A stretch of DNA of 64,000 bases, taken from assembly GCA_024401535.1 (NCBI GenBank), contig JAKSKX010000005.1:85558-149557 (forward strand), in the 5' to 3' direction. The stretch is from Paludibacteraceae bacterium. GTDB lineage: Bacteria; Bacteroidota; Bacteroidia; Bacteroidales; Paludibacteraceae. A program made the position numbers and the translations under genes. Each line of letters begins with the position of its first letter. Positions within the stretch are counted from its first letter, which is position 1. The notes beneath the pieces were generated by a model that made no database searches, was not told the origin of the DNA, and saw nothing but the letters and a program-made list of their open reading frames with translations. Below are positions 1-64,000 of the stretch, in pieces.

Positions 1-1
1 T

Positions 2-1144
2 TATAATTATTGGGGACAGTACCTAAGTCATGTGTCATCAATGGCGTTAGCTTTGATTGTTATGCTTGTACTGCACAGATTGCCGCCAAAACCGATTATT
101 TCAATATTGCTGGTTTTCGGAATGGCTTTCTTTTTGTTAGTTCTTATTTGTCCTGTATTCGGAGCCAACATAAACGGAGCCAAGCGAACAATAATGGGAA
201 TACAGCCTTCGGACTGTATCAAGCCTTGTCTGATTGTGTTCTCTGCCATGTGTATGGCAGGAGGAATGAGCATGAAGAATGAGGGTAAGGGCTTTACCTG
301 GAGTAAAGGAAATATCTTCAAGATGACGCCTCCTAAATGGCTATGGATAGTGGTTTGTTCAATAGTCTGTATCTTTGTAGGAGTGGAGAATGGTTCCCAG
401 GCTGTAATGATAGGTTTCGCCTTGTTCTGCATAGCAATGTTGGCAGGTGTGCCGTTCAAGCATTTTATAGTTTATTTTGGAGGCATATTTGCAGCGATAG
501 CGTTGGTAGCTGGATTCTTTTTGGTTCAGCTTGATGATAATGGACGCAGCCAGTTAGGTGTGTTCCAGAAGGGAGGTATATTGCACAGGTGCGAGACATG
601 GTACCATCGTATTCAAAACGCCGGTGACGCTGACAGCAATCCTATAGGACCTGACTTTGACTTTATGAAGGATGAACAGGCTAATCATGGAAAGGTTGCA
701 GTGGCACAAAGCAAAGGATGGGGAAGAGGTGTTATTGGAAATACTGAGCGCTCGGTACTGCCTTTGGCATTTTCAGACTTTATCTTTGCCTCTATAGTTG
801 AAATGTCAGGTGTGATAGGGGCAGTGTTAATTTTTCTGCTCTATGGAAGTTTGTTCTTCATAACTATCCGGTGGGCATTGAGAACCGAAAGCCCAAGGAA
901 CGCACTGATACTGTTTGGAACAGGAGTCATGATAACTATCCAGGCTTTGGTGAATATGCTTGTGGGTTCCGGAGCCTTTGTGACAGGACAGCCTCTGCCT
1001 TTCGTCAGTAAAGGAGGACAGTCAATGGTCGTATGTGCTGTAATGATAGCACTTGTCCAGTCTATTATTAAGGCTGAAATGGACAAGAAGAATGAAACAA
1101 AGAAAGTGAAAGTCAAGGTTGCCAAAGCAGACGAGACTGAATAA
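2..1144 (+). CDS. ftsW: FtsW/RodA-family (SEDS) cell-division protein, 5'-truncated by the window edge
   Basis: The reading frame is open from nt 2, so the ATG at 32 is internal. Multi-TM protein with SDFIFASIVEMSGVIG and GQPLPFVSKGGQS motifs typical of FtsW/RodA. Lies directly upstream of murG in dcw order. Confidence 0.9.
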   Translation, partial: YNYWGQYLSHVSSMALALIVMLVLHRLPPKPIISILLVFGMAFFLLVLICPVFGANINGAKRTIMGIQPSDCIKPCLIVFSAMCMAGGMSMKNEGKGFTWSKGNIFKMTPPKWLWIVVCSIVCIFVGVENGSQAVMIGFALFCIAMLAGVPFKHFIVYFGGIFAAIALVAGFFLVQLDDNGRSQLGVFQKGGILHRCETWYHRIQNAGDADSNPIGPDFDFMKDEQANHGKVAVAQSKGWGRGVIGNTERSVLPLAFSDFIFASIVEMSGVIGAVLIFLLYGSLFFITIRWALRTESPRNALILFGTGVMITIQALVNMLVGSGAFVTGQPLPFVSKGGQSMVVCAVMIALVQSIIKAEMDKKNETKKVKVKVAKADETE

Positions 1145-1182
1145 TAAAGATAACAAAAACAAAGAACTAAATAATTTTTACA

Positions 1183-2289
1183 ATGGCTGAAAAGAGATTT
1201 ATAATAAGCGGAGGAGGTACAGGAGGTCATATCTTCCCTGCTATTTCTATTGCAAATGCACTAAAGAAGAAGTTCCCCGATGCAAAGTTCCTTTTTGTGG
1301 GAGCAGAGGGCAGAATGGAGATGGAGCGTGTGCCTAAGGCTGGCTATGAAATCAAAGGTTTGCCAGTTAGAGGAATGATACGTGGCTGGAAGGGATTGTA
1401 CAAGAACATCAGTGTGTTCATGGATTTCTTCAAGAGCTATGGAATGGCAAAGTCCATCATTAAGGAATTTAACCCTACAGCTGTTGTCGGAGTCGGTGGT
1501 TATGCAAGCTGTCCAACTCTTTACGCAGCATGCAAGCTTAATGTCCCTACTTTCATCCAGGAGCAGAATTCATACGCAGGAGTGGCAAACAAGTTCTTGT
1601 CAAAGAAAGGTGTGAAGAAGATATGCGTTGCCTATAACGGTATGGAGAAATTCTTCCCAGCAGACAAGATAATCATAACAGGAAATCCTGTTCGCCAAGA
1701 TTTCTTGGGTGTGCCATTCAAGAGCAAGGAGGCATTCGATTTCTTTGGACTTGATCCCGAGAAAAAGACTGTGCTGGTAATCGGAGGAAGTCTTGGAGCA
1801 AGAACAGTTAACAACAGCATCATCGCAGGTCTTGACAAGATTAAGGAGAGTGGTGTTCAGTTCATCTGGCAGACAGGAAAGTACTATTTCGAGTCTGCAA
1901 AACAGAATGCAGACAAGTCACAGAATCCGTTGCTTGTATGTACAGACTTCGTGACACGCATGGATTACGCATATTCGGTTGCTGACCTGGTAATTTCCCG
2001 TGCAGGAGCAAGCTCGATATCAGAGTTGTGTCTGTTGGGCAAGCCTTCTATCCTTGTTCCCTCGCCAAATGTTGCTGAGGACCATCAAACCAAGAATGCA
2101 CTTGCATTGTCAACAAGAGATGCTGCAGTGATGGTAAGGGATGCAGATGCTGTGAACGAACTTGTCGATAAGGCTTTGGCGTTGGTCAAGAACGATGAAC
2201 AGCTCAAGTCGTTGTCAGAGAATGTTTTCAAGCTTGCAGAAAAGGATTCTGCAGACCGTATTGCTGACATTATTATCGAAAACTGCTAA
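1183..2289 (+). CDS. murG: UDP-N-acetylglucosamine--N-acetylmuramyl-(pentapeptide) pyrophosphoryl-undecaprenol GlcNAc transferase
   Basis: N-terminal ISGGGTGGHIFPA motif, 368 aa, and dcw position between ftsW and murC. Confidence 0.95.
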   Translation: MAEKRFIISGGGTGGHIFPAISIANALKKKFPDAKFLFVGAEGRMEMERVPKAGYEIKGLPVRGMIRGWKGLYKNISVFMDFFKSYGMAKSIIKEFNPTAVVGVGGYASCPTLYAACKLNVPTFIQEQNSYAGVANKFLSKKGVKKICVAYNGMEKFFPADKIIITGNPVRQDFLGVPFKSKEAFDFFGLDPEKKTVLVIGGSLGARTVNNSIIAGLDKIKESGVQFIWQTGKYYFESAKQNADKSQNPLLVCTDFVTRMDYAYSVADLVISRAGASSISELCLLGKPSILVPSPNVAEDHQTKNALALSTRDAAVMVRDADAVNELVDKALALVKNDEQLKSLSENVFKLAEKDSADRIADIIIENC

Positions 2290-2327
2290 TCATCAGTTAC
2301 TTATTATAGGTTGAGAATATTAAAAGG

Positions 2328-3707
2328 ATGTCAAAAATGTTGGAGAATATAAAGAACGTATATTTTTTGGGTATAGGTGGTATTGGAATGAGTGCCTTGG
2401 CGCGTTATTTCAATGCAAATGGCTTTTCGGTGGCAGGCTATGACAGAGTTGAGTCCAAACTTTCGGAACAGTTGCGTGCTGAGGGAATTCAGGTTCATTT
2501 CGAAGATGATCCTGTTTATATCCCAGAGGATTTCAAGAACCCGAATTTTACCGTTGTGGTTTATACTCCGGCCATTCCAAGTAACTTGAAAGAGCTTCTT
2601 TTCTTCCAGAAGAACAGATTTGACATTTTGAAGCGTTCTCAGATGTTGGGCGCTATCACTCAGCGTCAGGACGCAATATGTATTGCCGGAACACATGGCA
2701 AGACAACAACAACAACACTTACATCCCATATTCTCCATAATTCATTTCTTGATTGCAACGCATTTCTTGGCGGCCTTTCAAAGAACTTCGAGACAAACCT
2801 TCTGCTTTCAAAGAAAAGCAATGTTGTGGTAATTGAGGCTGACGAGTTTGACCGTTCGTTCCTGACATTGTCCCCCAAGATGGCTGTGATTACTGCTACA
2901 GATGCTGATCACCTAGACATTTACGGAACTTACGAGGAGTATCTGAAAGGTTTCGAGCAGTTCGCTGCCTTGATTCGAGAGAACGGTGTCTTGGTAATAA
3001 AGAAGGGATTGCCTTTGAATCTTAACCTCCAGAAAGGTGTCAAGGTATATGACTACAGCACGGACGAAGGAGACTTCCATGCTGAGAACATCCGAATCGG
3101 AAATGGAACTATTGTTTTTGACTTTGTCTATCCGATGGGAATTATCAAGGACGTTGAACTTGGAGTGCCAGTATATGTGAACATAGAGAACAGTATAGCC
3201 GCTATGGCCATGGCAATCCTCTCAGGTTTGTCACATCAGGAGATTCGTGATGCAGTAAAAAGCTACAGCGGTGTTGTGCGTCGTTTCGATTTCCATATAA
3301 AAGAGGAGAACAAGGTTTTGGTTGATGACTATGCTCACCATCCAAACGAAGTGAAGGCAAGTGTGGATTCTATCCGAATGCTTTATGCGGACAAGAAGAT
3401 TACAGGAGTGTTCCAGCCTCACCTTTATACAAGAACAAGAGATTTCGCTGACGAGTTTGCTTCTGCATTGTCGTCACTTGATGAGGTTATTCTGTTGGAT
3501 ATCTATCCAGCTCGAGAGGAGCCTATTGAGGGAGTGACAAGTAAGATAATCTTTGACAAGATTACTGCAAAGGACAAGAAAATGATGAGCAAGGAACAGC
3601 TTATAGACTATGTTCGTTCGCATGATTTTGAAGTGCTTGCAACTATCGGTGCCGGAGATATTGACCTGCTTCTGCCTCAAATCAAGAATATCCTGCTTTC
3701 TAAGTAA
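2328..3707 (+). CDS. murC: UDP-N-acetylmuramate--L-alanine ligase
   Basis: YFLGIGGIGMSALA N-terminal motif, GTHGKTTTT Mur-ligase P-loop, DDYAHHP motif, and dcw position. Confidence 0.95.
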   Translation: MSKMLENIKNVYFLGIGGIGMSALARYFNANGFSVAGYDRVESKLSEQLRAEGIQVHFEDDPVYIPEDFKNPNFTVVVYTPAIPSNLKELLFFQKNRFDILKRSQMLGAITQRQDAICIAGTHGKTTTTTLTSHILHNSFLDCNAFLGGLSKNFETNLLLSKKSNVVVIEADEFDRSFLTLSPKMAVITATDADHLDIYGTYEEYLKGFEQFAALIRENGVLVIKKGLPLNLNLQKGVKVYDYSTDEGDFHAENIRIGNGTIVFDFVYPMGIIKDVELGVPVYVNIENSIAAMAMAILSGLSHQEIRDAVKSYSGVVRRFDFHIKEENKVLVDDYAHHPNEVKASVDSIRMLYADKKITGVFQPHLYTRTRDFADEFASALSSLDEVILLDIYPAREEPIEGVTSKIIFDKITAKDKKMMSKEQLIDYVRSHDFEVLATIGAGDIDLLLPQIKNILLSK

Positions 3708-3767
3708 ATTTGGATATCCGTAGGCAAAAATGGGCAGGTAATACAAAAAAATGAAAAAAAATATCTG

Positions 3768-4517
3768 ATGCAGTTAAGAAAAAATGCAAGAAATATTATC
3801 TTTGTAGCGCTCTTAGCTTTTATTGTTGCTTTGTTGTGCTTATTTTCGACTCGTTCCGGAGATACGACTTGCCGTAACACAGAGCCTGTCATAAAAGACA
3901 GCTTGAACGCACAGTTCGTTTCCAAGAAAGAGATAATGAGTTATTTGGACAGGTGCGAAATCAACCCTTACGGACAAAGTTTCAAGAATATAGACCTGAG
4001 ATGTATAGAAAAGAAACTTGAAAAACATCTTTTCATTAAGGAGGCTCAGTGCTATTTCTCCCCGAACGGAACAGTGAACGTAGAGATAAGGCAACGCAAA
4101 CCAGTACTAAGAGTTTCCAATGGCTCGGCAGGAGGGTTCTATATAGATAAGGAAGGTAAGAAGTTCCCTCTGTCAACTGCTTATGCCGCATACGTGCCGA
4201 TAGCTTCGGGTGAGTTCGATTTAACGGAGGATTATGTCAGAAAGAATCTTCTTGACTTTGTCGTTTATATAGATGACGACAAGTTCTGGAGAACTCAAAT
4301 TGAGCAGATTTATGTTCAGCGCAGTGGCGTAATAGAACTTATTCCGAGGGTGGGAGACAATGTTATCATTCTTGGAACTACAGAAAACTATAGGTCTAAA
4401 CTCAAGAAATTGAGGACTCTGTATGATGAGGCTTTCTCTAAGATCGGATGGAGCAAATATTCCAAGATTGACTTGAGATACAAAGGCCAGGTAGTGTGTA
4501 CGAAAAGAGGAGTATAA
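3768..4517 (+). CDS. ftsQ: Cell division protein FtsQ (single TM helix plus POTRA-like domain)
   Basis: 249 aa with an N-terminal TM helix (IIFVALLAFIVALLCLF). Size and position between murC and ftsA match FtsQ. Confidence 0.8.
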   Translation: MQLRKNARNIIFVALLAFIVALLCLFSTRSGDTTCRNTEPVIKDSLNAQFVSKKEIMSYLDRCEINPYGQSFKNIDLRCIEKKLEKHLFIKEAQCYFSPNGTVNVEIRQRKPVLRVSNGSAGGFYIDKEGKKFPLSTAYAAYVPIASGEFDLTEDYVRKNLLDFVVYIDDDKFWRTQIEQIYVQRSGVIELIPRVGDNVIILGTTENYRSKLKKLRTLYDEAFSKIGWSKYSKIDLRYKGQVVCTKRGV

Positions 4518-4544
4518 AAACAAAGAATAAAGAACTTATTTTTC

Positions 4545-5903
4545 ATGGGAGAAATAATCTCAAATATCTACACTAACCCCTACGAAAACCGAATAACTGT
4601 GACGGTGGATCTGTCTTCGTCTCAATTTCGTGCCGTGGCGGCTTTGGTTGATGAAAACGGAGGAGTCGAAAAGATTCTTGCTGTCGCGTCTGTTGCGTCT
4701 GCCGGTATGAGCAAAGGTTTCATATCAAATGCAGAGGAGGCAGGGAAGAAGCTCGATGAATTGAAAAAGAAGATTTCCTGCAGTTTGAGCAACCTGATCT
4801 TTAAGGACATGTTGCCAGGAGAACCAAAGCCAATTGTTGTAATTAGGGATTGCAAGGTGTCTCTTTCGGGAAATATCATAAGCAGACATATTTCCAAGTC
4901 TAGAAACCTTAATGGAGAGCGAATTTCTCAAGCTATTGTCGGTGACTTGTACGAGCAGGTGAAAAATACTCTTGCTTCAGAGAAGAATGACGTGTTCTCG
5001 ATAAATACGCTTGAGTACAATGTAGATGATGAGGATACAATGACTCCTGTTGGTGCGTGGGGTAACAATTTGATTTCCGGTAGATATCTTGTGCTTGAGT
5101 CTAAAGATATTGCAAGAGAGAATGCAAACTGGGCTTTGGGAAATGTTGACTCGACATTTGTCCTTAACAACGAAGCCTTGGCAGAGGTTGTTCTATCCGA
5201 TTATGACAAGGAGTGTGGATGTGTATTGCTTGATATGGGTTCTTGTACCACTACAGTTTCCGTATATCATAACAAATTGTTGCGTCATTATCGTGTACTT
5301 CCATTTGGCGGTAATGTCCTTACAAACGACATTAAGGAGGTTCTTGCTGTTTCCAGCGGACTTGCTGAAGAGTTGAAAAAGGCAATGGGCTTTGCTACTG
5401 CAAATGCGGATAGATGTAAAGGCTATGTATGTGTGCCGAAGGGAGAGCAGGGACTCACAGAAGAAAAAATGATAAATGTCAAGGAACTGGCTCGTATCAT
5501 AGAGGCTCGTGTTGAGGAATTCTTAGGATTCATTGAAGGAGAAGCCTGTGATGGAGGAGTTCCAAACAACTTCAAAATGATTCTTTCCGGAGGTGCTACA
5601 AAACTTAATAGGTTCAAGGACAAGGTCAAGTCTTTTACTGGCAGGGATGCAGAATTCGGCCAAATCAAACAGGAATATGTTGACAAGTACGGAAAGTATT
5701 TCAACAAAACAAACGAGATAAGTGATTTCTCTGTCTGTCTTGGTTTGCTGTCTGGCAAGTTTGTATCTTCTGTGTCTTTCGAAAAGGCGGCTAATGTAGT
5801 AGTTGAAAGACCTAAGCAGGGAAAGAAAAACAAGTTCAATGATTGGGGCAAGAAAATATATGACTTACTGATCAACGACGAAGACGAAACAAATAATGCA
5901 TAG
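4545..5903 (+). CDS. ftsA: Cell division protein FtsA (actin-fold), divergent nucleotide-binding motifs
   Basis: 452 aa. Alignable blocks: LLDMGSCTTTVSVY..LRHYRVLPFGGNVLTNDI (E. coli VVDIGGGTMDIAVY..IPYAGNVVTSDI) and ILSGGATKL (VLTGGAAQI). Lies between ftsQ and ftsZ. Confidence 0.8.
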   Translation: MGEIISNIYTNPYENRITVTVDLSSSQFRAVAALVDENGGVEKILAVASVASAGMSKGFISNAEEAGKKLDELKKKISCSLSNLIFKDMLPGEPKPIVVIRDCKVSLSGNIISRHISKSRNLNGERISQAIVGDLYEQVKNTLASEKNDVFSINTLEYNVDDEDTMTPVGAWGNNLISGRYLVLESKDIARENANWALGNVDSTFVLNNEALAEVVLSDYDKECGCVLLDMGSCTTTVSVYHNKLLRHYRVLPFGGNVLTNDIKEVLAVSSGLAEELKKAMGFATANADRCKGYVCVPKGEQGLTEEKMINVKELARIIEARVEEFLGFIEGEACDGGVPNNFKMILSGGATKLNRFKDKVKSFTGRDAEFGQIKQEYVDKYGKYFNKTNEISDFSVCLGLLSGKFVSSVSFEKAANVVVERPKQGKKNKFNDWGKKIYDLLINDEDETNNA

Positions 5904-5908
5904 TATAA

Positions 5909-5928
5909 CCGACAGTGCATGCTGTCGG
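5909..5928 (+). other. 7-bp perfect hairpin (CCGACAG-TGCATG-CTGTCGG) between the ftsA stop and the ftsZ-1 start
   Basis: Read directly from the sequence. It starts 6 nt after the ftsA stop and has no U-run, so it is not a classical terminator. Confidence 0.5.
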
Positions 5929-5971
5929 GAGTCTTGGATATTTTACAAAGAACAAAGAACTTATATTAAAT

Positions 5972-7342
5972 ATGGCGAAACTAATCAGACCAATCATTCC
6001 AGACGCCCATAATAATCCTAACTCAGTTGAGAATAGGACAAAAATTAAGGCAATCGGTGTCGGTGGAGGTGGAGGTAATGCCGTTAACTATATGTATAAT
6101 GAGCATATTACCAACGTAGATTTCTTGATTGTCAATACTGACAAGCAGGCTTTGAGTAATAGCCCAATTCCCCAAAAAATTCAGTTAGGAGAGAAAGGAC
6201 TCGGTGCCGGAAACGACCCAGAGATGGGAAAGAGGGCTGCAGAGTTCTGTATAGATAAAATTAAAGAAAATTTAATCGATGGAACCAAAGTTGTGCTCGT
6301 AACTGCTTGCCTAGGAAAAGGTACCGGTACAGGTGCAGCTCCGGTAATAGCAGGAGTGGCAAAGGAAATGGGACTTCTGACAATCGGTATTGTTTCCATT
6401 CCTTTCCGTGCAGAAGGCCCTCGTCGTTTGACTCAGGCAATCAACGGACTTAAGGAGATGCGCAAGAATGTTGACTCAATCGTTGTCGTGACAAGCGAAC
6501 GCATCAAGGAAGAGTTCGGTGACTTTGCTGTTTCTGAGGCTTTCAATCAAGCAAATCGTGTGGCAGCCACTGCCGCTCAAGGTTTGGCTGACATGATATC
6601 TCAGCTTGGAATTCAAAACATCAGCATTACCGATGTTCGCAACATCATGGTGGACAGTGGTGATGCACTTCTAGGTATAGGTAAAGCATCCGGTATAGAT
6701 CGAGCTAAGTGCGCTCTTTCCGATGCCCTTGATTCTACGTTGCTGGCTAAACAGAACTTCAGTAAGGCAAAGCATATTATCCTTGACTTCTCTTTCTCTA
6801 CAGAGTATCAGGCTACAGAGCAGGAGGTTCTAGACATCAAGAACTATTTGCAGAGCAAGATTGATGAGCAGGCTGACATTGTCACTCAGATGCGTGTGGA
6901 TGAGTCCCTTGGCGATGCATTAAAGATTACTGTTATACTGGTAGGTCTTGAGATGACTGATGACGAGCTTGGATACAAGTCTGCAAACAAACTCATTGAA
7001 CAGCGCAACCGCCAGATGGAAGCGCAAAGAATAGAGGATGCCCAAACACAGAATTATTTGGGAGAGAATGTTACTTCCGCTAATATCAGCGCTCAGACAT
7101 CAGTTCCCAATACGCCTGCCGCAAATCCTGTGTTCAAACCCAGCAATCCCCAGCTTACCCAGGATCAGATAAACGAAATATATGGCGGACCAAGCGAACT
7201 TGATGCAAACAGTTCTTTCGGTCAGCAGCAACAGGAGGCAACTGCCCCAGTGGCAGAGACGGAGCCAGTGTCGACTCCAGAGGAAGAACCTGTAATGACT
7301 TGGGGTACATTTACTAATCTTGACAACGACAATAATCAGTAA
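5972..7342 (+). CDS. ftsZ: FtsZ paralogue 1 (tubulin-like GTPase)
   Basis: Motifs IKAIGVGGGGGNAVNYM, NTDKQAL, GLGAGNDPEMG and TACLGKGTGTGAAPVIAGVAKEMG, plus a Q/P-rich tail. ATG at 5972 (MAKLIRP) is preferred over the GTG at 5915, which overlaps the post-ftsA hairpin. Confidence 0.9.
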   Translation: MAKLIRPIIPDAHNNPNSVENRTKIKAIGVGGGGGNAVNYMYNEHITNVDFLIVNTDKQALSNSPIPQKIQLGEKGLGAGNDPEMGKRAAEFCIDKIKENLIDGTKVVLVTACLGKGTGTGAAPVIAGVAKEMGLLTIGIVSIPFRAEGPRRLTQAINGLKEMRKNVDSIVVVTSERIKEEFGDFAVSEAFNQANRVAATAAQGLADMISQLGIQNISITDVRNIMVDSGDALLGIGKASGIDRAKCALSDALDSTLLAKQNFSKAKHIILDFSFSTEYQATEQEVLDIKNYLQSKIDEQADIVTQMRVDESLGDALKITVILVGLEMTDDELGYKSANKLIEQRNRQMEAQRIEDAQTQNYLGENVTSANISAQTSVPNTPAANPVFKPSNPQLTQDQINEIYGGPSELDANSSFGQQQQEATAPVAETEPVSTPEEEPVMTWGTFTNLDNDNNQ

Positions 7343-7347
7343 TAGCT

Positions 7348-8829
7348 ATGGAAGAAATTTCTTTAAATATTCCCAATGCTCCTGAAGCTCCTATAATCAA
7401 GGTTATAGGTGTAGGTGGTGGCGGTTGCAATGCCGTTAAGAACATGAAGGAGCAAAATATTCAGGCAATAGACTATATGGCTATAAATACTGATGAGGCT
7501 GCCTTGGTGTATTGTGGTATCGAATGTTCTCTGCTTATCGGTGAGGACGGTAGCGGAACAGGTGGTGATGTAGAGTTGGGAAGAAAGCTTGCAGAAGAAG
7601 ATGCAGAGGCTATTCGCGAATATATCGGCAACCATGTGGAAATGGTATTTGTCACTGCATGTCTTGGAAAGGGTACAGGTACCGGTGCAGGTCCCGTGGT
7701 AGCCAAAATAGCCAAGGAAATGGGTATCCTTACAGTTGGAGTTGTTACACTTCCTAGCCGTATTGATGGAGCTATCGTGGCTGCCAAAGCTGCCGAGGGT
7801 CTTGAGGCATTCAAGCAGAGCGTTGACTCTTTGGTAATCATTGCAAACGAGCGCATTACCAAGATGTATCCTAACTTGGGTGTAGTGAGCTCAAAGAAAA
7901 AGGCTGACGAGATATTGACTTCTGCTGTGCGTGGAATTTCAGAGGTCATCACTTGCAAGGGATATGTCAATGTCGATATGAACGATGTCAAGACAACTTT
8001 GCGCAACAGTGGTGACGCCTTGTTCGGTACAGCTGTTGCAGAGGGCGAAAACAGAGCCTATGACGCTGTCCACGCTGCTGTTCAGTCTCCGCTTCTAATA
8101 AACAACAAGATCAGATGCGCCAAGTCATTCCTTCTTAATATTTCATATACAGACAAGGAGCCTACTATGGATGAACTTGGCTTGATTCTTGAAACTTTGA
8201 GCGAGGAGACTAACGAGGGAACAGACGCAATCTATGGATTTACAAAGGTTGAAGGCCTAGGCGAAAAACTTGGCGTGACCATCGTACTAACTGGTCAGGA
8301 TTTGAAGAAGGAGGAACTGGACGAAGCTCCTACACCTCAGGTCGTTGTCACTCAGCCCAAGAACCCTTATGACAGAGTTTTGGAGAATGAGCTTGTCAAA
8401 GCAGAACAAGACGAGACTTCGAAGATGATGGAGGAGATGCAGAGGAAACAGCAGGAACTTATGAAGCAGATGGCTGAACTTCAGGAAATGCAGAAGAAGT
8501 TTGCCGGCAATAGCGGTATGCCTTCCGGACAGCCACAGAATGCTTTTGCCAGCCAGCCGCAGGCATCGTACATTCAGCAGCCGGTGAGCCAGCCTGTCAA
8601 TGCAACCATAGAGATGCCGACTCAGCCTCAGCCAGCACCATTGCACGTGACACCAAAGAAGTTCGGAGAGAACGAGGCTGTGAACTCTACGCCTGCATTC
8701 CACCGTTTTGGCGGCGAGCAGACCAAGTATTCACAGTTCCCTAAGGAGTCATACTCTACGTTCACTTTCGATGGTTCGACAAATACAATCTCGAACAAGA
8801 ACAAGTATTTGACAGACAAGCCGGATTGA
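7348..8829 (+). CDS. FtsZ paralogue 2 (divergent FtsZ-like GTPase with long coiled-coil/Q-P-rich tail)
   Basis: Motifs IKVIGVGGGGCNAVKNM, NTDEAAL, TACLGKGTGTGAGPVVAKIAKEMG and T7 loop NVDMNDV. Starts 5 nt after the ftsZ-1 stop. Confidence 0.85.
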   Translation: MEEISLNIPNAPEAPIIKVIGVGGGGCNAVKNMKEQNIQAIDYMAINTDEAALVYCGIECSLLIGEDGSGTGGDVELGRKLAEEDAEAIREYIGNHVEMVFVTACLGKGTGTGAGPVVAKIAKEMGILTVGVVTLPSRIDGAIVAAKAAEGLEAFKQSVDSLVIIANERITKMYPNLGVVSSKKKADEILTSAVRGISEVITCKGYVNVDMNDVKTTLRNSGDALFGTAVAEGENRAYDAVHAAVQSPLLINNKIRCAKSFLLNISYTDKEPTMDELGLILETLSEETNEGTDAIYGFTKVEGLGEKLGVTIVLTGQDLKKEELDEAPTPQVVVTQPKNPYDRVLENELVKAEQDETSKMMEEMQRKQQELMKQMAELQEMQKKFAGNSGMPSGQPQNAFASQPQASYIQQPVSQPVNATIEMPTQPQPAPLHVTPKKFGENEAVNSTPAFHRFGGEQTKYSQFPKESYSTFTFDGSTNTISNKNKYLTDKPD

Positions 8830-9001
8830 TTTTTGATGAGGAAAAGACAAATGTTTTTTCTAGAAAAAAATCGTATTCCTCTGTTTGATAATCATCCGGT
8901 TTGAATCATGTTTGAATTGGCTGCGGTAAGATGATGGTCAAAATACAAGGAAGAACAATAGAGACAAAATATATTTTCAACAATAATAAAAGCAAACAAA
9001 A

Positions 9002-9451
9002 ATGGCATTATTTGACATAATAAGCGAGGACATCAAGAAGGCTATGATTGCAAAAGACAAAGTAGCTCTTGAGGCATTGCGTGGCGTAAAGAAAGAGTTT
9101 CTAGAGGCAAAGACGGCAAAGGGCTCTACAGGTGAACTTACTGACGATGCAGCGTTGAAAATACTTCAGAAGATGGTGAAGCAGCGCAAGGAGTCCGCTC
9201 AGATTTTTACAGAGCAGAATCGTGCTGACTTGGCAGAGAACGAGCTTGCCGAGGCTTCTGTAATCGAGAAGTATCTTCCTGCTAAGCTTTCTGACGCTGA
9301 ACTTGAGGCTGCGATCAAGGAAATTATCGCAGAGGTGGGCGCTACTTCTGCAAAAGAAATGGGCAAGGTTATGGGCGTTGCATCTAAGAAATTGGCTGGA
9401 AAGGCTGACGGAAAGGAAATATCGGAGAAGGTTAAGTCTTTGCTAGCTTAA
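9002..9451 (+). CDS. GatB/YqeY domain-containing protein
   Basis: 149 aa. The N-terminus MALFDIISEDIKKAMIAKDK..LEALRGVK and the overall K/E/A-rich helical pattern are typical of the YqeY family. Confidence 0.8.
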   Translation: MALFDIISEDIKKAMIAKDKVALEALRGVKKEFLEAKTAKGSTGELTDDAALKILQKMVKQRKESAQIFTEQNRADLAENELAEASVIEKYLPAKLSDAELEAAIKEIIAEVGATSAKEMGKVMGVASKKLAGKADGKEISEKVKSLLA

Positions 9452-9480
9452 TTCCTTCCGCTGGAATATGCAGTTATATG

Positions 9481-9520
9481 AGTGTGGAGTAGTGGCTTTT
9501 TGCAGTCATTACTCTACACT
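9481..9520 (+). terminator. 16-bp stem hairpin downstream of the yqeY-like gene
   Basis: AGTGTGGAGTAGTGGC / GTCATTACTCTACACT with three G-U pairs, which form only in the plus-strand RNA. A weak U-run follows (cgttttt). Confidence 0.45.
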
Positions 9521-9590
9521 TGTAAATCGTTTTTGAGTGATTTTTGAGTTTTTCTTTGCAATAATCACTAAAAAATCAAAAAATAGTGTG

Positions 9591-9598
9591 TAGTTTTG
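9591..9598 (+). promoter_or_regulatory. Bacteroidota -7 promoter box (TAnnTTTG): TAGTTTTG
   Basis: Exact match to the consensus, followed by CA. 31 nt upstream of the small ORF ATG at 9630. Confidence 0.5.
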
Positions 9599-9629
9599 CA
9601 CAATCTTATGTTTAATAAAGTTTAGAAAT

Positions 9630-9803
9630 ATGAATCAGTTATTAAGAAGCCTTGGCGCTGTACTAGTTTTGTTAGGTGTTCTTGTGTTGTTTATCTACTG
9701 GGCTACAGATGCAATTGCTAACGAGTGGCTTGTTGCTGCAGCTTTGCTTTTTGTATGCGGTCTTGTAGCGCACGTATTCTTCAACAAGAGATTTTTAGAC
9801 TAA
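9630..9803 (+). CDS. Small (57 aa) two-TM membrane protein, unknown function
   Basis: Not in the ORF track (under 60 aa). My translation: MNQLLRSLGAVLVLLGVLVLFIYWATDAIANEWLVAAALLFVCGLVAHVFFNKRFLD. Two clean hydrophobic helices, preceded by a TAGTTTTG -7 box at 9591-9598. Confidence 0.5.
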   Translation: MNQLLRSLGAVLVLLGVLVLFIYWATDAIANEWLVAAALLFVCGLVAHVFFNKRFLD

Positions 9804-9845
9804 TACATTCGGGGAATATCGCCGAATAACAATAAAGGACAAGAG

Positions 9846-11183
9846 ATGGCTCAGAAACTTTGGGACAAGGGTAAGGCTACAGATGCTGAAATCGAGAAGT
9901 TTACAGTAGGTCGCGACCGCGAGATGGACTTGTATCTTGCTAAAAGTGATGTGATGGGTTCTATGGCCCATATCACAATGCTTGAATCTATCGGTTTGAT
10001 AGGCAAGGACGAGCTGCCAGTGTTGTTGGCTGAGTTGAAGAAGATCTACAAACAGGCAGAGGAAGGCAAGTTTGTAATCGAAGAGGGTATCGAGGATGTT
10101 CACTCTCAGGTGGAGCTTATGCTTACACGTCAGCTTGGTGACCTTGGCAAGAAGATTCACAGCGGAAGAAGCCGTAACGATCAGGTGCTTCTTGATATGA
10201 AACTTTGGACCAGAGATATGATTCAGGAAGTTTCTGAGTCTGTCAAGGAATTGTTCGACACTCTGATTGAGCAGAGTGAAAAGTATAAGAATGTTCTTCT
10301 TCCTGGCTATACACACCTTCAGATAGCTATGCCTTCATCTTTTGGCTTGTGGTTCGGTGCGTATGCAGAGAGTTTCGCGGACGATATGGAACTTTTGCTT
10401 TCAGCTTGGAAGATAACAAACCGTAATCCTCTTGGCTCAGCCGCAGGATATGGTTCTTCGTTCCCTTTGAATCGCCAGATGACAACAGACTTGTTGGGAT
10501 TTGACTCTATGGACTACAACGTGGTCTATGCTCAGATGGGACGCGGTAAGATGGAGAAGATTGTCGCTTTCGCTTTGTCAAGCATAGCAGCAACCCTTTC
10601 GAAACTTGCTTTTGATGCCTGCATGTTCACATCACAGAACTTCGGTTTCTTGAAGCTGCCTGACGAGTGCACAACAGGTTCAAGTATCATGCCGCACAAG
10701 AAGAACCCAGACGTGTTCGAGCTAACAAGAGCAAAGTGTAACAAGATTCAGAGTCTTCCGTCGCAGATAATGATGATTGTCAACAACTTGCCAAGTGGAT
10801 ATTTCCGTGACCTTCAGATTATTAAGGAAATCTTTATGCCTTCTTTCGCAGAATTGCTTGACTGTTTGAAGATGGCTATACACACTATAAAAGGAGTTAA
10901 GGTAAACGAGCATATTCTTGACGACCCTAAGTATGATTTCATTTTCTCTGTAGAGGAGGTGAACCGTCTTGCTTTGGAGGGAATGCCATTCCGTGATGCC
11001 TACAAGAAAGTAGGTTTGGAATGCGAGGCTGGTGAATTTAAACCTAATAAGAATATTCATCACACACACGAGGGCAGTATCGGCAACCTTCGTAATGATG
11101 GAATCGTGGCACTTATGAACAAGACTATTTCAGAGTTCTCTTTTGATAAGGTTGCTGCAGCAAAAACTTCGCTATTGAAGTAA
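9846..11183 (+). CDS. argH: Argininosuccinate lyase
   Basis: SGRSRNDQV and GSSIMPHKKNPD fumarate-lyase signature blocks; 445 aa. Confidence 0.93.
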   Translation: MAQKLWDKGKATDAEIEKFTVGRDREMDLYLAKSDVMGSMAHITMLESIGLIGKDELPVLLAELKKIYKQAEEGKFVIEEGIEDVHSQVELMLTRQLGDLGKKIHSGRSRNDQVLLDMKLWTRDMIQEVSESVKELFDTLIEQSEKYKNVLLPGYTHLQIAMPSSFGLWFGAYAESFADDMELLLSAWKITNRNPLGSAAGYGSSFPLNRQMTTDLLGFDSMDYNVVYAQMGRGKMEKIVAFALSSIAATLSKLAFDACMFTSQNFGFLKLPDECTTGSSIMPHKKNPDVFELTRAKCNKIQSLPSQIMMIVNNLPSGYFRDLQIIKEIFMPSFAELLDCLKMAIHTIKGVKVNEHILDDPKYDFIFSVEEVNRLALEGMPFRDAYKKVGLECEAGEFKPNKNIHHTHEGSIGNLRNDGIVALMNKTISEFSFDKVAAAKTSLLK

Positions 11184-11219
11184 TATAAGGGGTAAAAGTC
11201 CCCGTTTAATATGTAAGAT

Positions 11220-11585
11220 ATGAATTTTGTAGAGACAGATATACTTGTAGAAAAGATAGTTGAGGGAATGCAGGAAGTTAAGGCGAAGAAGATTGTCACT
11301 TTGGACATGAGCGAGCTTGATACATATTCTTGTCCCCATTTCGTAATCTGTGAGGGTAATTCAACTTCTCAGGTTACAGCTATTGCTGATTCGGTTCGCC
11401 GTTACGTTCGTGAGCAGATTCAGGTTCATCCAATCATAACTGACGGATACCAGAACGCTCAGTGGATAGCAGTGGATTATGGTGAGGTTATCGTGCATAT
11501 CATGTTGCCTGAGCTTCGCGAGTTCTATGCTATTGAGGAGTTGTGGGCTGATGGTAAGAAGGTTGTTGTGCCTGATTTGGACTAA
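11220..11585 (+). CDS. rsfS: Ribosome silencing factor RsfS
   Basis: 121 aa. The blocks FVICEGNSTSQVTAIADSV and WIAVDYGEVIVHIMLPELREFYAIEELW are typical of RsfS/iojap. Confidence 0.9.
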   Translation: MNFVETDILVEKIVEGMQEVKAKKIVTLDMSELDTYSCPHFVICEGNSTSQVTAIADSVRRYVREQIQVHPIITDGYQNAQWIAVDYGEVIVHIMLPELREFYAIEELWADGKKVVVPDLD

Positions 11586-11609
11586 AACAAGTAATTCGAT
11601 AATTTGAGT

Positions 11610-13646
11610 ATGGCTTCAGACAATAATACTGAAAATAAATCTAAAAAACCGAACCTAGGTTCTCCGTGGTATGGTTGGCTGTATGCGGCTATTGCTGTGA
11701 TGCTTGCCTATTTCATCTTCACTGGTGACGCTCCTTCCGGCAAGGAAGTGAGCTATAACGAGATTCGCACCTTGGTCGAGCACAATGCGGTAGAGTCTAT
11801 TACCGTTGTGACAAACGAACGTGTAGCGATGGCGAAGATTAAGGATGGAAAGATGTACGAAGCATTCGCAGGCGAGGATTCCTCAAAGTACAGAAACAAT
11901 CCGAAAGTGATGGTTAAGATTCCTTCTGCAGACAAGTTTTCTGAGAATCTTGAGGAGTGGGAATTGACCAATGGCGTTGATCAGGTTAAGGTTACGTTCA
12001 CAGAGAATGAAGACTGGGTGAAAGGTTTTCTGTTTTCGTTTGGGCCATTCATCTTCCTTTTAGTCATTTATTTCTTCCTAATGCGCAGAATGACTGGCGG
12101 TGGAGGACCTGGAGGTGTTTTCAGTGTCGGAAAGAGTCGTGCCAAGCTTGTTGAGAAGGGCGGAGACAACAAAGTTACATTCAAGGATGTCGCCGGACTT
12201 GGTGAGGCAAAGCAGGAAGTTGAGGAAATAGTTGCCTTCTTGAAGAATCCTGCAAAATATACGGAGCTTGGAGGAAAGATTCCTAAGGGTGCTATCTTGG
12301 CCGGCCCTCCGGGAACAGGAAAAACTCTGCTTGCTAAGGCTGTAGCCGGTGAGGCTGACGTTCCTTTCTTCTCTTTGTCAGGTTCAGATTTCGTAGAGAT
12401 GTTTGTCGGAGTTGGTGCTAGCCGTGTTCGTGACTTGTTCCGTCAAGCTAAGGAGAAGGCACCATGTATTATCTTCATCGATGAGATTGACGCTGTAGGT
12501 CGCGCCCGTGGAAAGAATCCAAGCATGGGAGGAAATGATGAGCGAGAGAGTACTCTAAACCAGCTGCTTACAGAGATGGACGGTTTCGGTACTAACAGCG
12601 GAGTTATTATTCTAGCGGCTACAAACCGAGTTGATATTCTTGACAAGGCATTGCTTCGAGCAGGACGTTTCGACAGACAGATTAGTGTTGATCTTCCTGA
12701 TGTCAATGACCGAAAGGCTATCTTTAATGTTCATTTGTCAAAGTTGAAGCTTGATGCTGACATTGATGTAGATTTCCTTGCTCGACAGACTCCGGGATTC
12801 AGTGGTGCTGACATTGCTAATGTATGTAACGAGGCGGCTCTTATAGCTGCGCGTCACGATAAGAAAACTGTAACTAAGGATGACTTCTTGAGCGCAGTTG
12901 ACCGAATCATCGGAGGTCTTGAAAAGAAAAACAAGATTATCACTAAGGAGGAGAAGCGTTCTATTGCTATACACGAGGCAGGTCATGCAACTATAAGCTG
13001 GATGCTTCAGTATGCTGACCCTTTGGTCAAGGTTACTATTGTTCCGCGTGGTATGGCTCTTGGTGCTGCATGGTATCTGCCGGAGGAAAGACAGCTGATT
13101 ACAAAGGAGAATTTGCTTGACAAGATGTGTTCTTTGCTTGGTGGTCGTGCCGCTGAAGACTTGTTCATTGGTTCTATTGGCACAGGAGCTGCAAATGACC
13201 TTGAACGCACTACAAAGCAGGCTTACGCTATGGTTGCCTATTATGGTATGAGCGACAGTTTGAAGAATGTATGCTACTATGATTCTCAAGACAGTTATGC
13301 CTTCACTAAGCCATATTCCGACAGTACTGCACAACTTATTGATTCGGAGGTCAAGAAATTGATTAACGAGCAGTATGAGCGTGCTAAGAAGGTTCTTGAG
13401 GAGAATGCGGAAGGCCACCGTCAGTTGGCTGAGCTTCTGGTAGAGAAGGAGGTGATTTTTGCCGAGGATCTTGAGCGCATATTCGGAAAGCGCAAATGGA
13501 CTTCTCGTGCCGAGGAGATAATCAAGGAGAATGAGGAAATTGCTGCCAAGGAAAAGGCAGACTCTTCCGAAGATTCCTTTGATTCCGAGTCAAGCGAAAG
13601 CGAGAGCGAGGAATCAAATATAGAGAAAACAGATTCAAAAGAATAG
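11610..13646 (+). CDS. ftsH: ATP-dependent zinc metalloprotease FtsH
   Basis: Walker [24 protein letters not shown], and zinc site HEAGHA. ATG at 11610 is preferred over the TTG at 11604. Acidic S/E-rich C-terminal tail. Confidence 0.95.
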
Positions 13647-13654
13647 CAGAAACA

Positions 13655-13686
13655 AAGAGAGTAGGGGTGCCCTCTCTCTTGTTTTC
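13655..13686 (+). terminator. Hairpin plus U-run after ftsH
   Basis: AAGAGAG(T)AGGG gtg CCCTCTCTCTT followed by gtttt. Confidence 0.5.
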
Positions 13687-13752
13687 GTGTTTATCAATCC
13701 CGTAAAGGGTAAACTAATACATAAAACAAAGGACAATAAAAACAAACAAAGT

Positions 13753-16269
13753 ATGAGAACTAAAATTTTCTTTCTACTGACGTTTATTTTCAGCACTCTG
13801 GCTTCTTTTGCACAGGGATACTATATGCGTGGAAGGGTTATAGATGCAAAGACTACAGAGCCAATACCGTTTGCTACTGTGGCCCTGCTAGACGCTCAAA
13901 ATGTTGCTGTGTATGGAACATTGACAGATGACAATGGTAAATTCGAGTTCTTGAATGTTAAAGAAAACGAATATACAATCTCGGTTTCGTTTGTAGGATA
14001 CAAAGAGTATGCAAACAAAGTCACTCCGGTGATGTTGAAGAGAGAGGGAGGAGCAAAATTGTCTATCAAGATGCGTGAGGATATATCTCTTCTTACTGAA
14101 TATGAGGTTGTCGGAACAAGGACAAACCTTCAGATGGATGTGGACAAGAAGACTTTTGTGGTCAGCGAGTCAGCAATGACAGCCGGAGTCTCTGCTACAG
14201 ACCTTCTTCGTGACATTCCTACTGTTGATGTGGACTTGGATGGTAATGTCTCTCTCCGTAACAACGAGAATGTAGAGGTGTTTATCAACGGCAAGAGTGC
14301 AGGCCTTTCTTCTGAAACACAGGGAGACTTGTTGGAGCAGTTCCCTGCTGGAAGTATCGAGAAGGTTGAAATCATAACCAATCCGTCGTCTAAGTATTCT
14401 GCCGAAGGTTCTGCCGGAATTATCAATATCGTATTGAAGAAGGATGCAAAACCAGGAGTGTTCGGAACAATAAGCGCAGGTGTTTCATATCCATGGGAAG
14501 GTAAGGTCGGAGGTAATGTTGGCGCTGGCCTTACAGTTACCAAGGGAAAGTGGACTTACATTGCTTCTCTAGGATGGCAGAGAAAGACTTTCCATGGAAC
14601 AAGTGACATCAAGCGCGAGAACTACAAGGACGAGGACACAACTTTCATTTATACAGACGGATTCAGGGATTTCAGAATCAATTCGTTCTTTGGAAGGTTG
14701 AGTGCTGACTGCCAGATCAACGATAATAACAGAATCGGTGTTTCGGGACTTCTTTCTTTGGGCAAGAACAATCGTGCCGAGGACTTGAACTATCAGTATG
14801 GAAACATTTTTGGTTCTGTCTATGAAAAGAATCTTCTTTCCCATCGTTTGGGAGATGGAGAGTCTCCGAGAAACATGTTCAACCTTAAGTTGGACTATGG
14901 CCACAACTTCTCAAAGACAGCAGACATCTTGTTCCAGGCCCAGTATTCGCAGAACAATACGGACAACAGCACTGATTTCATTCAGGAGTATTACGATTAC
15001 TTGACAGGTCAGGAGTTGGTTGACCGATATTCTCAGCAGATTCAGGACAATGAGCGCACTCGCAGCAACACTTTACTGTCAGTAGATTACACAAAGGCTG
15101 TAGGCCAGCTTTCAAAGTTGGAGTTGGGATTGAACGCCAACCTCCAGACTGAGAGCAATGATGTTGTTTACAGACAGAAGCTTGGCGGTGCTTCGGACTA
15201 TGAAATCCATCCGGGTTTGACAAGTGACTTCACTTTGTACCAGAACATCTATGCGTTCTATGGAATGTGGAGCCAGACATACAAGCGTTTTTCATATAAG
15301 GCAGGTCTCCGTGGAGAGCTTTCCGATGTTTCCTGGAAGCAGAAGAGTACAAATTCCAAGGACAATATCGAGCCTTACACTAACCTGTTCCCTTCGTTGT
15401 TCGTCAGCTACAAGTTCTCTGACCGCGACGAACTGCAGTTCAGTGGGTTGAAGAGAATCTCCCGTCCTCGTGGTTTCAGGCTGAATCCGAACCCTAACAT
15501 GAGTGACTCGAGTAACATCTCTTACGGAAATCCGGATTTGATGCCTGAGCGTACTACGTCACTAGAGATGAACTACCTTCACACAACACCCAAAGACCAT
15601 GTCTATACAGCTTCGATTTATTACAGATTTACAGACGATGTGGTCGAGCAGTACAGCTGGATTGATGGAAATGCATTCAAGAGTACCTATGCGAATTTGA
15701 ACAAGTCACATTCTGCCGGTCTCGAGCTAATTGCAAAGAACAAGTTCAAGCCTGTCACATTCACAACTAACTTCAACCTCTACAACTATAATCTTGTGGG
15801 AGGAGTTGATAGTGCGGCAGTACTTATGGATGACGGTAGAGTAGAGGTTATGTATTTCGAGCTTCGCGAGCGTCATGGTTTCACTTGGAACGCAAAGGAG
15901 AGCGTTGATATCCGTCTGCCTTACGATATTAGCGGTCAGTTCTCTTTGAACTATCGTTCGCCAAGGGTTGCTGCGCAGGGAACAACAAAGCAGGAGTTTG
16001 TAATGAACATTGGCTTCAAGCGTCCGTTCTTTGACAGAAAGCTTAACCTTTCATTGTCTGTTCGAGACATCACCAATTCTAGAAACAGAGATGTCGTTAC
16101 TTATGGCGAGCAGTTCCATCAGAGGTCTATCAGCAAGAGAAACAGCCGTACATTGGCGTTTACTGCAACTTATAACTTCGGTACTGGCAACAAGGACAAG
16201 AAGGGAAAGAAGGGCAAGGACACTGATTCGTCAAGAGACGATGATATGATGATGGACGACTTCGACTAG
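13753..16269 (+). CDS. Outer-membrane beta-barrel (TonB-dependent-receptor-like) protein with N-terminal carboxypeptidase-regulatory-like domain
   Basis: Signal peptide MRTKIFFLLTFIFSTLASFA. CarboxypepD_reg-like RGRVIDAKTTEPIPFATVAL, plug-like region, long beta-strand-rich body, and terminal strand LAFTATYNF followed by a K/D-rich tail. ATG at 13753 is preferred over the GTG at 13687. Confidence 0.8.
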   Translation: MRTKIFFLLTFIFSTLASFAQGYYMRGRVIDAKTTEPIPFATVALLDAQNVAVYGTLTDDNGKFEFLNVKENEYTISVSFVGYKEYANKVTPVMLKREGGAKLSIKMREDISLLTEYEVVGTRTNLQMDVDKKTFVVSESAMTAGVSATDLLRDIPTVDVDLDGNVSLRNNENVEVFINGKSAGLSSETQGDLLEQFPAGSIEKVEIITNPSSKYSAEGSAGIINIVLKKDAKPGVFGTISAGVSYPWEGKVGGNVGAGLTVTKGKWTYIASLGWQRKTFHGTSDIKRENYKDEDTTFIYTDGFRDFRINSFFGRLSADCQINDNNRIGVSGLLSLGKNNRAEDLNYQYGNIFGSVYEKNLLSHRLGDGESPRNMFNLKLDYGHNFSKTADILFQAQYSQNNTDNSTDFIQEYYDYLTGQELVDRYSQQIQDNERTRSNTLLSVDYTKAVGQLSKLELGLNANLQTESNDVVYRQKLGGASDYEIHPGLTSDFTLYQNIYAFYGMWSQTYKRFSYKAGLRGELSDVSWKQKSTNSKDNIEPYTNLFPSLFVSYKFSDRDELQFSGLKRISRPRGFRLNPNPNMSDSSNISYGNPDLMPERTTSLEMNYLHTTPKDHVYTASIYYRFTDDVVEQYSWIDGNAFKSTYANLNKSHSAGLELIAKNKFKPVTFTTNFNLYNYNLVGGVDSAAVLMDDGRVEVMYFELRERHGFTWNAKESVDIRLPYDISGQFSLNYRSPRVAAQGTTKQEFVMNIGFKRPFFDRKLNLSLSVRDITNSRNRDVVTYGEQFHQRSISKRNSRTLAFTATYNFGTGNKDKKGKKGKDTDSSRDDDMMMDDFD

Positions 16270-16299
16270 TCGAACGAACATATAGGCTGAAAACAGGTG

Positions 16300-16335
16300 A
16301 ACCCTGCTCCATAATGGAGTGGGGTTTCTTTTTTA
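16300..16335 (+). terminator. Rho-independent terminator after the beta-barrel receptor gene
   Basis: AACCCTGCTCC ataat GGAGTGGGGTT followed by TCTTTTTT. Confidence 0.65.
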
Positions 16336-16406
16336 ATAACAGAAAATTTGGAGGAGCCTTGCAACTTGTTTTTTCTTTGTAGTGGCATACAAGTAGTGAA
16401 ATTTTA

Positions 16407-16468
16407 TTTTCCTTTTGCCCTCAGATTACTATTGAATGCGAAATATAAGTTTCCTTTTTGCTCTCAAA
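16407..16468 (+). repeat. Two direct copies of a TTTCCTTTT(T)GC(C/T)CTCA(G/A)A motif about 43 bp apart
   Basis: Copies at 16407-16425 (ttttccttttgccctcaga) and 16450-16468 (gtttcctttttgctctcaaa), in the 477-bp region upstream of the 16747 gene. Confidence 0.5.
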
Positions 16469-16746
16469 TGTGTTTGACACAGAAATGATTTTTGTTTTTT
16501 TTCAAAAGAATATGACTTGATATAAAAATAAATTCTTTTTTTGCATTCTCGTTGTCAACATTGTCAAATAAATGTTTGAGTAGCCTAATGAAATTTGTCT
16601 AGTATTAAAAATGAACAAAAAATGGTGAAATGTATAAAAAAATGGTGAGTTGGGATAAAAAATCTTGTATCCCCCCCTTTGTGTATGACCTTTTTTATTT
16701 AATTTCGCACAAAATTTTATATATCTGGGACAATATATCTAAAACA

Positions 16747-17214
16747 ATGAATTATAAGAGAAGTATCTTTTCTATTGCATTGTTGCTTGGTTCATTGGCG
16801 GTTCAGGCCGACCCAACCTATGTGACAATAGAGCAGAAAAGCGGCAGCAAGATAGACTTCTTGTTGTCAGAGAATCCGGTGTTTACATTCAGTAAAGGAG
16901 ACCTTGTTGTAAACGGAGATGCAAAGACATCCTATGCAGTCAGCGGAGTGAAGAACTATCATTTCACAAACACTGTGACAGACCTTGGGAAAGTGGCTGC
17001 AAACAGTCTTCGAGTTGTCTATGTTGACAAGTCAACAATCAAGGTTCAGAATGCAGAGGCTTCTGCAGTCGTGTCACTAGTCGATGCAACTGGCAAGGTT
17101 GTTTTGTCGGCAAAGACTGACAGCGAGGGAAGTGCAACAGTAGGTTTGCCACAGGTCAAGGGTGTCTATGTCCTAACAGTGGCAGACAAGTCATTCAAAG
17201 TAATTCGCAAGTAA
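16747..17214 (+). CDS. Small secreted protein with T9SS type A C-terminal sorting domain
   Basis: Signal peptide MNYKRSIFSIALLLGSLAVQA. The C-terminus VSLVDATGKVVLS...VKGVYVLTVADKSFKVIRK fits the Por/T9SS CTD pattern. The internal ATG at 16747 is preferred over the ORF-track start at 16630. Confidence 0.7.
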   Translation: MNYKRSIFSIALLLGSLAVQADPTYVTIEQKSGSKIDFLLSENPVFTFSKGDLVVNGDAKTSYAVSGVKNYHFTNTVTDLGKVAANSLRVVYVDKSTIKVQNAEASAVVSLVDATGKVVLSAKTDSEGSATVGLPQVKGVYVLTVADKSFKVIRK

Positions 17215-17217
17215 GGT

Positions 17218-20200
17218 ATGAAGAAATTTTTACTATCATTGTTTGGACTTGCATGTCTTGGAACTGCTTCGGCAGACACATATATGCATGTAGATTATAA
17301 TGGAAAGACAGACAGCTATAACGCTGACGATGTTGTCGAGGTAACTTTCGAGGAGAGAAAGAAAGAAGTTCCGCATGGTGTTTCAGTTTCTGGCACACAT
17401 GGTGGTTACGAGTATGTGGATCTAGGCCTTCCAAGTGGTATTATGTGGGCTACTTATAATATTGGAGCGACAAAGCCAGAGGAGTCAGGTGATTTCTTTG
17501 CTTGGGGAGAGACTGAGCCTAAGGATGTGTACTCTCATGATAGTTACAAGTGGTTTAAATCTTATAAAATAACTAAATATTCAGTAACTGGAACCTCAAC
17601 ACACAAGGATTATGAAGTGGATAGTTTAACGACTCTTCTTCCTGAGGATGACGCAGCAATTGTAAATTGGAAAGGAGATTGGAGAATGCCAAGTGCTGCA
17701 GACTTTAGTGAATTGCTGGCTTATACTGAATGGGAAAAAGTGTCAGATGAGGATGGCGTTTTTATAGGTCGTTTGATGACAAGTAAAATCAACGGAAACA
17801 CAATATTCTTCCCTAATGGAGGACACCAACAAGGTGATGTTGTCTATGAAAGTGTCACATTCTATTTATCAAACGAACTAAATACTAAATCTAGTAGCTG
17901 GGAGAATGTTGCACTAGTTGTTTCTTCTACTAGTAATAGTATTGGGTATAGCCCTCGTCATGAAGGTTATAAAATTCGTCCAGTATATCAGGGAGAAAGT
18001 GAGTCAGAGAAACCTCAAACATACATGATTGTTCATTTCAAGAGAGACGGGTCTAACTATGAAGATACTAAGGAGTACCTTTTGGACGATGTCAAGGATG
18101 TAAGGTTTGTACTTGGCGATGAATTGAGCTATCCAGTTTCTGGCGAAGTTGACGGTTATGAATATGTTGACCTTGGTTTGCCAAGTGGGACAAAGTGGGC
18201 TACTATGAATATAGGTGCCAAACAACCTGATGGAAGTGGTTGTTATTATTCATGGGGAGAAGTTAGGACTAAGGAAGTATATTCAAAGTCAGAATTTTCT
18301 ATTTCCGGTAATTATAATACACTGCAGAATGATGGAGTGCTAGATTTGAATGGTATGTTGAGTGCATCATACGACGCTGCAAATCAGAATTGGAGTGAGA
18401 ACTGGAGAATGCCAACATTTGATGAGTTCGACGAATTGATTGAAAATTGTAATTGGGAATGGACAACGTTCAACGGAGTTGTAGGTTACAAGGTAATTAG
18501 CAAGGAGAATGGTAAATGGATATTCCTTCCTGCATCTAACGGGCAAACTGACAAGGGAACTATCAGCTCTGATGTGAAGGGCTTTTATTGGACTTCTCAA
18601 ATGCCACAAAGATCAACTACTGTAGATAAGACATCGTTCTCGCTAGTATTCGATGAAAAAAACATGTACCTCCAATCTAATTATAATAGTAGTTACTCTG
18701 GACTAACAGTTCGTCCTGTAGTTGGCAAAGCCAGCGTGACAATCGCTAAAACATTCTCGGTTAAGTTCCTTGATATGGATGGCGCTCTCATCGAAAGTCA
18801 AAAGGTAGATGAAGGCAATAGTGCCGTAGCACCTGAAGTGCCTGTGGTATGTGGCTATAAGTTCAAAGGCTGGGACAAGTCATTCGAAAATGTCAAGTCT
18901 GATTTGATAGTCAATGCGGTTTATGATGAACTTGATGTAGAGGTTGTCAATGGTCATGAATTTGTAGATCTCGGTTTGCCAAGCGGAACGAAATGGGCAA
19001 AATATAATATTGGTGCAACAAAGTCAGATATATTTGGAGAGGGTTACCATTGGGGAGCAACAGAGATATCATCAAATGGTTATTTTAATGGTATAAGATA
19101 CATAGATGAGGCGCAAACAAAAGGATACTTGGATTCAAATGGAGATCTTGTTGCTGCTTATGATATAGCCACTCAGCTTTGGGGCGAGAACTGTAAAATG
19201 CCAACTAAGGCAGATTTTGAGGAACTTTTAGCATATTGCGATTGGGAGTTGACAACAATGTATGGAAAGAAAGGTTACAAGGTATCATCCAAGTCATCAG
19301 CAAGTGATGGATGTAATTATATTTTCTTTCCCACAATGTATACTACGCTTGGAATGGAAATAGGAGAGGATTTTGAATATTTGGGAGCATATTGGAGTAG
19401 TTCTACAGATAGTGATCGTTATATATATGCATTATCCGCAACTGAAAATGAAGTAGAAATAGTTCCTATAGTAGATGAAGGAATTTTTTGGGTTCGTCCT
19501 ATAGTGGGTAATGCCAGCGAGACAATCGCGAAATCATTCTCGGTTAAGTTCCTTGATATGGATGGTGCTCTCATCGAAAGTCAAAAGGTAGATGAAGGCA
19601 ATAGTGCTGTAGCACCTGAAGTGCCTGTGGTATGTGGCTATAAGTTCAAAGGCTGGGACAAGTCATTCGAAAATGTCAAGTCTGATTTGATAGTCAATGC
19701 GGTTTATGATGAACTTGATGTAGAGGTTGTCAATGGTCATGAATTTGTAGATCTCGGTTTGCCAAGCGGAACGAAATGGGCAAAATATAATATTGGTGCA
19801 ACAAAGTCAGATATATTTGGAGAGGGTTACCATTGGGGAGCAACAGAGATATCATCAAATGGTTATTTTAATGGTATAAGATACATAGATGAGGCGCAAA
19901 CAAAAGGATACTTGGATTCAAATGGAGATCTTGTTGCTGCTTATGATATAGCCACTCAGCTTTGGGGCGAGAACTGTAAAATGCCAACTAAGGCAGATTT
20001 TGAGGAACTTTTAGCATATTGCGATTGGGAGTTGACAACAATGTATGGAAAGAAAGGTTACAAGGTATCATCCAAGTCATCAGCAAGTGATGGATGTAAT
20101 TATATTTTCTTTCCCACAATGTATACTACGCTTGGAATGGAAATAGGAGAGGATTTTGAATATTTGGGAGCATATTGGAGTAGTTCTACAGATAGTGATC

Positions 20201-20301
20201 GTTATATATATGCTTTATCTGCAACTGAAAATGAAGTAAAAATAGTTCCTATAGTAGATGATGGAATTTTTTGGGTTCGTCCTATTCTGAATCAGAAATA
20301 A
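17218..20301 (+). CDS. Large secreted repeat protein: four 'VDLGLPSG..W...N.GA' domains (DUF1566/Fibrobacter-paralogous-like) plus two Listeria-Bacteroides (InlB B-repeat-like) repeats
   Basis: Signal peptide MKKFLLSLFGLACLGTASA. Four copies of (Y/F)VDLGLPSG(I/T)(M/K)WA.(Y/M)NIGA...W(G)E. Two copies of FSVKFLDMDG..GYKFKGWD, the Flg_new-type motif. Starts 3 nt after the upstream gene. Confidence 0.8.
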   Translation: MKKFLLSLFGLACLGTASADTYMHVDYNGKTDSYNADDVVEVTFEERKKEVPHGVSVSGTHGGYEYVDLGLPSGIMWATYNIGATKPEESGDFFAWGETEPKDVYSHDSYKWFKSYKITKYSVTGTSTHKDYEVDSLTTLLPEDDAAIVNWKGDWRMPSAADFSELLAYTEWEKVSDEDGVFIGRLMTSKINGNTIFFPNGGHQQGDVVYESVTFYLSNELNTKSSSWENVALVVSSTSNSIGYSPRHEGYKIRPVYQGESESEKPQTYMIVHFKRDGSNYEDTKEYLLDDVKDVRFVLGDELSYPVSGEVDGYEYVDLGLPSGTKWATMNIGAKQPDGSGCYYSWGEVRTKEVYSKSEFSISGNYNTLQNDGVLDLNGMLSASYDAANQNWSENWRMPTFDEFDELIENCNWEWTTFNGVVGYKVISKENGKWIFLPASNGQTDKGTISSDVKGFYWTSQMPQRSTTVDKTSFSLVFDEKNMYLQSNYNSSYSGLTVRPVVGKASVTIAKTFSVKFLDMDGALIESQKVDEGNSAVAPEVPVVCGYKFKGWDKSFENVKSDLIVNAVYDELDVEVVNGHEFVDLGLPSGTKWAKYNIGATKSDIFGEGYHWGATEISSNGYFNGIRYIDEAQTKGYLDSNGDLVAAYDIATQLWGENCKMPTKADFEELLAYCDWELTTMYGKKGYKVSSKSSASDGCNYIFFPTMYTTLGMEIGEDFEYLGAYWSSSTDSDRYIYALSATENEVEIVPIVDEGIFWVRPIVGNASETIAKSFSVKFLDMDGALIESQKVDEGNSAVAPEVPVVCGYKFKGWDKSFENVKSDLIVNAVYDELDVEVVNGHEFVDLGLPSGTKWAKYNIGATKSDIFGEGYHWGATEISSNGYFNGIRYIDEAQTKGYLDSNGDLVAAYDIATQLWGENCKMPTKADFEELLAYCDWELTTMYGKKGYKVSSKSSASDGCNYIFFPTMYTTLGMEIGEDFEYLGAYWSSSTDSDRYIYALSATENEVKIVPIVDDGIFWVRPILNQK
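18709..20283 (+). repeat. In-frame tandem duplication, two 783-bp (261-codon) units (18709-19491, 19492-20274) plus a 9-nt start of a third
   Basis: I compared the units by eye. From about 18754/19537 onward they differ at only about six positions (ggc/ggt, gcc/gct, gca tta tcc/gct tta tct, gaa/aaa, gaa/gat). Confidence 0.95.
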
Positions 20302-20326
20302 TTATTGTAAAGCATAATTAGTTTGA

Positions 20327-20366
20327 AAAGTAGTCGTATGGCAACATGCGACTACTTTCTTTGTTT
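20327..20366 (+). terminator. 14-bp hairpin with GCAA tetraloop plus U-rich tract after the repeat-protein gene
   Basis: AAAGTAGTCGTATG GCAA CATGCGACTACTTT then ctttgtttg. Contains one U-G pair that is valid only in the plus-strand RNA. Confidence 0.65.
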
Positions 20367-20463
20367 GAGCAGGCGTGGGATGTCTATTCCTTGTTGTTAT
20401 GTGCGAGAGTTGACAATTATCGGCGAATAGTTGAATTTTTGGCTGATGTATCGATATTTTTAG

Positions 20464-20471
20464 TAACTTTG
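20464..20471 (+). promoter_or_regulatory. -7 promoter box TAACTTTG upstream of the giant adhesin gene
   Basis: Exact TAnnTTTG match, 59 nt upstream of the ATG at 20531 and downstream of the preceding terminator. Confidence 0.5.
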
Positions 20472-20530
20472 GCACGAAATTAGCTTCTTTTATAGAAGAT
20501 ATTGAAACATTAAGAGTTGTTAGGGTAACA

Positions 20531-23500
20531 ATGAGGAAATTTGTTGTAGCATTTATATTTTGCTTGTGCGCCTTTGTCGGTATGCATGCCGAGACTTTGT
20601 CTCCAGAAAAGAAATTCGACGGTAATATTGGTTTCATAACCGTAGGAAACACAAACCATAAGTTGGCTGGTGATGTCGTGCCTGGTGCTATTGATAGAGA
20701 TCGTTCAAAGGAGAATGGAGAAATAGTTCCCATCAATGTGGCAAATTTGTTCAGCGGCACAACAACCAATGCCAACTACGCTGAATTTGTTGTAGATATT
20801 CCCAAAGAGATAACATGTGAGGACGAGATAGAAATCTTGTATGCAAGCTTGTTTTGGGGCGGACGACATAAGACTTCAGGAAATGAAAGTGTAAGGATTA
20901 TGGTTACGGATTCTGTCGGCGACAAGATTGCAGGAATAAATGACAGTCTAGTAAGGACAGCTGCTGTAGATGTGCCGGTCAACGGTAAAAACAGAGGTGT
21001 CTATTCGTGTCATGCAGAAGTGACAAATTACATAAAAAAGGCTGTAAACGTAAATACTGATGATCGTCGATACCGTTTCTATGTGGCTGATTTGAACACT
21101 TCCAGTACAGAGGTTGGAAGTGGAGCAGAAATCGGTAAATTCAGCGGTTGGACCCTTAATATTGTCTATAAGCACAAGGGATTGCCTGAACGCTCAATTT
21201 ATATATTCCAGCCAAACATGATGGGTGACGTTTCCGGTACAGAAGGAGTTGAGGGAGGTGAAGGTCGTACAGATTTGTTTGTGAAATTAGGATTGGGTGA
21301 TAATTTTAAGGTTCTCAAAGATCAAGACATTAGCTTTGTTTCTACGTTCCTTGGTGCTTATCGTACAGAGGTAAAGGATAGAATTATTGCTAACGGTGAC
21401 AATAAGGGATCAATTAAAAGTCAAGATTTATTTGTAAGTCCAGGAACCGAGGGCAACTGCTTTGACAATACTATAAGCTATTCTTATGAGTTTGAAAGCG
21501 GATCCGTTAAATCTGAAGAAGCCTATACGCGTGGTTATGACCTGAAGGCAATATCGTCAAATTTGAATTCTTGTTTAGATACTGCCAACAGGACATTCAA
21601 TTTCTTTGTGGGACTATTGCCTGAGATCCATTTCTTTACTGACGCTGTATTGATGTTCGGACAGCCGGATATTCCCGGCGTAGTTGCTCAGGATGTTAGT
21701 CCTAGTAATGTCAAGCCGAACGAGTCATTCAATTATTCGCTTTTTGTTGGTCTGCACCAGAATACCGAGCAGCTTGACAATATCAATGTTCGTATTCCTT
21801 TGACAGAATACGTGGACTATGTCGAGGATGTAAAGTTGAAGATTGTTGATGCTCAGGGGGAGTCGTACTATGTCAAGCTAGTGAATAAAATGGACATGTC
21901 GCTCGAATGGAAGGATAGAGAGTACAGGATATTGGCAAATAGCGTTAGTTTTACAAGTAATTCCAAGACTACATGGTCTAAGGACAATAAGTCTGACAGA
22001 GAAAATCTTTTCAATCCGGCACTTAGAAATGCCATGTTCGTGACTGACAGTCTTAATTTGGTTGCATTCCTTGATGATCCTCTGTCTGTAAAACAAAGGG
22101 TGTTGAAGATTTCTTTCGATTCAATTCGTTCGCTTGGAGTTGACGATGATCATGCCATAGAGATAGAGTTGACTCTTCATTCCAAGTCAGAGACAGACTG
22201 GGCATATCAGAAGAACCACCTTTTGGCAAACAGAGAACTTCCTATGCTTCAGCAGAGCGAAGTGACATTCCATACACCTTCGGACAGAAATTCTGTGCTC
22301 CAGAGCATGGACACAGATAACAAGTATAATAAAAAAGGTAAATTCGACTGGTCAACCTATATATGTGACCAGAAAGGCCGTGGCGGTATAGGCGCCGGCG
22401 GTGGTGGAGATCTTGATTTAGGCGGAGGAGGCAATGGCCGTTGCGAAAAGAGCGGCTATACAAGGGAAGATGCGGCAAAAGGCGGTGTCTTTACAAAAGA
22501 TACTACCCACGTCAGTATCAACGTCAAGCCTAATGGGGAATTCTGTCCAAAGTTCACTCTTCCCGATGCGCTTGAATTTAGCTTCTGCGAGAATACAGAG
22601 GTTTCAGCTGCCGGCATCAAGGAAATCTTGAAAGTAAGATATAGGGCCGATTTGGATTCACTTGCCAAGCGTGATTCGTTGATATGGCTTGAAGCAAAGC
22701 AGGCAATGGTCTATGACTATATCAAGAAGTACGGTGTTACTCGCCAGGAGATGGAGGGCCTTGTCAACTTTAACAGCGTAAGTGCAACGACAGATAGAAT
22801 TGTAAACCTTTCTTCGTGTGGTGCCGGCACCCCTGTATATGACAGAGGTCTTGACAGCATCATGAACATGAAGATTGAGTACTCGGACATCTTCTTGTTC
22901 TATAATTCACCTGCAGTCGGAGATTTGTATGACACTCCTAAGGATTCAGTATCTTTGCGCAAGTTGAGAGGAGACGGAAAGAGCTGGGTGTTCACTGACT
23001 CCCTTGACCTGTACATGTACTACAAGTCTCCTTGGGATAATGGTGCCTGCAACAAGTTTATACCTGTCAAGATCAGATCGTTCAAGAACAATGCTCCTGT
23101 AGTTCAGTACGGAGGTTCAACACTGCCTGCAAAGGGAGATACAACTATTCGTGTATGTCTTGACTCAAATCTTGACCCATTCAAGGTAATCAAGCAGAGC
23201 GCTACACATGACATCTACGTCTCTATTGACGGAGGTGAATCAAAGCCAATAAATGTTGATCCGGTAAAAGAGTTCGACTGGATATTAAAGGAGTCTGAAC
23301 TTGACACAAAGCAGAGCGGAACCAAGAAGTTCATAGTGTATGGCAAGGATATGGACTGCTATACTGACACGCTGCACTTTAGCATCACTGTAAGTGAAAC
23401 TAAGATTACAGAAGTTCCTGAAATAGCAAGAATCGAGGGCGACGAGTTGAATGGTGACGTCCAAATGATAAAGATTTGTAAGAGCAGAGAGGAACTTGAC

Positions 23501-26500
23501 TCTCTTACCATTAACCTTCTTGATCCTATTCCAAGTTACGAAGCGGTTTGGACTGCCAAGACAGACACTTCACTTGTGGCTTTAGGAAAGGGTAACTCAA
23601 TCAATGTTCAAAAGGATGTTGTGGGTACTACATATTACTCTGTAGTGTATGCTAATGATGATTGTGTAGGAGACTTGAAGGATGAAATCAGAGTGGAGAT
23701 TCTTCCTTTGCCGGACACATTAAGCCCTGACACATTCGCAATATGCTATAACTACGAGCTCACATCAACCGACTTGAGCAATGCGGCACAGAGAAGTGTT
23801 GTACAGAGCGGCGTGACTCTTTCGTACTATGACAACCTTGCAAAGGCGGAGGCTAACCAGCCGACTGAAGTCGAGGATATGGCTAAGTCTCTTAACAGAG
23901 ATGTCTTGAATAGCGGTTACACACCTTACTATGTCAGAGTTTATGACAATAACGAATGTTATAGCGTTCCTACTCGCAACGAGATCAAGAGAAACCAGTT
24001 CGATTTGACTGCGCCTAAGTTCCCTGTCGATGTCAAGGGCGTACTCGTGGATTCTGCATTGGTTTGTCTAGGAGCACAGCCTAAGGAAAACCTTAACGAG
24101 TATTTGAGCGAGGAAGAAACAGCTAAGGTGGATGGTGCTGTCAAACAGCCTAAATGGATGTGGGTTCACAGCATATCGAACATTCCTGAATATACTCCTA
24201 CTTCAACATTATACAGTAATGTCAGAGATTCGTATTCCTCGTACCTTGACGGAACAGCGGCAGGACACGATACAATGTATGTTGTCAGAGTGGATTCCAA
24301 CAGCTGTATAAGCGAGCCGAAGCAGTTCAGACTTCATGTGGATTCAAATATCACAACTTTGCCGTATGTGGATGATCCTTTGATGCCGCGCAACGGGTTG
24401 AGCCGTCTTGATTTGAACTATTGCCAGTACAAGGAGAAGTACAAGTCAGGATACATTCCTGCATGGGGAACGGAGCCAGGCTATATTGTCGAGTGGTATA
24501 AGGTTGACAGCCTTACTCAATTTGTCGAGGATACTGTGGTGACAAAACCTTTCGCAGAGATTTCATTCGATTATCCGGACACTTTGCTATACAAGGTTAG
24601 ACAAAGTACTGCGTTGGGCTGTCATGGAAAGTGGCTGCCAGTCAGGGCAATGATTCATCCTGCGGTAACACTGACTCCGGAGGTGGATATGATAGAACTT
24701 TGTAAGGGAGCAGACCCTGTCGAAGTAGTCGTGAAAAACAAACCTGAGAACAAGGGTCTTTCCACATTCTTTGTAGAGGATGGTAAAGATAATGATGTTG
24801 AAAATTATCTTCTTAAACTCTATGTAAATGCTGATGAGGCCACACCAGAGGACCAGGAACCCGTTGTAAACGGATATGTCCTGTTCAAGAGCTCGACTAC
24901 TGGATGTACAAGTGATTCTACCCCAATCAAGTCGCGAATCCATGAGCTTCCTAAGAAGCCTGTTTCTGAATTCAAGACTAAAAATTTCTGTTTGGAGAGC
25001 GGCGATATAGATTTGGTTGATTTGTTCAAAGTGGAAACTGTAGCCGAAGATGTGAACTATAATTCAAACTCGTTGGTCTGGTCTTCTGTCCTAAGCCGTG
25101 AGCCGAAAGTCGATCCAACCGGAATACTTAGTTCATCAACTGCTTTGAGCAACTTCTTGGTTTCTGTAAAGCAGTATGATAACGAGACTGGTTGCGAGGG
25201 AGATACTATCAATTTGAGAATCAATGTTGACTCAACATTCTCTTATGTCCATTTCGATACAACTTTGTGCTACGGCCAGACTATGGAGTTGTGCCTTGAG
25301 GTGGCAAAGAGAATCAAACATAAGAAGAACTCTTATGTAACTTCCGATATAGATTTCAATGTCTATCCTTTGTCCGGAAACACTCCATCCCTTACACCTC
25401 TAGGCAAGAGTGACAAGGTCAAGTCTCCATACGAGCGTCACGAGAGCAAGCTGCAGAGATACTTGGTCAAGATTTGGGAAAAGGAGAGCGGTTGCGAGAT
25501 TGAGGACACACTAAGTCTTGAGTTCCGCGGTTTGCCTGTTGTCGAGATAAAGAACAGCATAGACACATGCAGCATGGCAGATTTCGTACTGCCAATTGTT
25601 ACAGAAAGAGCAGAGGACATTGTCGAGTGGTATCGTGAGGACAGCACACCGCACAGCGGCAGGAACATGTCTTTGGACAAGAGCGAGAAGCCATACGTGA
25701 TTGTTACTGACGAGTATGCTTGTAAGGATACTGCAACACTTGACGTAATAATTCATGTAAATCCTTTGAAGCCTTTGGTAAGTGATGCTGTTATATGTCA
25801 GCATTCCGGTATTGTAAACTTGAAGATGGACAACAATGTCGATCCTAGTTCAGAAAATACAGCAGCCAAGTTGAAACTTCTGGTTTACAACTATGACGAG
25901 ATGGAGAAAGGAAAGGAGGTCGATGCTTATGTGAATACAGACAAACTTGACTTTACATCCTCTGTCAAATCTTTGAAGTATATTGTACGCCAGGAGAACA
26001 TGCTTACTACATGTTTTGATACTGCGCATATCAATGTTACCGTACGCAGAAAGTACACACCAGAGATTCCTGACTTCGGCCCTACATGCAAGGATCAGGT
26101 GTTTGATATGGGCAAGTATGTTAACAATTATGTTTCAACAGAGCGTGCTTCCATTGGTATTGCCAATCTGTCAACCATTACACTTTCTTATGCTGACATG
26201 AACGGAGAGTTGAGCGAGGCGCAGACTGGAGCCATAGTTCGCCAGTTGGACTCGGACACTACTCTTTACTCGTTCAAGATTACTGACAACGACAAGGTAT
26301 GTGAAGTTGCCGACACGTTCATGGTAATCATAAATGAGATTCCTTCAGCTCCAATGATAGAGGAAGGTCAGGATTCTGTATTCCTTTGTGGTAATGGAGT
26401 TGCTCCGCTTGAGGTAAGCGCCAAGCCAACAAATAGCGATGCTACAAATCTTGATATCTGGTGGAGGGTGAACGGAACCGACTACAAGAGCGACACATAT

Positions 26501-29500
26501 ACTCTCGGCTCCGAGGTTAGCAAAGCCACATTAAAGTCTTATGTCAAGAACTCAAAGACTGGTTGCGAAAGTGACCTTAGCGAGATTGTTGCGACTGTAG
26601 TTCCTGTAATGGCTGCGAAGACTCTTGATTCGCTTATATTATGTGCAGGCGAAGAAGTGAATGTGTTCGAATATTTGAAGAAGTCGTTTGTTTACACTCC
26701 TGCATACACCTCGCGTATTGGATACAAGGTTACAGAGAACGGTATGCTTGTCAAAAACATAAGCGAGCTGACTAAGGCAAAGAAGACTGCCCATACTGTC
26801 AACAATTACGAGATAGAGATGATGGACACATTGACCGGATGTTCCGCCAAGAATACATTTAGAGTGGTTTGGGAGGATGCGGTCAACAATTCAATCTTGG
26901 CAAAGAATATTGCCTGTCAGGGTGATGACGCATCTTTAGTTGCTGTTGGCGAGTCAAGACCTCATACATTGAAGTGGGTAATCGACGGCGAACTTGTCGG
27001 AACAGAAAAGCAGTTGGATATAACTTCCTTGACAAAGACAACTGAAGTTAAGTTGATTACAAACATTTCGGGAACAGAGTGTAGTGACACCTTGACTCAT
27101 ACATTGACTGTATATGACACGCCTGAGAAGTTGGAGGATGTACCGACATTCAGATTCTGTCAGGCTAACGAAAGCCATGACATAACTTTGAATCATTCGG
27201 AGTATGAGATAGAGTGGACAAACGCAAGAGACGAGGTGAATGTTACTGAGTTCTATCCAGTGTCTGCTTCAAAGGATACTGCATTCGTTCTTCAGGCTAG
27301 ACTTATAAATAATGTCACTACTGGCAAGCTAGGAATGGATACAGTTTGTAGATCCACTCCAATAGATGTGAATGTTGAGGTTGTCAAGCATATAAATGTC
27401 TCATTGGCAGATACTAATGTTTGTGTTCCAAGCACATATAACCTTATGAAGGCAGTTCAACAGCCGGATCTGTCGTTGAAGGTTTACTCGATATCTCCAA
27501 AGGTTGAGGATTCGTTGGCTGTTAGCAAGTCTGCTCTTTACACCATCACGTACGAGGACAAGTGGCATTGCCAGACTTCCGCAACTACTGATGTCAGATT
27601 TATCAGCAAGCCGGATTCAGTAATCATAGCAAAGAACGGATTCAATATGTGTCTTGGCTCTGAAACTGTTGTCAAGCCGGTTGTCAGCGCTGGTCAGTAC
27701 GTTATCGAATGGACAAATACAAGAGACAAATCAAAGTTGATAAGCGACACTCTTGCCATATCGGCCGACAAGGAATCCGTATCTCCAATTATGTATGATG
27801 TTGTCAGAGTGGATACTATCTACGGTTGTCGAAGCGTTACAACACCATTCTCTTACAATGTAATGCCGAAGATATCAATCAATCCATATTCGGATCAGCA
27901 CGTCTGCGATTACGAGACTTTGGACATAGATTCGTTGTCCAAGTCAATATTCAATAACTTTGATGATCTTGAGGTTACAAACAAGGCACGCAAGGTTACT
28001 GATGACAAGACAAGTCTCTTGTTCTCTGCTGTCAATCCAGTATCTACATGTACTGCAGAGGTTTCTCTTGACATAATCACTCACCAGAGTCCAAAATTCT
28101 CGGTTACAGGAAATCATCCTGCTTGTCAGGGCGACACAGTCGTTCTAGAGGCAGTTGGCAGTGACCAATATTTCTGGGGTTATGAAGGCAATACAAACCG
28201 CGCCGCAAAATCTTTTGCAGTCACTAGCAAGGAGAACCAGGATGTGAATGTTGACCTTCGTGTTAAGTTGTTTGCACCTATAGATGGTGACAACAAGTAC
28301 TGTTATGCAGATACTTCAATAACAGTGTCATTTGCTAAGGTTCCTGAACTTGTTGGTGGCAAACTTGATACTGCTTATTGCCAGAACACTTTGATAAATG
28401 AGTTGCCGGAGATTGTTGCTACAGATCCAGCAGCAAGTATAGTATGGTATTCATATGCTGACAACTATACTGAGCCTTATGTTATCAAGTCATTGGATGA
28501 GGTTGCTGCTAGCAGCGGAGATTTCAACTACAAGTTCAAGCAGGTTCTAGGTATATGTTCAACAAAGCTTCAGAACTACACAATCAGGATTCAGCCTAGG
28601 ATTGAGGATGCTCCTGTTCTTCGAGATACAGTATATTGTATAGATGCTGATCCATTGCTGTTGTCTAAATCAGACTATAACAATCCATTGGTATCTTCTA
28701 TGTATGACTTGGAGTGGAGTGACAAAGAGGAGGTTGTTGTAGATGGAACAGCTCTTCCTTTGACTAATGAAGTAGGTGCAAAGATGTATTATGCGCGCTA
28801 TACTAAGGGCGTATGTAAGGGAGACGCTTCTACGATTGTTGTCAAGGTTGAGCCTCATTATCAGGACATGCCTTTGGTTGATGAACTTCAGAAGTTCTGC
28901 CCTAAAACAGGAACTTATGATTTGACGGCGAAGACAACAAACTCTTCTGCAAGACTTAATTGGTACTATGAGTTCAGTAACCAGCGTATGGACAACATAA
29001 CTATAGATACTGACCAGCCAAATTGGACAACTGCAACATACAAGGTTACTCAGTCCGTTCTTGACGGATGTGAGAGTATGCCAGCAGTGTTTACAGTCCA
29101 GTTGAAGAAGCCAGTGGCAGGAAGAGACACTTTGATAAAGAATATGTGCCTTGGCGACAAGTTCAGTATCGAGGAACTATTTGAAGAGTTGTCTGTAAGC
29201 GAGGTTATTGATGAAGTTAAGGATGACAAGAACAACATAATCGACCATATTATAGCAAGTGACGGTACTTACCATGTTGATGTGCATAACGAGGACGAAT
29301 GTAAGGCTCAGTTCAACGTGGCAGTCAAGACTTGGAGTGTTGGAGCCCCTATAGTTGAGGAACCTAAGGAACAGTATTGTGCCGGAGACAAAGTTCACGT
29401 TAGTGTAGTTGCTCCGAACGAAGTTGACTATCGTTGGTACAGCCAGAACGAGGACAAGATTGTAGGGTATGTTTCCACTATCAATACTGTGGCTGGAACT

Positions 29501-30331
29501 GAATCCGACTCGTTGTTCTTGACAATGAGTGTAAAGGGACATCCGGAGTGTCAGAGTGAGCTTAAATTCGAAATCAATGTTGCACCAAAGATGGAGTTTG
29601 ATATTGTAGGAGACACAGCAATATGTGCAGGCAACGAATTCAGCCTTTCTGCAACAAACATCACTAACAAGAGTTGGATGATGTTTGACACTTTGTTCGT
29701 GACTGAAACATTCGTATATGCTCCTTCTAAGAGCGGCTATGTCACTGCACTTGGAATTGACAAGTATGGATGTAATACACAGAAGTCCGTTCTTGTGAAT
29801 GTTTACGAGAGTCCTAAGCCTTCGATCCTTGTAGGCGATACAGTGGACCATCCTAATTTCGATCTTGATCGCGATGACAGGGATATCAGTTTCGAGGCTA
29901 TTGTCAATGCAGACGAAACAGCTGAGTTGGTTTATTACTGGGAGGTTGGTGATGGAAATATTTACGACGCCAAGTCTTTCACTCACGAGTATGAGTATGA
30001 CTTCGTGGATATGATCAAGCCTATACCTGTCAAACTTCGTGTCTATTACGAGTTTGATGAACACTGTATGGGTAATGCAACTGCAATACTCCGTGTAAAT
30101 CCTGATTTTGAGGTACCTAACACTATGGGAGCTGATGACCATTTTATGCCTAACTACAACTTGCAGATATTTGACCGTGTTGGCAATTTGATTTTTGAAG
30201 GCAGGGATGGATGGAAGGGCCAGGATATGGACGGACGTGAAGTGTTCGGAGACACTTATTTCTATGCAATCACGTACTTTATAGATGGCAAGAAGTATGT
30301 CAAGAACGGATACATTACCTTGGTTCGTTAA
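20531..30331 (+). CDS. Giant (3266 aa) T9SS-secreted cell-surface adhesin-like protein: N-terminal head, Gly-rich linker, about 25 Cys-pair Ig-like modules, PKD-like domain, type B CTD
   Basis: Signal peptide MRKFVVAFIFCLCAFVGMHA and one uninterrupted 9.8-kb ORF. Recurrent ~88-aa modules with 'xxCxG/xxC...' at the start and 'GC....v.V' at the end. YYWEVGDG...THEY is a PKD-like motif. The C-terminus matches the gliding-motility/T9SS type B sorting domain. Confidence 0.9.
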   Translation: MRKFVVAFIFCLCAFVGMHAETLSPEKKFDGNIGFITVGNTNHKLAGDVVPGAIDRDRSKENGEIVPINVANLFSGTTTNANYAEFVVDIPKEITCEDEIEILYASLFWGGRHKTSGNESVRIMVTDSVGDKIAGINDSLVRTAAVDVPVNGKNRGVYSCHAEVTNYIKKAVNVNTDDRRYRFYVADLNTSSTEVGSGAEIGKFSGWTLNIVYKHKGLPERSIYIFQPNMMGDVSGTEGVEGGEGRTDLFVKLGLGDNFKVLKDQDISFVSTFLGAYRTEVKDRIIANGDNKGSIKSQDLFVSPGTEGNCFDNTISYSYEFESGSVKSEEAYTRGYDLKAISSNLNSCLDTANRTFNFFVGLLPEIHFFTDAVLMFGQPDIPGVVAQDVSPSNVKPNESFNYSLFVGLHQNTEQLDNINVRIPLTEYVDYVEDVKLKIVDAQGESYYVKLVNKMDMSLEWKDREYRILANSVSFTSNSKTTWSKDNKSDRENLFNPALRNAMFVTDSLNLVAFLDDPLSVKQRVLKISFDSIRSLGVDDDHAIEIELTLHSKSETDWAYQKNHLLANRELPMLQQSEVTFHTPSDRNSVLQSMDTDNKYNKKGKFDWSTYICDQKGRGGIGAGGGGDLDLGGGGNGRCEKSGYTREDAAKGGVFTKDTTHVSINVKPNGEFCPKFTLPDALEFSFCENTEVSAAGIKEILKVRYRADLDSLAKRDSLIWLEAKQAMVYDYIKKYGVTRQEMEGLVNFNSVSATTDRIVNLSSCGAGTPVYDRGLDSIMNMKIEYSDIFLFYNSPAVGDLYDTPKDSVSLRKLRGDGKSWVFTDSLDLYMYYKSPWDNGACNKFIPVKIRSFKNNAPVVQYGGSTLPAKGDTTIRVCLDSNLDPFKVIKQSATHDIYVSIDGGESKPINVDPVKEFDWILKESELDTKQSGTKKFIVYGKDMDCYTDTLHFSITVSETKITEVPEIARIEGDELNGDVQMIKICKSREELDSLTINLLDPIPSYEAVWTAKTDTSLVALGKGNSINVQKDVVGTTYYSVVYANDDCVGDLKDEIRVEILPLPDTLSPDTFAICYNYELTSTDLSNAAQRSVVQSGVTLSYYDNLAKAEANQPTEVEDMAKSLNRDVLNSGYTPYYVRVYDNNECYSVPTRNEIKRNQFDLTAPKFPVDVKGVLVDSALVCLGAQPKENLNEYLSEEETAKVDGAVKQPKWMWVHSISNIPEYTPTSTLYSNVRDSYSSYLDGTAAGHDTMYVVRVDSNSCISEPKQFRLHVDSNITTLPYVDDPLMPRNGLSRLDLNYCQYKEKYKSGYIPAWGTEPGYIVEWYKVDSLTQFVEDTVVTKPFAEISFDYPDTLLYKVRQSTALGCHGKWLPVRAMIHPAVTLTPEVDMIELCKGADPVEVVVKNKPENKGLSTFFVEDGKDNDVENYLLKLYVNADEATPEDQEPVVNGYVLFKSSTTGCTSDSTPIKSRIHELPKKPVSEFKTKNFCLESGDIDLVDLFKVETVAEDVNYNSNSLVWSSVLSREPKVDPTGILSSSTALSNFLVSVKQYDNETGCEGDTINLRINVDSTFSYVHFDTTLCYGQTMELCLEVAKRIKHKKNSYVTSDIDFNVYPLSGNTPSLTPLGKSDKVKSPYERHESKLQRYLVKIWEKESGCEIEDTLSLEFRGLPVVEIKNSIDTCSMADFVLPIVTERAEDIVEWYREDSTPHSGRNMSLDKSEKPYVIVTDEYACKDTATLDVIIHVNPLKPLVSDAVICQHSGIVNLKMDNNVDPSSENTAAKLKLLVYNYDEMEKGKEVDAYVNTDKLDFTSSVKSLKYIVRQENMLTTCFDTAHINVTVRRKYTPEIPDFGPTCKDQVFDMGKYVNNYVSTERASIGIANLSTITLSYADMNGELSEAQTGAIVRQLDSDTTLYSFKITDNDKVCEVADTFMVIINEIPSAPMIEEGQDSVFLCGNGVAPLEVSAKPTNSDATNLDIWWRVNGTDYKSDTYTLGSEVSKATLKSYVKNSKTGCESDLSEIVATVVPVMAAKTLDSLILCAGEEVNVFEYLKKSFVYTPAYTSRIGYKVTENGMLVKNISELTKAKKTAHTVNNYEIEMMDTLTGCSAKNTFRVVWEDAVNNSILAKNIACQGDDASLVAVGESRPHTLKWVIDGELVGTEKQLDITSLTKTTEVKLITNISGTECSDTLTHTLTVYDTPEKLEDVPTFRFCQANESHDITLNHSEYEIEWTNARDEVNVTEFYPVSASKDTAFVLQARLINNVTTGKLGMDTVCRSTPIDVNVEVVKHINVSLADTNVCVPSTYNLMKAVQQPDLSLKVYSISPKVEDSLAVSKSALYTITYEDKWHCQTSATTDVRFISKPDSVIIAKNGFNMCLGSETVVKPVVSAGQYVIEWTNTRDKSKLISDTLAISADKESVSPIMYDVVRVDTIYGCRSVTTPFSYNVMPKISINPYSDQHVCDYETLDIDSLSKSIFNNFDDLEVTNKARKVTDDKTSLLFSAVNPVSTCTAEVSLDIITHQSPKFSVTGNHPACQGDTVVLEAVGSDQYFWGYEGNTNRAAKSFAVTSKENQDVNVDLRVKLFAPIDGDNKYCYADTSITVSFAKVPELVGGKLDTAYCQNTLINELPEIVATDPAASIVWYSYADNYTEPYVIKSLDEVAASSGDFNYKFKQVLGICSTKLQNYTIRIQPRIEDAPVLRDTVYCIDADPLLLSKSDYNNPLVSSMYDLEWSDKEEVVVDGTALPLTNEVGAKMYYARYTKGVCKGDASTIVVKVEPHYQDMPLVDELQKFCPKTGTYDLTAKTTNSSARLNWYYEFSNQRMDNITIDTDQPNWTTATYKVTQSVLDGCESMPAVFTVQLKKPVAGRDTLIKNMCLGDKFSIEELFEELSVSEVIDEVKDDKNNIIDHIIASDGTYHVDVHNEDECKAQFNVAVKTWSVGAPIVEEPKEQYCAGDKVHVSVVAPNEVDYRWYSQNEDKIVGYVSTINTVAGTESDSLFLTMSVKGHPECQSELKFEINVAPKMEFDIVGDTAICAGNEFSLSATNITNKSWMMFDTLFVTETFVYAPSKSGYVTALGIDKYGCNTQKSVLVNVYESPKPSILVGDTVDHPNFDLDRDDRDISFEAIVNADETAELVYYWEVGDGNIYDAKSFTHEYEYDFVDMIKPIPVKLRVYYEFDEHCMGNATAILRVNPDFEVPNTMGADDHFMPNYNLQIFDRVGNLIFEGRDGWKGQDMDGREVFGDTYFYAITYFIDGKKYVKNGYITLVR
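23150..29810 (+). repeat. Protein-level array of about 25 diverged ~88-aa modules, each with a conserved cysteine pair
   Basis: Module pairs read from the translation include VCLDSN..MDCYTD, KICKSR..DDCVGD, AICYNY..NECYSV, VCLGAQ..SNSCIS and so on to AICAGNEF..KYGCNTQ. The modules are not similar at the DNA level. Confidence 0.7.
30113..30328 (+). other. T9SS type B (gliding-motility-associated) C-terminal sorting domain of the giant protein
   Basis: VPNTMGADDHFMPNYNLQIFDRVGNLIFEGRDGWKGQDMDGREVFGDTYFYAITYFIDGKKYVKNGYITLVR fits the pattern (I/V)PN.F.P..D..N..F......L.IF.R.G..(I/V)FE...GWDG...G......G.Y.Y.......G....G.(I/V)TL(I/V)R. Confidence 0.8.
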
Positions 30332-30372
30332 AATTGACTTTTAGCTAATAGAACATTAAATTAGAAATATCA

Positions 30373-31374
30373 ATGAAACAAAGTTCGATGACCGCAGGAG
30401 TCAATAGTTTCAGATACATATATATGTTGTTGGTATGCGCTCTCTTGAGCGTCAGCTGTATAGCTCAAGAGGATGTGTTGTTTACCAACAAGCAGATGCG
30501 CATGCCGTACTACAATCCAGCATATATCCCAGAGCTGTTGGAAGCTACCATCACAGTGGGAGGCAGAAACCAGTGGACAGGAATCGAAGGCGCACCTAAG
30601 ACTATAATGGTCTCTGGAAAATACTTCTTTGTGGGTGCCCATTCGCAAGTTTCCTTGTCTTATATGGCGGACAAGATTGGTTATCAATATACTTTGCAGC
30701 CGAAGCTTCAGTATGCGTTCATGGTTCCTTTTGCTGATGACTGCTATTTGAATCTCGGAGTGGGTGGCGGATTTGTCAAGAGAGGCTATCATCCCGAGAT
30801 GATAGACCCTGTAAACACTATCAATGACGCTACTATTGAGGACAAACTGATAGAGAGCAGACAGCCAGATGCAGAGGCTGGATTCGAACTGCTTATCCAG
30901 AATTTTGAATTGGGAGCATCTGTGAATCATTTGATAAAGGGAAATAGCGAGCGCCCTATGACAAAGTTCTATTCCGCCTATGCAAACTATCTTTTCCAGA
31001 CTAAGGAGTGGTGGAGACTTACAGCTTCATATTCACTTTATAATTATCATGAGATGAACTATGGGCAAAGATGGAAGCATCAGTTGAGCGTTTATTTCCA
31101 ATATTTGTGGGACTACGAGGCTAAGCCAAAGGATTTGGTGTATCTTGGACTTGCGTTCAGACCAACACTTGAGGGTAGTATAATGGGAGGAATAAACTTG
31201 TTCTCGTTCCTGAATGTGTTCTATTCGTATGACTGTTTCTTTGGTAACTTGAGATATACAAGCAAAGGAACTCACGAAATAGGTCTTGAGTTCAAAATTC
31301 CTCACAAGTTCAAGGGATGTTATGCCAACTATGGCAAGAGCCACAAGTACACTCGATATACAAGAATCAAGTAA
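30373..31374 (+). CDS. PorP/SprF-family type IX secretion system outer-membrane protein
   Basis: Signal peptide, then AQEDVLFTNKQMRMPYYNPAY and GGRNQWTGIEGAPKT, the hallmark N-terminal blocks of PorP/SprF. 333 aa, beta-rich, 41 nt downstream of a type B CTD cargo gene. Confidence 0.85.
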   Translation: MKQSSMTAGVNSFRYIYMLLVCALLSVSCIAQEDVLFTNKQMRMPYYNPAYIPELLEATITVGGRNQWTGIEGAPKTIMVSGKYFFVGAHSQVSLSYMADKIGYQYTLQPKLQYAFMVPFADDCYLNLGVGGGFVKRGYHPEMIDPVNTINDATIEDKLIESRQPDAEAGFELLIQNFELGASVNHLIKGNSERPMTKFYSAYANYLFQTKEWWRLTASYSLYNYHEMNYGQRWKHQLSVYFQYLWDYEAKPKDLVYLGLAFRPTLEGSIMGGINLFSFLNVFYSYDCFFGNLRYTSKGTHEIGLEFKIPHKFKGCYANYGKSHKYTRYTRIK

Positions 31375-31633
31375 AGATAACTGCTTGTTTTTGTTTGATA
31401 TTTCCCGTGTCGGTGGCATGTTCGGTTGCCTTTGCGTGTCTTTTTGATAGGCTTTAGAAGATAATTGATTTTTTTTCATTTAAAATAAGCTGAAAAATTT
31501 GGTCGCTTTTGCGATTTTTCCCAATTTTGCACTCAGTTTCTATAACTCTTAATATTAGGCCTTGAGTATTAATGTGTTTATGGACTTTTTCGGATAATTG
31601 TCACGCTTAATTAGAATACTATAACTATAAATA

Positions 31634-32458
31634 ATGAGGAAGATTTTAAATTTTGTAGCTATACTCGCTACTCTTTCATTTAATACGATTTTTGTATCTT
31701 GTACTGATGATGACGAGGATGATTCTAAGGGGAAGGATGAACAGCATTCAGATATAAACACAGGTGACTCGGATTTCAAGTTTTTTATCTTGAACGAGAA
31801 TGAAATCGAGGTGACTGGCCTTAACACTAGTTCTTTGTACTTCGTTGAATCTGCTATATATGAAGTTCCAGAGATTATTACAGTGAAGGGAAAGGAATAT
31901 ACAGTGACAAGTATCGGAGACAAGGCTTTCTCTGGAATGCAAAGAATCAAGAAAATCACACTTCCCAAGACAATTACAAACATTGGTGCGCAGGCTTTCG
32001 AAGGATGTTCTGAAGTTGAGAGCATCAGCACTTATGATGGTTTGATGACAATTGGTCCTGGTGCTTTCCAGGGATGCCTGAAGCTAAAAAATCTTTATAT
32101 CCCAGAGAGTGTAGTGACAATTGATCTTTATGCTTTCTCTGGATGCAAGAGCCTGGAAACTATTACTGTTCCCAAGAATTTGAAGAAGATAGACAATGCC
32201 TTGTTCAGAAGTTGCGAGAGCTTGACTTCCATAACTATTCCAAAGAATGTTGAGTCTATTGGCGCTGAGGCATTCTTAGGTTGTTCTTCTCTTACAAATG
32301 TGATTATTCCTGAAAGTGTCAAGGTTATTGGAAACAAGGCATTTTTGGAGTGCTATAAGCTTAATGTCGAGGTTGAGAATCTTATGAAAAATGTAGCTTT
32401 GGGTGACAGTGTGTTTGTTGATTGCTTGTCGCTTAAATACGCCGACACAAACGAGTAG
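31634..32458 (+). CDS. Surface-exposed lipoprotein with BspA-type leucine-rich repeats
   Basis: Lipoprotein signal ...TIFVSC followed by the acidic run CTDDDEDD, which resembles the Bacteroidota lipoprotein export signal. About 7 repeats of the type IP.SV..IG..AF..C.SL..I. Confidence 0.85.
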   Translation: MRKILNFVAILATLSFNTIFVSCTDDDEDDSKGKDEQHSDINTGDSDFKFFILNENEIEVTGLNTSSLYFVESAIYEVPEIITVKGKEYTVTSIGDKAFSGMQRIKKITLPKTITNIGAQAFEGCSEVESISTYDGLMTIGPGAFQGCLKLKNLYIPESVVTIDLYAFSGCKSLETITVPKNLKKIDNALFRSCESLTSITIPKNVESIGAEAFLGCSSLTNVIIPESVKVIGNKAFLECYKLNVEVENLMKNVALGDSVFVDCLSLKYADTNE

Positions 32459-32492
32459 TTCCCACAGAATAGCAAGATTTATATGAAATGAA

Positions 32493-32530
32493 GGAGAGGG
32501 TGTCAATTTTGATACCCCCTCTTTGTCTTT
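32493..32530 (+). terminator. Imperfect hairpin plus U-rich tract after the LRR lipoprotein gene
   Basis: GGAGAGGGTGTCA attt TGATACCCCCTCTTT (bulged) followed by gtcttttctt. Confidence 0.35.
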
Positions 32531-32970
32531 TCTTGGGGTGTCCCCCTGTTCTTCTTTCTGCTGAAATCATAGAACGTTGGTATTTGAGTATATGTTTGTC
32601 TGTTTTACAATCGTCTATGTTTCAACAAGAATTTCAAAAGTCATGGCTTGACACAAGTATTTGGGATGTCAAAAGGTGTTTTTCAAAAGATGAACAAACT
32701 TAGTGCCTTTTGTATTCAATGTGTTTCCCCTCGTTCCCCTTTAGCTCGAAGCTTAATTGTAATTTGTTTATGAACTTGAAAAAAAGTTCATGGAGGTGGA
32801 AGCGTTTGTTTTTTCGAATTATAGGTGTCTATGCTTGAATAATCCTGCTTTTATGCCAACTTGTCTATTCAAAACTAAGTTTTTTGCTGTAAATTCGTGT
32901 TTTTTTTGCCTCTTTTTTACATATTTGCAGAAAAATTTAGGAATTATAGAGAATATTATATTTTAATTAG

Positions 32971-33129
32971 ATGTCAACTCGAAGAATTATTCTTGCAGCA
33001 TTGTCGTTTTGGTTGGGCTTCTATTTTGGTTGTTTCATTGCAGGAGGTCCAAGTTTTTGGGCTATAGTGCCTGCAAGTTTGTTTTGTGCTGCTGTACTTT
33101 GGATTTGCGACAAGAGGGATAAAAATTGA
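32971..33129 (+). CDS. Small (52 aa) two-TM membrane protein, unknown function
   Basis: Not in the ORF track. My translation: MSTRRIILAALSFWLGFYFGCFIAGGPSFWAIVPASLFCAAVLWICDKRDKN. It is the only plausible coding signal in an 850-bp gap. Confidence 0.35.
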   Translation: MSTRRIILAALSFWLGFYFGCFIAGGPSFWAIVPASLFCAAVLWICDKRDKN

Positions 33130-33223
33130 AATGTGAAGATAATAACAATGTCAGGACAAGCAAAATTGGTTCCTGACTTTTCTTTTTTACACCTTTGAAT
33201 GCAGAATAATGGTAAATAATTCC

Positions 33224-33231
33224 TATATTTG
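33224..33231 (+). promoter_or_regulatory. -7 promoter box TATATTTG upstream of the efflux operon
   Basis: Exact TAnnTTTG match followed by CA. 80 nt upstream of the ATG at 33312. Confidence 0.5.
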
Positions 33232-33311
33232 CAAGTCGTCTGTGAAAGTGACAATAGACGTTTAAAAGTATCAATAAAAATTAAAAACATAATTCTCAAT
33301 TTATTTAGGAC

Positions 33312-34634
33312 ATGAGGATTCACATAAACGAGATAATACTTTCCGCATTTCTGCTGTCGCCATTCTCGGCGTTCTCTCAGATTGAACAAAGTAAGAGCTA
33401 TAATTTTACTTTGGAGCAGTGTATTGACTATGCTTTTTCAAACAGCTTGAAGAGGCAGAACATGAAGCTTAGCGAGAGAAGCGCGGAACTGGGATTGGAG
33501 CAGAGCAAGAACGCTCGAAAGCCAAATGTGTCCGGTTCTGTCAGCGAGTCACTTTCGCATAACGGGCATGAGGAGAGCGTTAACTTGGGAGGAAGTATCG
33601 GAGTGAACGCCGGCATTACAATCTATCAGGGAGGAGCAATCAACAACAATATAGAGAAGTCGAAGCTCGAGGCTAAGAAATCGCAGGTTTCCACAGTCCA
33701 GTATGACCATACCCTTTTGCTTCAGATTCTTCAGTATTTCATGACTGCAATATCAAGCGAAGAGATGATGCACAGCCAGCAGAGAATACTCGAAATGCAG
33801 AAGGAACAGCTTAGACAGGGAGAGGAAAAGTACAAGGTGGGAACAATTCTTGAAAGCGACTACCTTATCCTAAAGGCTCAGTACGAGTCGGACAAGTGCA
33901 ATGTGTTGAACTCGCAGATTTCCCATGACAATGCGTTGTTGTCATTGAAGCAGGTTCTTTCGCTCGATCCAACAGAGGAACTTGTCCTAGTCTATCCTGA
34001 CACAACAGACATGGAGGCTTTGGCTCTGCTACCACCAATAGAGACTGTTATTGAACGCACTATTGCAACAAATCCTGACCTTCAGCTTGCACAGTATTCG
34101 ATAGACATTGCTGAAATAAACAAGGAGATAGCCAAGGCAGGACACAGGCCGACAATATCCGCTTCGGCAGGCTTGCATACATCTCACCGCAATTTCGAGG
34201 ATTTCGGAAACCAGCTTGGCAATAACTTCGGTCAGAGTTTGGGTGTTTCTATGAGCATTCCAATCTATGACAGAGGAAACACAAAGACTTCGCTAAAGAT
34301 GAGGGATGTGGAGCAGAAGATGGCAGAAATAAACAAGCAGAACACTGAACTTGAACTTCGTCAGACAGTGACCAAGGAGTGCAGTAACGTCAACCTTGCC
34401 TATGCGCAGTACAAGGCTTATAAGCTGAAGTCTGACGCATACGAGAAAGTGTTTGACGTGTATTCCAAGAAATTCGAGTACGGAACAATAACAAGTGTTG
34501 ATTTGTTGCAGCAGCAGAACAATTATGTCAATGCTTTGCAGGACTACTTCAATTCTAAATATAACTTTATCCTTAGCCGTAAAATGTTGGATGTCTATAT
34601 GGACTATCCAATAAAGTATGTGGCTGAAGAATAG
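33312..34634 (+). CDS. TolC-family outer-membrane efflux protein
   Basis: Signal peptide, then FTLEQCIDYAFSNSLKRQN (typical TolC/OEP start) and two OEP repeats. First gene of the efflux operon. Confidence 0.88.
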   Translation: MRIHINEIILSAFLLSPFSAFSQIEQSKSYNFTLEQCIDYAFSNSLKRQNMKLSERSAELGLEQSKNARKPNVSGSVSESLSHNGHEESVNLGGSIGVNAGITIYQGGAINNNIEKSKLEAKKSQVSTVQYDHTLLLQILQYFMTAISSEEMMHSQQRILEMQKEQLRQGEEKYKVGTILESDYLILKAQYESDKCNVLNSQISHDNALLSLKQVLSLDPTEELVLVYPDTTDMEALALLPPIETVIERTIATNPDLQLAQYSIDIAEINKEIAKAGHRPTISASAGLHTSHRNFEDFGNQLGNNFGQSLGVSMSIPIYDRGNTKTSLKMRDVEQKMAEINKQNTELELRQTVTKECSNVNLAYAQYKAYKLKSDAYEKVFDVYSKKFEYGTITSVDLLQQQNNYVNALQDYFNSKYNFILSRKMLDVYMDYPIKYVAEE

Positions 34635-34674
34635 GCATTTTGAGTAAACAATCTAAGAAAATACACATAAATCA

Positions 34675-35943
34675 ATGAATAAGAAACTAATCATAGCGCT
34701 TGTAGCGTTGGTGGCCATAGGGTTGTTGGTTTACTTCCTTTGGCCAAGCAAGAAGTCTGTAAGCTTCAAGACTCAAGTGGTTGAGGAGGGTACAGTGAGC
34801 AAGGTGGTGACTGCAACCGGATATGTACAGCCTGCAGAGGAAGTCGAGGTCGGTACACAGGTGTCCGGTATTGTCAAGAAACTTTATGTAACATACAACT
34901 CGAAGGTGAAGAAAGGCCAGGTTCTAGCCGAACTCGACAAGTCAACGCTTCTTGAAAAGCTTCAGCAGGCTAATTCCAGCAAGGCAAGTGCTGAGAGCGC
35001 GTTGAAACTTGCTAAGCAGAACTACGAGAGAACAAAGGCTTTGTACGAGGCTAAGGCTGCAACACAGCAGAGCTACGATGAAGCTACAAACACTTATATC
35101 CAGGCGCAGAACTCGTTTTCTAACGCGCAGACAAATGTCCGTCAGGTGAATGTGGATTTGGGTTATACCGTGATCACAAGCCCTATAGACGGTATTGTTC
35201 TTGATAAGCAGGTTGAGGAAGGCCAGACAGTTGCATCTTCTTTCTCGACTCCTACTTTGTTCGTTATTGCGCGTGACTTGAAGAATATGCATGTAGAGGC
35301 TGACATTGACGAGGCTGACATAGGTTCTGTAAATGTAGGCCAGAAAGTGACATTTACAGTGGATTCGTATATGGGTGTTGAGTTCTCTGGTGATGTCATC
35401 GAGGTTCGCCGCAAACCAAAAGTTACAAGCAATGTTGTAACATATACAGTAATCATCAAGGCTGACAATCCAGACGGAAAGCTGTTCCCTGGAATGACTG
35501 CTTCGGTTTCAATCATTACTGAAGCTCAGTCGTCAACTATTGTGCCATTGTCTGCCCTTAATTTCCAGCCTTCCCAGGAGTTGTTCGATGCTCTTGGCAA
35601 GCCAGACAGGAAAGATATGAAGAAGGATGGAGAAGGCAAGAGAAAATCTGGAGAAGGATTAAGTGACGAGGAAAGAGCTAAGAAACGTGAAGCTCGCAGA
35701 GCTCAGATGGAAAAGAGCATGGAAAATGGCAAGGTTGTCTGGGTAAAGAACGGAAACAATATCATGCCTCGCCCTGTAGAGATAGGCATCAATGACGGAG
35801 TAAACACTATAGTAACGAGTGGAGTTTCTGTTGGCGATACTATTGTTATTTCAGCCCAGGTCGGAGAAAAGGAGAAGCCAGGCCAGAGAGGTCAGGCAAA
35901 CAATCCTTTTGGAATGAAGGCTCCAGGCCAGAGAAGAAGATAA
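34675..35943 (+). CDS. Efflux periplasmic adaptor (HlyD/MacA-like membrane fusion protein)
   Basis: N-terminal TM helix; lipoyl-like VSGIVKKLYVTYNSKVKKGQVLAELD; coiled-coil hairpin; ITSPIDGIVL motif. Confidence 0.9.
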   Translation: MNKKLIIALVALVAIGLLVYFLWPSKKSVSFKTQVVEEGTVSKVVTATGYVQPAEEVEVGTQVSGIVKKLYVTYNSKVKKGQVLAELDKSTLLEKLQQANSSKASAESALKLAKQNYERTKALYEAKAATQQSYDEATNTYIQAQNSFSNAQTNVRQVNVDLGYTVITSPIDGIVLDKQVEEGQTVASSFSTPTLFVIARDLKNMHVEADIDEADIGSVNVGQKVTFTVDSYMGVEFSGDVIEVRRKPKVTSNVVTYTVIIKADNPDGKLFPGMTASVSIITEAQSSTIVPLSALNFQPSQELFDALGKPDRKDMKKDGEGKRKSGEGLSDEERAKKREARRAQMEKSMENGKVVWVKNGNNIMPRPVEIGINDGVNTIVTSGVSVGDTIVISAQVGEKEKPGQRGQANNPFGMKAPGQRRR

Positions 35944-35979
35944 ATGTAGCTGTATATTAACTTTTTTGAGCAAACGGCT

Positions 35980-36723
35980 ATGGCTGATTCTATAATTCAA
36001 ATACGTGACTTGAAGCGTAATTTCCAAGTGGGCAGCGAGGTTGTTCGTGCTTTGCGTGGGGTAACCTTCGATATAGAGAAAGGTCAGTTTGTTGCTATCA
36101 TGGGAACAAGTGGTAGCGGTAAATCGACTATGCTGAATATTCTTGGTTGTCTAGACCAACCAAGCAACGGAGAGTACCTGATTGATGGAATATCCGTGTC
36201 AAAGCTTTCTAAGGACGAACTTTCTGAGATAAGAAACAAGAAAATAGGTTTCGTGTTCCAGAGCTATAATCTTTTGCCTCGTACAACAGCAGTGGAGCAG
36301 GTTGAGCTGCCTCTGCTATACAACAGCAAGATAGGTGCAAAGGAACGCAGGGAACGTGCTGAGGAGGCTTTGAGAATGGTGGGACTTGAGTCAAGAATGT
36401 ATCACCTGCCAAACCAAATGTCTGGAGGTCAGCAGCAGCGTGTCGCAATAGCTCGTGCTATTGTTAACGACCCTGTGATTATTCTGGCTGACGAGGCAAC
36501 TGGAAACCTTGACACACGTACTTCCTACGAAATCATGGCATTGTTCCAGAAACTGAACGAGGCAGGCAAGACCATCGCTTTCGTTACGCATGAACCTGAC
36601 ATTGCATGCTTCACTTCAAGAGTGGTTATGCTTCGTGACGGTCATGTGACTAAAGATGAAATGGTGGAGACAAAGAGCGCACAGGCAGCTCTTGATGCAC
36701 TTCCTGCGAGTGATGACTATTAA
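35980..36723 (+). CDS. ABC transporter ATP-binding protein (MacB/LolD-like)
   Basis: Walker A GTSGSGKST, signature MSGGQQQRVAIARA, Walker B ILADEATGNLD. Confidence 0.93.
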   Translation: MADSIIQIRDLKRNFQVGSEVVRALRGVTFDIEKGQFVAIMGTSGSGKSTMLNILGCLDQPSNGEYLIDGISVSKLSKDELSEIRNKKIGFVFQSYNLLPRTTAVEQVELPLLYNSKIGAKERRERAEEALRMVGLESRMYHLPNQMSGGQQQRVAIARAIVNDPVIILADEATGNLDTRTSYEIMALFQKLNEAGKTIAFVTHEPDIACFTSRVVMLRDGHVTKDEMVETKSAQAALDALPASDDY

Positions 36724-36735
36724 AAGTAGTGAGAT

Positions 36736-37959
36736 ATGAATATATTGAATCTTGTAAAAATTGCATATCAGGCACTGCTTCGTAATACGACTCGTGCCTT
36801 GCTTACTATGCTCGGTATAATTATCGGTATCAGCTCTGTGATTGCAATGGTCAATCTTGGACAGAGCAGTCAGCAGAGTATTTCCGACAACATCAGCAGT
36901 ATGGGAACTAACCTGATTATGGTTATGCGAGCTCGTAATGTAAAGGGTGGCGGAGGAGTTAATACGGGTGCCTCTAACGTTCAGTCACTTACTGTCGATG
37001 ATGTGGAGGCCGTAAGGAAGTACGCAAAATATGTTTCGGCAATTTCTCCTTCGGTTACTGCAAGTGGACAGCTTGTGAAGGGTGCAAATAATATGCCTGG
37101 AACAATGCAGGGAGGTAGTCCAGAGTTCCTTGAAATCAAGAAATATGAGCTTGAATCTGGAGTGAACTTTAGGGACGAGGATGTCAGAACCTATGCAAAA
37201 GTGTGTCTTATCGGACAGACTGTTGTCAGCACGCTTTTCCCTAACGAGGAGCCTATAGGAAAAGAGATTCGTTTCGGAAAGATTCCTTTGAAAGTTATCG
37301 GAACACTAAAGTCAAAAGGTCAGGACGGAAGAGGCCAGGACCAGGACGACATTGTGATTGCACCATATTCAACAGTGCAGAAGCGAATCCTTGCGCAGAA
37401 CCATTTGCAGATGATTTATGCAAGTGCGTCTAGCGAGGATGTGGCTGACCTTGCAACTCAAGAGATTGAGAGGATAATCCGAAGGCAACATGGCCTTTCC
37501 GATGATCAGTCTAACGATTTTGATGTCAGAACGCAGGCTGAAATGCTTGAAATGATGTCTTCCGTAACAGAGACAATGACTGCTTTGCTTACTGCAACAG
37601 CCATCATTTCCCTAATAGTCGGAGGTATCGGAATCATGAACATCATGTACGTTACTGTAACTGAGCGTATTAAAGAAATCGGTTTGAGAATGGCAATCGG
37701 TGCCAAGAGCAGAGATGTGCTTTGGCAGTTCCTTATCGAAAGCGCAATCCTGTCTTTAGTAGGAGGAATCATAGGCATTATACTGGGACTTGTCCTAAGC
37801 TATTTCATTGCAATGTTCACCAATATGCCTTATGTTGTGAGTGTAGGTGCTGTAATAGCCAGTTTTGTTGTCTCTGCGTTTATCGGAATCTTCTTCGGTT
37901 GGTTGCCGGCAAGAAAAGCAGCAAAGCTTGATCCTATTACCGCATTGAGATACGAATAG
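36736..37959 (+). CDS. ABC transporter permease (MacB/FtsX-like, with MacB periplasmic domain)
   Basis: 407 aa with an N-terminal TM helix, a large periplasmic domain and the C-terminal FtsX-type 3-TM block (GGIGIMNIMYVTVTERIKEIGLRMAIGA). Confidence 0.9.
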   Translation: MNILNLVKIAYQALLRNTTRALLTMLGIIIGISSVIAMVNLGQSSQQSISDNISSMGTNLIMVMRARNVKGGGGVNTGASNVQSLTVDDVEAVRKYAKYVSAISPSVTASGQLVKGANNMPGTMQGGSPEFLEIKKYELESGVNFRDEDVRTYAKVCLIGQTVVSTLFPNEEPIGKEIRFGKIPLKVIGTLKSKGQDGRGQDQDDIVIAPYSTVQKRILAQNHLQMIYASASSEDVADLATQEIERIIRRQHGLSDDQSNDFDVRTQAEMLEMMSSVTETMTALLTATAIISLIVGGIGIMNIMYVTVTERIKEIGLRMAIGAKSRDVLWQFLIESAILSLVGGIIGIILGLVLSYFIAMFTNMPYVVSVGAVIASFVVSAFIGIFFGWLPARKAAKLDPITALRYE

Positions 37960-38040
37960 TTGTTCGCTGATACAAATACAAAGTTCAGGGATGTGTTATT
38001 GTGGCAAGTTTCCCTGAACTTTTTTTATTTTATATTCCAA

Positions 38041-38586
38041 ATGTCTAAAAAATCGGAAATTCGCAAATATATCAAGGGTTTAACCAAATCGAAGAGTGTC
38101 GAAGAGAAAAGAGAGGCGAGTGAAAAGGTTATAGCTAAGTTAGAGAGTACGCCTTTATTCCGCAATGCCAAAACTGTGATGCTGTTCCATTCCCTTCCGG
38201 ATGAAGTCTGCACTCATGAGTTGATAGACAAATATGCGGGCGAGAAACGTATTGTTCTGCCTGCGCTGATAGATTGTCCTCCGTACTGGCAGCTACGCGA
38301 ATATACGTCCCAAAATGACCTGAAAATGGGCGCGTTCAATATAATGGAGCCGGTAGGAAAATTGTTTGAGGATTATGACAGCATTGACCTTGTTGTTGTG
38401 CCTGGTCTGGCGTTCTCTTTGAAAGGCAAGAGGGTAGGCAGAGGCAAAGGATATTACGATAGGATATTGTCAGCTGTAGGAGCTCCTACAATAGCGATTT
38501 GTTTCCCATGGCAGATACTCGAAGACGAAGAAATCGAGTGTGATGAGTGGGATATTTCAATGGACAACGTGTTAGATGTGAGATAG
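38041..38586 (+). CDS. 5-formyltetrahydrofolate cyclo-ligase
   Basis: VVVPGLAFSLKGKRVGRGKGYYDR family signature. The ATG at 38041 (MSKKSEIRKYI) is preferred over the upstream ORF-track start. Confidence 0.85.
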   Translation: MSKKSEIRKYIKGLTKSKSVEEKREASEKVIAKLESTPLFRNAKTVMLFHSLPDEVCTHELIDKYAGEKRIVLPALIDCPPYWQLREYTSQNDLKMGAFNIMEPVGKLFEDYDSIDLVVVPGLAFSLKGKRVGRGKGYYDRILSAVGAPTIAICFPWQILEDEEIECDEWDISMDNVLDVR

Positions 38587-38603
38587 AACAACCGTTCTAT
38601 CTC
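38580..38603. terminator. Perfect 10-bp hairpin between convergent genes (5-FCL and dgt), overlapping the 5-FCL stop codon
   Basis: GAGATAGAAC aacc GTTCTATCTC. It can fold in transcripts from either strand. Confidence 0.55.
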
Positions 38604-38637
38604 ATTTCCTTTATATGTTTGTCCCGATAAGAGTTTT

Positions 38638-39987
38638 CTACATTTCGGGAAGAGAAATACCCATGATTTTTCTGTAAAGGTCAAGGGCATAGACGTCTGT
38701 CATTCCCGAAACATAGTCAAGTACAGCAAGTATGCGCTTGTAAGGGTCGTCATTGTCAAGTTCGTACTGGTTTGGAACTCTTGCCAGTATTTGTTTGGAA
38801 TAGGCCTTTTCTGCAGCAAAAGCGGCCTCTATCTCTTTCTCAATCAGTGTGTACATGATGTTGTAGCCGGCGATTTCAATGTCAACAACCTCTTTGCATC
38901 GGTAAATCTTTGCGTATGACAGTTGCTGGCATTTCTTGTAGGCGGAACTGATGTCTTCGCGCATATTGTCTATCAGTGAGCCTTTGAATTCTCCTCTAAG
39001 TATAGCCTCCTCGTTTTCTGCGAACACTCTTGAGCATTCATCTATCAAAGTGCCGAACACTGCAGAGCGAAGGTATGCGATATGCTCGTTAAAGTCCGGA
39101 ACGTCATTCCTTCTAGCTTGAATCTTTTTCTGTCGCTCTATAGGAAGGAAGTCCAGAAACAGGTTCATTGCCTCCTCCTTGTCAAGAATACGAAGTTTAT
39201 AGGCGTCTTCTATGTCCATGATTTCGTAGCAGATGTCATCAGCAGCCTCGACAAGGTACACTAACGGGTGACGGGCATACGAACCGTCCTCCTTTTTTAT
39301 TATTCCAAGGTGGTCGGCAATCTTCTGGTAAATGTCTTTGTCTGCCTGGAAGAATCCGAATTTGTTTTTGTTTCCCTTGACAGTGTATGCTTCGTATGGG
39401 TATTTGACAATGGATGCAAGTGTGGAGTAGGTTAAAACAAATCCTCCCTCGCGTCTGCCTTTGAACTGGTGTGACAGAAGTCTGAATGTGTTGGCGTTTC
39501 CGTCAAAGTGAGTGAAGTCAGCCCACTCCTCGTCCCTGATGTTGTATTTGTCCTTTAGCTCAAGCCCCTTGCCTTCCGAGAAGTATGAGGATATGGCGGT
39601 CTCTCCACCATGTCCGAACGGTGGATTACCCATGTCGTGCGCAAGACATGCGGCGGAAACGATGGCTCCAAGTTCCGACGTGCATTCTGCTACAGCATCA
39701 CCATATTTACCCTTCAGGAACTTCGCTGCCTCGTTTCCTAATGACCTGCCTACGCAGCTCACCTCGAGGGAGTGTGTGAGTCTGTTATGAACAAATATAT
39801 TTTTGGGAAGAGGAAATACCTGCGTCTTGTTTTGAAGCCTTCTGAAAGGAGAACTGAAAACAAGTCTGTCATAGTCTCTCTGAAATTCTGTCCTGCTTTC
39901 GGATTTCTCGCTATGATAAGTTTCAAGTCCTAGCCTCATGGTACTTATGAGCTTATTCCATTCCATTTTTCTGCTATTGTTTTCCAT
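38638..39987 (-). CDS. dgt: dGTP triphosphohydrolase-like HD-domain protein
   Basis: RTEFQRDYDRLVFSSPFRRLQNKTQVF, NRLTHSLEVSCVGRSLG and CLAHDMGNPPFGH blocks; 449 aa. Confidence 0.9.
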   Translation of the reverse strand: MENNSRKMEWNKLISTMRLGLETYHSEKSESRTEFQRDYDRLVFSSPFRRLQNKTQVFPLPKNIFVHNRLTHSLEVSCVGRSLGNEAAKFLKGKYGDAVAECTSELGAIVSAACLAHDMGNPPFGHGGETAISSYFSEGKGLELKDKYNIRDEEWADFTHFDGNANTFRLLSHQFKGRREGGFVLTYSTLASIVKYPYEAYTVKGNKNKFGFFQADKDIYQKIADHLGIIKKEDGSYARHPLVYLVEAADDICYEIMDIEDAYKLRILDKEEAMNLFLDFLPIERQKKIQARRNDVPDFNEHIAYLRSAVFGTLIDECSRVFAENEEAILRGEFKGSLIDNMREDISSAYKKCQQLSYAKIYRCKEVVDIEIAGYNIMYTLIEKEIEAAFAAEKAYSKQILARVPNQYELDNDDPYKRILAVLDYVSGMTDVYALDLYRKIMGISLPEM

Positions 39988-40015
39988 TATTCATCCTTTT
40001 TTATGTTATGTATCA

Positions 40016-40023
40016 CAAAAATA
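40016..40023 (-). promoter_or_regulatory. -7 promoter box (minus strand TATTTTTG) upstream of dgt
   Basis: Plus strand reads CAAAAATA. 28 nt upstream of the dgt start at 39987. Confidence 0.4.
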
Positions 40024-40135
40024 TGTGAAAAGTGTGAAATATTCAAAGAATAATTGAACTTTTCTTGCTATTTATTTTAAAGAGTATTATTTTAGTCAAC
40101 AGATATGGCGCATAATTGAAAAAACTTTACTTTAT

Positions 40136-41227
40136 ATGACCACAAAATCGTTGATAAGAGACATATTTTTAACACCATTGTCGTGGTTGTATGGGGCTGT
40201 AATGAGCGTCAGAAACTTGATGTTCGATATCGGACTGCTTCCATCTAAAAAGTTTGGTGTTCCGGTGATAGTGGTCGGAAACATTTCGGTCGGGGGAACA
40301 GGTAAGACTCCCCTTACAGAACATTTGATATCTGTGCTGTCTGACAAGTTCAAGATAGCTGTAGTCAGCAGAGGTTACAAGAGGAAGACAAGCGGTTTTG
40401 TACTTTCCTCGTCGGTCAGCACCCCTTCTGACATCGGGGACGAGCCTTATCAGATGAAGCGAAAGTTCCCGAACATAACTTTGGCGGTGGATGAAAAGCG
40501 AGTCAGAGCAATAAAGAAACTGCTTGCCAGTGAAAACAAGCCGGATATATTCCTTTTGGATGATGCGTACCAGCATCGTTATGTAACTCCGGATATATCC
40601 ATTCTGCTCGTTGACTTCAATAATTTGATTTACAAGGACGAGCTTCTTCCTAAAGGAAGATTGCGAGAAAAGGTTTCGGCAAAGAACAGGGCTGACATAG
40701 TTGTGGTTACAAAGTGTCCCGCTGACATATCTCCTATGGACTTGAGAGTGGTTACGGCAGACCTGAAGCTTTTCAGCTACCAGAGTCTATATTTCACAAC
40801 TATGGTTTACGATGAGCCTAAGGCTGTATTTTCTGCTCCATTGAAGGATTCCTATGCAGACTGTTCTGCACTTGCTTTGTCAGGAATAGCGCAGCCGTTA
40901 ACTTTCGAGCAGCATGTCGCGTCCTTGTCCTCGAATATGAAGGAGATGCGTTTCAGAGACCATCACAATTTCACGGATGAAGATTATTCAAGAATAAAGG
41001 AAGCCTATAATTCACTCGAAGGAAGCAAAAAGGTGATATTCGTCACAGAAAAGGACGCTGTGAGAATGATGAATGACAACTTGTTCCCAGATGAGTTGAA
41101 GTCGGCTGTTTATTATATACCTATGAAAGTTCGTTTCATCAGCTATTTAAAGAAGGACGAACAAACGTTTAACTCTCAAATTATTAGTTATGTTACAAAG
41201 AATAGAAGCTACATGCGCTTATCTTAA
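40136..41227 (+). CDS. lpxK: Tetraacyldisaccharide 4'-kinase
   Basis: LTPLSWLYGAVMSVRN, P-loop VGNISVGGTGKTP, ILLDDAYQH. Confidence 0.9.
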   Translation: MTTKSLIRDIFLTPLSWLYGAVMSVRNLMFDIGLLPSKKFGVPVIVVGNISVGGTGKTPLTEHLISVLSDKFKIAVVSRGYKRKTSGFVLSSSVSTPSDIGDEPYQMKRKFPNITLAVDEKRVRAIKKLLASENKPDIFLLDDAYQHRYVTPDISILLVDFNNLIYKDELLPKGRLREKVSAKNRADIVVVTKCPADISPMDLRVVTADLKLFSYQSLYFTTMVYDEPKAVFSAPLKDSYADCSALALSGIAQPLTFEQHVASLSSNMKEMRFRDHHNFTDEDYSRIKEAYNSLEGSKKVIFVTEKDAVRMMNDNLFPDELKSAVYYIPMKVRFISYLKKDEQTFNSQIISYVTKNRSYMRLS

Positions 41228-42014
41228 GAGTAAGACAAGCCTAAGACCTGAAATAGCAATCATACTAGGTACCGGATTGGGTGGTTTGGTAGAGGAAATC
41301 AAGATAGAGACAGAGATCCCATATTCAGAGATTCCAAACTTCGTCCAAAGTACAGTAAAGGGACATAGCGGAAAGCTTATCTTCGGAACCATTGCAGGGG
41401 TTCCAGTGATGGCTATGCAGGGAAGATTCCATTTTTATGAAGGTTATTCGATGCAGGATGTAACTTACCCAGAGCGTGTTATGAAGATTATGGGAATCAA
41501 ATATCTGATGGTAAGCAACGCTGCAGGAGGTTTGAACCCTGAGTTCAAGGCAGGAGACATTATGCTGATAACCGACCATATAAATCTGTTCCCTGAACAT
41601 CCGTTGAGAGGCAAGAACGACGAGACTTTTGGTACTCGCTTCCCTGATATGAACAATGCCTATAACCGTGATATTTTTGCCAGGGCAGAGTCTGTTGCCG
41701 CTAAGAATAACATTCCATACAAAAAGGGTGTGTATGTAGGTAATCAAGGTCCTACATTCGAAACTGTGGCCGAGTACAAGTATTTCCGCTTGATCGGAGG
41801 AGATACGGTCGGAATGAGTACAGTTCCAGAGATTATCGTGGCTCACTGGTGTGGAATCAAGTGCTTTGGAGTTTCGATTGTCTCGAATGCGTTGGGTGAC
41901 GCCTTGAATGGAATCGAGACTTCTCACGAGGAGGTGCAGAAAAACACAAACATGGCAAAGGAGTATCTAAAGACTCTGTTCCGTGATTTGGTTGTCGAAA
42001 TTAACAAGATGTAG
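41190..42014 (+). CDS. punA: Purine nucleoside phosphorylase (trimeric PNP/PunA type)
   Basis: IILGTGLGGL, GHSGKLIFG, MQGRFHFYEG and VGMSTVPE blocks. Overlaps the lpxK 3' end by 38 nt. Confidence 0.88.
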   Translation: MLQRIEATCAYLKSKTSLRPEIAIILGTGLGGLVEEIKIETEIPYSEIPNFVQSTVKGHSGKLIFGTIAGVPVMAMQGRFHFYEGYSMQDVTYPERVMKIMGIKYLMVSNAAGGLNPEFKAGDIMLITDHINLFPEHPLRGKNDETFGTRFPDMNNAYNRDIFARAESVAAKNNIPYKKGVYVGNQGPTFETVAEYKYFRLIGGDTVGMSTVPEIIVAHWCGIKCFGVSIVSNALGDALNGIETSHEEVQKNTNMAKEYLKTLFRDLVVEINKM

Positions 42015-42038
42015 TTATCTTATATGAAATTATTTGTT

Positions 42039-42067
42039 GGGTGCGCTTATGGGTGCACCTTTTTTTG
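42039..42067 (+). terminator. Hairpin plus U7 tract after the PNP gene
   Basis: GGGTGC (10-nt loop) GCACCT followed by ttttttt. Confidence 0.5.
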
Positions 42068-42082
42068 TGTGTTGAATAAAAC

Positions 42083-42110
42083 AAAAAAGGTGGTCGTTGC
42101 TGACCACCTT
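42083..42110 (-). terminator. Rho-independent terminator of the minus-strand feoAB operon
   Basis: On the minus strand: AAGGTGGTC agcaac GACCACCTT followed by TTTTTTGT. It lies 12 nt past the stop of the Cys-rich peptide. Confidence 0.75.
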
Positions 42111-42121
42111 GATGATGTTGT

Positions 42122-42304
42122 TCACTCTGTCTTATCTTTTTTGTCTTTGTCGCAGCATTTGTTGCCGCCCTTCTTTCGCATCTCGTCACGATGCTCACAA
42201 TTACAATCCTTGCATCCGCAACAATCCTCGTTTTTGAAGAAGATCAGTTTGATCAATGTTGCTGCAGCAATTGTAATTATGATGTAAACTACTGCTTCCT
42301 GCAT
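42122..42304 (-). CDS. FeoB-associated Cys-rich membrane protein (60 aa)
   Basis: MQEAVVYIIITIAAATLIKLIFFKNEDCCGCKDCNCEHRDEMRKKGGNKCCDKDKKDKTE: one TM helix plus a Cys-rich tail, 23 nt downstream of feoB. The internal ATG of the 115-aa ORF-track entry was used. Confidence 0.75.
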   Translation of the reverse strand: MQEAVVYIIITIAAATLIKLIFFKNEDCCGCKDCNCEHRDEMRKKGGNKCCDKDKKDKTE

Positions 42305-42327
42305 TTCCTTTTGTGTTATAGTTAGTC

Positions 42328-44769
42328 CTAAATAATATTTGTTGCAATTTGATAGAATAGAAAAGATGTTATCCATGCCACGCTTATGGTGTATAGGGCA
42401 CAGAATCCCGCCCATCCCCATGAAGACTCTTTTGCCAATGCCGATATTGCCGCTATACATGGTGTGCATAGCAATACAAACAGCATCAAAGAGAATGCAA
42501 CAATAGGATTAAAGATGTTGTTGCCGTTCTCGTCCTTCACGTTCTGCAGTACATGTACAAGCTTCTCGCTATTTTCGTCTGCATCGAGGTCTGCCTGATA
42601 GAGAATGCCCATTGAAGTCACTATAATCTCTTTTGCAGCAATACCTGTAAGAATGCTAACTCCTGTGCGCCAGTCGAATCCCAGAGGCTTTACAACTGGA
42701 GCTATAGCATGTCCAATTTTTCCGATGTATGAATTCTCGTTGTGGATTTTGTTTTTCTTTAGTTCTAGTTCTGCTCGTTGTGCGTCGTTCTTGTCCAACT
42801 GCTCTATCTGAGCTTCAATCTCCTCTATTTCTGGAGATGATTTTGGAAAGTAGTTTAGTGCCCAAAGTACAATTGAGGCAAGCAGAATCACTGTTCCCAT
42901 CTTCTTGAGGTACTGAACAGCTTTGTCCCACATGTGGATAAGTACACTTCTTGCTGTAGGAATTCTGTACGGAGGGAGCTCCATCACAAACTCCTCTGAA
43001 TTGTTCTTGAACTTTGTCTTCTTCAGAAGCAGAGCAGTGAGGATTGCGAATACAATTCCTATCAAGTAGATTAGGAACAGAATCAATCCCTGGTTGTTCT
43101 TGAAGAAAGCACCGACAAGCAGCAGATATACTGGAAGTCGAGCTGAGCAGGACATGAACGGAATAGCCATCATTGTGATTATCCTGTCCTTGGGGTTCTC
43201 GAGTGTTCTGGTTGCCATTATGGCGGGAACACCGCAGCCGAAACCGCTAAGCATAGGTATGAAGCTCTTTCCGTGCAGACCAACCTTGTGCATCACCTTG
43301 TCCATGATGAATGCTGCTCGGGCCATATATCCAGTATCTTCGAGTATTGCGATAAAGAAGAACAGAATCAAGATGTTAGGTAGGAATACAATAACTCCGC
43401 CCACACCGGCAATGATTCCGTCTATTATCAAGTCAGCCAGTATTCCTTTCGGAATTACAGCTTTTGCACCCTCACAAATTAGACCTACAAGGCTTTCTAT
43501 CCAGCTCTGAGGGTATGCTCCAATAGTGAAAGTCGCTTCAAATATAATGAAAAGGAATAGAAACAAGAAAGGAAATCCTAAAAATTTGTGTGTTAGGATT
43601 TTGTCGGCCTTGTATTCAAGTTCGTTAGTCGCTCCTTCTTGAAGTGTCAGAGTTTCGTTTAGAGCGCCTCTGATAAAGCCATATTTGGCGTTTGTTATGG
43701 CACTAGAAGTGTCCTCTCCGTAGGTTCTCGATATGTTTCCTCTGGAAATTTCCAGTTGTTTCTTTATCTCTCCGAAGTTGGTGAAATACTTCTTTATGCT
43801 GTCTTCTGTATGTTTGTCTCCCTCCAGAAGCTTAAGGACAACGTAGCGGAAAGGGTAGTCAACAGCGATTTCTTTATGTTGTGCTATCATGGGCTTTATG
43901 ACAGCGATCTCGTTCTCTATTACCGGTCCGTAGTTGATGTGGATGTGCTTTATAAGCTTATCCTGATCTTCATATACGCTGACAATGTGGTCCAAGACGT
44001 GGGTTATTCCCTCACCAGTCTTTGCGCAGGTAGGCACGCATGGGAATCCTATGATTTTCTCTAGCTGGTCAAGGTCAAGCTTTGAGCCGCTCTTTTCAAG
44101 AACATCATACATGTTCAATGCCATGACCATGCGCACGTTCATGTCTATCAGCTGTGTGGTAAGGAACATGTTTCGTGCCAGGTTTCCTGCGTCAACGACA
44201 TTCAGAATAAGGTCTGGATGTTTCTCTGTTATGAATTCCCTGACATATAGTTCTTCCGGAGAGTACTCTGTGATTGAGTATGTTCCCGGCAAATCCACAA
44301 GGTTGATAGTGTAGCCATTGTGATAGAAAGTTCCAGTTTTTGACGATACGGTAACACCGCTATAGTTTCCAACGTGCTCGTGCAGACCTGTTGCGTGGTT
44401 GAACAGTGATGTTTTTCCGCAGTTGGGGTTGCCGACCAAGGCTACAGTTATAGTCTTGCTGAGGTTCTCGAGCCTAGCCTCAATGTCTTCGCTGATAGTT
44501 CCTTTGTAGTCATAGTTATTCGACAAGGAGTCGTCCGTGCTGATTACTTCGATGTGCGCTGCCTCTTTTCTTCTCAGTGACACATGGCTCTGCATAACTT
44601 TGTATTCGATGGGGTCTTGCAGGGGAGCGTTCTTGAGTACTGTTATTTTTTCTCCCTTTACGAATCCCATTTCCATGACGCGGTGACGAAATCCTCCGTG
44701 TCCGTTCACGCGAAAGACTACGCACTCCTTTCCTTGTTCTATGTCCGAAAGACGATGAGTGTTATTCAT
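42328..44769 (-). CDS. feoB: Ferrous iron transporter, FeoA-FeoB fusion
   Basis: N-terminal FeoA-like SH3 region (LSDIEQGKECVVFRVNG...GEKITVLK), G-domain GNPNCGKTSLFN / DLPGTYS, and a large polytopic C-terminal permease. Confidence 0.93.
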   Translation of the reverse strand: MNNTHRLSDIEQGKECVVFRVNGHGGFRHRVMEMGFVKGEKITVLKNAPLQDPIEYKVMQSHVSLRRKEAAHIEVISTDDSLSNNYDYKGTISEDIEARLENLSKTITVALVGNPNCGKTSLFNHATGLHEHVGNYSGVTVSSKTGTFYHNGYTINLVDLPGTYSITEYSPEELYVREFITEKHPDLILNVVDAGNLARNMFLTTQLIDMNVRMVMALNMYDVLEKSGSKLDLDQLEKIIGFPCVPTCAKTGEGITHVLDHIVSVYEDQDKLIKHIHINYGPVIENEIAVIKPMIAQHKEIAVDYPFRYVVLKLLEGDKHTEDSIKKYFTNFGEIKKQLEISRGNISRTYGEDTSSAITNAKYGFIRGALNETLTLQEGATNELEYKADKILTHKFLGFPFLFLFLFIIFEATFTIGAYPQSWIESLVGLICEGAKAVIPKGILADLIIDGIIAGVGGVIVFLPNILILFFFIAILEDTGYMARAAFIMDKVMHKVGLHGKSFIPMLSGFGCGVPAIMATRTLENPKDRIITMMAIPFMSCSARLPVYLLLVGAFFKNNQGLILFLIYLIGIVFAILTALLLKKTKFKNNSEEFVMELPPYRIPTARSVLIHMWDKAVQYLKKMGTVILLASIVLWALNYFPKSSPEIEEIEAQIEQLDKNDAQRAELELKKNKIHNENSYIGKIGHAIAPVVKPLGFDWRTGVSILTGIAAKEIIVTSMGILYQADLDADENSEKLVHVLQNVKDENGNNIFNPIVAFSLMLFVLLCTPCIAAISALAKESSWGWAGFCALYTISVAWITSFLFYQIATNII

Positions 44770-44781
44770 TTCCGTTTATTT

Positions 44782-46938
44782 TTAGTTAGCATAGCTGTGC
44801 ATTCCTCCGAATACATAATTTACTCCGAAATATGTGATCAGTAGTGAGAAGAAGCAAAGCATGGTGTAGCACTGAAAGAATAATGGAGAGTCCATCTTCT
44901 TCAACGACCTGTTGTGCAGAGCCAGACTGTAAAGCAACATTGTGATTAGAGCCCAAGTTTCCTTCGGGTCCCAGTTCCAATAAGTTCCCCATGACGAGTT
45001 CGCCCAAACTGCACCGGTGAATATTCCTCCGCAGATGAATGTTACGGCAGGGTAGAGCATGATTTTGTTCAGCAGAGTGTACCTCATTAGCTCCTCCTCG
45101 TTATGGTTAATCAGCCATAGAGTGATTGACGTGCAGCTGCAGATGAACATGAGTCCGAACAGAGTGTAGGCAATCATCATCAGCATAACGTGGACACTGA
45201 GCCACTTGGATGCAAGTACAGGCACAATGTGTGTGATTTCCGGGTTCATTAGTCCCATCGAGCTTATGAGCAGTGCAAATCCTGTAATCAGGAATGTTGC
45301 AATGTATGTCGCATAAACCCTCTTTGCCAATACTGTCGCAAGTCCGGAAGCGAAACAGGCTATGCAAAGCATGGTCTCGAATCCGTTAGAGAACTGCAGG
45401 TGTCCTGAAATGAATGTGCGCAGCAGCTGGATTGAAAGGACTGAGAAGAAAATTATGTAGTTGCCTATGGACAGACACTTCTTAGATTTCTCTTTCCATT
45501 CAATTCTGCCAGGCATGAACACGACGAATGCGAACGCCACGATTCCCAGTGTCAGCGAAATCATTGCCAGCAGCTTTATGTTGCAGTATTTGTTATAGAA
45601 GTGTTCCATGTAGTCGAAAGACTCGTTATGGCCCTCTCCCAATACTGTGTGCTGCAGGTATCTGAACTTGTTTATCCATATTTCGCCGTTGTTGGTCTCC
45701 TCATCTATTTCCCTGTACAGAAGCGACAGTACGCCCTTGACCTTGTTCTGTGTGTCCTCATCAATTCTCGGGTCCTTGCCTCTTGGCGTCAGCCACACTA
45801 CATTAGCCTCTGCGCTGTTTTGGATTCTAAAAGGGAATATGGTAAGTTCGTCGCCACGTTTCAGTGATTCTATCAGTCCGATTTTGTCGTTCAGCTCCTC
45901 CTTCAGTTTCGGTGCGCAGTGCCTTGACTCCAAAGTTTCCAATGCGTCGTCCAAAGAGAAGTACCCGTCTCTTTTGGTCTTGATGATTTTCTCTCGCCTC
46001 CAGTACTTTTCGTTGAACAGCCATCCTGCAAGCACCTGGTTTGCAGTATATCCTTCGTAGCTGTCCTTGCCGTATATCTTCTTTGTGAAGTCTATCGCAT
46101 AGGTTTCTATTAGGGACACCCTTCCCTGATAGAGCATGTGTATTTGTCCGAACGATTCCGACGTGTTTTTGTCGAAAGTCTTGTATGCGGCCTTGCTTGT
46201 CGAAGGCATCAGAATAAGCAGAAGGACCGTCAGTCCCCTAAGCAGAGGGTTCTTGAATAATGCGAGCCACCTTGTCTTGTCAAATCCGTAGGCGATGAGT
46301 GACACAAGCAGAATCAGGTAGCCTATGTAAGTCACTATCACTCCCCATTTGTCGTATGTCGTTGTCAGCTGAATGCCCTGTCTGTCGTCGTCGTAGCTTG
46401 TCAGATAGAGTCTGTAGCCGTCGATTACGAAAATGTTGTTCATGCTTATTTCCGGATAGTTCTCTTCTCCGTTTTGCTTGATTGTTATATAGGCTTTGTA
46501 GTCCTGCGGAGTGTCTGTGCCATTGTAGTACTTGATGTCAAAGCTTCTGAGCTTTATTTTGAATGGCAGTTGCTTTACATCCCCGTTGTTTTTTATCAGC
46601 GCCTGCGTATATTTGTTTGTGTAGGTGAATATGGTGCCCTTTTCAGAAAAAAGGTAGGATATGCAGGCCCCAAGAAGAATGAATATGAACGCCAAGTGGA
46701 TTCCGAGCCTCCATGTGAAGCCTATGTTTTTGTTTGTGAAGCTCATAACCAGACCGAAAAAGGCAAGCAGAGCCCAAATTGACCAGAAATGGACTGTTGT
46801 GAACAGACTTCCCATTTCTATGTCGTTCGAGAATCTCTCCATGAATGTGTAAGCCGCCATCTGTACTATTTGGATGCCCAAAAGTATGAAGCTTATGTTC
46901 CTTGACCAAACGGCAATCTTGTCTCTGTTGATGTTCAT
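44782..46938 (-). CDS. ccsA: Cytochrome c biogenesis protein, ResB(CcsB)-CcsA fusion (System II)
   Basis: 718 aa polytopic protein. C-terminal Trp-rich heme-handling motif WANSSWGTYWNWDPKETWAL, with a ResB-like N-terminal half. Confidence 0.8.
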   Translation of the reverse strand: MNINRDKIAVWSRNISFILLGIQIVQMAAYTFMERFSNDIEMGSLFTTVHFWSIWALLAFFGLVMSFTNKNIGFTWRLGIHLAFIFILLGACISYLFSEKGTIFTYTNKYTQALIKNNGDVKQLPFKIKLRSFDIKYYNGTDTPQDYKAYITIKQNGEENYPEISMNNIFVIDGYRLYLTSYDDDRQGIQLTTTYDKWGVIVTYIGYLILLVSLIAYGFDKTRWLALFKNPLLRGLTVLLLILMPSTSKAAYKTFDKNTSESFGQIHMLYQGRVSLIETYAIDFTKKIYGKDSYEGYTANQVLAGWLFNEKYWRREKIIKTKRDGYFSLDDALETLESRHCAPKLKEELNDKIGLIESLKRGDELTIFPFRIQNSAEANVVWLTPRGKDPRIDEDTQNKVKGVLSLLYREIDEETNNGEIWINKFRYLQHTVLGEGHNESFDYMEHFYNKYCNIKLLAMISLTLGIVAFAFVVFMPGRIEWKEKSKKCLSIGNYIIFFSVLSIQLLRTFISGHLQFSNGFETMLCIACFASGLATVLAKRVYATYIATFLITGFALLISSMGLMNPEITHIVPVLASKWLSVHVMLMMIAYTLFGLMFICSCTSITLWLINHNEEELMRYTLLNKIMLYPAVTFICGGIFTGAVWANSSWGTYWNWDPKETWALITMLLYSLALHNRSLKKMDSPLFFQCYTMLCFFSLLITYFGVNYVFGGMHSYAN

Positions 46939-46995
46939 AGTTCTGTCTATAATTTAGAACTGTTAGATTTTGTTAATGGTTAGTATTAAGTGAAT

Positions 46996-48126
46996 TTATA
47001 GCTTTTTTATAGCTACAGCCTCCATTTCAACAAGCCAAGTAGGTCGGCATACCGGAGCAAGCACCACTACTATCTGCGAAACTTTCTCCTGTATGGTCTT
47101 TTCTACGCGCTTTGCGTCAGCATAGTCTCTGACATAAACTGTCGCCTGAGCCACATCGTCCCAGTTCATCTCCGCCTCGACCAGCAGAGCCTCGATGTTC
47201 TCTAGCATTCTGTTGACCTGTTTGTCTATGTCGCCAATGTGAAGCACATTGCCCTTGTTGTCTATGCTTGCAGTGCCGCTAATGAACACTTGTCTTACTC
47301 CCTCGGCTCTGTCAACGGCTACACCTCGCTCGAATGTTACTCCATATTCTATGGTCTTGTTCATCTTGTCGCTTGCATAGAGGATTCGGATTTTGTCCTG
47401 CGGGATGTCCTTTATAGCGAAGGCGTCAAAGATTGAAGTCACGTCTGTGTCCGCATCGTTTCCCTGAATGCCGGTGCTTGCTATGTAGTGCGTTTCTGGA
47501 GTCAGATTGTTGGCGTGGAAGTTCTCTCGCCTTGCATCCACCACTCCAGAGTAGTTTCTGTCTATGTCCCTTACGAAGAACCATGTGCGAATACAGTTTT
47601 CCGATATCTGCATTCCGTCTTTCGTCAGCATTTCCTCGTACTTTTCAAGTTGGGCCTTGGTTTCGGCAAAACTGTCTCTCAGAGGTGTTGTGACCTGCGT
47701 TGTAATGTACTCCTGCTCCGAATTTGACGTGTTTCCGCTTACGCAGATTGTGTTTTCGTCAATTCTTTTTACGCTTGTTCCGATTTCGCTCCACGCAATA
47801 GCCACGACCTTTTCGTCGCATAGCGGCGGCTGTCCTACGATGGAAATCGCAGTGTCGGTTTCGTCTGCAAAAGTCTCTTTGATTATGTGTGCCTGCGAGG
47901 AAACGTCGCTCAACAGGAATCTGAGCATGACAACATTCTGCGGCTCTTTCTTTCGTGTCTCGTCAAGTGCGAACTTTAGTGCCTGAATGCAGGTTTGGGC
48001 ATTGCCTCCCTCACTGTACGGCTTGATTGTGGAATAGATGAATGTTCGTCCGTTCGACTCCACTCGGGCCGAAGAGACCAATACAATTACTCCGTCTTTG
48101 TTGTATATTTCGACATTACTCCTCAT
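46996..48126 (-). CDS. RidA/YjgF-fold two-domain protein, probable FkbO/Hyg5/XanB2-type chorismatase-like enzyme
   Basis: 376 aa. The C-terminal block FISGTASIDNKGNVLHIGDIDKQVNRMLENIEALL...ATVYVRD...LVEMEAVA is RidA-like. Size and double-domain layout fit the chorismatase family. Assigned from memory of motifs only. Confidence 0.5.
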   Translation of the reverse strand: MRSNVEIYNKDGVIVLVSSARVESNGRTFIYSTIKPYSEGGNAQTCIQALKFALDETRKKEPQNVVMLRFLLSDVSSQAHIIKETFADETDTAISIVGQPPLCDEKVVAIAWSEIGTSVKRIDENTICVSGNTSNSEQEYITTQVTTPLRDSFAETKAQLEKYEEMLTKDGMQISENCIRTWFFVRDIDRNYSGVVDARRENFHANNLTPETHYIASTGIQGNDADTDVTSIFDAFAIKDIPQDKIRILYASDKMNKTIEYGVTFERGVAVDRAEGVRQVFISGTASIDNKGNVLHIGDIDKQVNRMLENIEALLVEAEMNWDDVAQATVYVRDYADAKRVEKTIQEKVSQIVVVLAPVCRPTWLVEMEAVAIKKL

Positions 48127-48134
48127 AGCGGGTG

Positions 48135-48142
48135 CAAAATTA
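48135..48142 (-). promoter_or_regulatory. -7 promoter box (minus strand TAATTTTG) abutting the chorismatase-like gene start
   Basis: Plus strand reads CAAAATTA. The G of the box is only 8 nt from the ATG (48126), so a near-leaderless transcript is implied. Confidence 0.4.
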
Positions 48143-48261
48143 GTGCTTTATGGGGTGTTATGCAATACTTACTTTTAGGTATTTTGTGTTGTGCTGTTAC
48201 TTTTTTTGATGAAAATATCCGAATGCGAAAGATCTGGATTTCCTTTTGCCGCGAATAATCT

Positions 48262-49173
48262 TCAAATAAGGTGCCTTGCCTTTTTCTCCTCGTAAATGTC
48301 GTTTATGTCTATCATCAGACCTGTTTCATAGACATCGCCGAACTCGTCGTTGATTGCGACGCCAAAAACCTTCATCGAAGGGGACAGCGTCATATATGCG
48401 TTGACAAGCGGAGGAATGTTTTTGCCCTTGTTTTTCAGCTCCCTCTTTAGTATTATGTAGTCTTCCTTGAAATTTGTTCCAGTAAAGATTTTGCTGATTT
48501 TCTCTGCGTCTGGCAAATCCATAGGTTTCTTGGGATAGATAAGGTTGTTCGTGTCCTTGAAATATTTGTTCATAAAGCATTGAATCATAGAGAATCCAGC
48601 TATACCGAAGGAAGGGTATATGGTTGCTTTGCCAAAGAAATACCTGACTTTGGGGTTGCATAGAATAATGCCACCAAGTCCGTCCCACAGGTTGTCGAGC
48701 GCATAGAGGCTCTTGTGTCCCCTCAGTGCGCTTTGGTATTCGGGCCTGACAAAGCTTCTGCCCAGTTCTATTGTCTTGTCCAGGTACTCTCTGCGGAATG
48801 TGTCGCTGTAGCTGAACAGGTGCGAGGATGTGAGCAGCAGTTCTTCGCTTCCATCCTGAATTGACTCTGCGCCCTTGATGAACCTGTATCCGCCGATGAT
48901 TTCCTTTTCCTCTGGGTTCCAGACAATCAGCTGTTTGCAGATGTTGTCCATATAGTCGTACTTGTCAAGGTCGCATTCCTTGCCACTGCCTCCGCCTGCT
49001 TCCCTGAACGCAATCTCCCTTAGCCTTCCAATTTCCCTCAAGGTGTTCGGAGCCTGTGCGGAAGTGAAGATGTAGATTTGGTTGTCTGCCTTGTTAGTCG
49101 GCTTGAACATGCCGATTCTGTACAGTTCCGCCTCTATCAGTTTTGAGTCTATGGCTTCTGATATTGCTTTCAT
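48262..49173 (-). CDS. glsB: N-acyl amino acid synthase (GNAT/hemolysin-like, OlsB/GlsB family; glycine-lipid N-acyltransferase)
   Basis: The blocks IGRLREIAFREAGGGSGKECDLDKYD, QLIVWNPEEKEIIGGYRF, ELGRSFVRPEYQS and ALDNLWDGLG match the Bacteroidales commendamide/glycine-lipid synthase family. Paired with an acyltransferase 3 nt upstream. Confidence 0.7.
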   Translation of the reverse strand: MKAISEAIDSKLIEAELYRIGMFKPTNKADNQIYIFTSAQAPNTLREIGRLREIAFREAGGGSGKECDLDKYDYMDNICKQLIVWNPEEKEIIGGYRFIKGAESIQDGSEELLLTSSHLFSYSDTFRREYLDKTIELGRSFVRPEYQSALRGHKSLYALDNLWDGLGGIILCNPKVRYFFGKATIYPSFGIAGFSMIQCFMNKYFKDTNNLIYPKKPMDLPDAEKISKIFTGTNFKEDYIILKRELKNKGKNIPPLVNAYMTLSPSMKVFGVAINDEFGDVYETGLMIDINDIYEEKKARHLI

Positions 49174-49176
49174 TGG

Positions 49177-49992
49177 CTATTGCTTTGCTTTGAGGTTGTA
49201 AATTTGGTTGTATGCGAACTCTGTCCACTCCTTGTCGGATTTTTCTGGGAGTTCCTCGTGCGTTATTCTCTCCCCGATATAGATGTTGAAGTGCTTGCCT
49301 CTGTGTTTGAACATTTCGTCTGCCAGATAGAGCATTTCTATGTTCGGCAGTCCGATTTTTGTCCTGTAGTATGCGAGGTTGTAGAAGAATTTCGAGCATT
49401 CCCCGTCAAAGTATATTGGAACTATGTCCCTTTGATATTCGCGGCTTTTGCTCACGAACGTCTTGTGCCATTTCTCGTCCCTTATGTCCCCGTTTGCCTG
49501 TTTCCTTGACACTTTTCCGGCGGGAAAGAACAGCACGTTTGTGTCGCTCTGCATGAAGCGGTCGAGCGTCATTGCGTTCTCTCGGCTTTGAGAACCGAAC
49601 TTGTTTACGGGGATGAAAAGGCTTCTCATCTTGTCAATATACATGAGCAGGTCGTTCACCGGAGCTATTGTCTCGCCGCACTTGTGGCTGAGTAGGTCGA
49701 GCAGTATTATGCCGTCCATACCTCCGAGCGGATGGTTGCTGATGTATGTCGTGTGCTTTGATTCCGTCAGCTTGTCTTCTCCCAAAACAGAGAAAGTGAT
49801 GCCGAGTTCCTTGATGATAAATGATGTGAAGTCCTTGCCTTCCAGTTCTTGGGCCCTGCAGAATATGTCGTTCAACTCGTCCTGATGCACTATTTTCTTG
49901 AGGTAGTTGGCCGCAAAGCGTGGAAGCCACCTGTTCAGTTTTGGTGCTTTGCTTTCGAGGATTTTGTCTATGTCAATAGTCTTTTTCTGCAT
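49177..49992 (-). CDS. glsA: Lysophospholipid/lyso-lipoamino-acid O-acyltransferase (OlsA/GlsA-like)
   Basis: The SNHPLGGMDGI acyltransferase motif and FPAGKVSR block; 271 aa; immediately upstream of and co-oriented with glsB. Confidence 0.7.
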   Translation of the reverse strand: MQKKTIDIDKILESKAPKLNRWLPRFAANYLKKIVHQDELNDIFCRAQELEGKDFTSFIIKELGITFSVLGEDKLTESKHTTYISNHPLGGMDGIILLDLLSHKCGETIAPVNDLLMYIDKMRSLFIPVNKFGSQSRENAMTLDRFMQSDTNVLFFPAGKVSRKQANGDIRDEKWHKTFVSKSREYQRDIVPIYFDGECSKFFYNLAYYRTKIGLPNIEMLYLADEMFKHRGKHFNIYIGERITHEELPEKSDKEWTEFAYNQIYNLKAKQ

Positions 49993-50014
49993 AATGCTCC
50001 ATGGTTAGCGAAGA

Positions 50015-50022
50015 CAAAGATA
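50015..50022 (-). promoter_or_regulatory. -7 promoter box (minus strand TATCTTTG) upstream of glsA
   Basis: Plus strand reads CAAAGATA. 22 nt upstream of the glsA ATG at 49992. Confidence 0.45.
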
Positions 50023-50414
50023 GTCTTGTTTGGTTACAAATGCAACTTTTTTGTGGAAAATGAAGTCGTGTGCGAAAGCCGTAAAAACGTAGTGCGTCCA
50101 AAAAATAAAGAAAAATTTTGCTCCCCGAACTTCTGACTTTAAATATAAATGGTTGATTTCAATGGGGATTGTATTGGTGAGTGGTATTTGCGGTATTTCT
50201 TTGCTTCAGGAGAGCAGAAATAAAAAATGAAGGTGAAATTTTGCTCGCAGAATTATAGCCATGAATTTTGACGGTAAAAATAGAAGCCTGCTCTTTCTTT
50301 GTCGAATCTACATTATTATTTTTGGGGTAGCATGAAGGGTGATACAAAAAAAGAAGGAAGCCTCTCGACTTCCAATCTTCCAACCTTAAATCTAATACCA
50401 TGAAAAACACGATG

Positions 50415-50422
50415 CAAAATTA
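50415..50422 (-). promoter_or_regulatory. Orphan -7 promoter-like box (minus strand TAATTTTG) in the long glsA/GH5 intergenic region
   Basis: The same 12-mer TGCAAAATTAGT occurs at 48134. No convincing gene lies downstream on the minus strand, only an implausible 83-aa ORF. Confidence 0.3.
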
Positions 50423-50785
50423 GTACTATTTTTATATTCTGCAACATATTTTGAAAGAAATTTTAATTAAAAACGCTCTTTTTTTAGAATTTTATGTTTT
50501 TTGTAACATATTTTTCGTGTTTTGGGGTGTAGTCTCTCTTTTATGTTGTAGAACATACGTAAGTGTTAAAAATACGGTGGCATAGTGATTTTTTGCCTAA
50601 AAAAGTTTTTTGTTTGAGAAAAAGCGTGCATATTTGCCGACGCTAAATGATGTAAATGGTCCCGCGGCCGAAATTGATTTATACTAAGACAATGAATTAT
50701 GTAAAAGTCAGTTTGTTTAGGAGCCGTCTCTTTTGGTCAGTTTTAAGTAAATAATTATCAAAAAAAATTTTCATAAACTAAAAAA

Positions 50786-53056
50786 ATGAAGAAATTTTTA
50801 ACTCTTGCTGCTGCAGCAGGTCTTGCAGTTTCTGCTAACGCAGAGCTTCAGACTCTTAAGCTTGTTGGAAAGCAGCTTTCTACAGCTGATGGTAAGGCTA
50901 TTCAGCTAAAAGGTTTCTCTACATTCTCTATTCACTTCAACGATGGTGTTGCATGTTTGAAGAACAGCCACTTCAAGGCTATGAAGGAGTTTGGTGCTAA
51001 CGTAGTTCGTTTCGCTGTTTATGTAGATGACCCTAACGATGGTGGTGCATACATCTCTAACCCAACAAAGTTCGATGAGGCTGTTAAGGGTTATGTTCAG
51101 CAGGCTATCGACAACGGTATGTACGCAGTTATCGACTGGCATATCTTGAAGACAGAGCAGAACGGTGGTAGCGCAGGTGACCCTAACACTTACTCAAGCC
51201 AGGCTCAGAGCTTCTTCACTACTATGTCTAAGTTCGTAGCTTCAAACCCTGCACTAAAGGGTCGTGTAATGTACGAGTTGTGTAACGAGCCTTCAATGGG
51301 TGTTAACTTCGACCAGATCAAGAAGTACGCACAGCCAGTAATGGACAAGATTCTTGCTAACGATGCTGACGCTCTTTGTATCATCGGTACTGAGGGATGG
51401 TGTCAGAAGATTCTTGAAGCTTCAAAGAATCCAGTTGACCAGAAGTACAGAGATCACGCTCTTTACTCATTCCACTACTACGCTTGTTCACACGAGTACC
51501 TAATCGGTGACTTCCAGCAGGCTACTTCAAACGTTCCTTGTATCGTTTCTGAGTGGTCAACTGTAAACTTTACTGGTGACGGTTCTCACTGTGGTTCTGC
51601 TTCAGACAAGTTGATGGCTGTTTGTGGTACATCAGACGAGAACGGTAGAGAGAAGGTAGCAGGTCAGAACAACGGTAAGCAGCTTATCAGCTGGTTCTTC
51701 TGGAACTGGGGTAAGAAGAACGAGGGTTCTACTGTATTCGCAGGTAGCTGTGATAATCCTGCAACTGCAACTAAGTCTGTTCCAGGTGAGTACATTTTGA
51801 AGGTTCTTGGTGGTGGTGAAATCAAGCCTATTCCAGAGGCAGAGGGTTATCCAGATCCAAACGTAATCCCTTCTACTGCTACAGGTTTCTTTGACTGGAT
51901 GGCATACGATTACGGTGGTGAGGGTATCGCTTACCACGATGGTAACGGTGCTGCTTACGACAAGAACACTAAAACTGGTTACTATGTAGCTTATACTTCA
52001 GGTAATGACGAGGCTGATGCTCTTTCTGAGGGTCGTAACTTCGAGACAGGTAAGAATACTAAGTTGGGTATGAACAAGAACTTTACTTACGGTAATGGTA
52101 TTCTTCCAACAGCAGCTGCTGCAGCTGACCAGGTTTGTATCGGTGACATGAACTGGAGTACAGGTGTTTGTGGTACAATGGGTTACAAGTCATTGAACGC
52201 AGGTCTTGGTTACTCTAAGGACCTTAACTTCTTCCCTAACGACAAGTTGTCTGTTGCTGGTGCTGACCCTGTAAATGTTGACAACGGTCGTGCATACAGC
52301 GGTGTCGATGTTTCTAAGTGTTCTGGTAAGCTTGCTGCTGGTGATCAATCTATCGACGCTGAGCCAGCTACTTACCAGTATGGTAACATTTGTTCAGTTG
52401 AGCCAGGTGAGTGGATTCGCTTTACAGTTGATGTAAAGAAGGCTGGTTACTACAAGGTTCACTACCTAGCTTCTGGTCAGAACGCTATGGCTTCTCTAGG
52501 TTTCTCTTTGAATGACAAGGATTTCGGTGGTAACATCGTTCGTGACTTGGATGACAAGGAGAACATCGACGCTATTTCAGCTCTTTGGACTGAGAAGGGT
52601 GCTGGTCTTGCATCTGATGACTACGAGAACTGGAGACTCCAGCAGCTTAACGATGCTGAGAACATGAACGACGAGGTTGGTGTCGTATTCCGTAAGGCAG
52701 GTGAGCAGTCAATCACTATCACATTCAACGAGGAGAACGGTAACACAGGTCCTCTTTACTTCGAGCTTGTTTCTGAGGATGTAACTCCAGAGATCAAGGC
52801 TCAGGAGGCTAGAGTTTACGCTGAGGATGTTATCGCAGTTTACCCTAACCCAACTTCAGGTGAGTTTACTGTAGCTCTTGGTACAACTGAGGCTGCTCAG
52901 GTAAGCGTAGTTAACATGGCTGGTCAGGTTGTATTCTCTACTTCTGTTGAGGGTGTTGAGAACGTAACAATCTCTGAGAAGCTTGCTGCAGGTGTTTACA
53001 ATGTAGTAGTTGCTTCTGAGTTCGGTGTTAAGTCAACTAAGCTTCAGGTTAAGTAA
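50786..53056 (+). CDS. Secreted glycoside hydrolase family 5 (cellulase/mannanase-type) with CBM6-like beta-sandwich and T9SS type A CTD
   Basis: Signal peptide MKKFLTLAAAAGLAVSANA. GH5 blocks: VVRFAVYV, acid/base YELCNEP, HYYA, nucleophile IVSEWS. CBM-like GEWIRFTVDVKKAGYYKV. CTD: VYPNPTSGEFTV...GVYNVVVASEFGVKSTKLQVK. Confidence 0.85.
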   Translation: MKKFLTLAAAAGLAVSANAELQTLKLVGKQLSTADGKAIQLKGFSTFSIHFNDGVACLKNSHFKAMKEFGANVVRFAVYVDDPNDGGAYISNPTKFDEAVKGYVQQAIDNGMYAVIDWHILKTEQNGGSAGDPNTYSSQAQSFFTTMSKFVASNPALKGRVMYELCNEPSMGVNFDQIKKYAQPVMDKILANDADALCIIGTEGWCQKILEASKNPVDQKYRDHALYSFHYYACSHEYLIGDFQQATSNVPCIVSEWSTVNFTGDGSHCGSASDKLMAVCGTSDENGREKVAGQNNGKQLISWFFWNWGKKNEGSTVFAGSCDNPATATKSVPGEYILKVLGGGEIKPIPEAEGYPDPNVIPSTATGFFDWMAYDYGGEGIAYHDGNGAAYDKNTKTGYYVAYTSGNDEADALSEGRNFETGKNTKLGMNKNFTYGNGILPTAAAAADQVCIGDMNWSTGVCGTMGYKSLNAGLGYSKDLNFFPNDKLSVAGADPVNVDNGRAYSGVDVSKCSGKLAAGDQSIDAEPATYQYGNICSVEPGEWIRFTVDVKKAGYYKVHYLASGQNAMASLGFSLNDKDFGGNIVRDLDDKENIDAISALWTEKGAGLASDDYENWRLQQLNDAENMNDEVGVVFRKAGEQSITITFNEENGNTGPLYFELVSEDVTPEIKAQEARVYAEDVIAVYPNPTSGEFTVALGTTEAAQVSVVNMAGQVVFSTSVEGVENVTISEKLAAGVYNVVVASEFGVKSTKLQVK

Positions 53057-53080
53057 TTAGTATTACGTAACTAAATAATT

Positions 53081-53120
53081 AAGAGTGGTGCTTTACAGCG
53101 CCACTCTTTTTTTGTTTTTG
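53081..53120 (+). terminator. Rho-independent terminator after the GH5 gene
   Basis: AAGAGTGGTGC tttaca GCGCCACTCTT followed by tttttgttttt. Confidence 0.8.
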
Positions 53121-53294
53121 TGTGAGCCAAAACGTATGATTTGCTATTTATTTGGGCTTTACGCACAAAAAATACTGATAAAATTTTTTTAGTATTAAAA
53201 AAAATCCCATCTTTGCACAGTCATTACATAGTCTGGTACGGCTTTCTTTTTTTAATGACATTCTGAGTTAGGGTCTTAAATTACACTTTATAGT

Positions 53295-54200
53295 ATGAAG
53301 TACAGTAAATCAATGCTTGTCAAAAGGTTAAGTTTCTTGCTAATTTATTTGTTCGCTGCAGTATGCACTGTATATTCAACCAACTACAAGGTGACTTATA
53401 CTCTTTACGGCTCTGTAGTCTATGAGGAAACTTACAGTTCAGGTTCGGAAGTTAACGCTCCAAATATCGAGGATATGGATTTGTTTCCGCCTGCTGACGG
53501 CTACGAATACACTTTCAAGAAGACTTTCCCATTCATTATCAAGGGCAACACAAAGATTGTGATTGAGGAAACGCTTATTGGCGCAGGTACATACAGCCTT
53601 ACCCTAATTATAGGGGATAACGCTCCGATAAATCTTTCCTATGAGAGCGGTGCTTTGATAAACATAAACCTTCCCGCATCATACAACAGAGAGGGATATG
53701 AATTGGTTTGGGACAAGGAGGTGACTGTAATGCCGGCAGAGGACTTGACACTTACTGCAAAGTACGTTCCAATCAACAGTACTATAGCTTATGAATTGGA
53801 CGGAGGAGTCAATTCTCCAGAAAATAAGGAGTTCTATAATGTAGAAACTTGCCCATACGTGCTTTCAAATCCAACTAAGGAGAAGTACATCTTCAAAGGC
53901 TGGTATTTGGGAGATGAAAAGGTTACAGAGGTTGACTGCGGACAGGGAGACGTCACTTTGGTTGCTCATTGGGAGGTCGATCCGAATGCAGGATTGAATG
54001 AAACAAAGGCTGAGACTGACTATATTGTTGTTGGGAACGAGATTCATTTCTCTGACAGCGTGAAGTCAGCAGAGCTATACAACATGCTCGGAGTTAAGGT
54101 TGGCACTATTGCAAACGGTGTCATTCGTGCGCCTCACTCGGGTTTGTATATACTTAAAGTCAATGAAGGCACAGTCAAAGTCAAGCTTTCATTGAAATAA
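53295..54200 (+). CDS. Secreted Listeria-Bacteroides-repeat protein with T9SS type A CTD
   Basis: Signal/TM peptide LSFLLIYLFAAVCTVYS. Flg_new-type repeats (GYEYTFKK, GYELVWDK, YIFKGWYLGDEKV). C-terminal AELYNMLGVKVG...GLYILKVNEGTVKVKLSLK. Confidence 0.75.
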   Translation: MKYSKSMLVKRLSFLLIYLFAAVCTVYSTNYKVTYTLYGSVVYEETYSSGSEVNAPNIEDMDLFPPADGYEYTFKKTFPFIIKGNTKIVIEETLIGAGTYSLTLIIGDNAPINLSYESGALININLPASYNREGYELVWDKEVTVMPAEDLTLTAKYVPINSTIAYELDGGVNSPENKEFYNVETCPYVLSNPTKEKYIFKGWYLGDEKVTEVDCGQGDVTLVAHWEVDPNAGLNETKAETDYIVVGNEIHFSDSVKSAELYNMLGVKVGTIANGVIRAPHSGLYILKVNEGTVKVKLSLK

Positions 54201-54254
54201 TATCAGTTAGACAGTGAAAATAGATATTCTAATAAATTAATGTTTTGTATCGAG

Positions 54255-54294
54255 ATACTGTTCAACGTGAGTTGGGCAGTATTTATTTTTTTTG
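54255..54294 (+). terminator. Rho-independent terminator (GUGA tetraloop) after the 53295-54200 gene
   Basis: ATACTGTTCAAC GTGA GTTGGGCAGTAT (two U-G pairs) followed by ttattttttttg. Confidence 0.75.
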
Positions 54295-54345
54295 TTTCTG
54301 CTCAAAAACACATGTTTTTTTGATACGTTTTTTAAAAGACTTATA

Positions 54346-54353
54346 TAACTTTG
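54346..54353 (+). promoter_or_regulatory. -7 promoter box TAACTTTG upstream of pyrE
   Basis: Exact TAnnTTTG match followed by CA. 45 nt upstream of the ATG at 54399. Confidence 0.5.
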
Positions 54354-54398
54354 CACTCTATAATTTGATGATGGTATATAATACTAAATTTTAGTTTT

Positions 54399-55037
54399 AT
54401 GGCAATTAAGAGCATTGAAAACTTGGTAGCAGAGGAGCTACTTAGAGTAAGAGCAATTAAGGTACAACCTTCAAACCCATTCACTTGGGCAAGCGGTTGG
54501 AAATCTCCGATATACTGCGACAATCGTAAGACTCTTTCTTATCCAGATGTCCGCACACTAATTAAGATTGAAATCGCTCGCATCATTCGTGAGACTTACG
54601 GCAACGTGGACGTAATCGCAGGTGTTGCAACAGGTGCTATCGCTCAGGGGGCTATGGTGGCTGAGGAACTTGGTTTGCCTTTTGTATATGTTCGTTCTTC
54701 GCCAAAGGATCACGGTTTGGAGAACCTAATCGAGGGTGACTTGAAGCCAGGTCAGAAGGTTGTAGTTGTCGAGGATTTGATTTCAACTGGAGGTAGTTCG
54801 TTGAAGGCCGTAGAGGCTATCCGCAAGGATGGTTGCGAGGTTGCAGGTATGGTTGCCATCTTTACTTACGGTTTCCCAATCGCACAGGAGAAGTTCCGCG
54901 AGGCAGGAGTAGAGTTGACAACTCTTTCAAACTACGAGGCAGTTCTTGCACACCTTGTTGATACTAACTACATTTCCGAGGAGGAGCGTGCAACACTTCA
55001 GGAGTGGAGAAAAGATCCAGCAAACTGGAAAGCTTAA
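54399..55037 (+). CDS. pyrE: Orotate phosphoribosyltransferase
   Basis: FTWASGWKSPIYCDNR and the PRPP-binding motif VVVVEDLISTGGSS; 212 aa. Confidence 0.93.
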   Translation: MAIKSIENLVAEELLRVRAIKVQPSNPFTWASGWKSPIYCDNRKTLSYPDVRTLIKIEIARIIRETYGNVDVIAGVATGAIAQGAMVAEELGLPFVYVRSSPKDHGLENLIEGDLKPGQKVVVVEDLISTGGSSLKAVEAIRKDGCEVAGMVAIFTYGFPIAQEKFREAGVELTTLSNYEAVLAHLVDTNYISEEERATLQEWRKDPANWKA

Positions 55038-55138
55038 AATAAGGGCCGACATAACTAATGCAATGATTTTTGTTATTGACCTGATACCCGAAAACGGGTG
55101 TCAGGTCTTTAATGGTAAAAAAATTCATACACAACTTT

Positions 55139-55564
55139 ATGACTACATACGAGAGCAAAGTAAAGAGCGTAGCTGCCAATGACTCGCAGATTTTCGCCGT
55201 ATTGAGCAACATGAACAACCTGCAGAGATTTGAGAGCAGATTGCCCAAGGACAAGATTCAGGACTTCAAGACAACTCAGACAACTTGCAGCTTTAGTGTC
55301 TCTCCTTTCGGCAACTTCGAGATTGCTATAGTAGAGGCTACTCCAAACAATACAATCAAGTACGGAACTACACAGTCTCCGATGCAGTTCAATGTTTGGG
55401 TTCAGCTCAAGCAGATTGAGCCGGGCAAATGTGCGTTGAAACTTACTATGAAGATAGAGCTTAACTTCATGCTCAAGGCTATGGTCGGCAAATATCTTGA
55501 GGAATATATTGACAAGGCGGCTACTGTGCTTGCGTCTTTGCCATACGCACAACTTTCAAAATAA
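55139..55564 (+). CDS. SRPBCC (START/polyketide-cyclase-like) family protein
   Basis: About 141 aa with an alpha/beta pattern. The N-terminus MTTYESKVKSVAANDSQIFAVLSNMNNL resembles the small SRPBCC proteins that follow pyrE in Bacteroidales. The internal ATG is preferred over 55112. Confidence 0.55.
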   Translation: MTTYESKVKSVAANDSQIFAVLSNMNNLQRFESRLPKDKIQDFKTTQTTCSFSVSPFGNFEIAIVEATPNNTIKYGTTQSPMQFNVWVQLKQIEPGKCALKLTMKIELNFMLKAMVGKYLEEYIDKAATVLASLPYAQLSK

Positions 55565-55569
55565 CAGAC

Positions 55570-55598
55570 AGCGGTGTAATGGCCGCTTTTGTTTCTTG
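55570..55598 (+). terminator. Short hairpin plus U-rich tract after the SRPBCC gene
   Basis: AGCGG tgtaatgg CCGCT followed by tttgtttctt. Confidence 0.45.
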
Positions 55599-55645
55599 CC
55601 TGATGAACATCGTCCTAAACTAACATAACACTTAATTCAATACAT

Positions 55646-57745
55646 ATGAAATTCTTTTACACTACATTTTTAGCTCTGTCATTTGCCGGACTTGAAGCTA
55701 TGGCAGAGAAAGCTGTTTACATTCCCAGAGAATGGCAGAATCGAAACGACACGCTTATATATAGCGAGTCTGATCCCGACAACAAATATACGTGGTCTAA
55801 GTCTCGTTCCAAGGAGACAGAGAACTACATTGTATATTGGGACAACAAGTACGGCAACACTTTGCCTACAAACGCAGAGTCAACTTACCGTGTAGATATT
55901 GACGATTTGTTGTCTAAGTGCGAAGGCTTCTATGCAATGAATGTAGGGAAACTTGCCTTTTGTGACGAGAAGAATTCCAACGTCTCTAAATACAAGATGA
56001 TGGTACTCCTTAACCATACTACCGAATGGGTGTGCTATGGAGGAGGGTACGATGACGTGATAGGCGCCTTGTGGCTTAGCCCAAGCACTAGCAAGCCCGT
56101 CGGTCATTCTGTCGGCCATGAGGTCGGCCATTCATTCCAGTATCAGGTTTTTGCCGACATTAAAGGCTATTCCGGATTCCGTACTGCCATAGGAAGCGGC
56201 TCCACTTTTTGGGAGCAGACAGCACAATGGCAGGCAAACCAGTCATATCCCGAGTTGAAGTGGGAGCAGAGCTGGAATCTGTTCAAGAACACGCATAACT
56301 ATGCAATGACTCACGAATGGCACAGATACCAGTCCTATTGGTGGCACTACTATCTTACAGAGAAGTTTGGTATAGACTATATTGGCAAATTGTGGAGATA
56401 TAATCCTGGCAAAGGGGTAGATCCTAACCAGTCGCTGATGAGCATGTCCGGAATGAGTTCTGATGACTTGTACGACGAGTTTTTCCACTATGCGATGAAG
56501 TGCGCGACTATGGACTTTGACGTGGCCAGAGACGAGGCAGCCCCATATATCGGCTCGATGAAGTATGAATATGTTTCGTTGGGAGGTACAAAACATCAGG
56601 TTTCCTACAGCAGCTGCCCTCAGTCAACCGGATTTAACATTATTCCTTTGAACGTGGCAAAGGCGGGAACTGAGGTGGCAACAAAGTTTACATCTCTGCC
56701 TAATGGCTCTGCTCTTGCAACCGGAGACTCTAAGAAGTATTTTGACGGGGACAAGTTCGCAGATGTCTCGGCCAATACATACAATAGTATTTCAAACTAC
56801 TCAAAGAGAGGATTTCGTATAGGTTATGTGGCTCTGCTTAAAAACGGAGAGCGCAAGTACATGTATGAGGATGAAGTCTATTGCACAGGAGGAAACGAAA
56901 GCGAGGAAAATAGCTGTGAAGTCAGCTGTATAGTGCCGGAGAATACTGACCGTTTGTTCTTGGTTGTCTCTCCTGCTCCGGCAGAGTATATTCAGCATAA
57001 GTGGGATGAGAACATCTTGAACGACGACCAGTGGCCTTATACCGTCGAGTTCACCAACACGAACATCTATGGCGCGGCAGACATCTCTGCGGACAAGTCT
57101 GTTAGTGACGTTACACTCGAATATGATGTATATTTCCCTGCTTCCGCCACAGATTATGTGGGTTTGAGATTCAAGCTTGACGGACAGTCACTTTCTTCAC
57201 TTGGAACAGCATTCCAGATGCAGTCGTCCTCGTTGGGTGGAGTCATGACTGAGTGGAGCAATGCAGGGCCTTCAGATGGAAAGGCAATGTTCTATGCTGT
57301 CGATTCAAACGGGCAGATTAACAATTCCGCATCTTCTGCCAATGGATATGGACACTGGTTCGACAACAAGGGCAACAAATGTGCATTCTCGTCAGGCTAT
57401 TTCTTCAGCGAATTCGATGCCCAATCACTTACTTTCTCGTTGGGACAGTATCCCGGAAAAATGAGTAACGGAGCCTCAACTACAATATCCCAGGCTATCA
57501 GGTATCAGAAGAACGGAAAGACTGTTGTGGCGACATTTGTGTTCAACATACATCTGTCTGCCGATCGTACCGGTTGTGAGCTGATTAGCGGAAACAACCC
57601 TTCAAAAGTTGTATTCATTCCTACAGACAAAGTTATTCCGGTTGCTGTCTATTCAGTCACTGGAGTACAGACCAATGAGCTGCAGAGGGGAATTAACATC
57701 ATTCAGATGAGTGACGGAACTGTGAAAAAGGTAATCAAGAAGTAA
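55646..57745 (+). CDS. Secreted gluzincin-like HExxH protein (M60-like/DUF6055-like) with T9SS type A CTD
   Basis: Signal peptide MKFFYTTFLALSFAGLEAMA. HEVGHSFQ followed 27 residues after the second His by WEQ (HExxH-x27-E). C-terminus VAVYSVTGVQ...GINIIQMSDGTVKKVIKK. Confidence 0.65.
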   Translation: MKFFYTTFLALSFAGLEAMAEKAVYIPREWQNRNDTLIYSESDPDNKYTWSKSRSKETENYIVYWDNKYGNTLPTNAESTYRVDIDDLLSKCEGFYAMNVGKLAFCDEKNSNVSKYKMMVLLNHTTEWVCYGGGYDDVIGALWLSPSTSKPVGHSVGHEVGHSFQYQVFADIKGYSGFRTAIGSGSTFWEQTAQWQANQSYPELKWEQSWNLFKNTHNYAMTHEWHRYQSYWWHYYLTEKFGIDYIGKLWRYNPGKGVDPNQSLMSMSGMSSDDLYDEFFHYAMKCATMDFDVARDEAAPYIGSMKYEYVSLGGTKHQVSYSSCPQSTGFNIIPLNVAKAGTEVATKFTSLPNGSALATGDSKKYFDGDKFADVSANTYNSISNYSKRGFRIGYVALLKNGERKYMYEDEVYCTGGNESEENSCEVSCIVPENTDRLFLVVSPAPAEYIQHKWDENILNDDQWPYTVEFTNTNIYGAADISADKSVSDVTLEYDVYFPASATDYVGLRFKLDGQSLSSLGTAFQMQSSSLGGVMTEWSNAGPSDGKAMFYAVDSNGQINNSASSANGYGHWFDNKGNKCAFSSGYFFSEFDAQSLTFSLGQYPGKMSNGASTTISQAIRYQKNGKTVVATFVFNIHLSADRTGCELISGNNPSKVVFIPTDKVIPVAVYSVTGVQTNELQRGINIIQMSDGTVKKVIKK

Positions 57746-57759
57746 TATATAAACTGATT

Positions 57760-58650
57760 ATGAATAAACTAACTAACAAAGTTTTCTTTGGGGAACATGG
57801 CTTGACAAGTACTGCGGCAAACCATTTGGCTGAGTTGGCGCAGGAGATTGTTACGAGCAGCAAGTCAAAGCTTGAGCAGACATCTTTCGTTAATGCTTTT
57901 GTTGATATAGTGGGTTCAGCAAGTAAGGCAAAGCAGGTTCAAGTGGGCTATTCTCAGGAAAAACTTGGCGAGATACAGTCTGTTATTGAGCAAATCTCTG
58001 AAATGAACTCTTTTTGTGCATGGATGAGAGAGGCTGTCAAGGCCAAGGATGCCATGGACGAGAGTGTGGCAGAGATGCAGCTTTGGCAATGGTGCCAGGA
58101 CAATGATATCGAGCAGGAATGTCTGCCAATGTCTCCAGATCCTGTGAAAATGGAGGAGGTTATTGACGAACTTGATGTCAGGGAGCGTTGCGAGTATTTT
58201 GCCCTTGAGGCTAAGGCTGCAACTATAGGTCAGTATATCCATCCCGAGGAGCCGTTCAGTGAGGCTCGCAAGCGTTTGCATGACATTCTTGCCAATCCTG
58301 TTTCCACTGCCGGAGAGGGTGCTTCCCTTTTGATATACAGCTACGAGCCTTCTGTTCCAGAAAGCAATGTCGAGGAACTATACCTTGCATTGCAGAAGGA
58401 ACATAGACAGAACGAGCAGAAACTTAACCAGATTAAGGCATCCTTGAAGGCTAAGCTTACTGCAAAAACTATTGCTCAGCAGAAGGAATTTGCTGAGAAG
58501 ACCAACGAGGCAAACGCTAAGATTGCCAGACAGCAAAGCGATTTCGAGAGCTGGAGAGCAAAGGAGCGTGAGCGTATCTCAAAACTTAAGATTGTAGTTC
58601 CCCAGTCTTTGCAGAAAACTTATGAATACTTGTCATCTCTAGATAAGTAG
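57760..58650 (+). CDS. Hypothetical cytoplasmic protein with C-terminal coiled coil
   Basis: 296 aa, no signal peptide. The last ~90 aa are heptad-like and K/E/Q-rich (KEHRQNEQKLNQIKASLKAKL...). Starts 14 nt after the upstream stop and is followed by a strong terminator. I recognise no family. Confidence 0.6.
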   Translation: MNKLTNKVFFGEHGLTSTAANHLAELAQEIVTSSKSKLEQTSFVNAFVDIVGSASKAKQVQVGYSQEKLGEIQSVIEQISEMNSFCAWMREAVKAKDAMDESVAEMQLWQWCQDNDIEQECLPMSPDPVKMEEVIDELDVRERCEYFALEAKAATIGQYIHPEEPFSEARKRLHDILANPVSTAGEGASLLIYSYEPSVPESNVEELYLALQKEHRQNEQKLNQIKASLKAKLTAKTIAQQKEFAEKTNEANAKIARQQSDFESWRAKERERISKLKIVVPQSLQKTYEYLSSLDK

Positions 58651-58811
58651 TATTGAAATATCGCTGGTGTCAAGTACCTGAAGCCGCAAAGGATCTTCTA
58701 TGCTTGTCTTTACGGCGATATGGTGGAGGGCTTTTTTAGAATATTATTGGGACATTTGCCCCTAAAAAAGATTATGTGTAATTAAAATTGGCGACAGTAT
58801 TCGTGCTGTCG

Positions 58812-58844
58812 GTCTTTGCCATAGTCTTTGCCATAGTCTTTGCC
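58812..58844 (+). repeat. 12-bp tandem repeat ATAGTCTTTGCC, 2.75 copies
   Basis: gtctttgcc atagtctttgcc atagtctttgcc, read directly from the intergenic region upstream of dnaE. Confidence 0.85.
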
Positions 58845-58882
58845 TACATCTCCATCTGTTAGCTGACAGCGTTTGTGCTTTA

Positions 58883-58920
58883 AGTAGTCGTGTGGCAACA
58901 TACGACTACTATTTTGTTTT
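58883..58920 (+). terminator. 12-bp hairpin with GCAA tetraloop plus U-tract after the 57760-58650 gene
   Basis: AGTAGTCGTGTG GCAA CATACGACTACT then attttgtttt. Nearly identical to the hairpin at 20329-20356. Confidence 0.7.
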
Positions 58921-58974
58921 AATATATAAAAATAAAAACCGTTCTCTGGATAAATTAAATTTCCAACTTTTGAC

Positions 58975-58982
58975 TATCTTTG
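58975..58982 (+). promoter_or_regulatory. -7 promoter box TATCTTTG upstream of dnaE
   Basis: Exact TAnnTTTG match followed by CA. 24 nt upstream of the ATG at 59007. Confidence 0.5.
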
Positions 58983-59006
58983 CAACATCTTAATTACGAT
59001 AAACTA

Positions 59007-62000
59007 ATGACAGATTTTGTTCATCTACATGTGCACTCGCACTATTCCATGCTCGATGGCATGAGTAAGGTACCGGACCTTGTTGACAAGTGCATAAAAA
59101 ACGGCATGCACGCCATCGCCCTTACAGACCATGGTTGTATGTTTGGAATCAAGGATTTGTGCGACTATGTTGGAAAAGTAAATGGTGCCCCAAAGAAAAA
59201 AATTAAGGAGTGTAAGGAGGAGATTGGAAAGACGACCGACGAGGCTAAACTCGCTGAACTAAATGAAAAGCTTGCCAAACTAGAGGCTGATGCCGCCGCT
59301 TTTATCCCCTTCAAGCCGATTATTGGAACGGAGGCATATTGTGCACGTCGAACTCTTCACGACAAGGATAAAACATACAAGGAGATTGACCCTGAAACAG
59401 GTAAGGATTTCATTCCTGACCGTAACGGTTGGCACCTTATTTTGTTGGCCAAAAACAAAACTGGCTACCTTAATTTGTGCAAACTTGCATCTCAGGCCTA
59501 TGTTGATGGTATGTACGGAAAGCCCCGTATTGACAAGATAATTCTTGAAAAGTACCATGAGGGACTTATTGTGTGTTCCGCTTGTCTTGGAGGAGAGATT
59601 CCTCAGAAGATTATAGGTGGTGACCTGAAAGGAGCAGAGGAGTCGATAATGTGGTTCAAGGGAATATTCGGAGACGACTATTATATCGAACTTCAGCGCC
59701 ACAAGACTGACAAACCTAATGCCTCTACAGAAACCTATGAGAGGCAGAAAGAGGTAGAACCCCATCTAATAGAACTGGCTAGGAAATGTGGTGTGAAGCT
59801 CATCTGTACTAATGACGTTCACTTTGTCGAGGAAAATCATGGTGAGGCTCACGAGCGTCTAGTGTGTCTTTCTATTGGAGTTGACTATGATGATCCGAAC
59901 AGAAAGATGATGTACACCAAGCAGGAGTGGTTGAAAACTCCTGACGAGATGGCAGAAATCTTCTCTGATATTCCAGAAGCACTAAGCAATACTCTAGAGA
60001 TTGCTGACAAAGTTGAGGTGTACTCTATTGACAGCGGCCCTATCATGCCTAAATATGATATCCCAGCAGATTTCGGAACTGAGGAACAATATCGTCAGCG
60101 TTTCACAGACGAGGATATATTCAACGAGTTTACCCGAGACGAGAAGGGCAATGTTGTGCTTACAAAGGAGGATGCTGACAAAAAGATTCAGCGTCTGGGT
60201 GGCTACGAAAAACTTTACCGTATAAAGCTTGAAGCAGACTATTTGAACAAACTTGCATGGGAAGGTGCTGCCATGCGTTATGGAGCGAAGCTTACCTGGA
60301 AGCCGGAAGAGAATCAATATGAGGTTGAGCTGGAGCAGAAGGCAAAGGATCAGATCATATTCGAGCTATATATCATGAAGACCATGGGATTCCCCGGCTA
60401 CTTCCTTATTGTGCAGGACTACATCCGTGCTGCACGTCAGGAGCTTGGAATGTTCGTCGGCCCAGGACGTGGTTCCGCGGCAGGTTCTGTGGTCGCTTAT
60501 TGCTTGAAGATTACTGATATTGACCCTCTTACATACGACCTTCTGTTTGAGCGTTTCTTGAATCCAGACCGTATCTCACTTCCTGATATTGATGTGGATT
60601 TTGAGGATACTGGAAAGATTATCGAGTGGGTTACAAAGAAGTATGGAGCAGAGAAGGTTGCCAGAATCATTACATACGGAACAATGGCTACGAAGTCAGC
60701 GTTGGCCGATGTGGCTCGTGTGCAGAAAGTTCCCCTTGACGAAGTTGCCCGTTTGAAGAAGCTCGTTCCTGACAAGTTTGATGACGTTATTGACCCAGAA
60801 ACTGGCAAGACATTCGGTTCTTCGGGCAAGAAACCTCCAAAGGTTAAGCTAAAGAACTGTTTCAAATATATACCTGAGCTGAAAGCAGCAAGGTATTCGG
60901 AAGATACGAATATCTCGACTATGTGCGAGTACGCTGAGCAGTTGGAGGATACTAACAGACAGATTGGTATTCATGCCTGTGGTGTGATTATCGGTGCAGA
61001 CGACCTTACAAACTTTGCTCCGATGTGTACCGTCAAAGATAAGGAAACTGACCGTGATGTTCTTGTTACACAGTACGATGGACACGTTATCGAGAGTGTC
61101 GGCCTTATCAAGATGGACTTTTTGGGTTTGATTACTCTTACCCTTATCAAGACTACAATCCAGAACGTGAAGAAGTCAAAGGGAATAGACGTTGATATCG
61201 ATCATATTCCACTTGATGACGAACTTACATACAAGCTTTTCGGAGAAGGTAGAACTATCGGAGTGTTCCAGTTCGAAAGTCCTGGTATGCAGAAGTACCT
61301 TCGTGAGCTAAAGCCTTCTGTAATCACTGACCTGATTGCTATGAATGCGCTTTATCGTCCGGGACCTATCGCCTATATCCCGACATTCATCAACCGTAAG
61401 CACGGACGAGAGGAAATCAAGTACGACCTTCCGATAATGGAGAAGTACCTTGGCGACAGCTATGGCGTAACTGTATATCAGGAGCAGGTTATGCTTTTGT
61501 CCAGACTTCTTGCCGGATTCACTCGTGGTCAGTCCGACTCATTGCGTAAGGCGATGGGTAAGAAGATTTTCGCCATGCTGGAGCAGTTGAAGCCTTTGTT
61601 CATCGAGGGTGCCATGAAGAACCCTAACATACGTGACGGCCTTACTGAGCCGATGAGCGATGACACTTTGCGCCAGACACTAGAGAAAATTTGGAAGGAC
61701 TGGGAGGCTTTCGCTTCCTATGCGTTCAACAAGTCTCATGCCGCTTGTTATGCCTGGGTGGCATACCAGACAGGATACCTGAAAGCGCATTTCCCTGCAG
61801 AATATCTGGCTGCCAACCTTACCATAAGCCAGTCCTCTATTACTGAGGTCCAGAAGTTTATGGAGGAGTGCAAGGCCATGAAGATAAAGACTCTTTGTCC
61901 TGATGTGAACGAATCGGATCTTAATTTCTCTGTAACTCCGGAAAACGAAATCAGATTCGGACTTCAGGGCATCAAGGGAATGAGTAGTGCGTGTGCGGAA

Positions 62001-63095
62001 GCAACTGTGTCAGAGCGAGAGGCTAACGGCCCATACACAGACATATTTGACTACGTTTCTAGGGTTCCATGTTCGGCTAAAGATATAGAGTCCCTTTCCT
62101 TGGCAGGCGCTTTCGACAGCCTAAAGGTTGAAAGAGAGATATTCTTTGAGAAAGACAAGAGGGATGTTTCGTTCAGCCAGGCACTTGTAGCATACGGAAA
62201 AACTATTCGCCAGATTGTTAACGAATCAAAGAACTCTCTGTTCGGTGATGATGACTCGATGTCAACTGCAACAGTACAGAGGCCGCCTATCCCTAAGTGC
62301 GAGAAGTGGGGAACTTTGGAAAGACTACAGAGGGAAAAGGAACTAGTCGGCATATATTTGTCGGCACACCCGCTTGATGACTACTATGTCATACTAAAGT
62401 ACCTTTGCAATACGCCTATGTCCGAGATTGGCAACGTAGATGTAGTAAAGTCAAGAAAAGTTGTTGCCGGTGGTGTTGTGACATCTATAACTCCAAAGAA
62501 ATCCAAAAGCGGAACTGATGGACTTATCATAAAGATTGAGGACTATGCCGGCTCAGGAGAAATTGCCTTATGGGGTAAGGATTTGGGACAGGTCAACTTT
62601 ATTCATGTCAACAACATCATAATCTTTTCAGCTACTGCTGTTCCTGACAGATTCAGGGATGGAGTATTCAGGGTGACTTACAGTAACTTCAACCTTTTGT
62701 CGGAAATTAAGGATAATATTCCTATGAAGCTTACGTTTACTATGGACGAGAGCGATTTGTCCGAATTCTTGGTCTCACAGCTGATTGGCCAGATAAAAGA
62801 TTGTCCTGAGGGTAAGGCAAGCATTGCTGTCCAGTGCAAGACTAAAAACGGCACTATGCTTAACTTGGTTTCGAGAAAGAAAGGTATTCAAATAACACAG
62901 AAGTTCATAAATTATCTCGAAAGCATTGCTCCGAAGGAAATAGAGCTTACGACAGATGCCGAAGAGAACATTGAGCAAATAGAACCATTAGATGAAGATG
63001 GAGATTTGGATGCCATTCCAATGATGGACAATACGTTGTCAATGAGTTCTTCGTCCGGAGGTATCAAGTTCAAATTGACAGGTGCTCCTTTCTGA
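59007..63095 (+). CDS. dnaE: DNA polymerase III subunit alpha
   Basis: PHP domain FVHLHVHSHYSMLDG, GFPGYFLIV, PGRGSAAGS, the PDIDVDF catalytic aspartates, and FNKSHAACYA. ATG at 59007 is preferred over the TTG at 58980. Confidence 0.95.
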   Translation: MTDFVHLHVHSHYSMLDGMSKVPDLVDKCIKNGMHAIALTDHGCMFGIKDLCDYVGKVNGAPKKKIKECKEEIGKTTDEAKLAELNEKLAKLEADAAAFIPFKPIIGTEAYCARRTLHDKDKTYKEIDPETGKDFIPDRNGWHLILLAKNKTGYLNLCKLASQAYVDGMYGKPRIDKIILEKYHEGLIVCSACLGGEIPQKIIGGDLKGAEESIMWFKGIFGDDYYIELQRHKTDKPNASTETYERQKEVEPHLIELARKCGVKLICTNDVHFVEENHGEAHERLVCLSIGVDYDDPNRKMMYTKQEWLKTPDEMAEIFSDIPEALSNTLEIADKVEVYSIDSGPIMPKYDIPADFGTEEQYRQRFTDEDIFNEFTRDEKGNVVLTKEDADKKIQRLGGYEKLYRIKLEADYLNKLAWEGAAMRYGAKLTWKPEENQYEVELEQKAKDQIIFELYIMKTMGFPGYFLIVQDYIRAARQELGMFVGPGRGSAAGSVVAYCLKITDIDPLTYDLLFERFLNPDRISLPDIDVDFEDTGKIIEWVTKKYGAEKVARIITYGTMATKSALADVARVQKVPLDEVARLKKLVPDKFDDVIDPETGKTFGSSGKKPPKVKLKNCFKYIPELKAARYSEDTNISTMCEYAEQLEDTNRQIGIHACGVIIGADDLTNFAPMCTVKDKETDRDVLVTQYDGHVIESVGLIKMDFLGLITLTLIKTTIQNVKKSKGIDVDIDHIPLDDELTYKLFGEGRTIGVFQFESPGMQKYLRELKPSVITDLIAMNALYRPGPIAYIPTFINRKHGREEIKYDLPIMEKYLGDSYGVTVYQEQVMLLSRLLAGFTRGQSDSLRKAMGKKIFAMLEQLKPLFIEGAMKNPNIRDGLTEPMSDDTLRQTLEKIWKDWEAFASYAFNKSHAACYAWVAYQTGYLKAHFPAEYLAANLTISQSSITEVQKFMEECKAMKIKTLCPDVNESDLNFSVTPENEIRFGLQGIKGMSSACAEATVSEREANGPYTDIFDYVSRVPCSAKDIESLSLAGAFDSLKVEREIFFEKDKRDVSFSQALVAYGKTIRQIVNESKNSLFGDDDSMSTATVQRPPIPKCEKWGTLERLQREKELVGIYLSAHPLDDYYVILKYLCNTPMSEIGNVDVVKSRKVVAGGVVTSITPKKSKSGTDGLIIKIEDYAGSGEIALWGKDLGQVNFIHVNNIIIFSATAVPDRFRDGVFRVTYSNFNLLSEIKDNIPMKLTFTMDESDLSEFLVSQLIGQIKDCPEGKASIAVQCKTKNGTMLNLVSRKKGIQITQKFINYLESIAPKEIELTTDAEENIEQIEPLDEDGDLDAIPMMDNTLSMSSSSGGIKFKLTGAPF

Positions 63096-63114
63096 TAGGG
63101 GAGCTTTCACAAAG

Positions 63115-63149
63115 AAAAGGAATGAGGCATTTTGCTTCATTCCTTTTTT
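63115..63149 (+). terminator. Rho-independent terminator after dnaE
   Basis: AAAAGGAATGAGGC attt(t) GCTTCATTCCTTTT, running into a U6 tract. Confidence 0.8.
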
Positions 63150-63299
63150 ATGCCTGAAATGGTATTTGTTGGTAGCTTCCCAATATGTTTGGTATTACAA
63201 TCCCATGAAAAATCCTGAGATAAAACATAGTGAACAATCAAAGTACTTTTAGGACATTTTTGGTACACAAAAAGTGTTCTTTTGTTACGAAAAAATCCC

Positions 63300-63307
63300 T
63301 AATTTTG
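63300..63307 (+). promoter_or_regulatory. -7 promoter box TAATTTTG upstream of the TolC-like gene
   Basis: Exact TAnnTTTG match followed by CA. 37 nt upstream of the ATG at 63345. Confidence 0.5.
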
Positions 63308-63344
63308 CAATGTCAATAATAGATAGAAAAAATAGTTTAAAAAT

Positions 63345-64000
63345 ATGAAGAAGGGTTTGGTTCTGTTGACGTTATTCTTTTATGCTTTGACAAGCTGGGC
63401 TAACGAAGATGCTGTAAAGTTGTCGTTGGACAGCTGTCGCAGAATGGCAGTGCAGAATAACAAGGAAATCAAGATGTCGGATGCCAAGAAACAGAAGGCA
63501 TATTACGAAAGAAAGGCTGCTTTCACAAAGTATTTCCCAAGAGTTACTGCTACTGGAGTGTATATGTTCACTTCCAAGCAGATTGAACTGCTTTCCGATG
63601 AGCAGAAGCAGGAATTGAACACTCTTGGTTCTGGTATGACTCAGGATTTGATGCCTGTAATGCAGCAGATGATGGCGGCTTCTGCAAGCAATCCTTTGCT
63701 TGCCGGAATGATGTCGCAGATGATGCAGCAGGTAGCCCCTATGCTTCCTGCAGCGGCAAAGGGCCTTGACGCAAAGGGCTCGGCGATAGCTGAAGCAACA
63801 GAATTGGACACAAGAAATATAGGTGTGATAAATGTTATGCTTACCCAGCCAATATACATGGGTGGCAAAATCAGAGCATACAACAACATCACTAAGAGTG
63901 TGGAGGAACTGACAAACATCCAAGCCTCTGGCAAGGAAACTGATGTCGTAGTCGAGGCTGACGAGGCTTACTGGAGAGTTGTCGGACTTGTTGCCAAGAA
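63345..64000 (+). CDS. TolC-family outer-membrane efflux protein, 3'-truncated by the window edge
   Basis: Not in the ORF track because it runs off the end. My translation: MKKGLVLLTLFFYALTSWANEDAVKLSLDSCRRMAVQNNKEIK...TQPIYMGGKIRAYNN, a typical OEP N-terminus. Preceded by TAATTTTG at 63300. Confidence 0.75.
   Translation, partial: MKKGLVLLTLFFYALTSWANEDAVKLSLDSCRRMAVQNNKEIKMSDAKKQKAYYERKAAFTKYFPRVTATGVYMFTSKQIELLSDEQKQELNTLGSGMTQDLMPVMQQMMAASASNPLLAGMMSQMMQQVAPMLPAAAKGLDAKGSAIAEATELDTRNIGVINVMLTQPIYMGGKIRAYNNITKSVEELTNIQASGKETDVVVEADEAYWRVVGLVAK

Follow-up and report, generated by a model that had tools for sequence, protein, structure and literature searches.

Nearly all bacteria have a single FtsZ, with the GTPase site lying between identical subunits. 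The dcw cluster in the MAG of a Paludibacteraceae bacterium, an uncultured gut organism, encodes two FtsZ proteins, raising the question of how a diverged pair could build such a site and what each copy would contribute to division. The window, meaning the whole stretch of DNA analyzed, is 64 kb in length, and the locus within it comprises the following features.

4545-5903, + strand: ftsA (452 aa), directly 5' of the pair; Pfam FtsA/SHS2_FTSA
5972-7342, + strand: ftsZ-A (456 aa), ATG at 5972 and TAA at 7340-7342; database protein P0001
7340-7347, + strand: A/B junction, TAA, in-frame TAG, CT, then the ATG of B
7348-8829, + strand: ftsZ-B (493 aa), ATG at 7348; database protein P0121
9002-9451, + strand: yqeY (GatB/YqeY domain), conserved 3' neighbor of the pair

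Two full-length FtsZ proteins are encoded after ftsA

Both genes take the dcw position after ftsA (ftsW-murG-murC-ftsQ-ftsA-ftsZA-ftsZB), and the order ftsW-murG-murC-ftsQ-ftsA-ftsZ-ftsZ-yqeY recurs at related loci. An earlier note on this DNA had described two full-length FtsZ-fold genes 5 nt apart after ftsA, with cores some 35-45% identical and unrelated tails. The junction (TAA TAGCT ATG), the Pfam matches and the AlphaFold2 folds confirm the former, and BLASTP agrees with the latter (36% identity over 298 aa, E 1e-61, with no relation between the tails). Pfam Tubulin and FtsZ_C domains are found in A (PF00091, 3.5e-37; PF12327, 2.1e-13) and in B (PF00091, 4.4e-35; PF12327, 1.5e-12). The AlphaFold2 cores of both superpose on the E. 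coli, K. pneumoniae and S. aureus FtsZ with TM scores of 0.90-0.94 (Foldseek), and the two proteins are 38-42% identical to solved FtsZs. By sequence, both paralogues are thus FtsZ proteins with an FtsZ_C domain and not tubulins. Their TIGR00065 scores (286.8 for A and 293.0 for B) both fall marginally below the NCBIfam equivalog cut-off of 295.2 bits; NCBI names A a "cell division FtsZ family protein" and B a "cell division protein FtsZ".

The lysine in the T4 signature is a widespread variant

Neither copy carries the strict GGGTG(T/S)G signature of the T4 loop; both read GKGTGTG.

6305-6337, + strand: T4 loop of A, ACLGKGTGTGA, with Lys116 (codon aaa, 6317-6319) at the position of E. coli G106
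7657-7689, + strand: T4 loop of B, ACLGKGTGTGA, with Lys108 (codon aag, 7669-7671)

E. coli residue numbers refer to what we take to be the reference sequence. They were cross-checked against PDB alignments and the S. aureus numbering (PMC8936486). In ungapped phmmer alignments to solved FtsZ structures, the Lys of A and of B falls on the second Gly of GGGTGTG (E. coli G106, S. aureus G107). The earlier note had placed it there, and this assignment was borne out, as were the two Lys codons and the conservation of the motif at the protein level: three species share it, and dN/dS is close to 0.08 for either gene.

The Lys had also been taken for an undescribed oddity, and this did not hold up, GKGTGTG being present in at least 35 FtsZ sequence clusters. 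A metagenome scan for the Lys motif returned at least 119 FtsZ genes among the 120 matches listed. The best 120 relatives of one lake Burkholderiaceae FtsZ all have GKG, including that of Quisquiliibacterium transsilvanicum, and single dcw-cluster FtsZs with GKG occur in several Bacteroidales lineages. Judged by this distribution, the Lys is a tolerated, widespread natural variant of T4 and not a defect. Because GKGTGTG is fixed in many bona fide single-copy FtsZs, the strict T4 motif is unreliable as a criterion for FtsZ membership.

Could the Lys nevertheless be a functional novelty, its positive charge at the phosphates replacing Arg142 and making the pair unusual? Among 502 aligned FtsZs, those with Gly106 have Arg at position 142 in 233 cases and Lys in 27, and those with Lys106 have Arg in 34, Lys in 176 and another residue in 31. 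The association persists among clusters at 30% distance (31/9 versus 14/21, Fisher p = 0.002) and within one shallow clade, where GKG goes with Lys142 (4/4) and GGG with Arg142 (17/17). However, it is incomplete, A itself having Arg142 together with the Lys, and it is gone at coarser clustering (40%, p = 0.27). The GGG background is also taxonomically biased, and the association is one of sequences rather than of side-chain geometry. A compensating role for the Lys is therefore possible but doubtful. As GKG is found in many ordinary single-copy FtsZs, it cannot be the feature that distinguishes the pair.

At the same site, sister lineages have AAMGGG in A and ATLGGG in B, so the pair did not start out with ACLGK. 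The simplest ways to account for this string in both copies are a short gene conversion long ago and parallel change, in either case more recent than the duplication itself; of these, a conversion in the direction B to A appears most likely from the sequences.

The two copies have lost complementary parts of the active site

The remarkable part of the locus, which the earlier note missed, is the complementary loss of catalytic residues.

6617-6634, + strand: T7 synergy loop of A, N-I-S-I-T-D; Ser218 (6623-6625) replaces the catalytic Asp (E. coli D209, S. aureus D210)
7408-7434, + strand: T1 loop of B, GVGGGGCNA, with Cys27 in place of Gly
7486-7500, + strand: T2 of B, NTDEA, with Ala at the equivalent of E. 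coli Q47 (S. aureus Q48)
7549-7572, + strand: T3 loop of B, GSGTGGDV in place of GLGAG(A/N)(N/D)P; A70T, P74V
7753-7779, + strand: T5/H5 of B, PSRIDGAIV; F135S, E138D, and Val144 (7777-7779) replacing E. coli R142 (S. aureus R143)
7894-7896, + strand: Lys183 of B at the guanine-stacking aromatic position, E. coli F182
7969-7986, + strand: T7 loop of B, N-V-D-M-N-D, intact

The nucleotide pocket of A is complete, with Arg142, Gln47, a canonical T3 and Phe182. Its T7 loop retains the equivalent of E. coli D212 and lacks that of D209, which is Asp in 500 of the 502 aligned FtsZs; the two with Ser are the A copies of the window and of L001 (WIN_A and L001_A), and L166_A, which lies outside that alignment, likewise has NISITD. 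The T7 of A may be weakened rather than dead, since D212 is kept and the Ser might still hold a water.

In B the situation is reversed. The T7 loop is complete, and the pocket lacks Arg142, Gln47 and Phe182 and has rewritten T1, T3 and T5 loops. Val at P74 occurs in 3 of the 502 sequences, all of them B copies from this lineage. Position 182 is Phe or Tyr in 495 of the 502, with Lys, Gln or Arg only in this lineage's three B copies; most of the B-type copies that were examined no longer have Gln at position 47. Across 82 near-invariant FtsZ columns, for which the median FtsZ has no departures, A departs at 16, including the T7 loop and the C-terminal domain, and B at 11, almost all in the N-terminal GTP-binding domain. 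The two sets coincide at one position only (M104L). In these alignments, complementary decay of the core is confined to this lineage (three species).

Structural work on S. aureus FtsZ indicates what the losses could mean. D210 swings to position the catalytic water; in the D210N mutant, assembly is lost and the T3 loop of the subunit below takes a different arrangement (PMC8936486). R143 is needed for hydrolysis, R143Q being inactive for assembly and hydrolysis and R143K 6-fold slower, and Q48A lowers GTPase activity about 6-fold (PMC8936486). From these mutants we infer that the B pocket is probably non-hydrolyzing or structural. The A-A, B-B and A-on-B interfaces would each lack an essential element; therefore only the interface of B on A would be complete.

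These losses bear on whether A and B could instead form two separate homopolymers with successive roles, each making its own septal ring, as archaeal FtsZ1 (ring assembly) and FtsZ2 (constriction) do. The Haloferax precedent (10.1101/2020.06.04.133736) speaks for such a division of labor, and so do the unlike C-terminal peptides of A and B, which imply unlike partners. However, the catalytic Asp would be missing from A-A contacts, and S. aureus FtsZ with the corresponding mutation fails to assemble (PMC8936486); B-B contacts would have no Arg142. The departures from consensus are complementary, not parallel, and the tight conserved junction suggests coupled expression. We consider two independent rings improbable.

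The C-terminal ends have also diverged.

7283-7339, + strand: C-terminal peptide of A, EEPVMTWGTFTNLDNDNNQ, lineage-specific and conserved, in place of the Bacteroidota PAYxR...FLHDNVD motifs
8689-8826, + strand: C-terminal module of B, TPAFHRF (counterpart of DIPAFLR), STFTFDGSTNTIS and terminal NKYLTDKPD; canonical for Bacteroidota

A has neither PAYxR nor a terminal FLHDNVD-like motif and ends in WGTFTNLDNDNNQ. Its peptide EEPVMTWGTFTNLDNDNNQ recurs unchanged in L001_A and almost unchanged in L166_A despite a diverged linker, and the related A1 copies have a terminal ...REIDLNSIDDDDD. At the motif level, B has the conserved C-terminal tether peptide (TPAFHRF ... NKYLTDKPD), and an ending of the form ...[FY]L..N[VP]D is found in 173 of 236 Bacteroidota FtsZ hits. 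The AlphaFold2 model of B has a small beta-hairpin at 473-482 (pLDDT about 80). By this comparison, the C-terminal motifs canonical for Bacteroidota have been kept by B and lost by A, which has gained a conserved end peptide of its own.

Both genes are maintained by selection

The same pair, with its motifs and the junction CAGTAATAGCTATGG, recurs in two related species (L001/L002 and L166) that were assembled independently, and is thus no assembly artifact. The junction sequence does not vary among the window, L001 and L166; the copies of other pair types are separated by 1 nt or overlap by 8 nt. No terminator-like site was found between ftsZ-A and ftsZ-B, the first being a strong hairpin with a T-run at 9477-9524, 3' of yqeY. 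The conserved tight junction suggests coupled expression of A and B.

Compared with L001, dN/dS is 0.080 for ftsZ-A (0.053 in the core) and 0.075 for ftsZ-B (0.058 in the core), at dS of about 0.8-0.9; the neighboring ftsA and yqeY have values of 0.072 and 0.003. Both copies are real and under purifying selection (dN/dS about 0.08), and all the unusual residues of A and B are conserved in three species.

One could still suppose that at least one copy is decaying and that the cell divides with a third, canonical ftsZ encoded elsewhere or by an FtsZ-independent route. Both copies score just below the TIGR00065 cut-off, sit on long branches and have lost invariant residues, and our view of this genome spans 64 kb. 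However, core dN/dS is about 0.05-0.06 for both copies at dS of about 0.8, neither reading frame is interrupted, and three independently sampled species carry the same unusual residues. Both genes also occupy the dcw slot. No further FtsZ-like ORF was found in the 64-kb window, nor any other match to the family's T3 motif, the one motif type scanned, in the GTDB assembly of the sister species. Decay is accordingly very improbable.

The duplication is old and common in the clade

To the earlier note a tandem ftsZ pair appeared new, and a survey of related genomes contradicts this: it is the usual state in the clade. Among 21 decidable GTDB species of uncultured Paludibacteraceae/Bacteroidales, at least 19 have the tandem arrangement ftsA-ftsZ-ftsZ-yqeY and 2 have a single ftsZ. 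Pairs are found in L001, L005, L010, L011, L013 and L166, with more in metagenomes. The literature that we searched mentions neither the tandem pair nor the T4 Lys and holds no description of the complementary pair, so "not described" may be true of the literature and fails for the sequence databases.

The claim that A and B are old paralogues rather than an assembly duplicate stands, given their 36% identity, the independent assemblies and a neighbor-joining (NJ) tree that separates them. None of 100 NJ bootstraps made the window's A and B sisters, and 91 placed B with other B copies. Deep NJ nodes are weak (A1+A, 17-35%; B1+B, 32-50%). A is linked to A1 and B to B1 by shared indels and motifs, and A197S is common to all B copies; a scenario with a single duplication depends in part on such shared characters, which were picked by hand. 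Taken together, the trees and characters indicate an old tandem duplication within the dcw cluster, common to most of a gut/rumen clade of uncultured Paludibacteraceae.

The other pair types (I, III and IV) combine a copy whose core is near-canonical (0-2 departures) with a divergent one, the canonical core being that of the first copy, not the second. Pairing as such requires no obligate co-polymer, because in these types the near-canonical copy could work alone. The same types are what would be expected if one main FtsZ were joined by a modulator: B alone would be the Z-ring scaffold, with A capping, destabilizing or tuning the turnover of the B filament, and no regular alternating polymer would form. 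Precedents are plastid FtsZ1, which restrains FtsZ2 (PMC8142252), and the truncated Hyphomicrobiales paralogues (10.1101/2025.09.29.679267), and a capper of filament ends might be expected to look like A, with a defective T7 and a good pocket. However, neither core is canonical in this lineage, and the B pocket has no Arg142, Gln47 or Phe182. Because these pocket residues are lost, a filament of B only should hydrolyze GTP poorly and could not treadmill (PMC8936486). The canonical core of the other pair types also sits in the first copy, the position of A and not of B. A modulatory role for A is, on balance, unlikely.

A putative A/B co-polymer

The residue patterns are consistent with an obligate A/B co-polymer in which, as in tubulin, a catalytic interface (B-T7 on the A pocket) would alternate with a non-catalytic one and B would provide the membrane tether. 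We regard this proposal with about even confidence. A and B would be made together from one transcript and would co-assemble head to tail. The interface of B-T7 on the A pocket would have all catalytic elements and would hydrolyze the GTP bound to A. That of A-T7 on the B pocket would have neither the catalytic Asp nor the arginine-finger-like Arg, and the nucleotide in the B pocket would be structural or slowly turned over, like that in the N-site of alpha/beta-tubulin. The canonical C-terminal peptide of B would tether the co-polymer to FtsA and the membrane, and the new peptide of A would recruit some other partner.

More tentatively, the pair may be partway through, or already past, a change from a homopolymer that suffices by itself to an obligate heterodimer of the tubulin kind, in which A binds the GTP that is hydrolyzed without activating hydrolysis and B activates it and holds a structural nucleotide. 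Types I, III and IV would then be earlier stages of the same duplication, and the T4 Lys would be a relocated charge compensating for loss of the Arg142 "finger". We think this further step somewhat doubtful, if possible.

Comparison with known FtsZ and tubulin pairs

Plastid FtsZ1 and FtsZ2 co-assemble into heteropolymers, FtsZ2 alone having the C-terminal peptide that serves as membrane tether (PMC8142252). Like FtsZ1/FtsZ2 (FtsZB/FtsZA), A and B are two diverged paralogues that have been retained, only one of which (FtsZ2; here B) has kept the conserved C-terminal peptide. The plastid genes, however, are nuclear-encoded and non-adjacent, and both their active sites are complete, whereas here 5 nt separate two genes of a bacterial dcw cluster whose products show complementary active-site losses. 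Common descent with the cyanobacterial/plastid duplication was rejected: A and B both nest inside Bacteroidales FtsZ, and their duplication is independent.

Beta-tubulin has a non-catalytic T7 and a hydrolyzable pocket, and alpha-tubulin a catalytic T7 and a non-hydrolyzed pocket. With alpha/beta-tubulin and BtubA/BtubB the pair shares the superfamily fold, A resembling beta-tubulin and B probably alpha-tubulin in their residue patterns. As in tubulin, one paralogue has a T7 without its catalytic acid (A, D209S in three species). The T7 residue lost in beta-tubulin is the counterpart of E. coli D212, the second Asp, whereas A has lost the first (D209), so the parallel is one of logic, not homology. 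Unlike tubulin, A and B are FtsZ by sequence, and their heterodimer is putative.

Archaeal FtsZ1 and FtsZ2 are both needed for normal division and have distinct roles (10.1101/2020.06.04.133736). They likewise represent two FtsZ families in one cell; unlike A and B, they derive from an ancient duplication in the archaeal ancestor, their genes are not in tandem, the anchor is SepF, and complementary catalytic loss is not reported for them. Other retained, lineage-specific ftsZ duplications include the truncated paralogues of Hyphomicrobiales (10.1101/2025.09.29.679267), and second ftsZ copies lie outside the dcw cluster in, for example, Bipolaricaulota (PMC9871819). Compared with those truncated or outlying extras, A and B are both full length, adjacent and inside the dcw cluster, and neither is canonical. 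The single-copy GKGTGTG FtsZs of several Bacteroidales and of a Burkholderiaceae clade including Q. transsilvanicum and Limnobacter share the Lys with the pair but are ordinary sole dcw copies with an intact T7, named "cell division protein FtsZ" by NCBI.

Implications

For motif-based annotation it matters that the textbook GGGTG(S/T)G is not invariant, GKGTGTG being fixed in whole clades, and that equivalog thresholds now leave one of the two genes a mere "family protein". More broadly, the pair bears on how evolution could turn a homopolymer into the obligate, asymmetric alpha/beta-tubulin heterodimer, a change for which we know of no bacterial FtsZ example. This gut/rumen family offers a graded series, from a single FtsZ through pairs of a canonical and a divergent copy to one lineage with complementary catalytic losses. 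The proteins are of the ordinary soluble FtsZ-fold type, expressible and open to assay in vitro, making the idea directly testable even though the organisms are uncultured. If the proposal is true, the sister lineages would be a natural series replaying how the asymmetry of alpha/beta-tubulin could have evolved.

Two FtsZ-fold proteins are encoded in tandem after ftsA

As the earlier note had described, two full-length FtsZ-fold proteins are encoded 5 nt apart directly after ftsA, and domain searches, alignments and AlphaFold2 matches agree on this. The genes, in window coordinates, are:

upstream of the pair: part of ftsW, murG, murC, ftsQ and ftsA (ftsA at 4545-5903)
5972-7342, + strand: ftsZ-A (protein A), FtsZ-like ORF of 456 aa, after ftsA
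7348-8829, + strand: ftsZ-B (protein B), FtsZ-like ORF of 493 aa

The two genes meet at TAA-TAGCT-ATG. Both proteins have the Pfam Tubulin and FtsZ_C domains, and their TIGR00065 equivalog scores (286.8 and 293.0 bits for the two copies) lie slightly below the threshold of 295.2 bits. They are 36% identical across 298 residues and have unrelated tails, A ending in the C-terminal peptide WGTFTNLDNDNNQ. The AlphaFold2 cores are confident and match the FtsZs of E. coli, K. pneumoniae, S. aureus and M. tuberculosis with TM scores of 0.90-0.94, and the FtsZ fold of A and B is confirmed by these predicted structures.

The FtsZ linker is ordinarily disordered, and a long helix there is unusual. One is predicted in both linkers (window 6977-7057 in A and 8383-8508 in B). 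The helix in B spans about 42 residues rich in Glu, Lys, Gln and Met (ENELVKAEQ...MQKKFAG; model pLDDT ~76-86) and could serve lateral or pairwise association.

Residues are numbered after an E. coli FtsZ reference sequence. The numbers are consistent with the PDB alignments and with S. aureus numbering (S. aureus = E. coli + 1; PMC8936486).

Elsewhere in the window, 50343-50410 on the minus strand matches the Bacteroidetes FopS small RNA family (RF04319 in Rfam) with 68.8 bits, above the gathering score of 56. At 20531-31374, a PorP/SprF gene comes after a giant ORF of 3266 aa that carries Ig-like and CHU_C type IX secretion signal domains, ordinary type IX secretion cargo for Bacteroidota.

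The pair occurs in three species and is under purifying selection

Both proteins are identical to NCBI entries of 'MAG: Paludibacteraceae bacterium'. The same pair, with its peculiar residues and the junction CAGTAATAGCTATGG, is found in two further species. The first is represented by GCA_045641625.1 and a Logan contig (loci L001 and L002; 88-89% amino-acid identity) and the second by Logan SRR17543912 (locus L166; 81-84%). Against L001, with dS of about 0.8-0.9, A has a dN/dS of 0.080 and B one of 0.075, falling to 0.053 and 0.058 in their respective cores, so both copies are under clear purifying selection. These values are akin to those of ftsA (0.072) and ftsQ (0.049) and above those of murG (0.019) or yqeY (0.003). 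The division module holding A and B evolves rather fast at the protein level. Within it, ftsQ and ftsA (window 3768-5903) show protein evolution as fast as both ftsZ genes against L001 (0.05-0.07), with adjacent murG, murC and yqeY at 0.003-0.02, and the whole late-division module may be co-evolving. There is no sign of horizontal acquisition, as GC and GC3 fit the neighboring genes and both copies nest in Bacteroidales.

Tandem FtsZ pairs are found across uncultured Paludibacteraceae

The earlier note had known of no tandem ftsZ pair in a Bacteroidota dcw cluster. The pair is not peculiar to this genome. The order ftsA-ftsZ-ftsZ-yqeY recurs around database matches in four more lineages (L005, L010, L011 and L013). 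To survey the clade, GTDB species representatives were scanned for the T3 motif G[EDK]KGLGAG..P.[MVI]G. The scan returned 32 stretches: two Actinomycetota FtsZs, and 30 from Paludibacteraceae or Bacteroidales MAGs on 29 contigs, mostly from horse feces and rumen. Read from fixed 8-kb blocks, some of which sever the pair, the 29 contigs comprise 19 pairs, two clear singles and eight loci severed by a block or contig end. A tandem FtsZ pair embedded in the dcw cluster is family-wide in uncultured Paludibacteraceae. Four types were distinguished.

Types of tandem FtsZ pair in the GTDB survey
Type I: 10 species, including Ca. Scybalocola fimicaballi; first copy (A1) AAMGGG, with a PEPEP-rich linker and the end ...REIDLNSIDDDDD; second copy (B1) ATLGGG, with the end ...YLSNRPD
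Type II, the window's type: one GTDB species; ACLGKG in both copies
Type III: 5 species; copy 1 GGG with a canonical tail; copy 2 a short GKG protein
Type IV: 3 species and L011, including Ca. Physcocola equi; first copy (A2) GGG with a novel tail; second copy (B2) GKG, with the end ...FLDNNVD

The canonical Bacteroidota FtsZ end consists of PAYxR (the DIPAFLR counterpart), ...S.F.[IV]... and N.FLHDNVD, and is present in 173 of 236 matches. This C-terminal module is kept by the B copies and replaced in the A copies. In the type III loci (L016, L019, L023, L027 and L031, all GTDB Paludibacteraceae MAGs), copy 1 has T1 GVGGCGGNA, GGG and the canonical tail, and copy 2 (~377 aa, GKG, T1 ..GNVV) ends directly after the PAYxR motif. 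Since the two copies group as sisters in 75 of 100 bootstraps, type III probably arose by a duplication of its own, in which the tails have swapped roles.

Yet another kind of pair is encoded in JGI metagenome contigs of a Bacteroidota lineage that is without the clade's 3-aa T3 deletion (L057:5510-8226, L134 and L161). Copy 1 has GGG and ends in ...FKELFEDDDQKM. Copy 2 has GGGGCNA, GKG and the canonical ...FLHDVVD tail, and thus the same combination of T1 Cys and T4 Lys as B of the window. Two other sightings are distinct from tandem pairs. A lone FtsZ-like gene outside any dcw cluster (L012:5001-6260, ENA ERZ28634237; proteins P0103-P0118; ~419 aa) adjoins DarT, Fic and unknown genes. It has T1 GGGGCNA, a T7 without Asn207 (GGIKSDFRD), a PEPEPP linker and an amphipathic C-terminus, TKLKGWLEKVMKSV, resembling a helix that would target the protein itself to the membrane; an accessory FtsZ or one of a mobile element is possible. 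The 840-aa protein P0357, unrelated to the window's lineage and apparently from a eukaryotic alga, joins two complete FtsZ cores, each with GGGTGSG, to an IPEFLRRR end of plastid type, and is either a natural two-FtsZ fusion or a merged gene model.

The duplication is old

That A and B are old paralogues and not an assembly duplicate, as had been proposed, is borne out. The same pair occurs in NCBI, Logan and GTDB assemblies of different samples, ruling out an assembly duplicate or chimera. In neighbor-joining trees (Kimura distances, MAFFT alignments, 100 bootstraps), A and B are sisters in 1/100 and 0/100 bootstraps. This, with tails and indels that fit the A-type and B-type copies elsewhere, excludes a recent private duplication. 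B groups with other B copies in 91 of 100 bootstraps (50 with B1 and 41 with B2). Common to A and A1 are T6 VD.IVV[VI][ST][ST][ED]R (Asn165 lost), an extra residue in S[YF]S-[ST]E[HY], and NYMY..HI. Common to B and B1 are an N-terminal ..IPN, SY[TS]-DK, VEGLG[DE]KL, TGQ[SD]L and the ...PD ending; all B copies have A197S and in most Gln47 is replaced. These characters suggest that a single duplication probably gave rise to types I, II and IV before these diverged; this is likely and not proven because the nodes joining A1, A2, A and type III have below 40% support and give A no firm position in the tree.

The T4 lysine is a recurrent variant

The Lys codons are aaa at 6317-6319 in A and aag at 7669-7671 in B, as first read. 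In ungapped phmmer alignments to solved FtsZ structures, the Lys of ACLGKGTGTGA faces the second Gly of the T4 signature GGGTGTG, also as claimed. A Lys in this loop is no novelty, with at least 35 FtsZ clusters at 30% distance reading GKG. It occurs in 11 of the 236 closest database relatives, three of which are the sole dcw ftsZ of other lineages (L003, L006 and L008), and in about 3% (5/147 signature motifs) of 149 further representatives at 50% identity that lie closest to A. A metagenome scan for A..[MLF]GKGTGTG[AG].P returned at least 120 loci. An FtsZ ORF is present at 119 of the 120 listed, which come from lakes, sediments, hot springs, termite gut and rumen and have tails ranging from proteobacterial FDIPAFLRKQAD to archaeal-looking sequences. 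Just upstream is an ftsA-like gene in at least 51 of the 75 listed loci with sufficient upstream sequence. GKG is also read in all of the best 120 relatives of one lake FtsZ, down to 79% identity; these belong to Burkholderiaceae, among them a Limnobacter MAG and a named species, Quisquiliibacterium transsilvanicum. The Lys is therefore not a unique feature and by itself is ordinary; its recurrence in many clusters across lineages suggests a variant that is tolerated and probably functional.

The Lys also covaries with position 142. In an alignment of 502 FtsZs, those with Gly106 have Arg (233) or Lys (27) at 142, and those with Lys106 have Arg (34), Lys (176) or another residue (31). Counted by clusters at 30% distance, the figures are 31/9 versus 14/21 (p = 0.002). 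The association is not absolute, comes from a biased sample and is lost at coarser clustering. One shallow clade changes both positions jointly (4 K/K versus 17 G/R members). These are hints that the T4 Lys could be a relocated positive charge otherwise given by the arginine-finger-like Arg142.

The motif had been taken as conserved at the protein level and not due to recent gene conversion. Its conservation holds in three species. A and B read ACLGK, where A1 has AAMGGG, B1 ATLGGG and B2 AG[ML]GKG. For the three adjacent changes by which A copies the string of B, the simplest explanation is an old B-to-A gene conversion over a short stretch, with parallel selection for ACLGK as the alternative. 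Synonymous sites there are uninformative on conversion because they are already too diverged, the copies differing at most of them and dS between species being ~0.8-0.9.

A and B have complementary losses in the FtsZ core

We aligned 397 and then 502 FtsZs and compared the copies at the 82 columns with conservation of 93% or more in this background, a biased sample. The median FtsZ departs at none of these columns; A does so at 16 and B at 11, with M104L the sole departure in common. Departures in A include D209S in T7 (NISITD), T215N, P247T, G295Q and T313V in the C-terminal activating domain, and M97V and F99L. Those in B are nearly all in the GTP-binding domain: A70T and P74V in T3 (GSGTGGDV), F135S and E138D in T5, and F182K in H7. 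In addition, V144 of B occupies the Arg142 position and A51 that of Gln47, and its T1 contains a Cys. Asp212 is present in all 502 FtsZs and Asp209 in 500, the only exceptions being A copies of the window's lineage. In the proteins' own numbering, these positions are Ser218 (for Asp209) and Asp221 (for Asp212) in A, and Asp209 corresponds to Asp210 in B. Likewise, a non-aromatic residue at 182 and Val at 74 are each confined to the B copies of that lineage. Decay of the pair beside a third ftsZ elsewhere would be very improbable, and no further FtsZ-like ORF is encoded within the 64-kb window.

The core of one copy is still close to canonical in types I, III and IV, departing at 0-2 of the columns; among the pair types, only the window's lineage has lost a catalytic residue from the canonical copy too. 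One copy acting as the main FtsZ and the other as its modulator, an arrangement we consider less likely than co-assembly of the two, would have to be read against these core losses in both.

A putative composite active site

In the S. aureus filament, T7 of the top subunit enters the nucleotide pocket of the bottom subunit (PMC8936486). The catalytic residue is D210 (E. coli D209), whose swing positions the water for attack; with D210N, assembly is lost and T3 of the bottom subunit is rearranged (PMC8936486). R143 (E. coli R142) of the bottom subunit is arginine-finger-like, with R143Q dead and R143K 6-fold slower, and Q48A is also 6-fold slower (PMC8936486).

Predicted interfaces of A and B (top subunit on bottom subunit)
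A on A: T7 catalytic Asp absent; bottom pocket complete
A on B: T7 catalytic Asp absent; pocket without Arg142, Gln47 and Phe182, T3 altered
B on B: T7 catalytic Asp present; pocket without Arg142, Gln47 and Phe182, T3 altered
B on A: T7 catalytic Asp present; bottom pocket complete

Judged from this structure-function work, the sole complete active site would be formed by T7 of B on the pocket of A. Separate homopolymers of A and B, which would hold only A-on-A or B-on-B interfaces, appear improbable. The uniquely changed faces, T7 of A and T3/T5 of B, would meet at A on B, suggesting a co-evolved, dedicated non-catalytic contact.

Dual FtsZ systems are known from archaea (10.1101/2020.06.04.133736), plastids (PMC8142252) and some Alphaproteobacteria (10.1101/2025.09.29.679267). 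One survey places extra bacterial ftsZ copies outside the dcw cluster (PMC9871819), and a preprint counting 'at least five independent duplications' leaves Bacteroidota unmentioned (10.1101/2025.09.29.679267). Our literature search, of incomplete coverage, found no description of a tandem ftsZ in Bacteroidota and no paper on GKGTGTG as a protein motif, and these negatives are thus absence of evidence only. The asymmetric tails of A and B are like those of plastid FtsZ1 and FtsZ2 (PMC8142252). The logic of the predicted interfaces is that of alpha/beta-tubulin, A being comparable to beta and B to alpha, but the T7 residue lost differs.

A sigma-70 promoter scan stayed at background level, with a model that does not apply to Bacteroidota promoters. 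The conserved 5-nt junction, the lack of a terminator between the two genes (the first terminator-like site follows yqeY, at 9477-9524) and the asymmetric tails fit co-expression and co-assembly. A and B would then be made together and assemble together, with B as the tether of the polymer and a new interaction peptide on A. For co-assembly in this general form we see an even chance; its strict tubulin-like form we consider less likely than not.

Follow-up and report, generated by a model that had tools for sequence, protein, structure and literature searches.

The tandem ftsZ genes and their products

The window, as we call the whole 64-kb stretch of DNA that was analysed, comes from a gut Paludibacteraceae bacterium. 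It contains two adjacent, intact ftsZ genes (Z1 and Z2, whose products are 36% identical) lying 3' of ftsA in a dcw cluster with the gene order ftsW-murG-murC-ftsQ-ftsA-ftsZ-ftsZ-yqeY (Table 1). Z2 starts 5 nt past the Z1 stop, and no terminator-like hairpin was found from ftsQ through Z2, or at all before position 9477. The ftsA product scores 135.6 bits against TIGR01174, below the cut-off of 175.85, and is expected to be the membrane tether that binds the FtsZ C-terminal peptide.

Z1 and Z2 each consist of a Tubulin domain (PF00091) followed by an FtsZ_C domain (PF12327), match FtsZ chains in the PDB with phmmer (E=6e-64 and E=1.5e-61, respectively) and fall just under the 295.2 cut-off of the curated equivalog TIGR00065 (286.8 and 293 bits); they belong to the FtsZ family as divergent members and not to a different one. 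Translation of Z1 most likely begins at ATG 5972 (MAKL...) and not at GTG 5915, and the MAKL start is kept in both relatives, L001 and L014. In AF2 models the core pLDDT per 10-residue block is mostly 81-98 for Z1 (75 in the T3 block) and mostly 79-97 for Z2 (with dips to 70-74), and Foldseek TM-scores to FtsZ structures, normalised to target length, are 0.89-0.94 and 0.85-0.95; both proteins are predicted to be intact FtsZ folds. Residue positions throughout are those of E. coli FtsZ, such that D210 and R143 of Staphylococcus aureus FtsZ correspond to D209 and R142.

Table 1. Genes and interface elements of the tandem ftsZ locus, in window coordinates
Feature	Coordinates	Strand	Remarks
ftsA	4545..5903	+	Pfam FtsA and SHS2_FTSA; directly upstream of Z1/Z2
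ftsZ copy a (Z1), 456 aa	5972..7342	+	Pfam Tubulin 128.9 bits, FtsZ_C 50.7 bits
Z1 K66 and T3 loop GLGAGNDPEMG	6194..6229	+	loop 6197-6229; canonical gamma-phosphate loop; ancestral Lys of inter-subunit salt bridge
Z1 K96, T7 face	6287..6289	+	ancestral Glu charge-reversed; partner of residue 66 in subunit below
Z1 PFRAEG	6401..6418	+	
Z1 R141-R142	6422..6427	+	basic pair kept; contacts D209/D212 of subunit above (PMC7010359)
Z1 ANRV	6551..6562	+	helix 7
Z1 T7 loop NISITD	6617..6634	+	N207 and D212 kept; D209S (codon 6623-6625), F210I, A211T
Z1 helix H10 to strand S9, T7 face	6818..6889	+	I272E, D273Q 6818-6823; IWG to VTQ 6881-6889
Z1 C-terminal tail WGTFTNLDNDNNQ	7301..7339	+	a-type acidic/polar tail
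ftsZ copy b (Z2), 493 aa	7348..8829	+	Pfam Tubulin 122.1 bits, FtsZ_C 48.1 bits
Z2 residue 47	7498..7500	+	Ala; Gln in most FtsZs
Z2 D66 and T3 loop GSGTGGDVELG	7546..7581	+	loop 7549-7581; salt-bridge residue charge-reversed; L68S, A70T, A72G, P74V
Z2 T5 region PSRIDGAIV	7753..7779	+	PSRIDG 7753-7770; F135S, F137I, E138D; residue 141 Ile; R142V
Z2 residue 182	7894..7896	+	Lys at start of helix 7; K/Q/R across clade
Z2 ADEI	7903..7914	+	helix 7
Z2 T7 loop NVDMND	7969..7986	+	fully canonical: N207, D209, D212
Z2 C-terminal peptide region	8692..8826	+	PAFHRF core 8692-8709; terminal NKYLTDKPD 8800-8826

Changes on the T7 and nucleotide faces

A sequence-only reading of this DNA had proposed that the two copies have eroded reciprocally at their T3 and T7 motifs and form an obligate heteropolymer. 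All of the motifs that it quoted are present (Table 1), and compared with 250 other FtsZs the substitutions in Z1 and Z2 lie far outside normal variation. The replacement of the first T7 aspartate of Z1 by serine bears this out most clearly: the change occurs in 0/250 other FtsZs, in which the Asp is invariant, and it is invariant again in 81/81 further metagenomic FtsZs (331 in total). The T7 face of Z1 is also altered at residue 272 and in strand S9, and both L272 and S9 have been described as inter-subunit contacts (PMC7010359, PMC8936486). Residue 96 is Lys in the Z1 proteins of all three genomes of the window's clade and Glu in all A-type and B-type copies. N207 and D212 are kept, and the Z1 T7 loop may thus hold some activity.

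The nucleotide face of Z1 retains its catalytic set complete (D45, Q47, a canonical T3 loop, E138, R141, R142 and F182). The description of this pocket as near-canonical in T3 and PFRAEG holds for T3, but the pocket also carries the rare changes F137A (2/250), N165S (1/250) and G106K (5/250). The last of these turns the T4 signature GGGTG[ST]G into GKGTGTG in Z1 and Z2 alike in all three clade genomes, and is tolerated, since the same change is found in five otherwise canonical FtsZs. Erosion of helix 7 had been read into both copies; it applies to Z1, where D187R and L189A are each seen in 0/250, but not to Z2, whose ADEI is a normal state (Asp186 in 245/250, Glu187 in 59/250). Given F137A, N165S, D187R and G106K in Z1, the proposed catalytic interface would not be pristine.

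Z2 shows the opposite arrangement, as the sequence-only reading had recognized: its T7 loop is canonical, and its T3 and PFxFEG motifs have been eroded by substitutions not found in the 250 other FtsZs, namely L68S, A70T and P74V in T3 and F135S and E138D in T5 (each 0/250). The Ala at residue 70 and the Glu at residue 138 are invariant in that set and again in the 81 further metagenomic FtsZs. The pocket is in fact more altered than had been noted, in that Q47, R142 and F182 are also lost, so that the losses on the nucleotide face comprise Q47, A70, P74, F135, E138, R142 and F182. Residue 142 is V, V and T across the clade and R or K in 210/211 other FtsZs, and R142V removes the arginine-finger-like residue; residue 182 is Phe in 245/250. 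Q47 and residue 141 are older losses, common to all b-type copies. In S. aureus, Q48 (residue 47 here) helps to hold the K+ of the T7 loop in the subunit above (PMC8936486).

The C-termini also differ. The tail of Z2 has the conserved FtsZ C-terminal peptide in its Bacteroidota form, and the core PA[YF]x[RK] is found in 181/211 other FtsZs, in 3/3 Z2 proteins of the clade, in 0/3 of its Z1 proteins and in 0/25 A-type copies. The Z1 tail has neither this core nor a terminal YLxDxPD-type motif. In every tandem-pair lineage examined, the terminal tail motif is kept by the second gene and absent from the first.

Structural work on S. aureus FtsZ indicates how the altered elements may be related. 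D210 swings to position the catalytic water, which D213 and the T3-loop residue G72 of the subunit below help to hold, and R143 of the lower subunit contributes to catalysis. Assembly is suppressed by either D210N or R143Q, and in the D210N mutant the T3 loop of the neighbouring lower subunit is rearranged (PMC8936486). What Z1 has lost and what Z2 has lost are therefore elements that partner each other directly across a single interface. On the stem branch, conserved sites changed in helix 7, T7 and the C-terminal domain of Z1 and in the N-terminal nucleotide domain of Z2 (p=0.008-0.013 for this domain polarity). When interface residues were taken as those named in PMC8936486 and PMC7010359, 19/26 were changed where the Z1 T7 face would meet the Z2 nucleotide face, versus 8/26 at the reciprocal interface (p=0.005), and a contact table shows the Z2-on-Z1 contacts to be almost all ancestral. 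A complete catalytic site is found, at the sequence level, at only one of the two heterotypic interfaces, that made by the Z1 nucleotide face and the Z2 T7 face. We note that the pattern represents one evolutionary event seen in three MAG or metagenome assemblies from close relatives, and these statistics therefore count sites and not independent lineages.

A further asymmetry concerns charge. In S. aureus R67 and D97 form an inter-subunit salt bridge (PMC8936486), and residues 66 and 96 are the strongest charge-covarying pair in the globular domain of 211 other FtsZs (+/- in 32, -/+ in 135, +/+ in three and -/- in none), with p=1.6e-31, a value inflated by shared ancestry because parsimony points to only ~2-3 independent polarity switches. 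The two residues are K/K in Z1 and D/E in Z2, so that both heterotypic contacts would be charge-complementary and both homotypic contacts like-charged. K66/K96 is not unique to Z1: three other FtsZs have this like-charge pair, among them P0086, which is confirmed to be single-copy.

Distribution and origin of the reciprocal state

Tandem ftsZ pairs are widespread across Paludibacteraceae MAGs, and L001-L011 and L014-L016 share the dcw-cluster synteny of the window. The reciprocal pattern is confined to the window's own clade, three genomes whose proteins are 82-89% identical. The sequence-only reading had named a lack of the pattern in orthologous pairs as a ground for rejecting its hypothesis, and this ground is partly borne out: the substitutions are fixed in 3/3 genomes of this clade, but thirteen other tandem pairs do not show reciprocity. 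Each of L002-L011 has two canonical copies, L015 and L016 have changes in copy b only, on both of its faces, and in L100 copy 1 alone differs, in T5. Within the clade, dN/dS is 0.03-0.08 in both globular domains, with dS at 0.5-2 and near-saturated. Such ratios at near-saturated synonymous sites indicate that the derived states are conserved; they are maintained under strong purifying selection and are not decaying. Z1 and Z2 are, on sequence grounds, an old tandem duplicate within the division gene cluster, and their reciprocal state is derived: a single genus-level lineage of Paludibacteraceae acquired it, starting from a pair with two catalytically canonical copies.

A proposed alternating filament and its alternatives

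The idea at the core of the sequence-only reading, that the faces are complementary and that one heterotypic interface would be catalytic and the other not, is backed by every sequence-level test run and can be regarded as partly supported. We put somewhat better than even weight on Z1 and Z2 alternating in a co-polymer in the manner of tubulin, with a catalytic interface and a second one that has been remodelled and does not catalyse. The changed surfaces of the two proteins appear to match, so that a complete site for GTP hydrolysis would be preserved only in a mixed filament where they alternate. The T7 face of Z2 on the nucleotide face of Z1 would be the ancestral interface and would hydrolyse GTP, and the T7 face of Z1 on the nucleotide face of Z2 would be a specific, non-hydrolysing contact re-tailored by the K96-D66 swap, E272 and the S9, T5 and T3 changes, resembling the intradimer N-site of tubulin. 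Subunits would then exchange as Z1-Z2 heterodimers, hydrolysis would occur at every second interface, and FtsA would tether the filament through the C-terminal peptide of Z2 only. Domain polarity, the interface asymmetry, the 66/96 swap, purifying selection, the C-terminal peptide on Z2 only, the close spacing of the genes and the two predicted intact folds all speak for such a heteropolymer; the thirteen non-reciprocal pairs, the single evolutionary event, the retention of N207 and D212 in Z1, the rare changes in the Z1 pocket, the occurrence of K66/K96 in other FtsZs and the older loss of Q47 and residue 141 in b-type copies speak against it.

It is possible, though unlikely, that the two proteins instead mix loosely or at random, or that one modulates the other, in which case they would not alternate strictly and no heterodimer interface would be set aside as non-catalytic. 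One paralogue would then cap or tune the filaments of the other, as has been proposed for plant FtsZ1/FtsZ2 and for FtsZ1/FtsZ_AT of Agrobacterium, and the substitutions would do no more than slow GTP hydrolysis and turnover. Bacterial FtsZ paralogues have been documented to co-polymerise (10.1101/2025.09.29.679267), and the absence of the tail motif from the first gene in every lineage fits an anchor and its partner. The differing patterns of the other tandem pairs, with both copies canonical in L002-L011 and copy b altered on both faces in L015 and L016, suggest moreover that co-assembly in this FtsZ family needs no reciprocity. Loose mixing would, however, be expected to produce many Z1-on-Z1 contacts, with no D209 and with K96 facing K66, and many Z2-on-Z2 contacts, with neither R142 nor Q47 and with E96 facing D66. 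Nor would changes be expected to cluster on exactly one heterotypic interface, or charges to be swapped there, if one protein were a mere modulator.

We consider it improbable that Z1 and Z2 form two separate homopolymers with different jobs, as archaeal FtsZ1 and FtsZ2 do, each being a slow or atypical GTPase. The strong purifying selection on both genes and the two predicted intact folds would suit this arrangement, as would the tails and linkers, whose differences suggest different partners, and the existence of a single-copy FtsZ with K66/K96. A Z1 homopolymer, however, would have at none of its interfaces the catalytic Asp that is invariant in 331 other FtsZs and whose S. aureus counterpart cannot be changed to Asn without suppressing assembly; a Z2 homopolymer would nowhere have R142, Q47 or a canonical T3 loop, and the corresponding R143Q likewise suppresses assembly in S. 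aureus; and Z1 has no recognisable membrane-tether peptide. Least probable, in our estimation, is that both copies of a redundant duplicate are drifting on a long branch and are reciprocal by chance: ~28-29 of 115 positions (at least 90% conserved) are changed per copy, versus ~11 in A-type and ~20 in B-type copies, the pattern is found in a single lineage, and by a rough calculation four catalytic-site losses would all fall on one interface by chance with a probability of ~0.07, but neither the low dN/dS and conserved derived states nor the domain polarity (p ~0.01), the interface asymmetry and the reversal at the top covarying pair would be expected of drift.

The alternating co-polymer that we favour has counterparts in alpha/beta-tubulin and BtubA/BtubB, in which two paralogues with the FtsZ/tubulin fold likewise alternate, as Z1 and Z2 are proposed to do. 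As in tubulin, the T7 loop of one protein would complete the GTP site of the other paralogue, and the other interface would face a T7 loop that lacks a catalytic acidic residue; beta-tubulin has a Lys where alpha-tubulin has Glu254. The details differ. Z1 has lost the first T7 aspartate (D209), whereas tubulin has lost the second acidic residue (the E254 equivalent, D212 in E. coli), and the non-catalytic pocket of Z2 is heavily altered (T3, T5, R142, F182), whereas that of alpha-tubulin is canonical. Unlike tubulins, Z1 and Z2 are FtsZs by sequence, lie in a division gene cluster and have FtsZ-type tails. More tentatively, and with rather less than even confidence, we suggest that the alpha/beta-tubulin solution has been re-invented independently from FtsZ, as an obligate heterodimer whose intradimer contact (Z1 T7 face on Z2 pocket) is N-site-like and does not hydrolyse GTP, and whose catalytic contact between dimers is E-site-like. 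Relatives would keep earlier stages, leading from a single copy to two canonical copies and then to pairs with one or both faces altered.

Two paralogues also co-assemble in one ring in chloroplasts (FtsZ1/FtsZ2) and in red algae (FtsZA/FtsZB), and in the chloroplast only FtsZ2 has retained the conserved C-terminal peptide by which the ring is tethered to membrane proteins (PMC8142252). The split between Z2 with a peptide and Z1 without one is similar, but the proposal that plant FtsZ1/FtsZ2 follow the same logic did not survive, as there is no reciprocal catalytic loss in plants and the peptide on one paralogue is the single shared feature. The plant genes are, moreover, nuclear and unlinked, in contrast to the tandem arrangement in a bacterial operon here. 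The related A/B-type pairs L002-L011, unlike those of the window's clade, do have canonical catalytic motifs in both paralogues.

In Alphaproteobacteria a copy without the tether peptide co-polymerises with a full-length copy and needs it for localisation, and, as described, both duplicates have probably remained active GTPases (10.1101/2025.09.29.679267). The systems compared here are the truncated paralogues of Agrobacterium (FtsZ1/FtsZ_AT) and Magnetospirillum (FtsZm); Z1 and Z2, unlike these, are full length, with long linkers and complementary defects. We know of no Alphaproteobacterial FtsZ duplicate in tandem after ftsA. SepF is called the membrane anchor of archaeal FtsZ2 in one report (10.1101/2023.03.28.534543). 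The archaeal proteins are also two ancient paralogues that share one division ring and of which only one is linked to the membrane anchor, although their genes are not in tandem. To our knowledge, neither complementary catalytic defects nor an obligate alternating polymer has been reported for them. According to a 2023 survey, an additional ftsZ lies outside the dcw cluster in the small number of bacteria that have two (PMC9871819). The literature searched yielded no match for Paludibacteraceae and FtsZ together, and tandem ftsZ pairs inside the Bacteroidales dcw cluster appear to be undescribed.

The origin of the obligate alpha/beta-tubulin heterodimer from a homopolymeric ancestor is an old open question for which no intermediates are available. 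The Paludibacteraceae present graded states, with single-copy genomes, pairs in which both copies are canonical, pairs in which one copy is altered and one reciprocal clade. If the alternating co-polymer is real, it would be, within the literature searched, the first bacterial Z ring with an obligate two-subunit protomer, and would have implications for treadmilling, for the setting of GTP turnover and for the targeting of FtsZ by drugs in gut Bacteroidales. The family would then offer a natural view of how obligate heteropolymers evolve, and a model in which the evolution of heteropolymer dependence would be tractable by experiment.

The tandem ftsZ pair and its setting

By gene order, the two ftsZ genes of the window, Z1 (copy a) and Z2 (copy b), lie inside a standard Bacteroidales division cluster (Table). 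The ATG listed there for Z1 is most likely its start, since a MAKL start is conserved in relatives. A hairpin scan of the cluster found no terminator-like hairpin before 9477, that is, past yqeY, and a promoter scan was uninformative, with 11 sites against 10.6 expected. Scans of the window for tRNAs and Rfam families returned nothing bearing on the ftsZ pair; elsewhere in the window the Bacteroidetes FopS sRNA family (RF04319) was matched at 68.8 bits, its gathering score being 56. Also elsewhere in the window, a 1027-aa ORF with Listeria-Bacteroides repeats, a 3266-aa ORF whose C-terminus carries Ig_7 and CHU_C (type IX secretion signal) domains, and a PorP/SprF gene together resemble a giant T9SS cargo locus.

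Table. Coordinates of the division cluster, of features within the ftsZ pair and of other loci referred to in the text
Feature	Position	Remarks
ftsW	window 32-1144	division cluster
murG	window 1183-2289	division cluster
murC	window 2328-3707	division cluster
ftsQ	window 3768-4517	division cluster
ftsA	window 4545-5903	directly before the ftsZ pair
Z1 (ftsZ copy a)	window 5972-7342 (+)	ATG at 5972; 456 aa
Z1 G106K codon	window 6317-6319	AAA; Lys at second Gly of the signature
Z1 linker helix	window 6977-7060	residues 336-363; AlphaFold2
Z1 linker motif QNYLGENV	window 7049-7072	
Z1 linker motif DQINEIYGG	window 7163-7189	
Z2 (ftsZ copy b)	window 7348-8829 (+)	begins five bases past Z1; 493 aa
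Z2 G106K codon	window 7669-7671	AAG; Lys at second Gly of the signature
Z2 linker helix	window 8365-8508	residues 340-387, 48 long, charged, Q/E/K/M-rich; AlphaFold2
yqeY	window 9002-9451	after the ftsZ pair; then argH
1027-aa ORF	window 17218-20301	upstream of 3266-aa ORF
3266-aa ORF and PorP/SprF gene	window 20531-31374	PorP/SprF at 30373-31374
FopS sRNA match	window 50343-50410 (-)	
Z1 orthologue of L014	L014:2254-3621	84% identical to Z1
L015 tandem pair	L015:5001-7793	after ftsA
L016 tandem pair	L016:5001-7855	after ftsA
L100 pair	L100, starts near 1524 and 2895	two FtsZ-like ORFs
P0086	L019:1527-3431	single-copy FtsZ

Both Z1 and Z2 contain the Pfam Tubulin and FtsZ_C domains, match solved FtsZ structures with E of about 1e-61 to 1e-64 and are given a confident FtsZ core by AlphaFold2, with Foldseek TM scores (target-length-normalised) of 0.85-0.95 to FtsZ structures. 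The two proteins are 36% identical to one another and fall just below the TIGR00065 cut-off of 295.2, Z1 with 286.8 bits and Z2 with 293 bits. AlphaFold2 opens the C-terminal linker, which is normally disordered, with a long helix in each protein, at a pLDDT per 10 residues of about 57 to 90. The ftsA product is itself divergent, scoring 135.6 bits with TIGR01174 (cut-off 175.85) and being ~30% identical to FtsA from other pair-bearing MAGs, and thus the whole FtsA/FtsZ module of the window clade (the window and the related contigs L001 and L014) has evolved fast.

Substitutions at the subunit contacts

Published structures define the contacts against which the pair can be read. In high-resolution structures of S. 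aureus FtsZ filaments, the upper subunit's T7 loop carries D210 (D209 in the E. coli numbering that we use elsewhere), which swings to position the catalytic water; D213 and, in T3 of the lower subunit, G72 hold this water as well (PMC8936486). The lower subunit further supplies R143 (E. coli R142), which is arginine-finger-like, and Q48 (E. coli Q47), which helps hold the K+ of the upper T7 loop; D210N and R143Q suppress assembly, D210N also rearranging T3 of the subunit below (PMC8936486). The contact regions are T7-H1/H2, H8-T3, S9-T5 and H10-H6-H7 loop, and R67 of the lower subunit forms a salt bridge to D97 of the upper (PMC8936486). In E. coli FtsZ, L68 enters a pocket of A11, D96, I200 and F210, while F137 contacts L272, M206 and F275, and K141/R142 contact D209/D212 (PMC7010359).

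The sequence-only reading had proposed, from reciprocal erosion of T3 and T7, that Z1 and Z2 form an obligate heteropolymer, and all of the motifs it quoted were found in place. Set against 250 other FtsZs, mostly from Bacteroidota, D209S of Z1 is unique (Asp in 250/250), as are F210I, A211T, D187R and L189A, and two further states are rare (N165S in 1/250, F137A in 2/250). Unique to Z2 are A70T and E138D, at positions that are Ala and Glu, respectively, in 250/250, together with L68S, A72G, P74V, F135S and F182K. D209, A70 and E138 were again invariant in 81 further FtsZs from metagenome contigs. The ADEI block of Z2, previously counted as erosion of helix 7, proved to be the usual state: position 186 is Asp in 245/250 and position 187 is Glu in 59/250. 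Z1 and Z2 also have in common G106K, in the tubulin signature (GKGTGTG), which recurs in unrelated FtsZs that are canonical at the checked motifs (P0028, P0029, P0032 and P0204), in P0089 and in the second copies of the L015 and L016 pairs. Recent gene conversion behind the shared T4 motif CLGKGTGTGA was rejected, since the lysine codons differ (AAA vs AAG) and third-codon-position identity among identical residues is only 0.38-0.50.

When these residues are mapped onto the filament, Z1 has the full lower-subunit set (D45, Q47, canonical T3, E138, R141, R142 and F182) and lacks D209; it still has N207 and D212, and its pocket carries rare changes. Z2 has the full upper-subunit set (N207, D209 and D212) and lacks Q47, A70, P74, F135, E138, R142 (V/V/T across the clade) and F182. 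Judged by sequence, a complete catalytic site is predicted only where the T7 face of Z2 meets the nucleotide face of Z1. Q47 and the basic residue 141 are lost already in all b-type copies, the second genes of related tandem pairs.

Stem-branch changes at conserved positions were inferred against the sister type and 211 other FtsZs. At 90% conservation the changed positions of the N-terminal domain number 8/61 in Z1 and 12/58 in Z2, those of helix 7 number 4/9 and 0/5, and those of T7 plus the C-terminal domain number 10/32 and 1/28 (Fisher p for this domain polarity 0.008, or 0.013 at a looser threshold). Among residues named as contacts in the two structural studies (PMC8936486, PMC7010359), 19/26 are changed in the T7 face of Z1 and the nucleotide face of Z2 versus 8/26, mostly conservatively, in the reciprocal interface (p=0.005). 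In the contact table, nearly every Z2-on-Z1 pair is in its ancestral state (K:E, L:E, L:I, L:M, R:D, R:D, Q:N and G:D) and every Z1-on-Z2 pair is altered.

Positions 66 and 96 ranked first of all charge-variable pairs in an unbiased scan of the 211 other FtsZs (+/- in 32, -/+ in 135, +/+ in 3, -/- in 0), a ranking consistent with the salt bridge described between subunits. K66/E96 is the state of both ancestral types; Z1 has K66/K96 and Z2 has D66/E96, and so both homotypic contacts would be like-charged. The heterotypic contacts would be a swapped bridge for Z1 on Z2 (K96:D66) and the ancestral bridge for Z2 on Z1 (E96:K66). The nominal p of 1.6e-31 for 66/96 is inflated by shared ancestry, as parsimony on the NJ tree has polarity switching independently only about two or three times, and we do not treat the covariation as strong statistics given these few switches and K/K in one single-copy FtsZ.

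Related pairs, C-terminal tails and the age of the duplication

When species-representative genomes were scanned, the order ftsA-ftsZ-ftsZ recurred in eleven MAG contigs from Paludibacteraceae or Bacteroidales. Orthologous pairs share the reciprocal substitutions in L001 (88% identical) and L014 (82-84% identical; a Logan assembly reached through Z2), every key substitution being common to these and the window, but not in the ten pairs L002-L011, where both copies are canonical (T3, PFxFEG, NVDMND). The pattern is a derived state specific to this lineage and does not characterise the paralogue family at large. Protein databases, the genome collection and metagenomes yielded no members of the window clade beyond these three genomes. 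A 5.8-billion-protein search with Z1 missed its L014 orthologue, which was located solely via the neighbouring Z2 match, and absence from that search is therefore no proof of absence. All of the evidence for the reciprocal pattern goes back to a single evolutionary event, seen in three genomes derived from metagenomes.

Across the eleven pair-bearing contigs the a-copy tail is always acidic (IDDDDD; NLDNDNNQ in the window), and the a copies are without the Bacteroidota C-terminal peptide, a PA[YF]x[RK] core with a terminal N[ST][YF]LHxN[VP]D. The b copies always retain the terminal motif, as YLSNRPD or, in the window, YLTDKPD, and the strict core is present in 3/3 Z2-clade and 9/14 B-type proteins. 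The likeness to plant FtsZ1/FtsZ2 drawn earlier holds for this peptide and for nothing else. Short conserved motifs persist in the a-type linkers though the canonical peptide is gone (RYLGGN and (I/F)DxxYxG in A-type proteins, [IF]YGRDV in the first copies of L015 and L016), and these may be binding sites for some partner.

In NJ bootstraps Z2 groups with B-type proteins in 55-79% and Z1, weakly, with A-type proteins (the first genes of related pairs) in 25-31%, the latter assignment being backed also by synteny and tails. Bootstraps that unite Z1 with Z2 amount to 0.5% and 0%, and a separate, recent duplication within the window lineage was rejected on this ground; the duplication is therefore old. 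Other Bacteroidota lineages have more tandem ftsZ pairs after ftsA, and their patterns differ. The L015 and L016 pairs each consist of a canonical copy a without the C-terminal peptide and a copy b in which T3 is shortened, G106K is present, R142 is changed to H or F and N207 to G or C, and an NYLNDNVD-type tail is kept. L100 has a canonical copy 2 and a copy 1 with IPSKSEG at T5 that lacks the terminal tail motif.

A proposed alternating filament and its alternatives

On the reading that has the best support, which we think somewhat probable, Z1 and Z2 form an alternating co-polymer, head to tail in the manner of the tubulin heterodimer, with one catalytic and one non-catalytic interface. The catalytic interface would be the ancestral one, the non-catalytic interface would have been remodelled, and the filament would be tethered to FtsA solely through Z2. 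The heteropolymer hypothesis is thus supported in part: it withstands several independent sequence tests and gains from contacts that had not been considered earlier (R142, Q47, 66/96, 272 and S9); its reach narrows to one lineage, the state being derived and not family-wide.

The main rival, in which the copies do not strictly alternate but co-assemble more loosely or one serves as a modulator, strikes us as rather unlikely. Separate homopolymers are a poorer fit to the data and appear improbable; K66/K96 does occur in three other FtsZs, one of which, P0086, is confirmed as single-copy by the yqeY directly following it, and a homopolymeric FtsZ therefore does not strictly depend on charge complementarity at this pair. 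Chance drift, likewise a poorer fit, is the least credible account. In the window clade dN/dS is 0.03-0.08 in both globular domains, at a synonymous divergence of 0.5-2, indicating that the derived states are maintained by selection and excluding pseudogenisation or ongoing erosion of Z1 and Z2.

Co-assembling FtsZ paralogues are already known from chloroplasts and Agrobacterium, as is the tubulin heterodimer. According to a 2023 survey, bacteria that carry two ftsZ genes are few, and their additional copy lies outside the dcw cluster (PMC9871819). Our literature search turned up no account of tandem ftsZ pairs within the Bacteroidales dcw cluster, or of reciprocal catalytic/interface specialisation in bacterial FtsZ. 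If confirmed, an alternating Z1/Z2 filament would be of real interest for cytoskeleton evolution.

Follow-up and report, generated by a model that had tools for sequence, protein, structure and literature searches.

The window, that is, the whole stretch of 64,000 nucleotides that was analyzed, belongs to a MAG of a gut bacterium of the family Paludibacteraceae within the Bacteroidales, which agrees with the Bacteroidales host proposed in an initial annotation of this DNA. On its forward strand lie two adjacent genes, P0001 and P0002, encoding a giant protein and a member of the PorP/SprF family, which together probably represent a type IX secretion system (T9SS) cargo and its private carrier, forming a filament on the cell surface. 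The features of the locus are the following, with positions given in the window:

20327..20358 (+): terminator hairpin of the upstream FISUMP-repeat gene, a 14-pair stem followed by a T-run
20440..20471 (+): candidate Bacteroidota-type promoter, with TTTG at 20440-20443, a 20-nt spacer (21 nt when counted from the last base of TTTG to the first of the second element) and TAACTTTG at 20464-20471
20531..30331 (+): giant type B T9SS cargo gene P0001, 3266 aa
20531..20590 (+): putative Sec signal peptide, residues 1-20, MRKFVVAFIFCLCAFVGMHA / ETL
20591..22366 (+): head, residues 21-612, beta-rich and multi-domain with one long helix
22367..22441 (+): Gly-rich linker, residues about 613-637
22442..23119 (+): transition region, residues 638-863, with a helical insert, Cys 686 (an extra C1-type Cys), Cys 763 and Cys 840
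23120..29815 (+): 25 canonical Cys-pair Ig-like modules, residues 864-3095
29816..30100 (+): PKD-like terminal beta-sandwich, residues 3096-3190, with the lone invariant Cys 3179
30101..30328 (+): type B (CHU_C) T9SS C-terminal sorting domain, residues 3191-3266
30373..31374 (+): PorP/SprF-family carrier gene P0002, 333 aa
31294..31371 (+): periplasmic basic C-tail of the carrier, residues 308-333, KIPHKFKGCYANYGKSHKYTRYTRIK, defined as the sequence beyond the Pfam barrel match

The two open reading frames are separated by 41 nt, with a BspA-LRR gene and an efflux operon next to them. The hairpin sets the upstream FISUMP-repeat gene apart from the transcription unit of the giant. The published Bacteroides promoter consensus consists of TTTG at -33 and TAnnTTTG at -7, and a match to it, found by eye rather than by a prediction tool, makes the segment about 60 nt upstream of the giant's ATG a candidate promoter for this unit. 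In total, the host genome encodes 18 type B cargoes and eight PorP/SprF genes.

Domain plan of the giant cargo

The 9.8-kb open reading frame contains, in the order originally described, a putative signal peptide, a head, a Gly-rich linker, an array of modules, a PKD-like domain and a type B sorting domain. The putative signal peptide has a typical n-h-c organization, which was read by eye and not scored with a predictor, and the alignment of orthologues starts directly past it. A run of Gly residues is kept at the position of the linker in all orthologues.

The head, described at the outset as a segment of about 600 residues with no recognizable family, comprises about 590 residues and matched nothing in Pfam, NCBIfam or the PDB sequences; searches of the PDB sequences with full-length P0001, with the head alone and with a profile of 10 head sequences were equally negative. 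Its AF2 model (pLDDT 73, pTM 0.70) retrieved only generic beta-sandwiches from the PDB with Foldseek, at values that are not significant (best E 2e-3, TM 0.15), and yielded no assignment against BFVD (TM ≤ 0.18, rmsd > 20). Relatives of the head form only 21 clusters among 1.84 billion representatives, and a single-sequence scan for related loci returned one close relative only. Among 201 genomes of the family, the head is found in 34, always as a single copy, and is confined to one Paludibacteraceae sub-clade. Its putative role is most likely the binding of a ligand.

At the other end of the protein, the PKD-like domain displays a W-x-x-G-D-G signature (invariant as W-x-F-G-D-G in the orthologues) and seven strands in the structural model, with scores below the Pfam cut-offs (21.5 versus 27 for PKD_4; 15.6-17.7 versus 23.5 for PKD). 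The assignment of a type B sorting domain was sustained by one of the two family models and not by the other: CHU_C (PF13585) reached 35.0 bits with the whole protein and 37.8 bits with the C-terminal piece, above its cut-off of 27, whereas the NCBIfam model TIGR04131, whose cut-off is 35, gave 19.6-23.1 bits (E 6e-5 to 7.5e-4). All 21 orthologous C-termini match TIGR04131 at E ≤ 0.01, the best of them at 3.9e-9.

Between these ends lies the array, whose 25 canonical modules have a mean length of 89.3 aa (range 73-119) and carry two cysteines each, C1 about 12 residues past the start and C2 about 13 residues ahead of the end, in close agreement with the earlier estimate of about 25 modules of about 88 residues. 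From its sequence, the preceding transition region probably represents two degenerate modules, with a spacing of 154 aa between Cys 686 and Cys 840 and of 180 aa between Cys 763 and Cys 943, and the array opens with an 'LL' Cys pattern that is kept across the giant's family. An iterated phmmer/hmmsearch from the sole Pfam-positive module recovered that module alone, and a profile of Cys-anchored modules missed about a third of the modules of the relatives; because modules escaped these profiles, the strings of Cys gaps were analyzed directly. Short (20-45) and long (46-82) gaps alternate 24 times, including an unbroken run of 17, compared with a mean of 3.7 ± 1.7 alternations and a longest run of 4 in 5000 shuffles.

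For the Ig_7 family (PF19081), one module exceeded the Pfam cut-off in the scan of the whole protein, and six of 27 reached E < 1 when searched singly. A profile of the modules matched many repeats of the stem of GhpA from Aureispira sp. CCB-QB1 (E 5e-49), and the all-beta structural model (pLDDT 83.4) had GhpA stem fragments as all of its top seven PDB matches in Foldseek (E 3e-16 to 4e-12). Judged by sequence profile and predicted structure, the modules are related to Ig_7 and homologous to the GhpA stem repeats, which bears out the Ig-like fold first proposed for them. Many unrelated type B cargoes commonly contain such Cys modules as well. In addition, the O-glycosylation motif D[ST][AILVMT] occurs 36 times in the modules, against 11.5 ± 3.3 expected (z = 7.5), and the stalk is probably O-glycosylated.

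Pairing of the stalk cysteines

The initial annotation had pictured beads that are each stapled by their own pair of cysteines, and this part of it does not fit the evidence. The disulfides most likely bridge adjacent modules, from C1(n) to C2(n+1), a pairing to which topology, homology and the array ends all point. In the model, C1 stands at the end of the first strand and C2 ahead of the final one, which places the two cysteines at opposite poles of the module. In the solved GhpA stem, disulfides join neighboring domains, and the cysteines involved (Cys2988 and Cys3140) correspond to the C1 of a module and the C2 of the module after it by profile coordinates, not by residue-level alignment; the equivalent spacing in the giant is 131-187 aa. 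In nearly every orthologue, an additional C1 opens the array and an additional C2 closes it, and all seven cysteines within the last 410 aa of the giant, including the lone Cys 3179, are invariant among them. In the arrays of unrelated cargoes, an extra Cys lies beyond the last C2 in 41 of 41 cases, so that none ends cleanly on C2. A conserved lone Cys at each end of an array makes sense only if C1(n) pairs with C2(n+1), which argues for this arrangement.

Internal stapling would be the simplest bookkeeping for two cysteines per module, and in one orthologue group the PKD-like domain contains a C1-like Cys as well as a C2-like one, where an intra-domain bond would fit. This reading is nevertheless unlikely, since it has to contend with the opposite placement of the two cysteines, the inter-domain bonds of GhpA and the absence of clean C2 endings in unrelated arrays, and it would provide no partner for either the invariant Cys 3179 or the additional C1 with which the array begins. 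A search inside the arrays for clean 'missing Cys' defects that would separate the two pairing models found no unambiguous case.

With C1(n)-C2(n+1) bonds, the stalk, made up of about 27 Ig-like modules and the PKD-like domain, would likely form a stiff rod, as the GhpA stem does. GhpA measures 240 nm for its hook and 52 repeats, and scaling from it would give the stalk a length of roughly 100 nm.

The carrier, its tail cysteine and the secretion genes

The product of P0002 scores above the cut-offs of both family models (104.6 versus 22.3 for PF11751; 118 versus 90.55 for TIGR03519), which confirms the PorP/SprF gene noted 41 nt downstream of the giant, and since the alignment with its orthologues begins only at residue ~16, translation may actually initiate at a Met further in. 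In each of the 22 orthologous loci, the giant is directly followed by a PorP/SprF gene of the same orientation. P0002 shares 41-95% identity with the carriers of these loci, compared with 21-26% with its seven paralogues in the same genome. The reading as a type B cargo with a cognate PorP/SprF protein is upheld by this conserved pairing, and it is strongly supported at the sequence level that P0002 is a dedicated carrier co-inherited with the giant, whose dependence on it we infer. Published work has established that a type B cargo binds and requires its cognate PorP/SprF-like carrier (PMC9143113; PMC12618676).

A search for gldKLMN and sprA elsewhere in the genome recovered a T9SS core, with GldK (575 bits), GldM (397 bits) and SprA (2273 bits) above their cut-offs, a core PorP gene adjoining gldK, and GldL- and GldN-sized open reading frames in the same cluster. 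Taken together, the type B domain of the giant, the T9SS core and the co-inherited carrier of the 14-strand-barrel family are directly evident or strongly supported by sequence, and the giant has a putative Sec signal peptide. By analogy with work in Flavobacterium johnsoniae and Porphyromonas gingivalis, the giant would cross the SprA translocon, be collected by its own carrier and stay bound to it via the C-terminal domain, and the filament would stand on the cell surface with the head at its far tip.

The tail of the carrier contains Cys316 (codon 31318-31320), its sole conserved Cys, which is invariant in 23 of 23 carriers together with the surrounding motif (KGCYANYG here, GC[YFL]ANYG overall) and is not accompanied by a second Cys. 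SprF of F. johnsoniae also has a conserved Cys in its periplasmic tail, where Cys326 bonds Cys343 of GldK, and the bond forms inefficiently when the first Cys of its C-x-C motif is missing (PMC12635249). The host GldK carries Cys349 at the expected partner position. No PorE-like (OmpA) gene was found at the locus of the giant. Within the genome, such genes occur beside carriers at three other loci only (C3, C8 and C29), and these carriers lack the tail Cys. Among 120 PorP/SprF genes sampled in 22 families, none combined a tail Cys with a PorE-like neighbor, the other three cells of the table holding 28, 54 and 38 genes; this mutual exclusivity is a correlation among related subfamilies. A bond between Cys316 and GldK Cys349, as between SprF and GldK, is a proposition with somewhat less than an even chance. 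It would tether the filament to a GldK-containing track or ring instead of tying it to peptidoglycan via a PorE-like protein. That such a tether would move the filament along the cell, in an SprB-like role, is doubtful. In the preferred reading, a rigid adhesin is held by its carrier, and the carrier may in turn be coupled to a track.

Among the gliding genes, GldD (236 versus 120) and GldH (131 versus 78.7) exceeded their cut-offs, whereas a GldJ-like protein (397 versus 458) and a GldB-like protein (160 versus 190) did not reach theirs; a non-gliding control, B. thetaiotaomicron, is likewise matched by the models for GldB and GldH. To our knowledge, gliding has not been reported in the Paludibacteraceae. 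SprB repeats (PF13573) had no match in P0001, and an identity of the giant as SprB was rejected; in the host genome, only an 11,291-aa frame on C12 has a match to this repeat.

A static adhesin fibre is a quite possible alternative, in which the carrier does no more than fix the giant in the outer membrane, off any track, and its tail Cys serves as a free thiol, as a metal ligand or in a bond to a partner other than GldK. The single tail Cys in a motif unlike the C-x-C of SprF, the scores of GldJ and GldB and the lack of any gliding report known to us in the family all fit a static fibre. Moreover, 34 of 77 cargo-adjacent carriers have neither a tail Cys nor a PorE-like neighbor, so that the absence of PorE alone does not imply coupling to a track. 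Against it stand the invariance of Cys316 among carriers that are as little as 41% identical and offer no conserved internal partner, the mutual exclusivity of tail Cys and PorE-like neighbor, and the presence of the partner Cys in the host GldK. The driven alternative, in which anaerobic Paludibacteraceae of the gut move a rigid adhesin of about 100 nm along their surface with the carrier covalently hooked to GldK by a single tail Cys, would join an SprB-like conveyor or gliding system to a GhpA-like disulfide-braced rod, and as a whole we regard it as rather unlikely.

Known systems and biological meaning

The arrangement of cargo plus carrier is itself ordinary, already known and common in Bacteroidota, and the earlier statement that such giants are essentially unexplored was overstated, the layout having already been published. 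The analogy with SprB/SprF of F. johnsoniae holds in part. Both loci have a giant repetitive type B cargo directly upstream of its own carrier, lack a PorE-like neighbor, and combine a conserved Cys in the carrier tail with a GldK that contains the partner Cys. The giant differs in that it does not belong to the SprB family, being devoid of SprB repeats and having an unrelated head, and P0002 is only distantly related to SprF within PF11751, with a single Cys in GC[YFL]ANYG where SprF has C-x-C. The host, in addition, is an uncultured gut anaerobe not known to glide.

In overall plan, the giant resembles GhpA/GhpB/GhpC of Aureispira sp. CCB-QB1 (PDB 9flp, 9g8b and others), with a signal peptide that is putative in the giant, a head, a Cys-bearing Ig-like array, a T9SS C-terminal domain and a PorP homologue downstream. 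Stem homology and best structural match are shared with GhpA, as, likely, are the spacing of inter-domain disulfides and the glycosylation motifs of the stem. On this basis, copies of the giant could be imagined to bundle into a hollow multimeric rod like the GhpA heptamer and to catch cells or particles, with the homologous stem modules, a multi-domain geometry that fits GhpA best and the common plan in favor; it is an improbable reading, however. The head has no sequence similarity to full-length GhpA, a comparison made by sequence only as the fold of the hook is unsolved, the PorE homologue (ghpC) is missing next to P0002, and with about 27 repeats versus 52 the array has about half the length. 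Furthermore, the presence of the Cys modules in unrelated type B cargoes means that stem homology does not imply the same assembly, and an oligomeric state cannot be read from sequence: the heptameric hollow rod and the predatory role are those of GhpA. A released enzyme or toxin with a catalytic head and the rod as a spacer is very improbable, because, although the head has no assigned function and carries motifs with invariant His, Glu and Asp in the orthologue alignment (YSCHAD and NExHF), it matches no enzyme family or fold, and published work finds that type B cargoes with a cognate carrier remain on the surface (PMC9143113; PMC12635249).

PG1035/PorP/PorE of P. gingivalis and the F. johnsoniae operons for type B cargo, SprF-like and PorE-like proteins likewise place a surface type B cargo on a PorP-like barrel, in cognate cargo-carrier pairs, but these are tied to peptidoglycan via a PorE-like OmpA protein of the kind that the giant's locus lacks. 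The arrays of Ig_7 ('Ig-like domain CHU_C associated') in Cytophaga and other Bacteroidota share the type of module and the C-terminal domain with the giant, whose modules are very diverged.

To these systems the locus adds, in an uncultured gut Bacteroidales, a lineage-restricted head of no recognized fold at the tip of a long filament, and this head is a candidate determinant of what these bacteria adhere to. At the level of sequence, the analysis also provides evidence for cross-links from module to module in the Cys-pair Ig modules that are widespread among type B cargoes, which, if true, would explain how stiff rods of about 100 nm are made from single polypeptides, and would apply to many giants. 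Finally, the tail Cys and the PorE-like neighbor suggest a simple predictor, joining two recent experimental papers, that would separate type B adhesins linked to the GldK track from those fixed to the cell wall. If true, and jointly with the driven adhesin we consider this a rather unlikely outcome, the carrier tail (Cys-bearing, or Cys-free with a PorE-like neighbor) would divide the whole set of Bacteroidota type B adhesins into a track-coupled and a wall-anchored class. Should the predictor hold, it would point to moving surface adhesins in gut anaerobes for which no gliding is known.

The giant cargo and its carrier gene

The initial annotation had described a 3266-aa open reading frame with an adjacent PorP/SprF-family gene, and both the gene pair and the order of domains along the giant were borne out by the ORFs, the domain and profile scores and the spacing of the cysteines. 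The elements of the locus are listed below.

20327-20358: strong hairpin terminator ending the upstream gene
20440-20471: candidate Bacteroidota-type promoter, TTTG then TAACTTTG (the latter at 20464-20471), ahead of the giant's ATG (by-eye match to the published consensus)
20531-30331, + strand: giant cargo ORF, 3266 aa (P0001)
30373-31374, + strand: PorP/SprF carrier ORF, 333 aa (P0002)

The carrier gene scores above the cut-offs of both PorP/SprF models. No terminator was found in the 41 nt that separate the two ORFs, and with a terminator upstream and a candidate promoter ahead of the giant, the pair looks like a transcription unit of its own. The neighbouring gene on the 5' side (17218-20301) encodes a 1027-aa secreted protein with FISUMP (Fib_succ_major) and Listeria-Bacteroides repeat domains; it ends in ~260 residues that are a near-exact tandem copy of the ~260 before them, and no T9SS domain was recognisable in it. 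Downstream, 3' of the carrier, a single BspA-type LRR gene (31634-32458) stands where a close strain (locus L001, 11963-15618) has four tandem genes of ~270 aa, the copy number of this surface LRR gene presumably differing between the two.

Domain order of the giant
N-terminus, first part: signal peptide
Residues 21-612: head
Residues 613-637: Gly-rich linker
Residues 638-863: transition region
Residues 864-3095: 25 canonical modules, mean 89 aa
After the modules: PKD-like domain, sub-threshold in Pfam, yet with its signature present
C-terminus: C-terminal domain, matching Pfam CHU_C

The gaps between the cysteines of the giant alternate short and long 24 times, with a longest unbroken run of 17, compared with a mean of 3.7 ± 1.7 alternations and a longest run of 4 in 5000 shuffles. 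As for the type B sorting domain at the C-terminus, it passes the Pfam CHU_C model (35-37.8 bits, cut-off 27) but fails NCBIfam TIGR04131 (19.6-23.1 bits, cut-off 35).

Assignment to a T9SS agrees with the 2.96-Mb assembly, in which a profile search found GldK, GldM and SprA above cut-offs elsewhere in the genome; the nearest named record is a Paludibacteraceae MAG (order Bacteroidales), with 95% identity across the head. CHU_C domains number 18 in the genome and PorP/SprF genes eight, so that the giant/carrier locus belongs to a larger set; the open frames bearing the CHU_C domains reach 8,936 and 11,291 aa and together sum to 51,191 aa (5.2% of the genome). Published work on F. johnsoniae and P. 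gingivalis already describes the combination of a cargo with a PorP/SprF protein (PMC9143113, PMC12618676). The 8,936-aa frame, with a CHU_C end, is on contig C56 (26877-53684, +), and the 11,291-aa frame, also with a CHU_C end, is on contig C12 (112484-146356, -); the latter is the only one of the 18 type B cargo frames to contain a SprB repeat, and its contig yielded no PorP/SprF match.

Neighbourhood comparison of 22 orthologous loci revealed a PorP/SprF gene directly 3' of the giant and on the same strand in every one (22/22). These carriers share 41-95% identity with P0002, while the seven PorP/SprF paralogues of its own genome share only 21-26%, and P0002 is, on this comparison, a dedicated carrier co-inherited with the giant. 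The stalks of the orthologues comprise about 25 to 39 modules (proteins of 3188-4611 aa). In the close strain variant (L001, 76-10632; 3518 aa, 96% identical to the giant) a three-module block is present twice, in copies 73% identical (compared with window 28316-29098), and the giant carries a single block that is a hybrid of both; one hybrid block against two copies is a mark of unequal recombination, and indicates that module number has changed by this process.

The head, placed in no recognised family by the initial annotation, indeed has no match in Pfam, NCBIfam or the PDB. Among 1.84 billion representative proteins it matches only 21 clusters, N-terminal in every case, and the full-length head-bearing matches are 2.3-4.2-kaa proteins sharing the giant's type of C-terminus. 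It occurs, in one copy each, in 34 of 201 sampled Paludibacteraceae genomes, which cluster in 5-6 of 33 genera. An AlphaFold2 model (25-sequence alignment; pLDDT 73, pTM 0.70) consists mainly of beta structure, apart from a single helix of 29 residues and several loops of low confidence. Foldseek searches with it gave no significant PDB match (best E 2e-3, TM 0.15), and the matches among viral models were weak and of a generic beta-sandwich kind. Among the features conserved within the head are the cysteine pair Cys 96/Cys 160 and also the motifs A-x-L-x-W-G-G, Y-S-C-H-A-D, S-G-W and N-E-x-H-F. The head is a new family, and a binding function is suggested by its place at the rod's tip.

Stalk fold and cysteine pairing

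Single stalk modules are too diverged for Pfam: one passes the Ig_7 cut-off in a scan of the whole protein, and searched singly six of 27 match at E < 1. The module profile matches one solved protein, GhpA (E 5e-49), the grappling-hook protein (5898 aa) of Aureispira. For the final 410 residues of the giant, AlphaFold2 (21-sequence orthologue alignment) gave an all-beta model with a mean pLDDT of 83.4; GhpA stem fragments fill the first seven places among its PDB matches (E 3e-16 to 4e-12, TM about 0.4), and the generic Ig chains that rank after them superpose far worse. The Ig-like beads first proposed are thus supported, as a predicted fold, by the all-beta model and its top matches to the GhpA stem.

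The initial annotation had read the two cysteines of each module (C1 and C2) as a disulfide staple within the bead. That reading is opposed by five sets of observations, and the disulfides probably bridge neighbouring modules, from C1 of module n to C2 of module n+1. In GhpA, the bonded cysteines lie 152 residues apart and correspond in the profile coordinate table to a C1 and the C2 of the following repeat; the C1(n)-C2(n+1) spacing in the giant is 131-187 residues. In the structural model, C1 ends the first strand, about 12 residues past the module boundary, and C2 lies just ahead of the last strand, which spans the module length to the next boundary, so that C1 and C2 of one module are predicted at opposite poles, with C1(n) and C2(n+1) meeting at the junction. 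No variation was seen among orthologues, at about 30% identity, in any of the seven cysteines within the last 410 residues; one of these is the lone Cys 3179 of the PKD-like domain, for which a partner (Cys 3032) would exist only under the n-to-n+1 scheme. The array ends also argue against one staple per bead: in nearly all relatives an extra C1-type cysteine opens the array and an extra C2-type cysteine closes it, the arrays of other giants of this genome close in the same way, and among 41 arrays of unrelated type B cargoes from other families none ends cleanly on C2 and all (41/41) have an extra downstream cysteine. Counting against inter-module pairing, the PKD-like domain of one orthologue group has two cysteines. 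If inter-module pairing is correct, the stalk would be a covalently braced rod. Scaled from GhpA, which measures 240 nm for hook plus 52 repeats, its length would be roughly 100 nm.

The motif D[ST][AILVMT] is a Bacteroidota O-glycosylation motif. It occurs 36 times in the stalk (23120-29815), against 11.5 ± 3.3 expected (z = 7.5, about threefold), an excess that would fit the glycan densities reported for the GhpA stem. Some of this excess sits 4-5 residues ahead of C1, as D-[ST]-x-x-C, and so may be partly a structural motif.

Carrier tail cysteine and PorE-like neighbours

In the proposal of Gorasia et al., PorP-like together with peptidoglycan-binding PorE-like proteins hold the static type B cargoes, and a PorP-like protein holds the mobile ones (SprB, for example) on its own (PMC9143113). 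Liu et al. reported that Cys326 within SprF's periplasmic C-tail disulfide-bonds GldK Cys343, a bond through which the moving track is coupled to the adhesin, and which is dispensable for export (PMC12635249). The giant's carrier ends in a basic tail of 26 residues with a single cysteine, in the motif [KQ][GS]C[YFL]ANYG; this cysteine is present without exception (23 of 23 carriers), forms the sole conserved Cys column and therefore has no fixed internal partner. GldK of the same genome has Cys349 at the position expected for the SprF partner. The carrier tail K-G-C-Y-A-N-Y (Cys codon, window 31318-31320) resembles K-G-C-F-L-A-N-F around Cys349 of GldK (C67:67341-68768), a likeness that may be due to chance.

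In the present genome, a tail cysteine occurs in all four carriers that lack a PorE-like neighbour; it is missing from the three that are separated from their cargo by a PD40+OmpA (PorE-like) gene, and from the core PorP (contig C67), which adjoins gldK. A census of 120 PorP/SprF genes, taken from 22 genomes that represent 22 families, is given below.

Carriers in the census by PorE-like neighbour and tail cysteine
PorE-like neighbour, tail Cys: 0 carriers
PorE-like neighbour, no tail Cys: 28 carriers
No PorE-like neighbour, tail Cys: 54 carriers
No PorE-like neighbour, no tail Cys: 38 carriers

Both carrier classes occur together in 13 of the genomes, with no exceptions to the exclusivity, and Fisher's test gives 2e-9, a value that overstates the evidence because related genes are not independent. 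Given its tail cysteine, its PorE-less locus and the census split, the giant's carrier falls in the SprF-like class. We hold a disulfide between the tail cysteine and GldK to be possible though tentative, and actual movement of the filament to be rather unlikely, because the motif has one cysteine and not two, many PorE-less carriers lack the tail cysteine, and the GldJ and GldB matches in this genome fall under the family cut-offs. We know of no reported gliding in Paludibacteraceae, which adds to the caution on both points.

Other tail types were observed among the fetched loci of other genomes. In L036-L155, the tail of carriers with a PorE-like OmpA gene 3' is nearly always short, free of Cys and closed by a conserved ...[ST]PR[YF][FL], a C-terminus that could be a PorE-docking motif. 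Eight cargo-adjacent PorP/SprF genes (e.g. L089, L102, L114, L129, L135, L139, L143, L154) have a C-terminal extension of 165-335 aa past the barrel, of charged-rich, coiled-coil-like sequence, and would constitute a third carrier class with neither tail cysteine nor PorE-like neighbour. PorP/SprF genes just 5' of gldK (e.g. L054, L074, L101, L105, L111) have two tail types, each with Cys, 'C[FY]K...NVRFL' and '...CKPKKKKFRT[IV]SCPSF', and in some genomes both occur in tandem.

Relation to known systems

The giant is not a GhpA orthologue, because its head is unrelated and a PorE homologue is absent, and it is not a member of the SprB family, because it lacks SprB repeats. The system resembles a type B cargo and its cognate carrier, whose testable features were found save for the NCBIfam score of the C-terminal domain. 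The likeness to GhpA lies in the stalk; that to SprF lies in the anchoring, although the giant's carrier tail has one cysteine where the SprF-type motif has two. The layout itself was already known, and what is new here is the head family and the variant carrier tail. Two leads apply beyond this locus: the mutual exclusivity of tail cysteine and PorE-like neighbour, and the probable bracing of stalks by disulfides from module to module.
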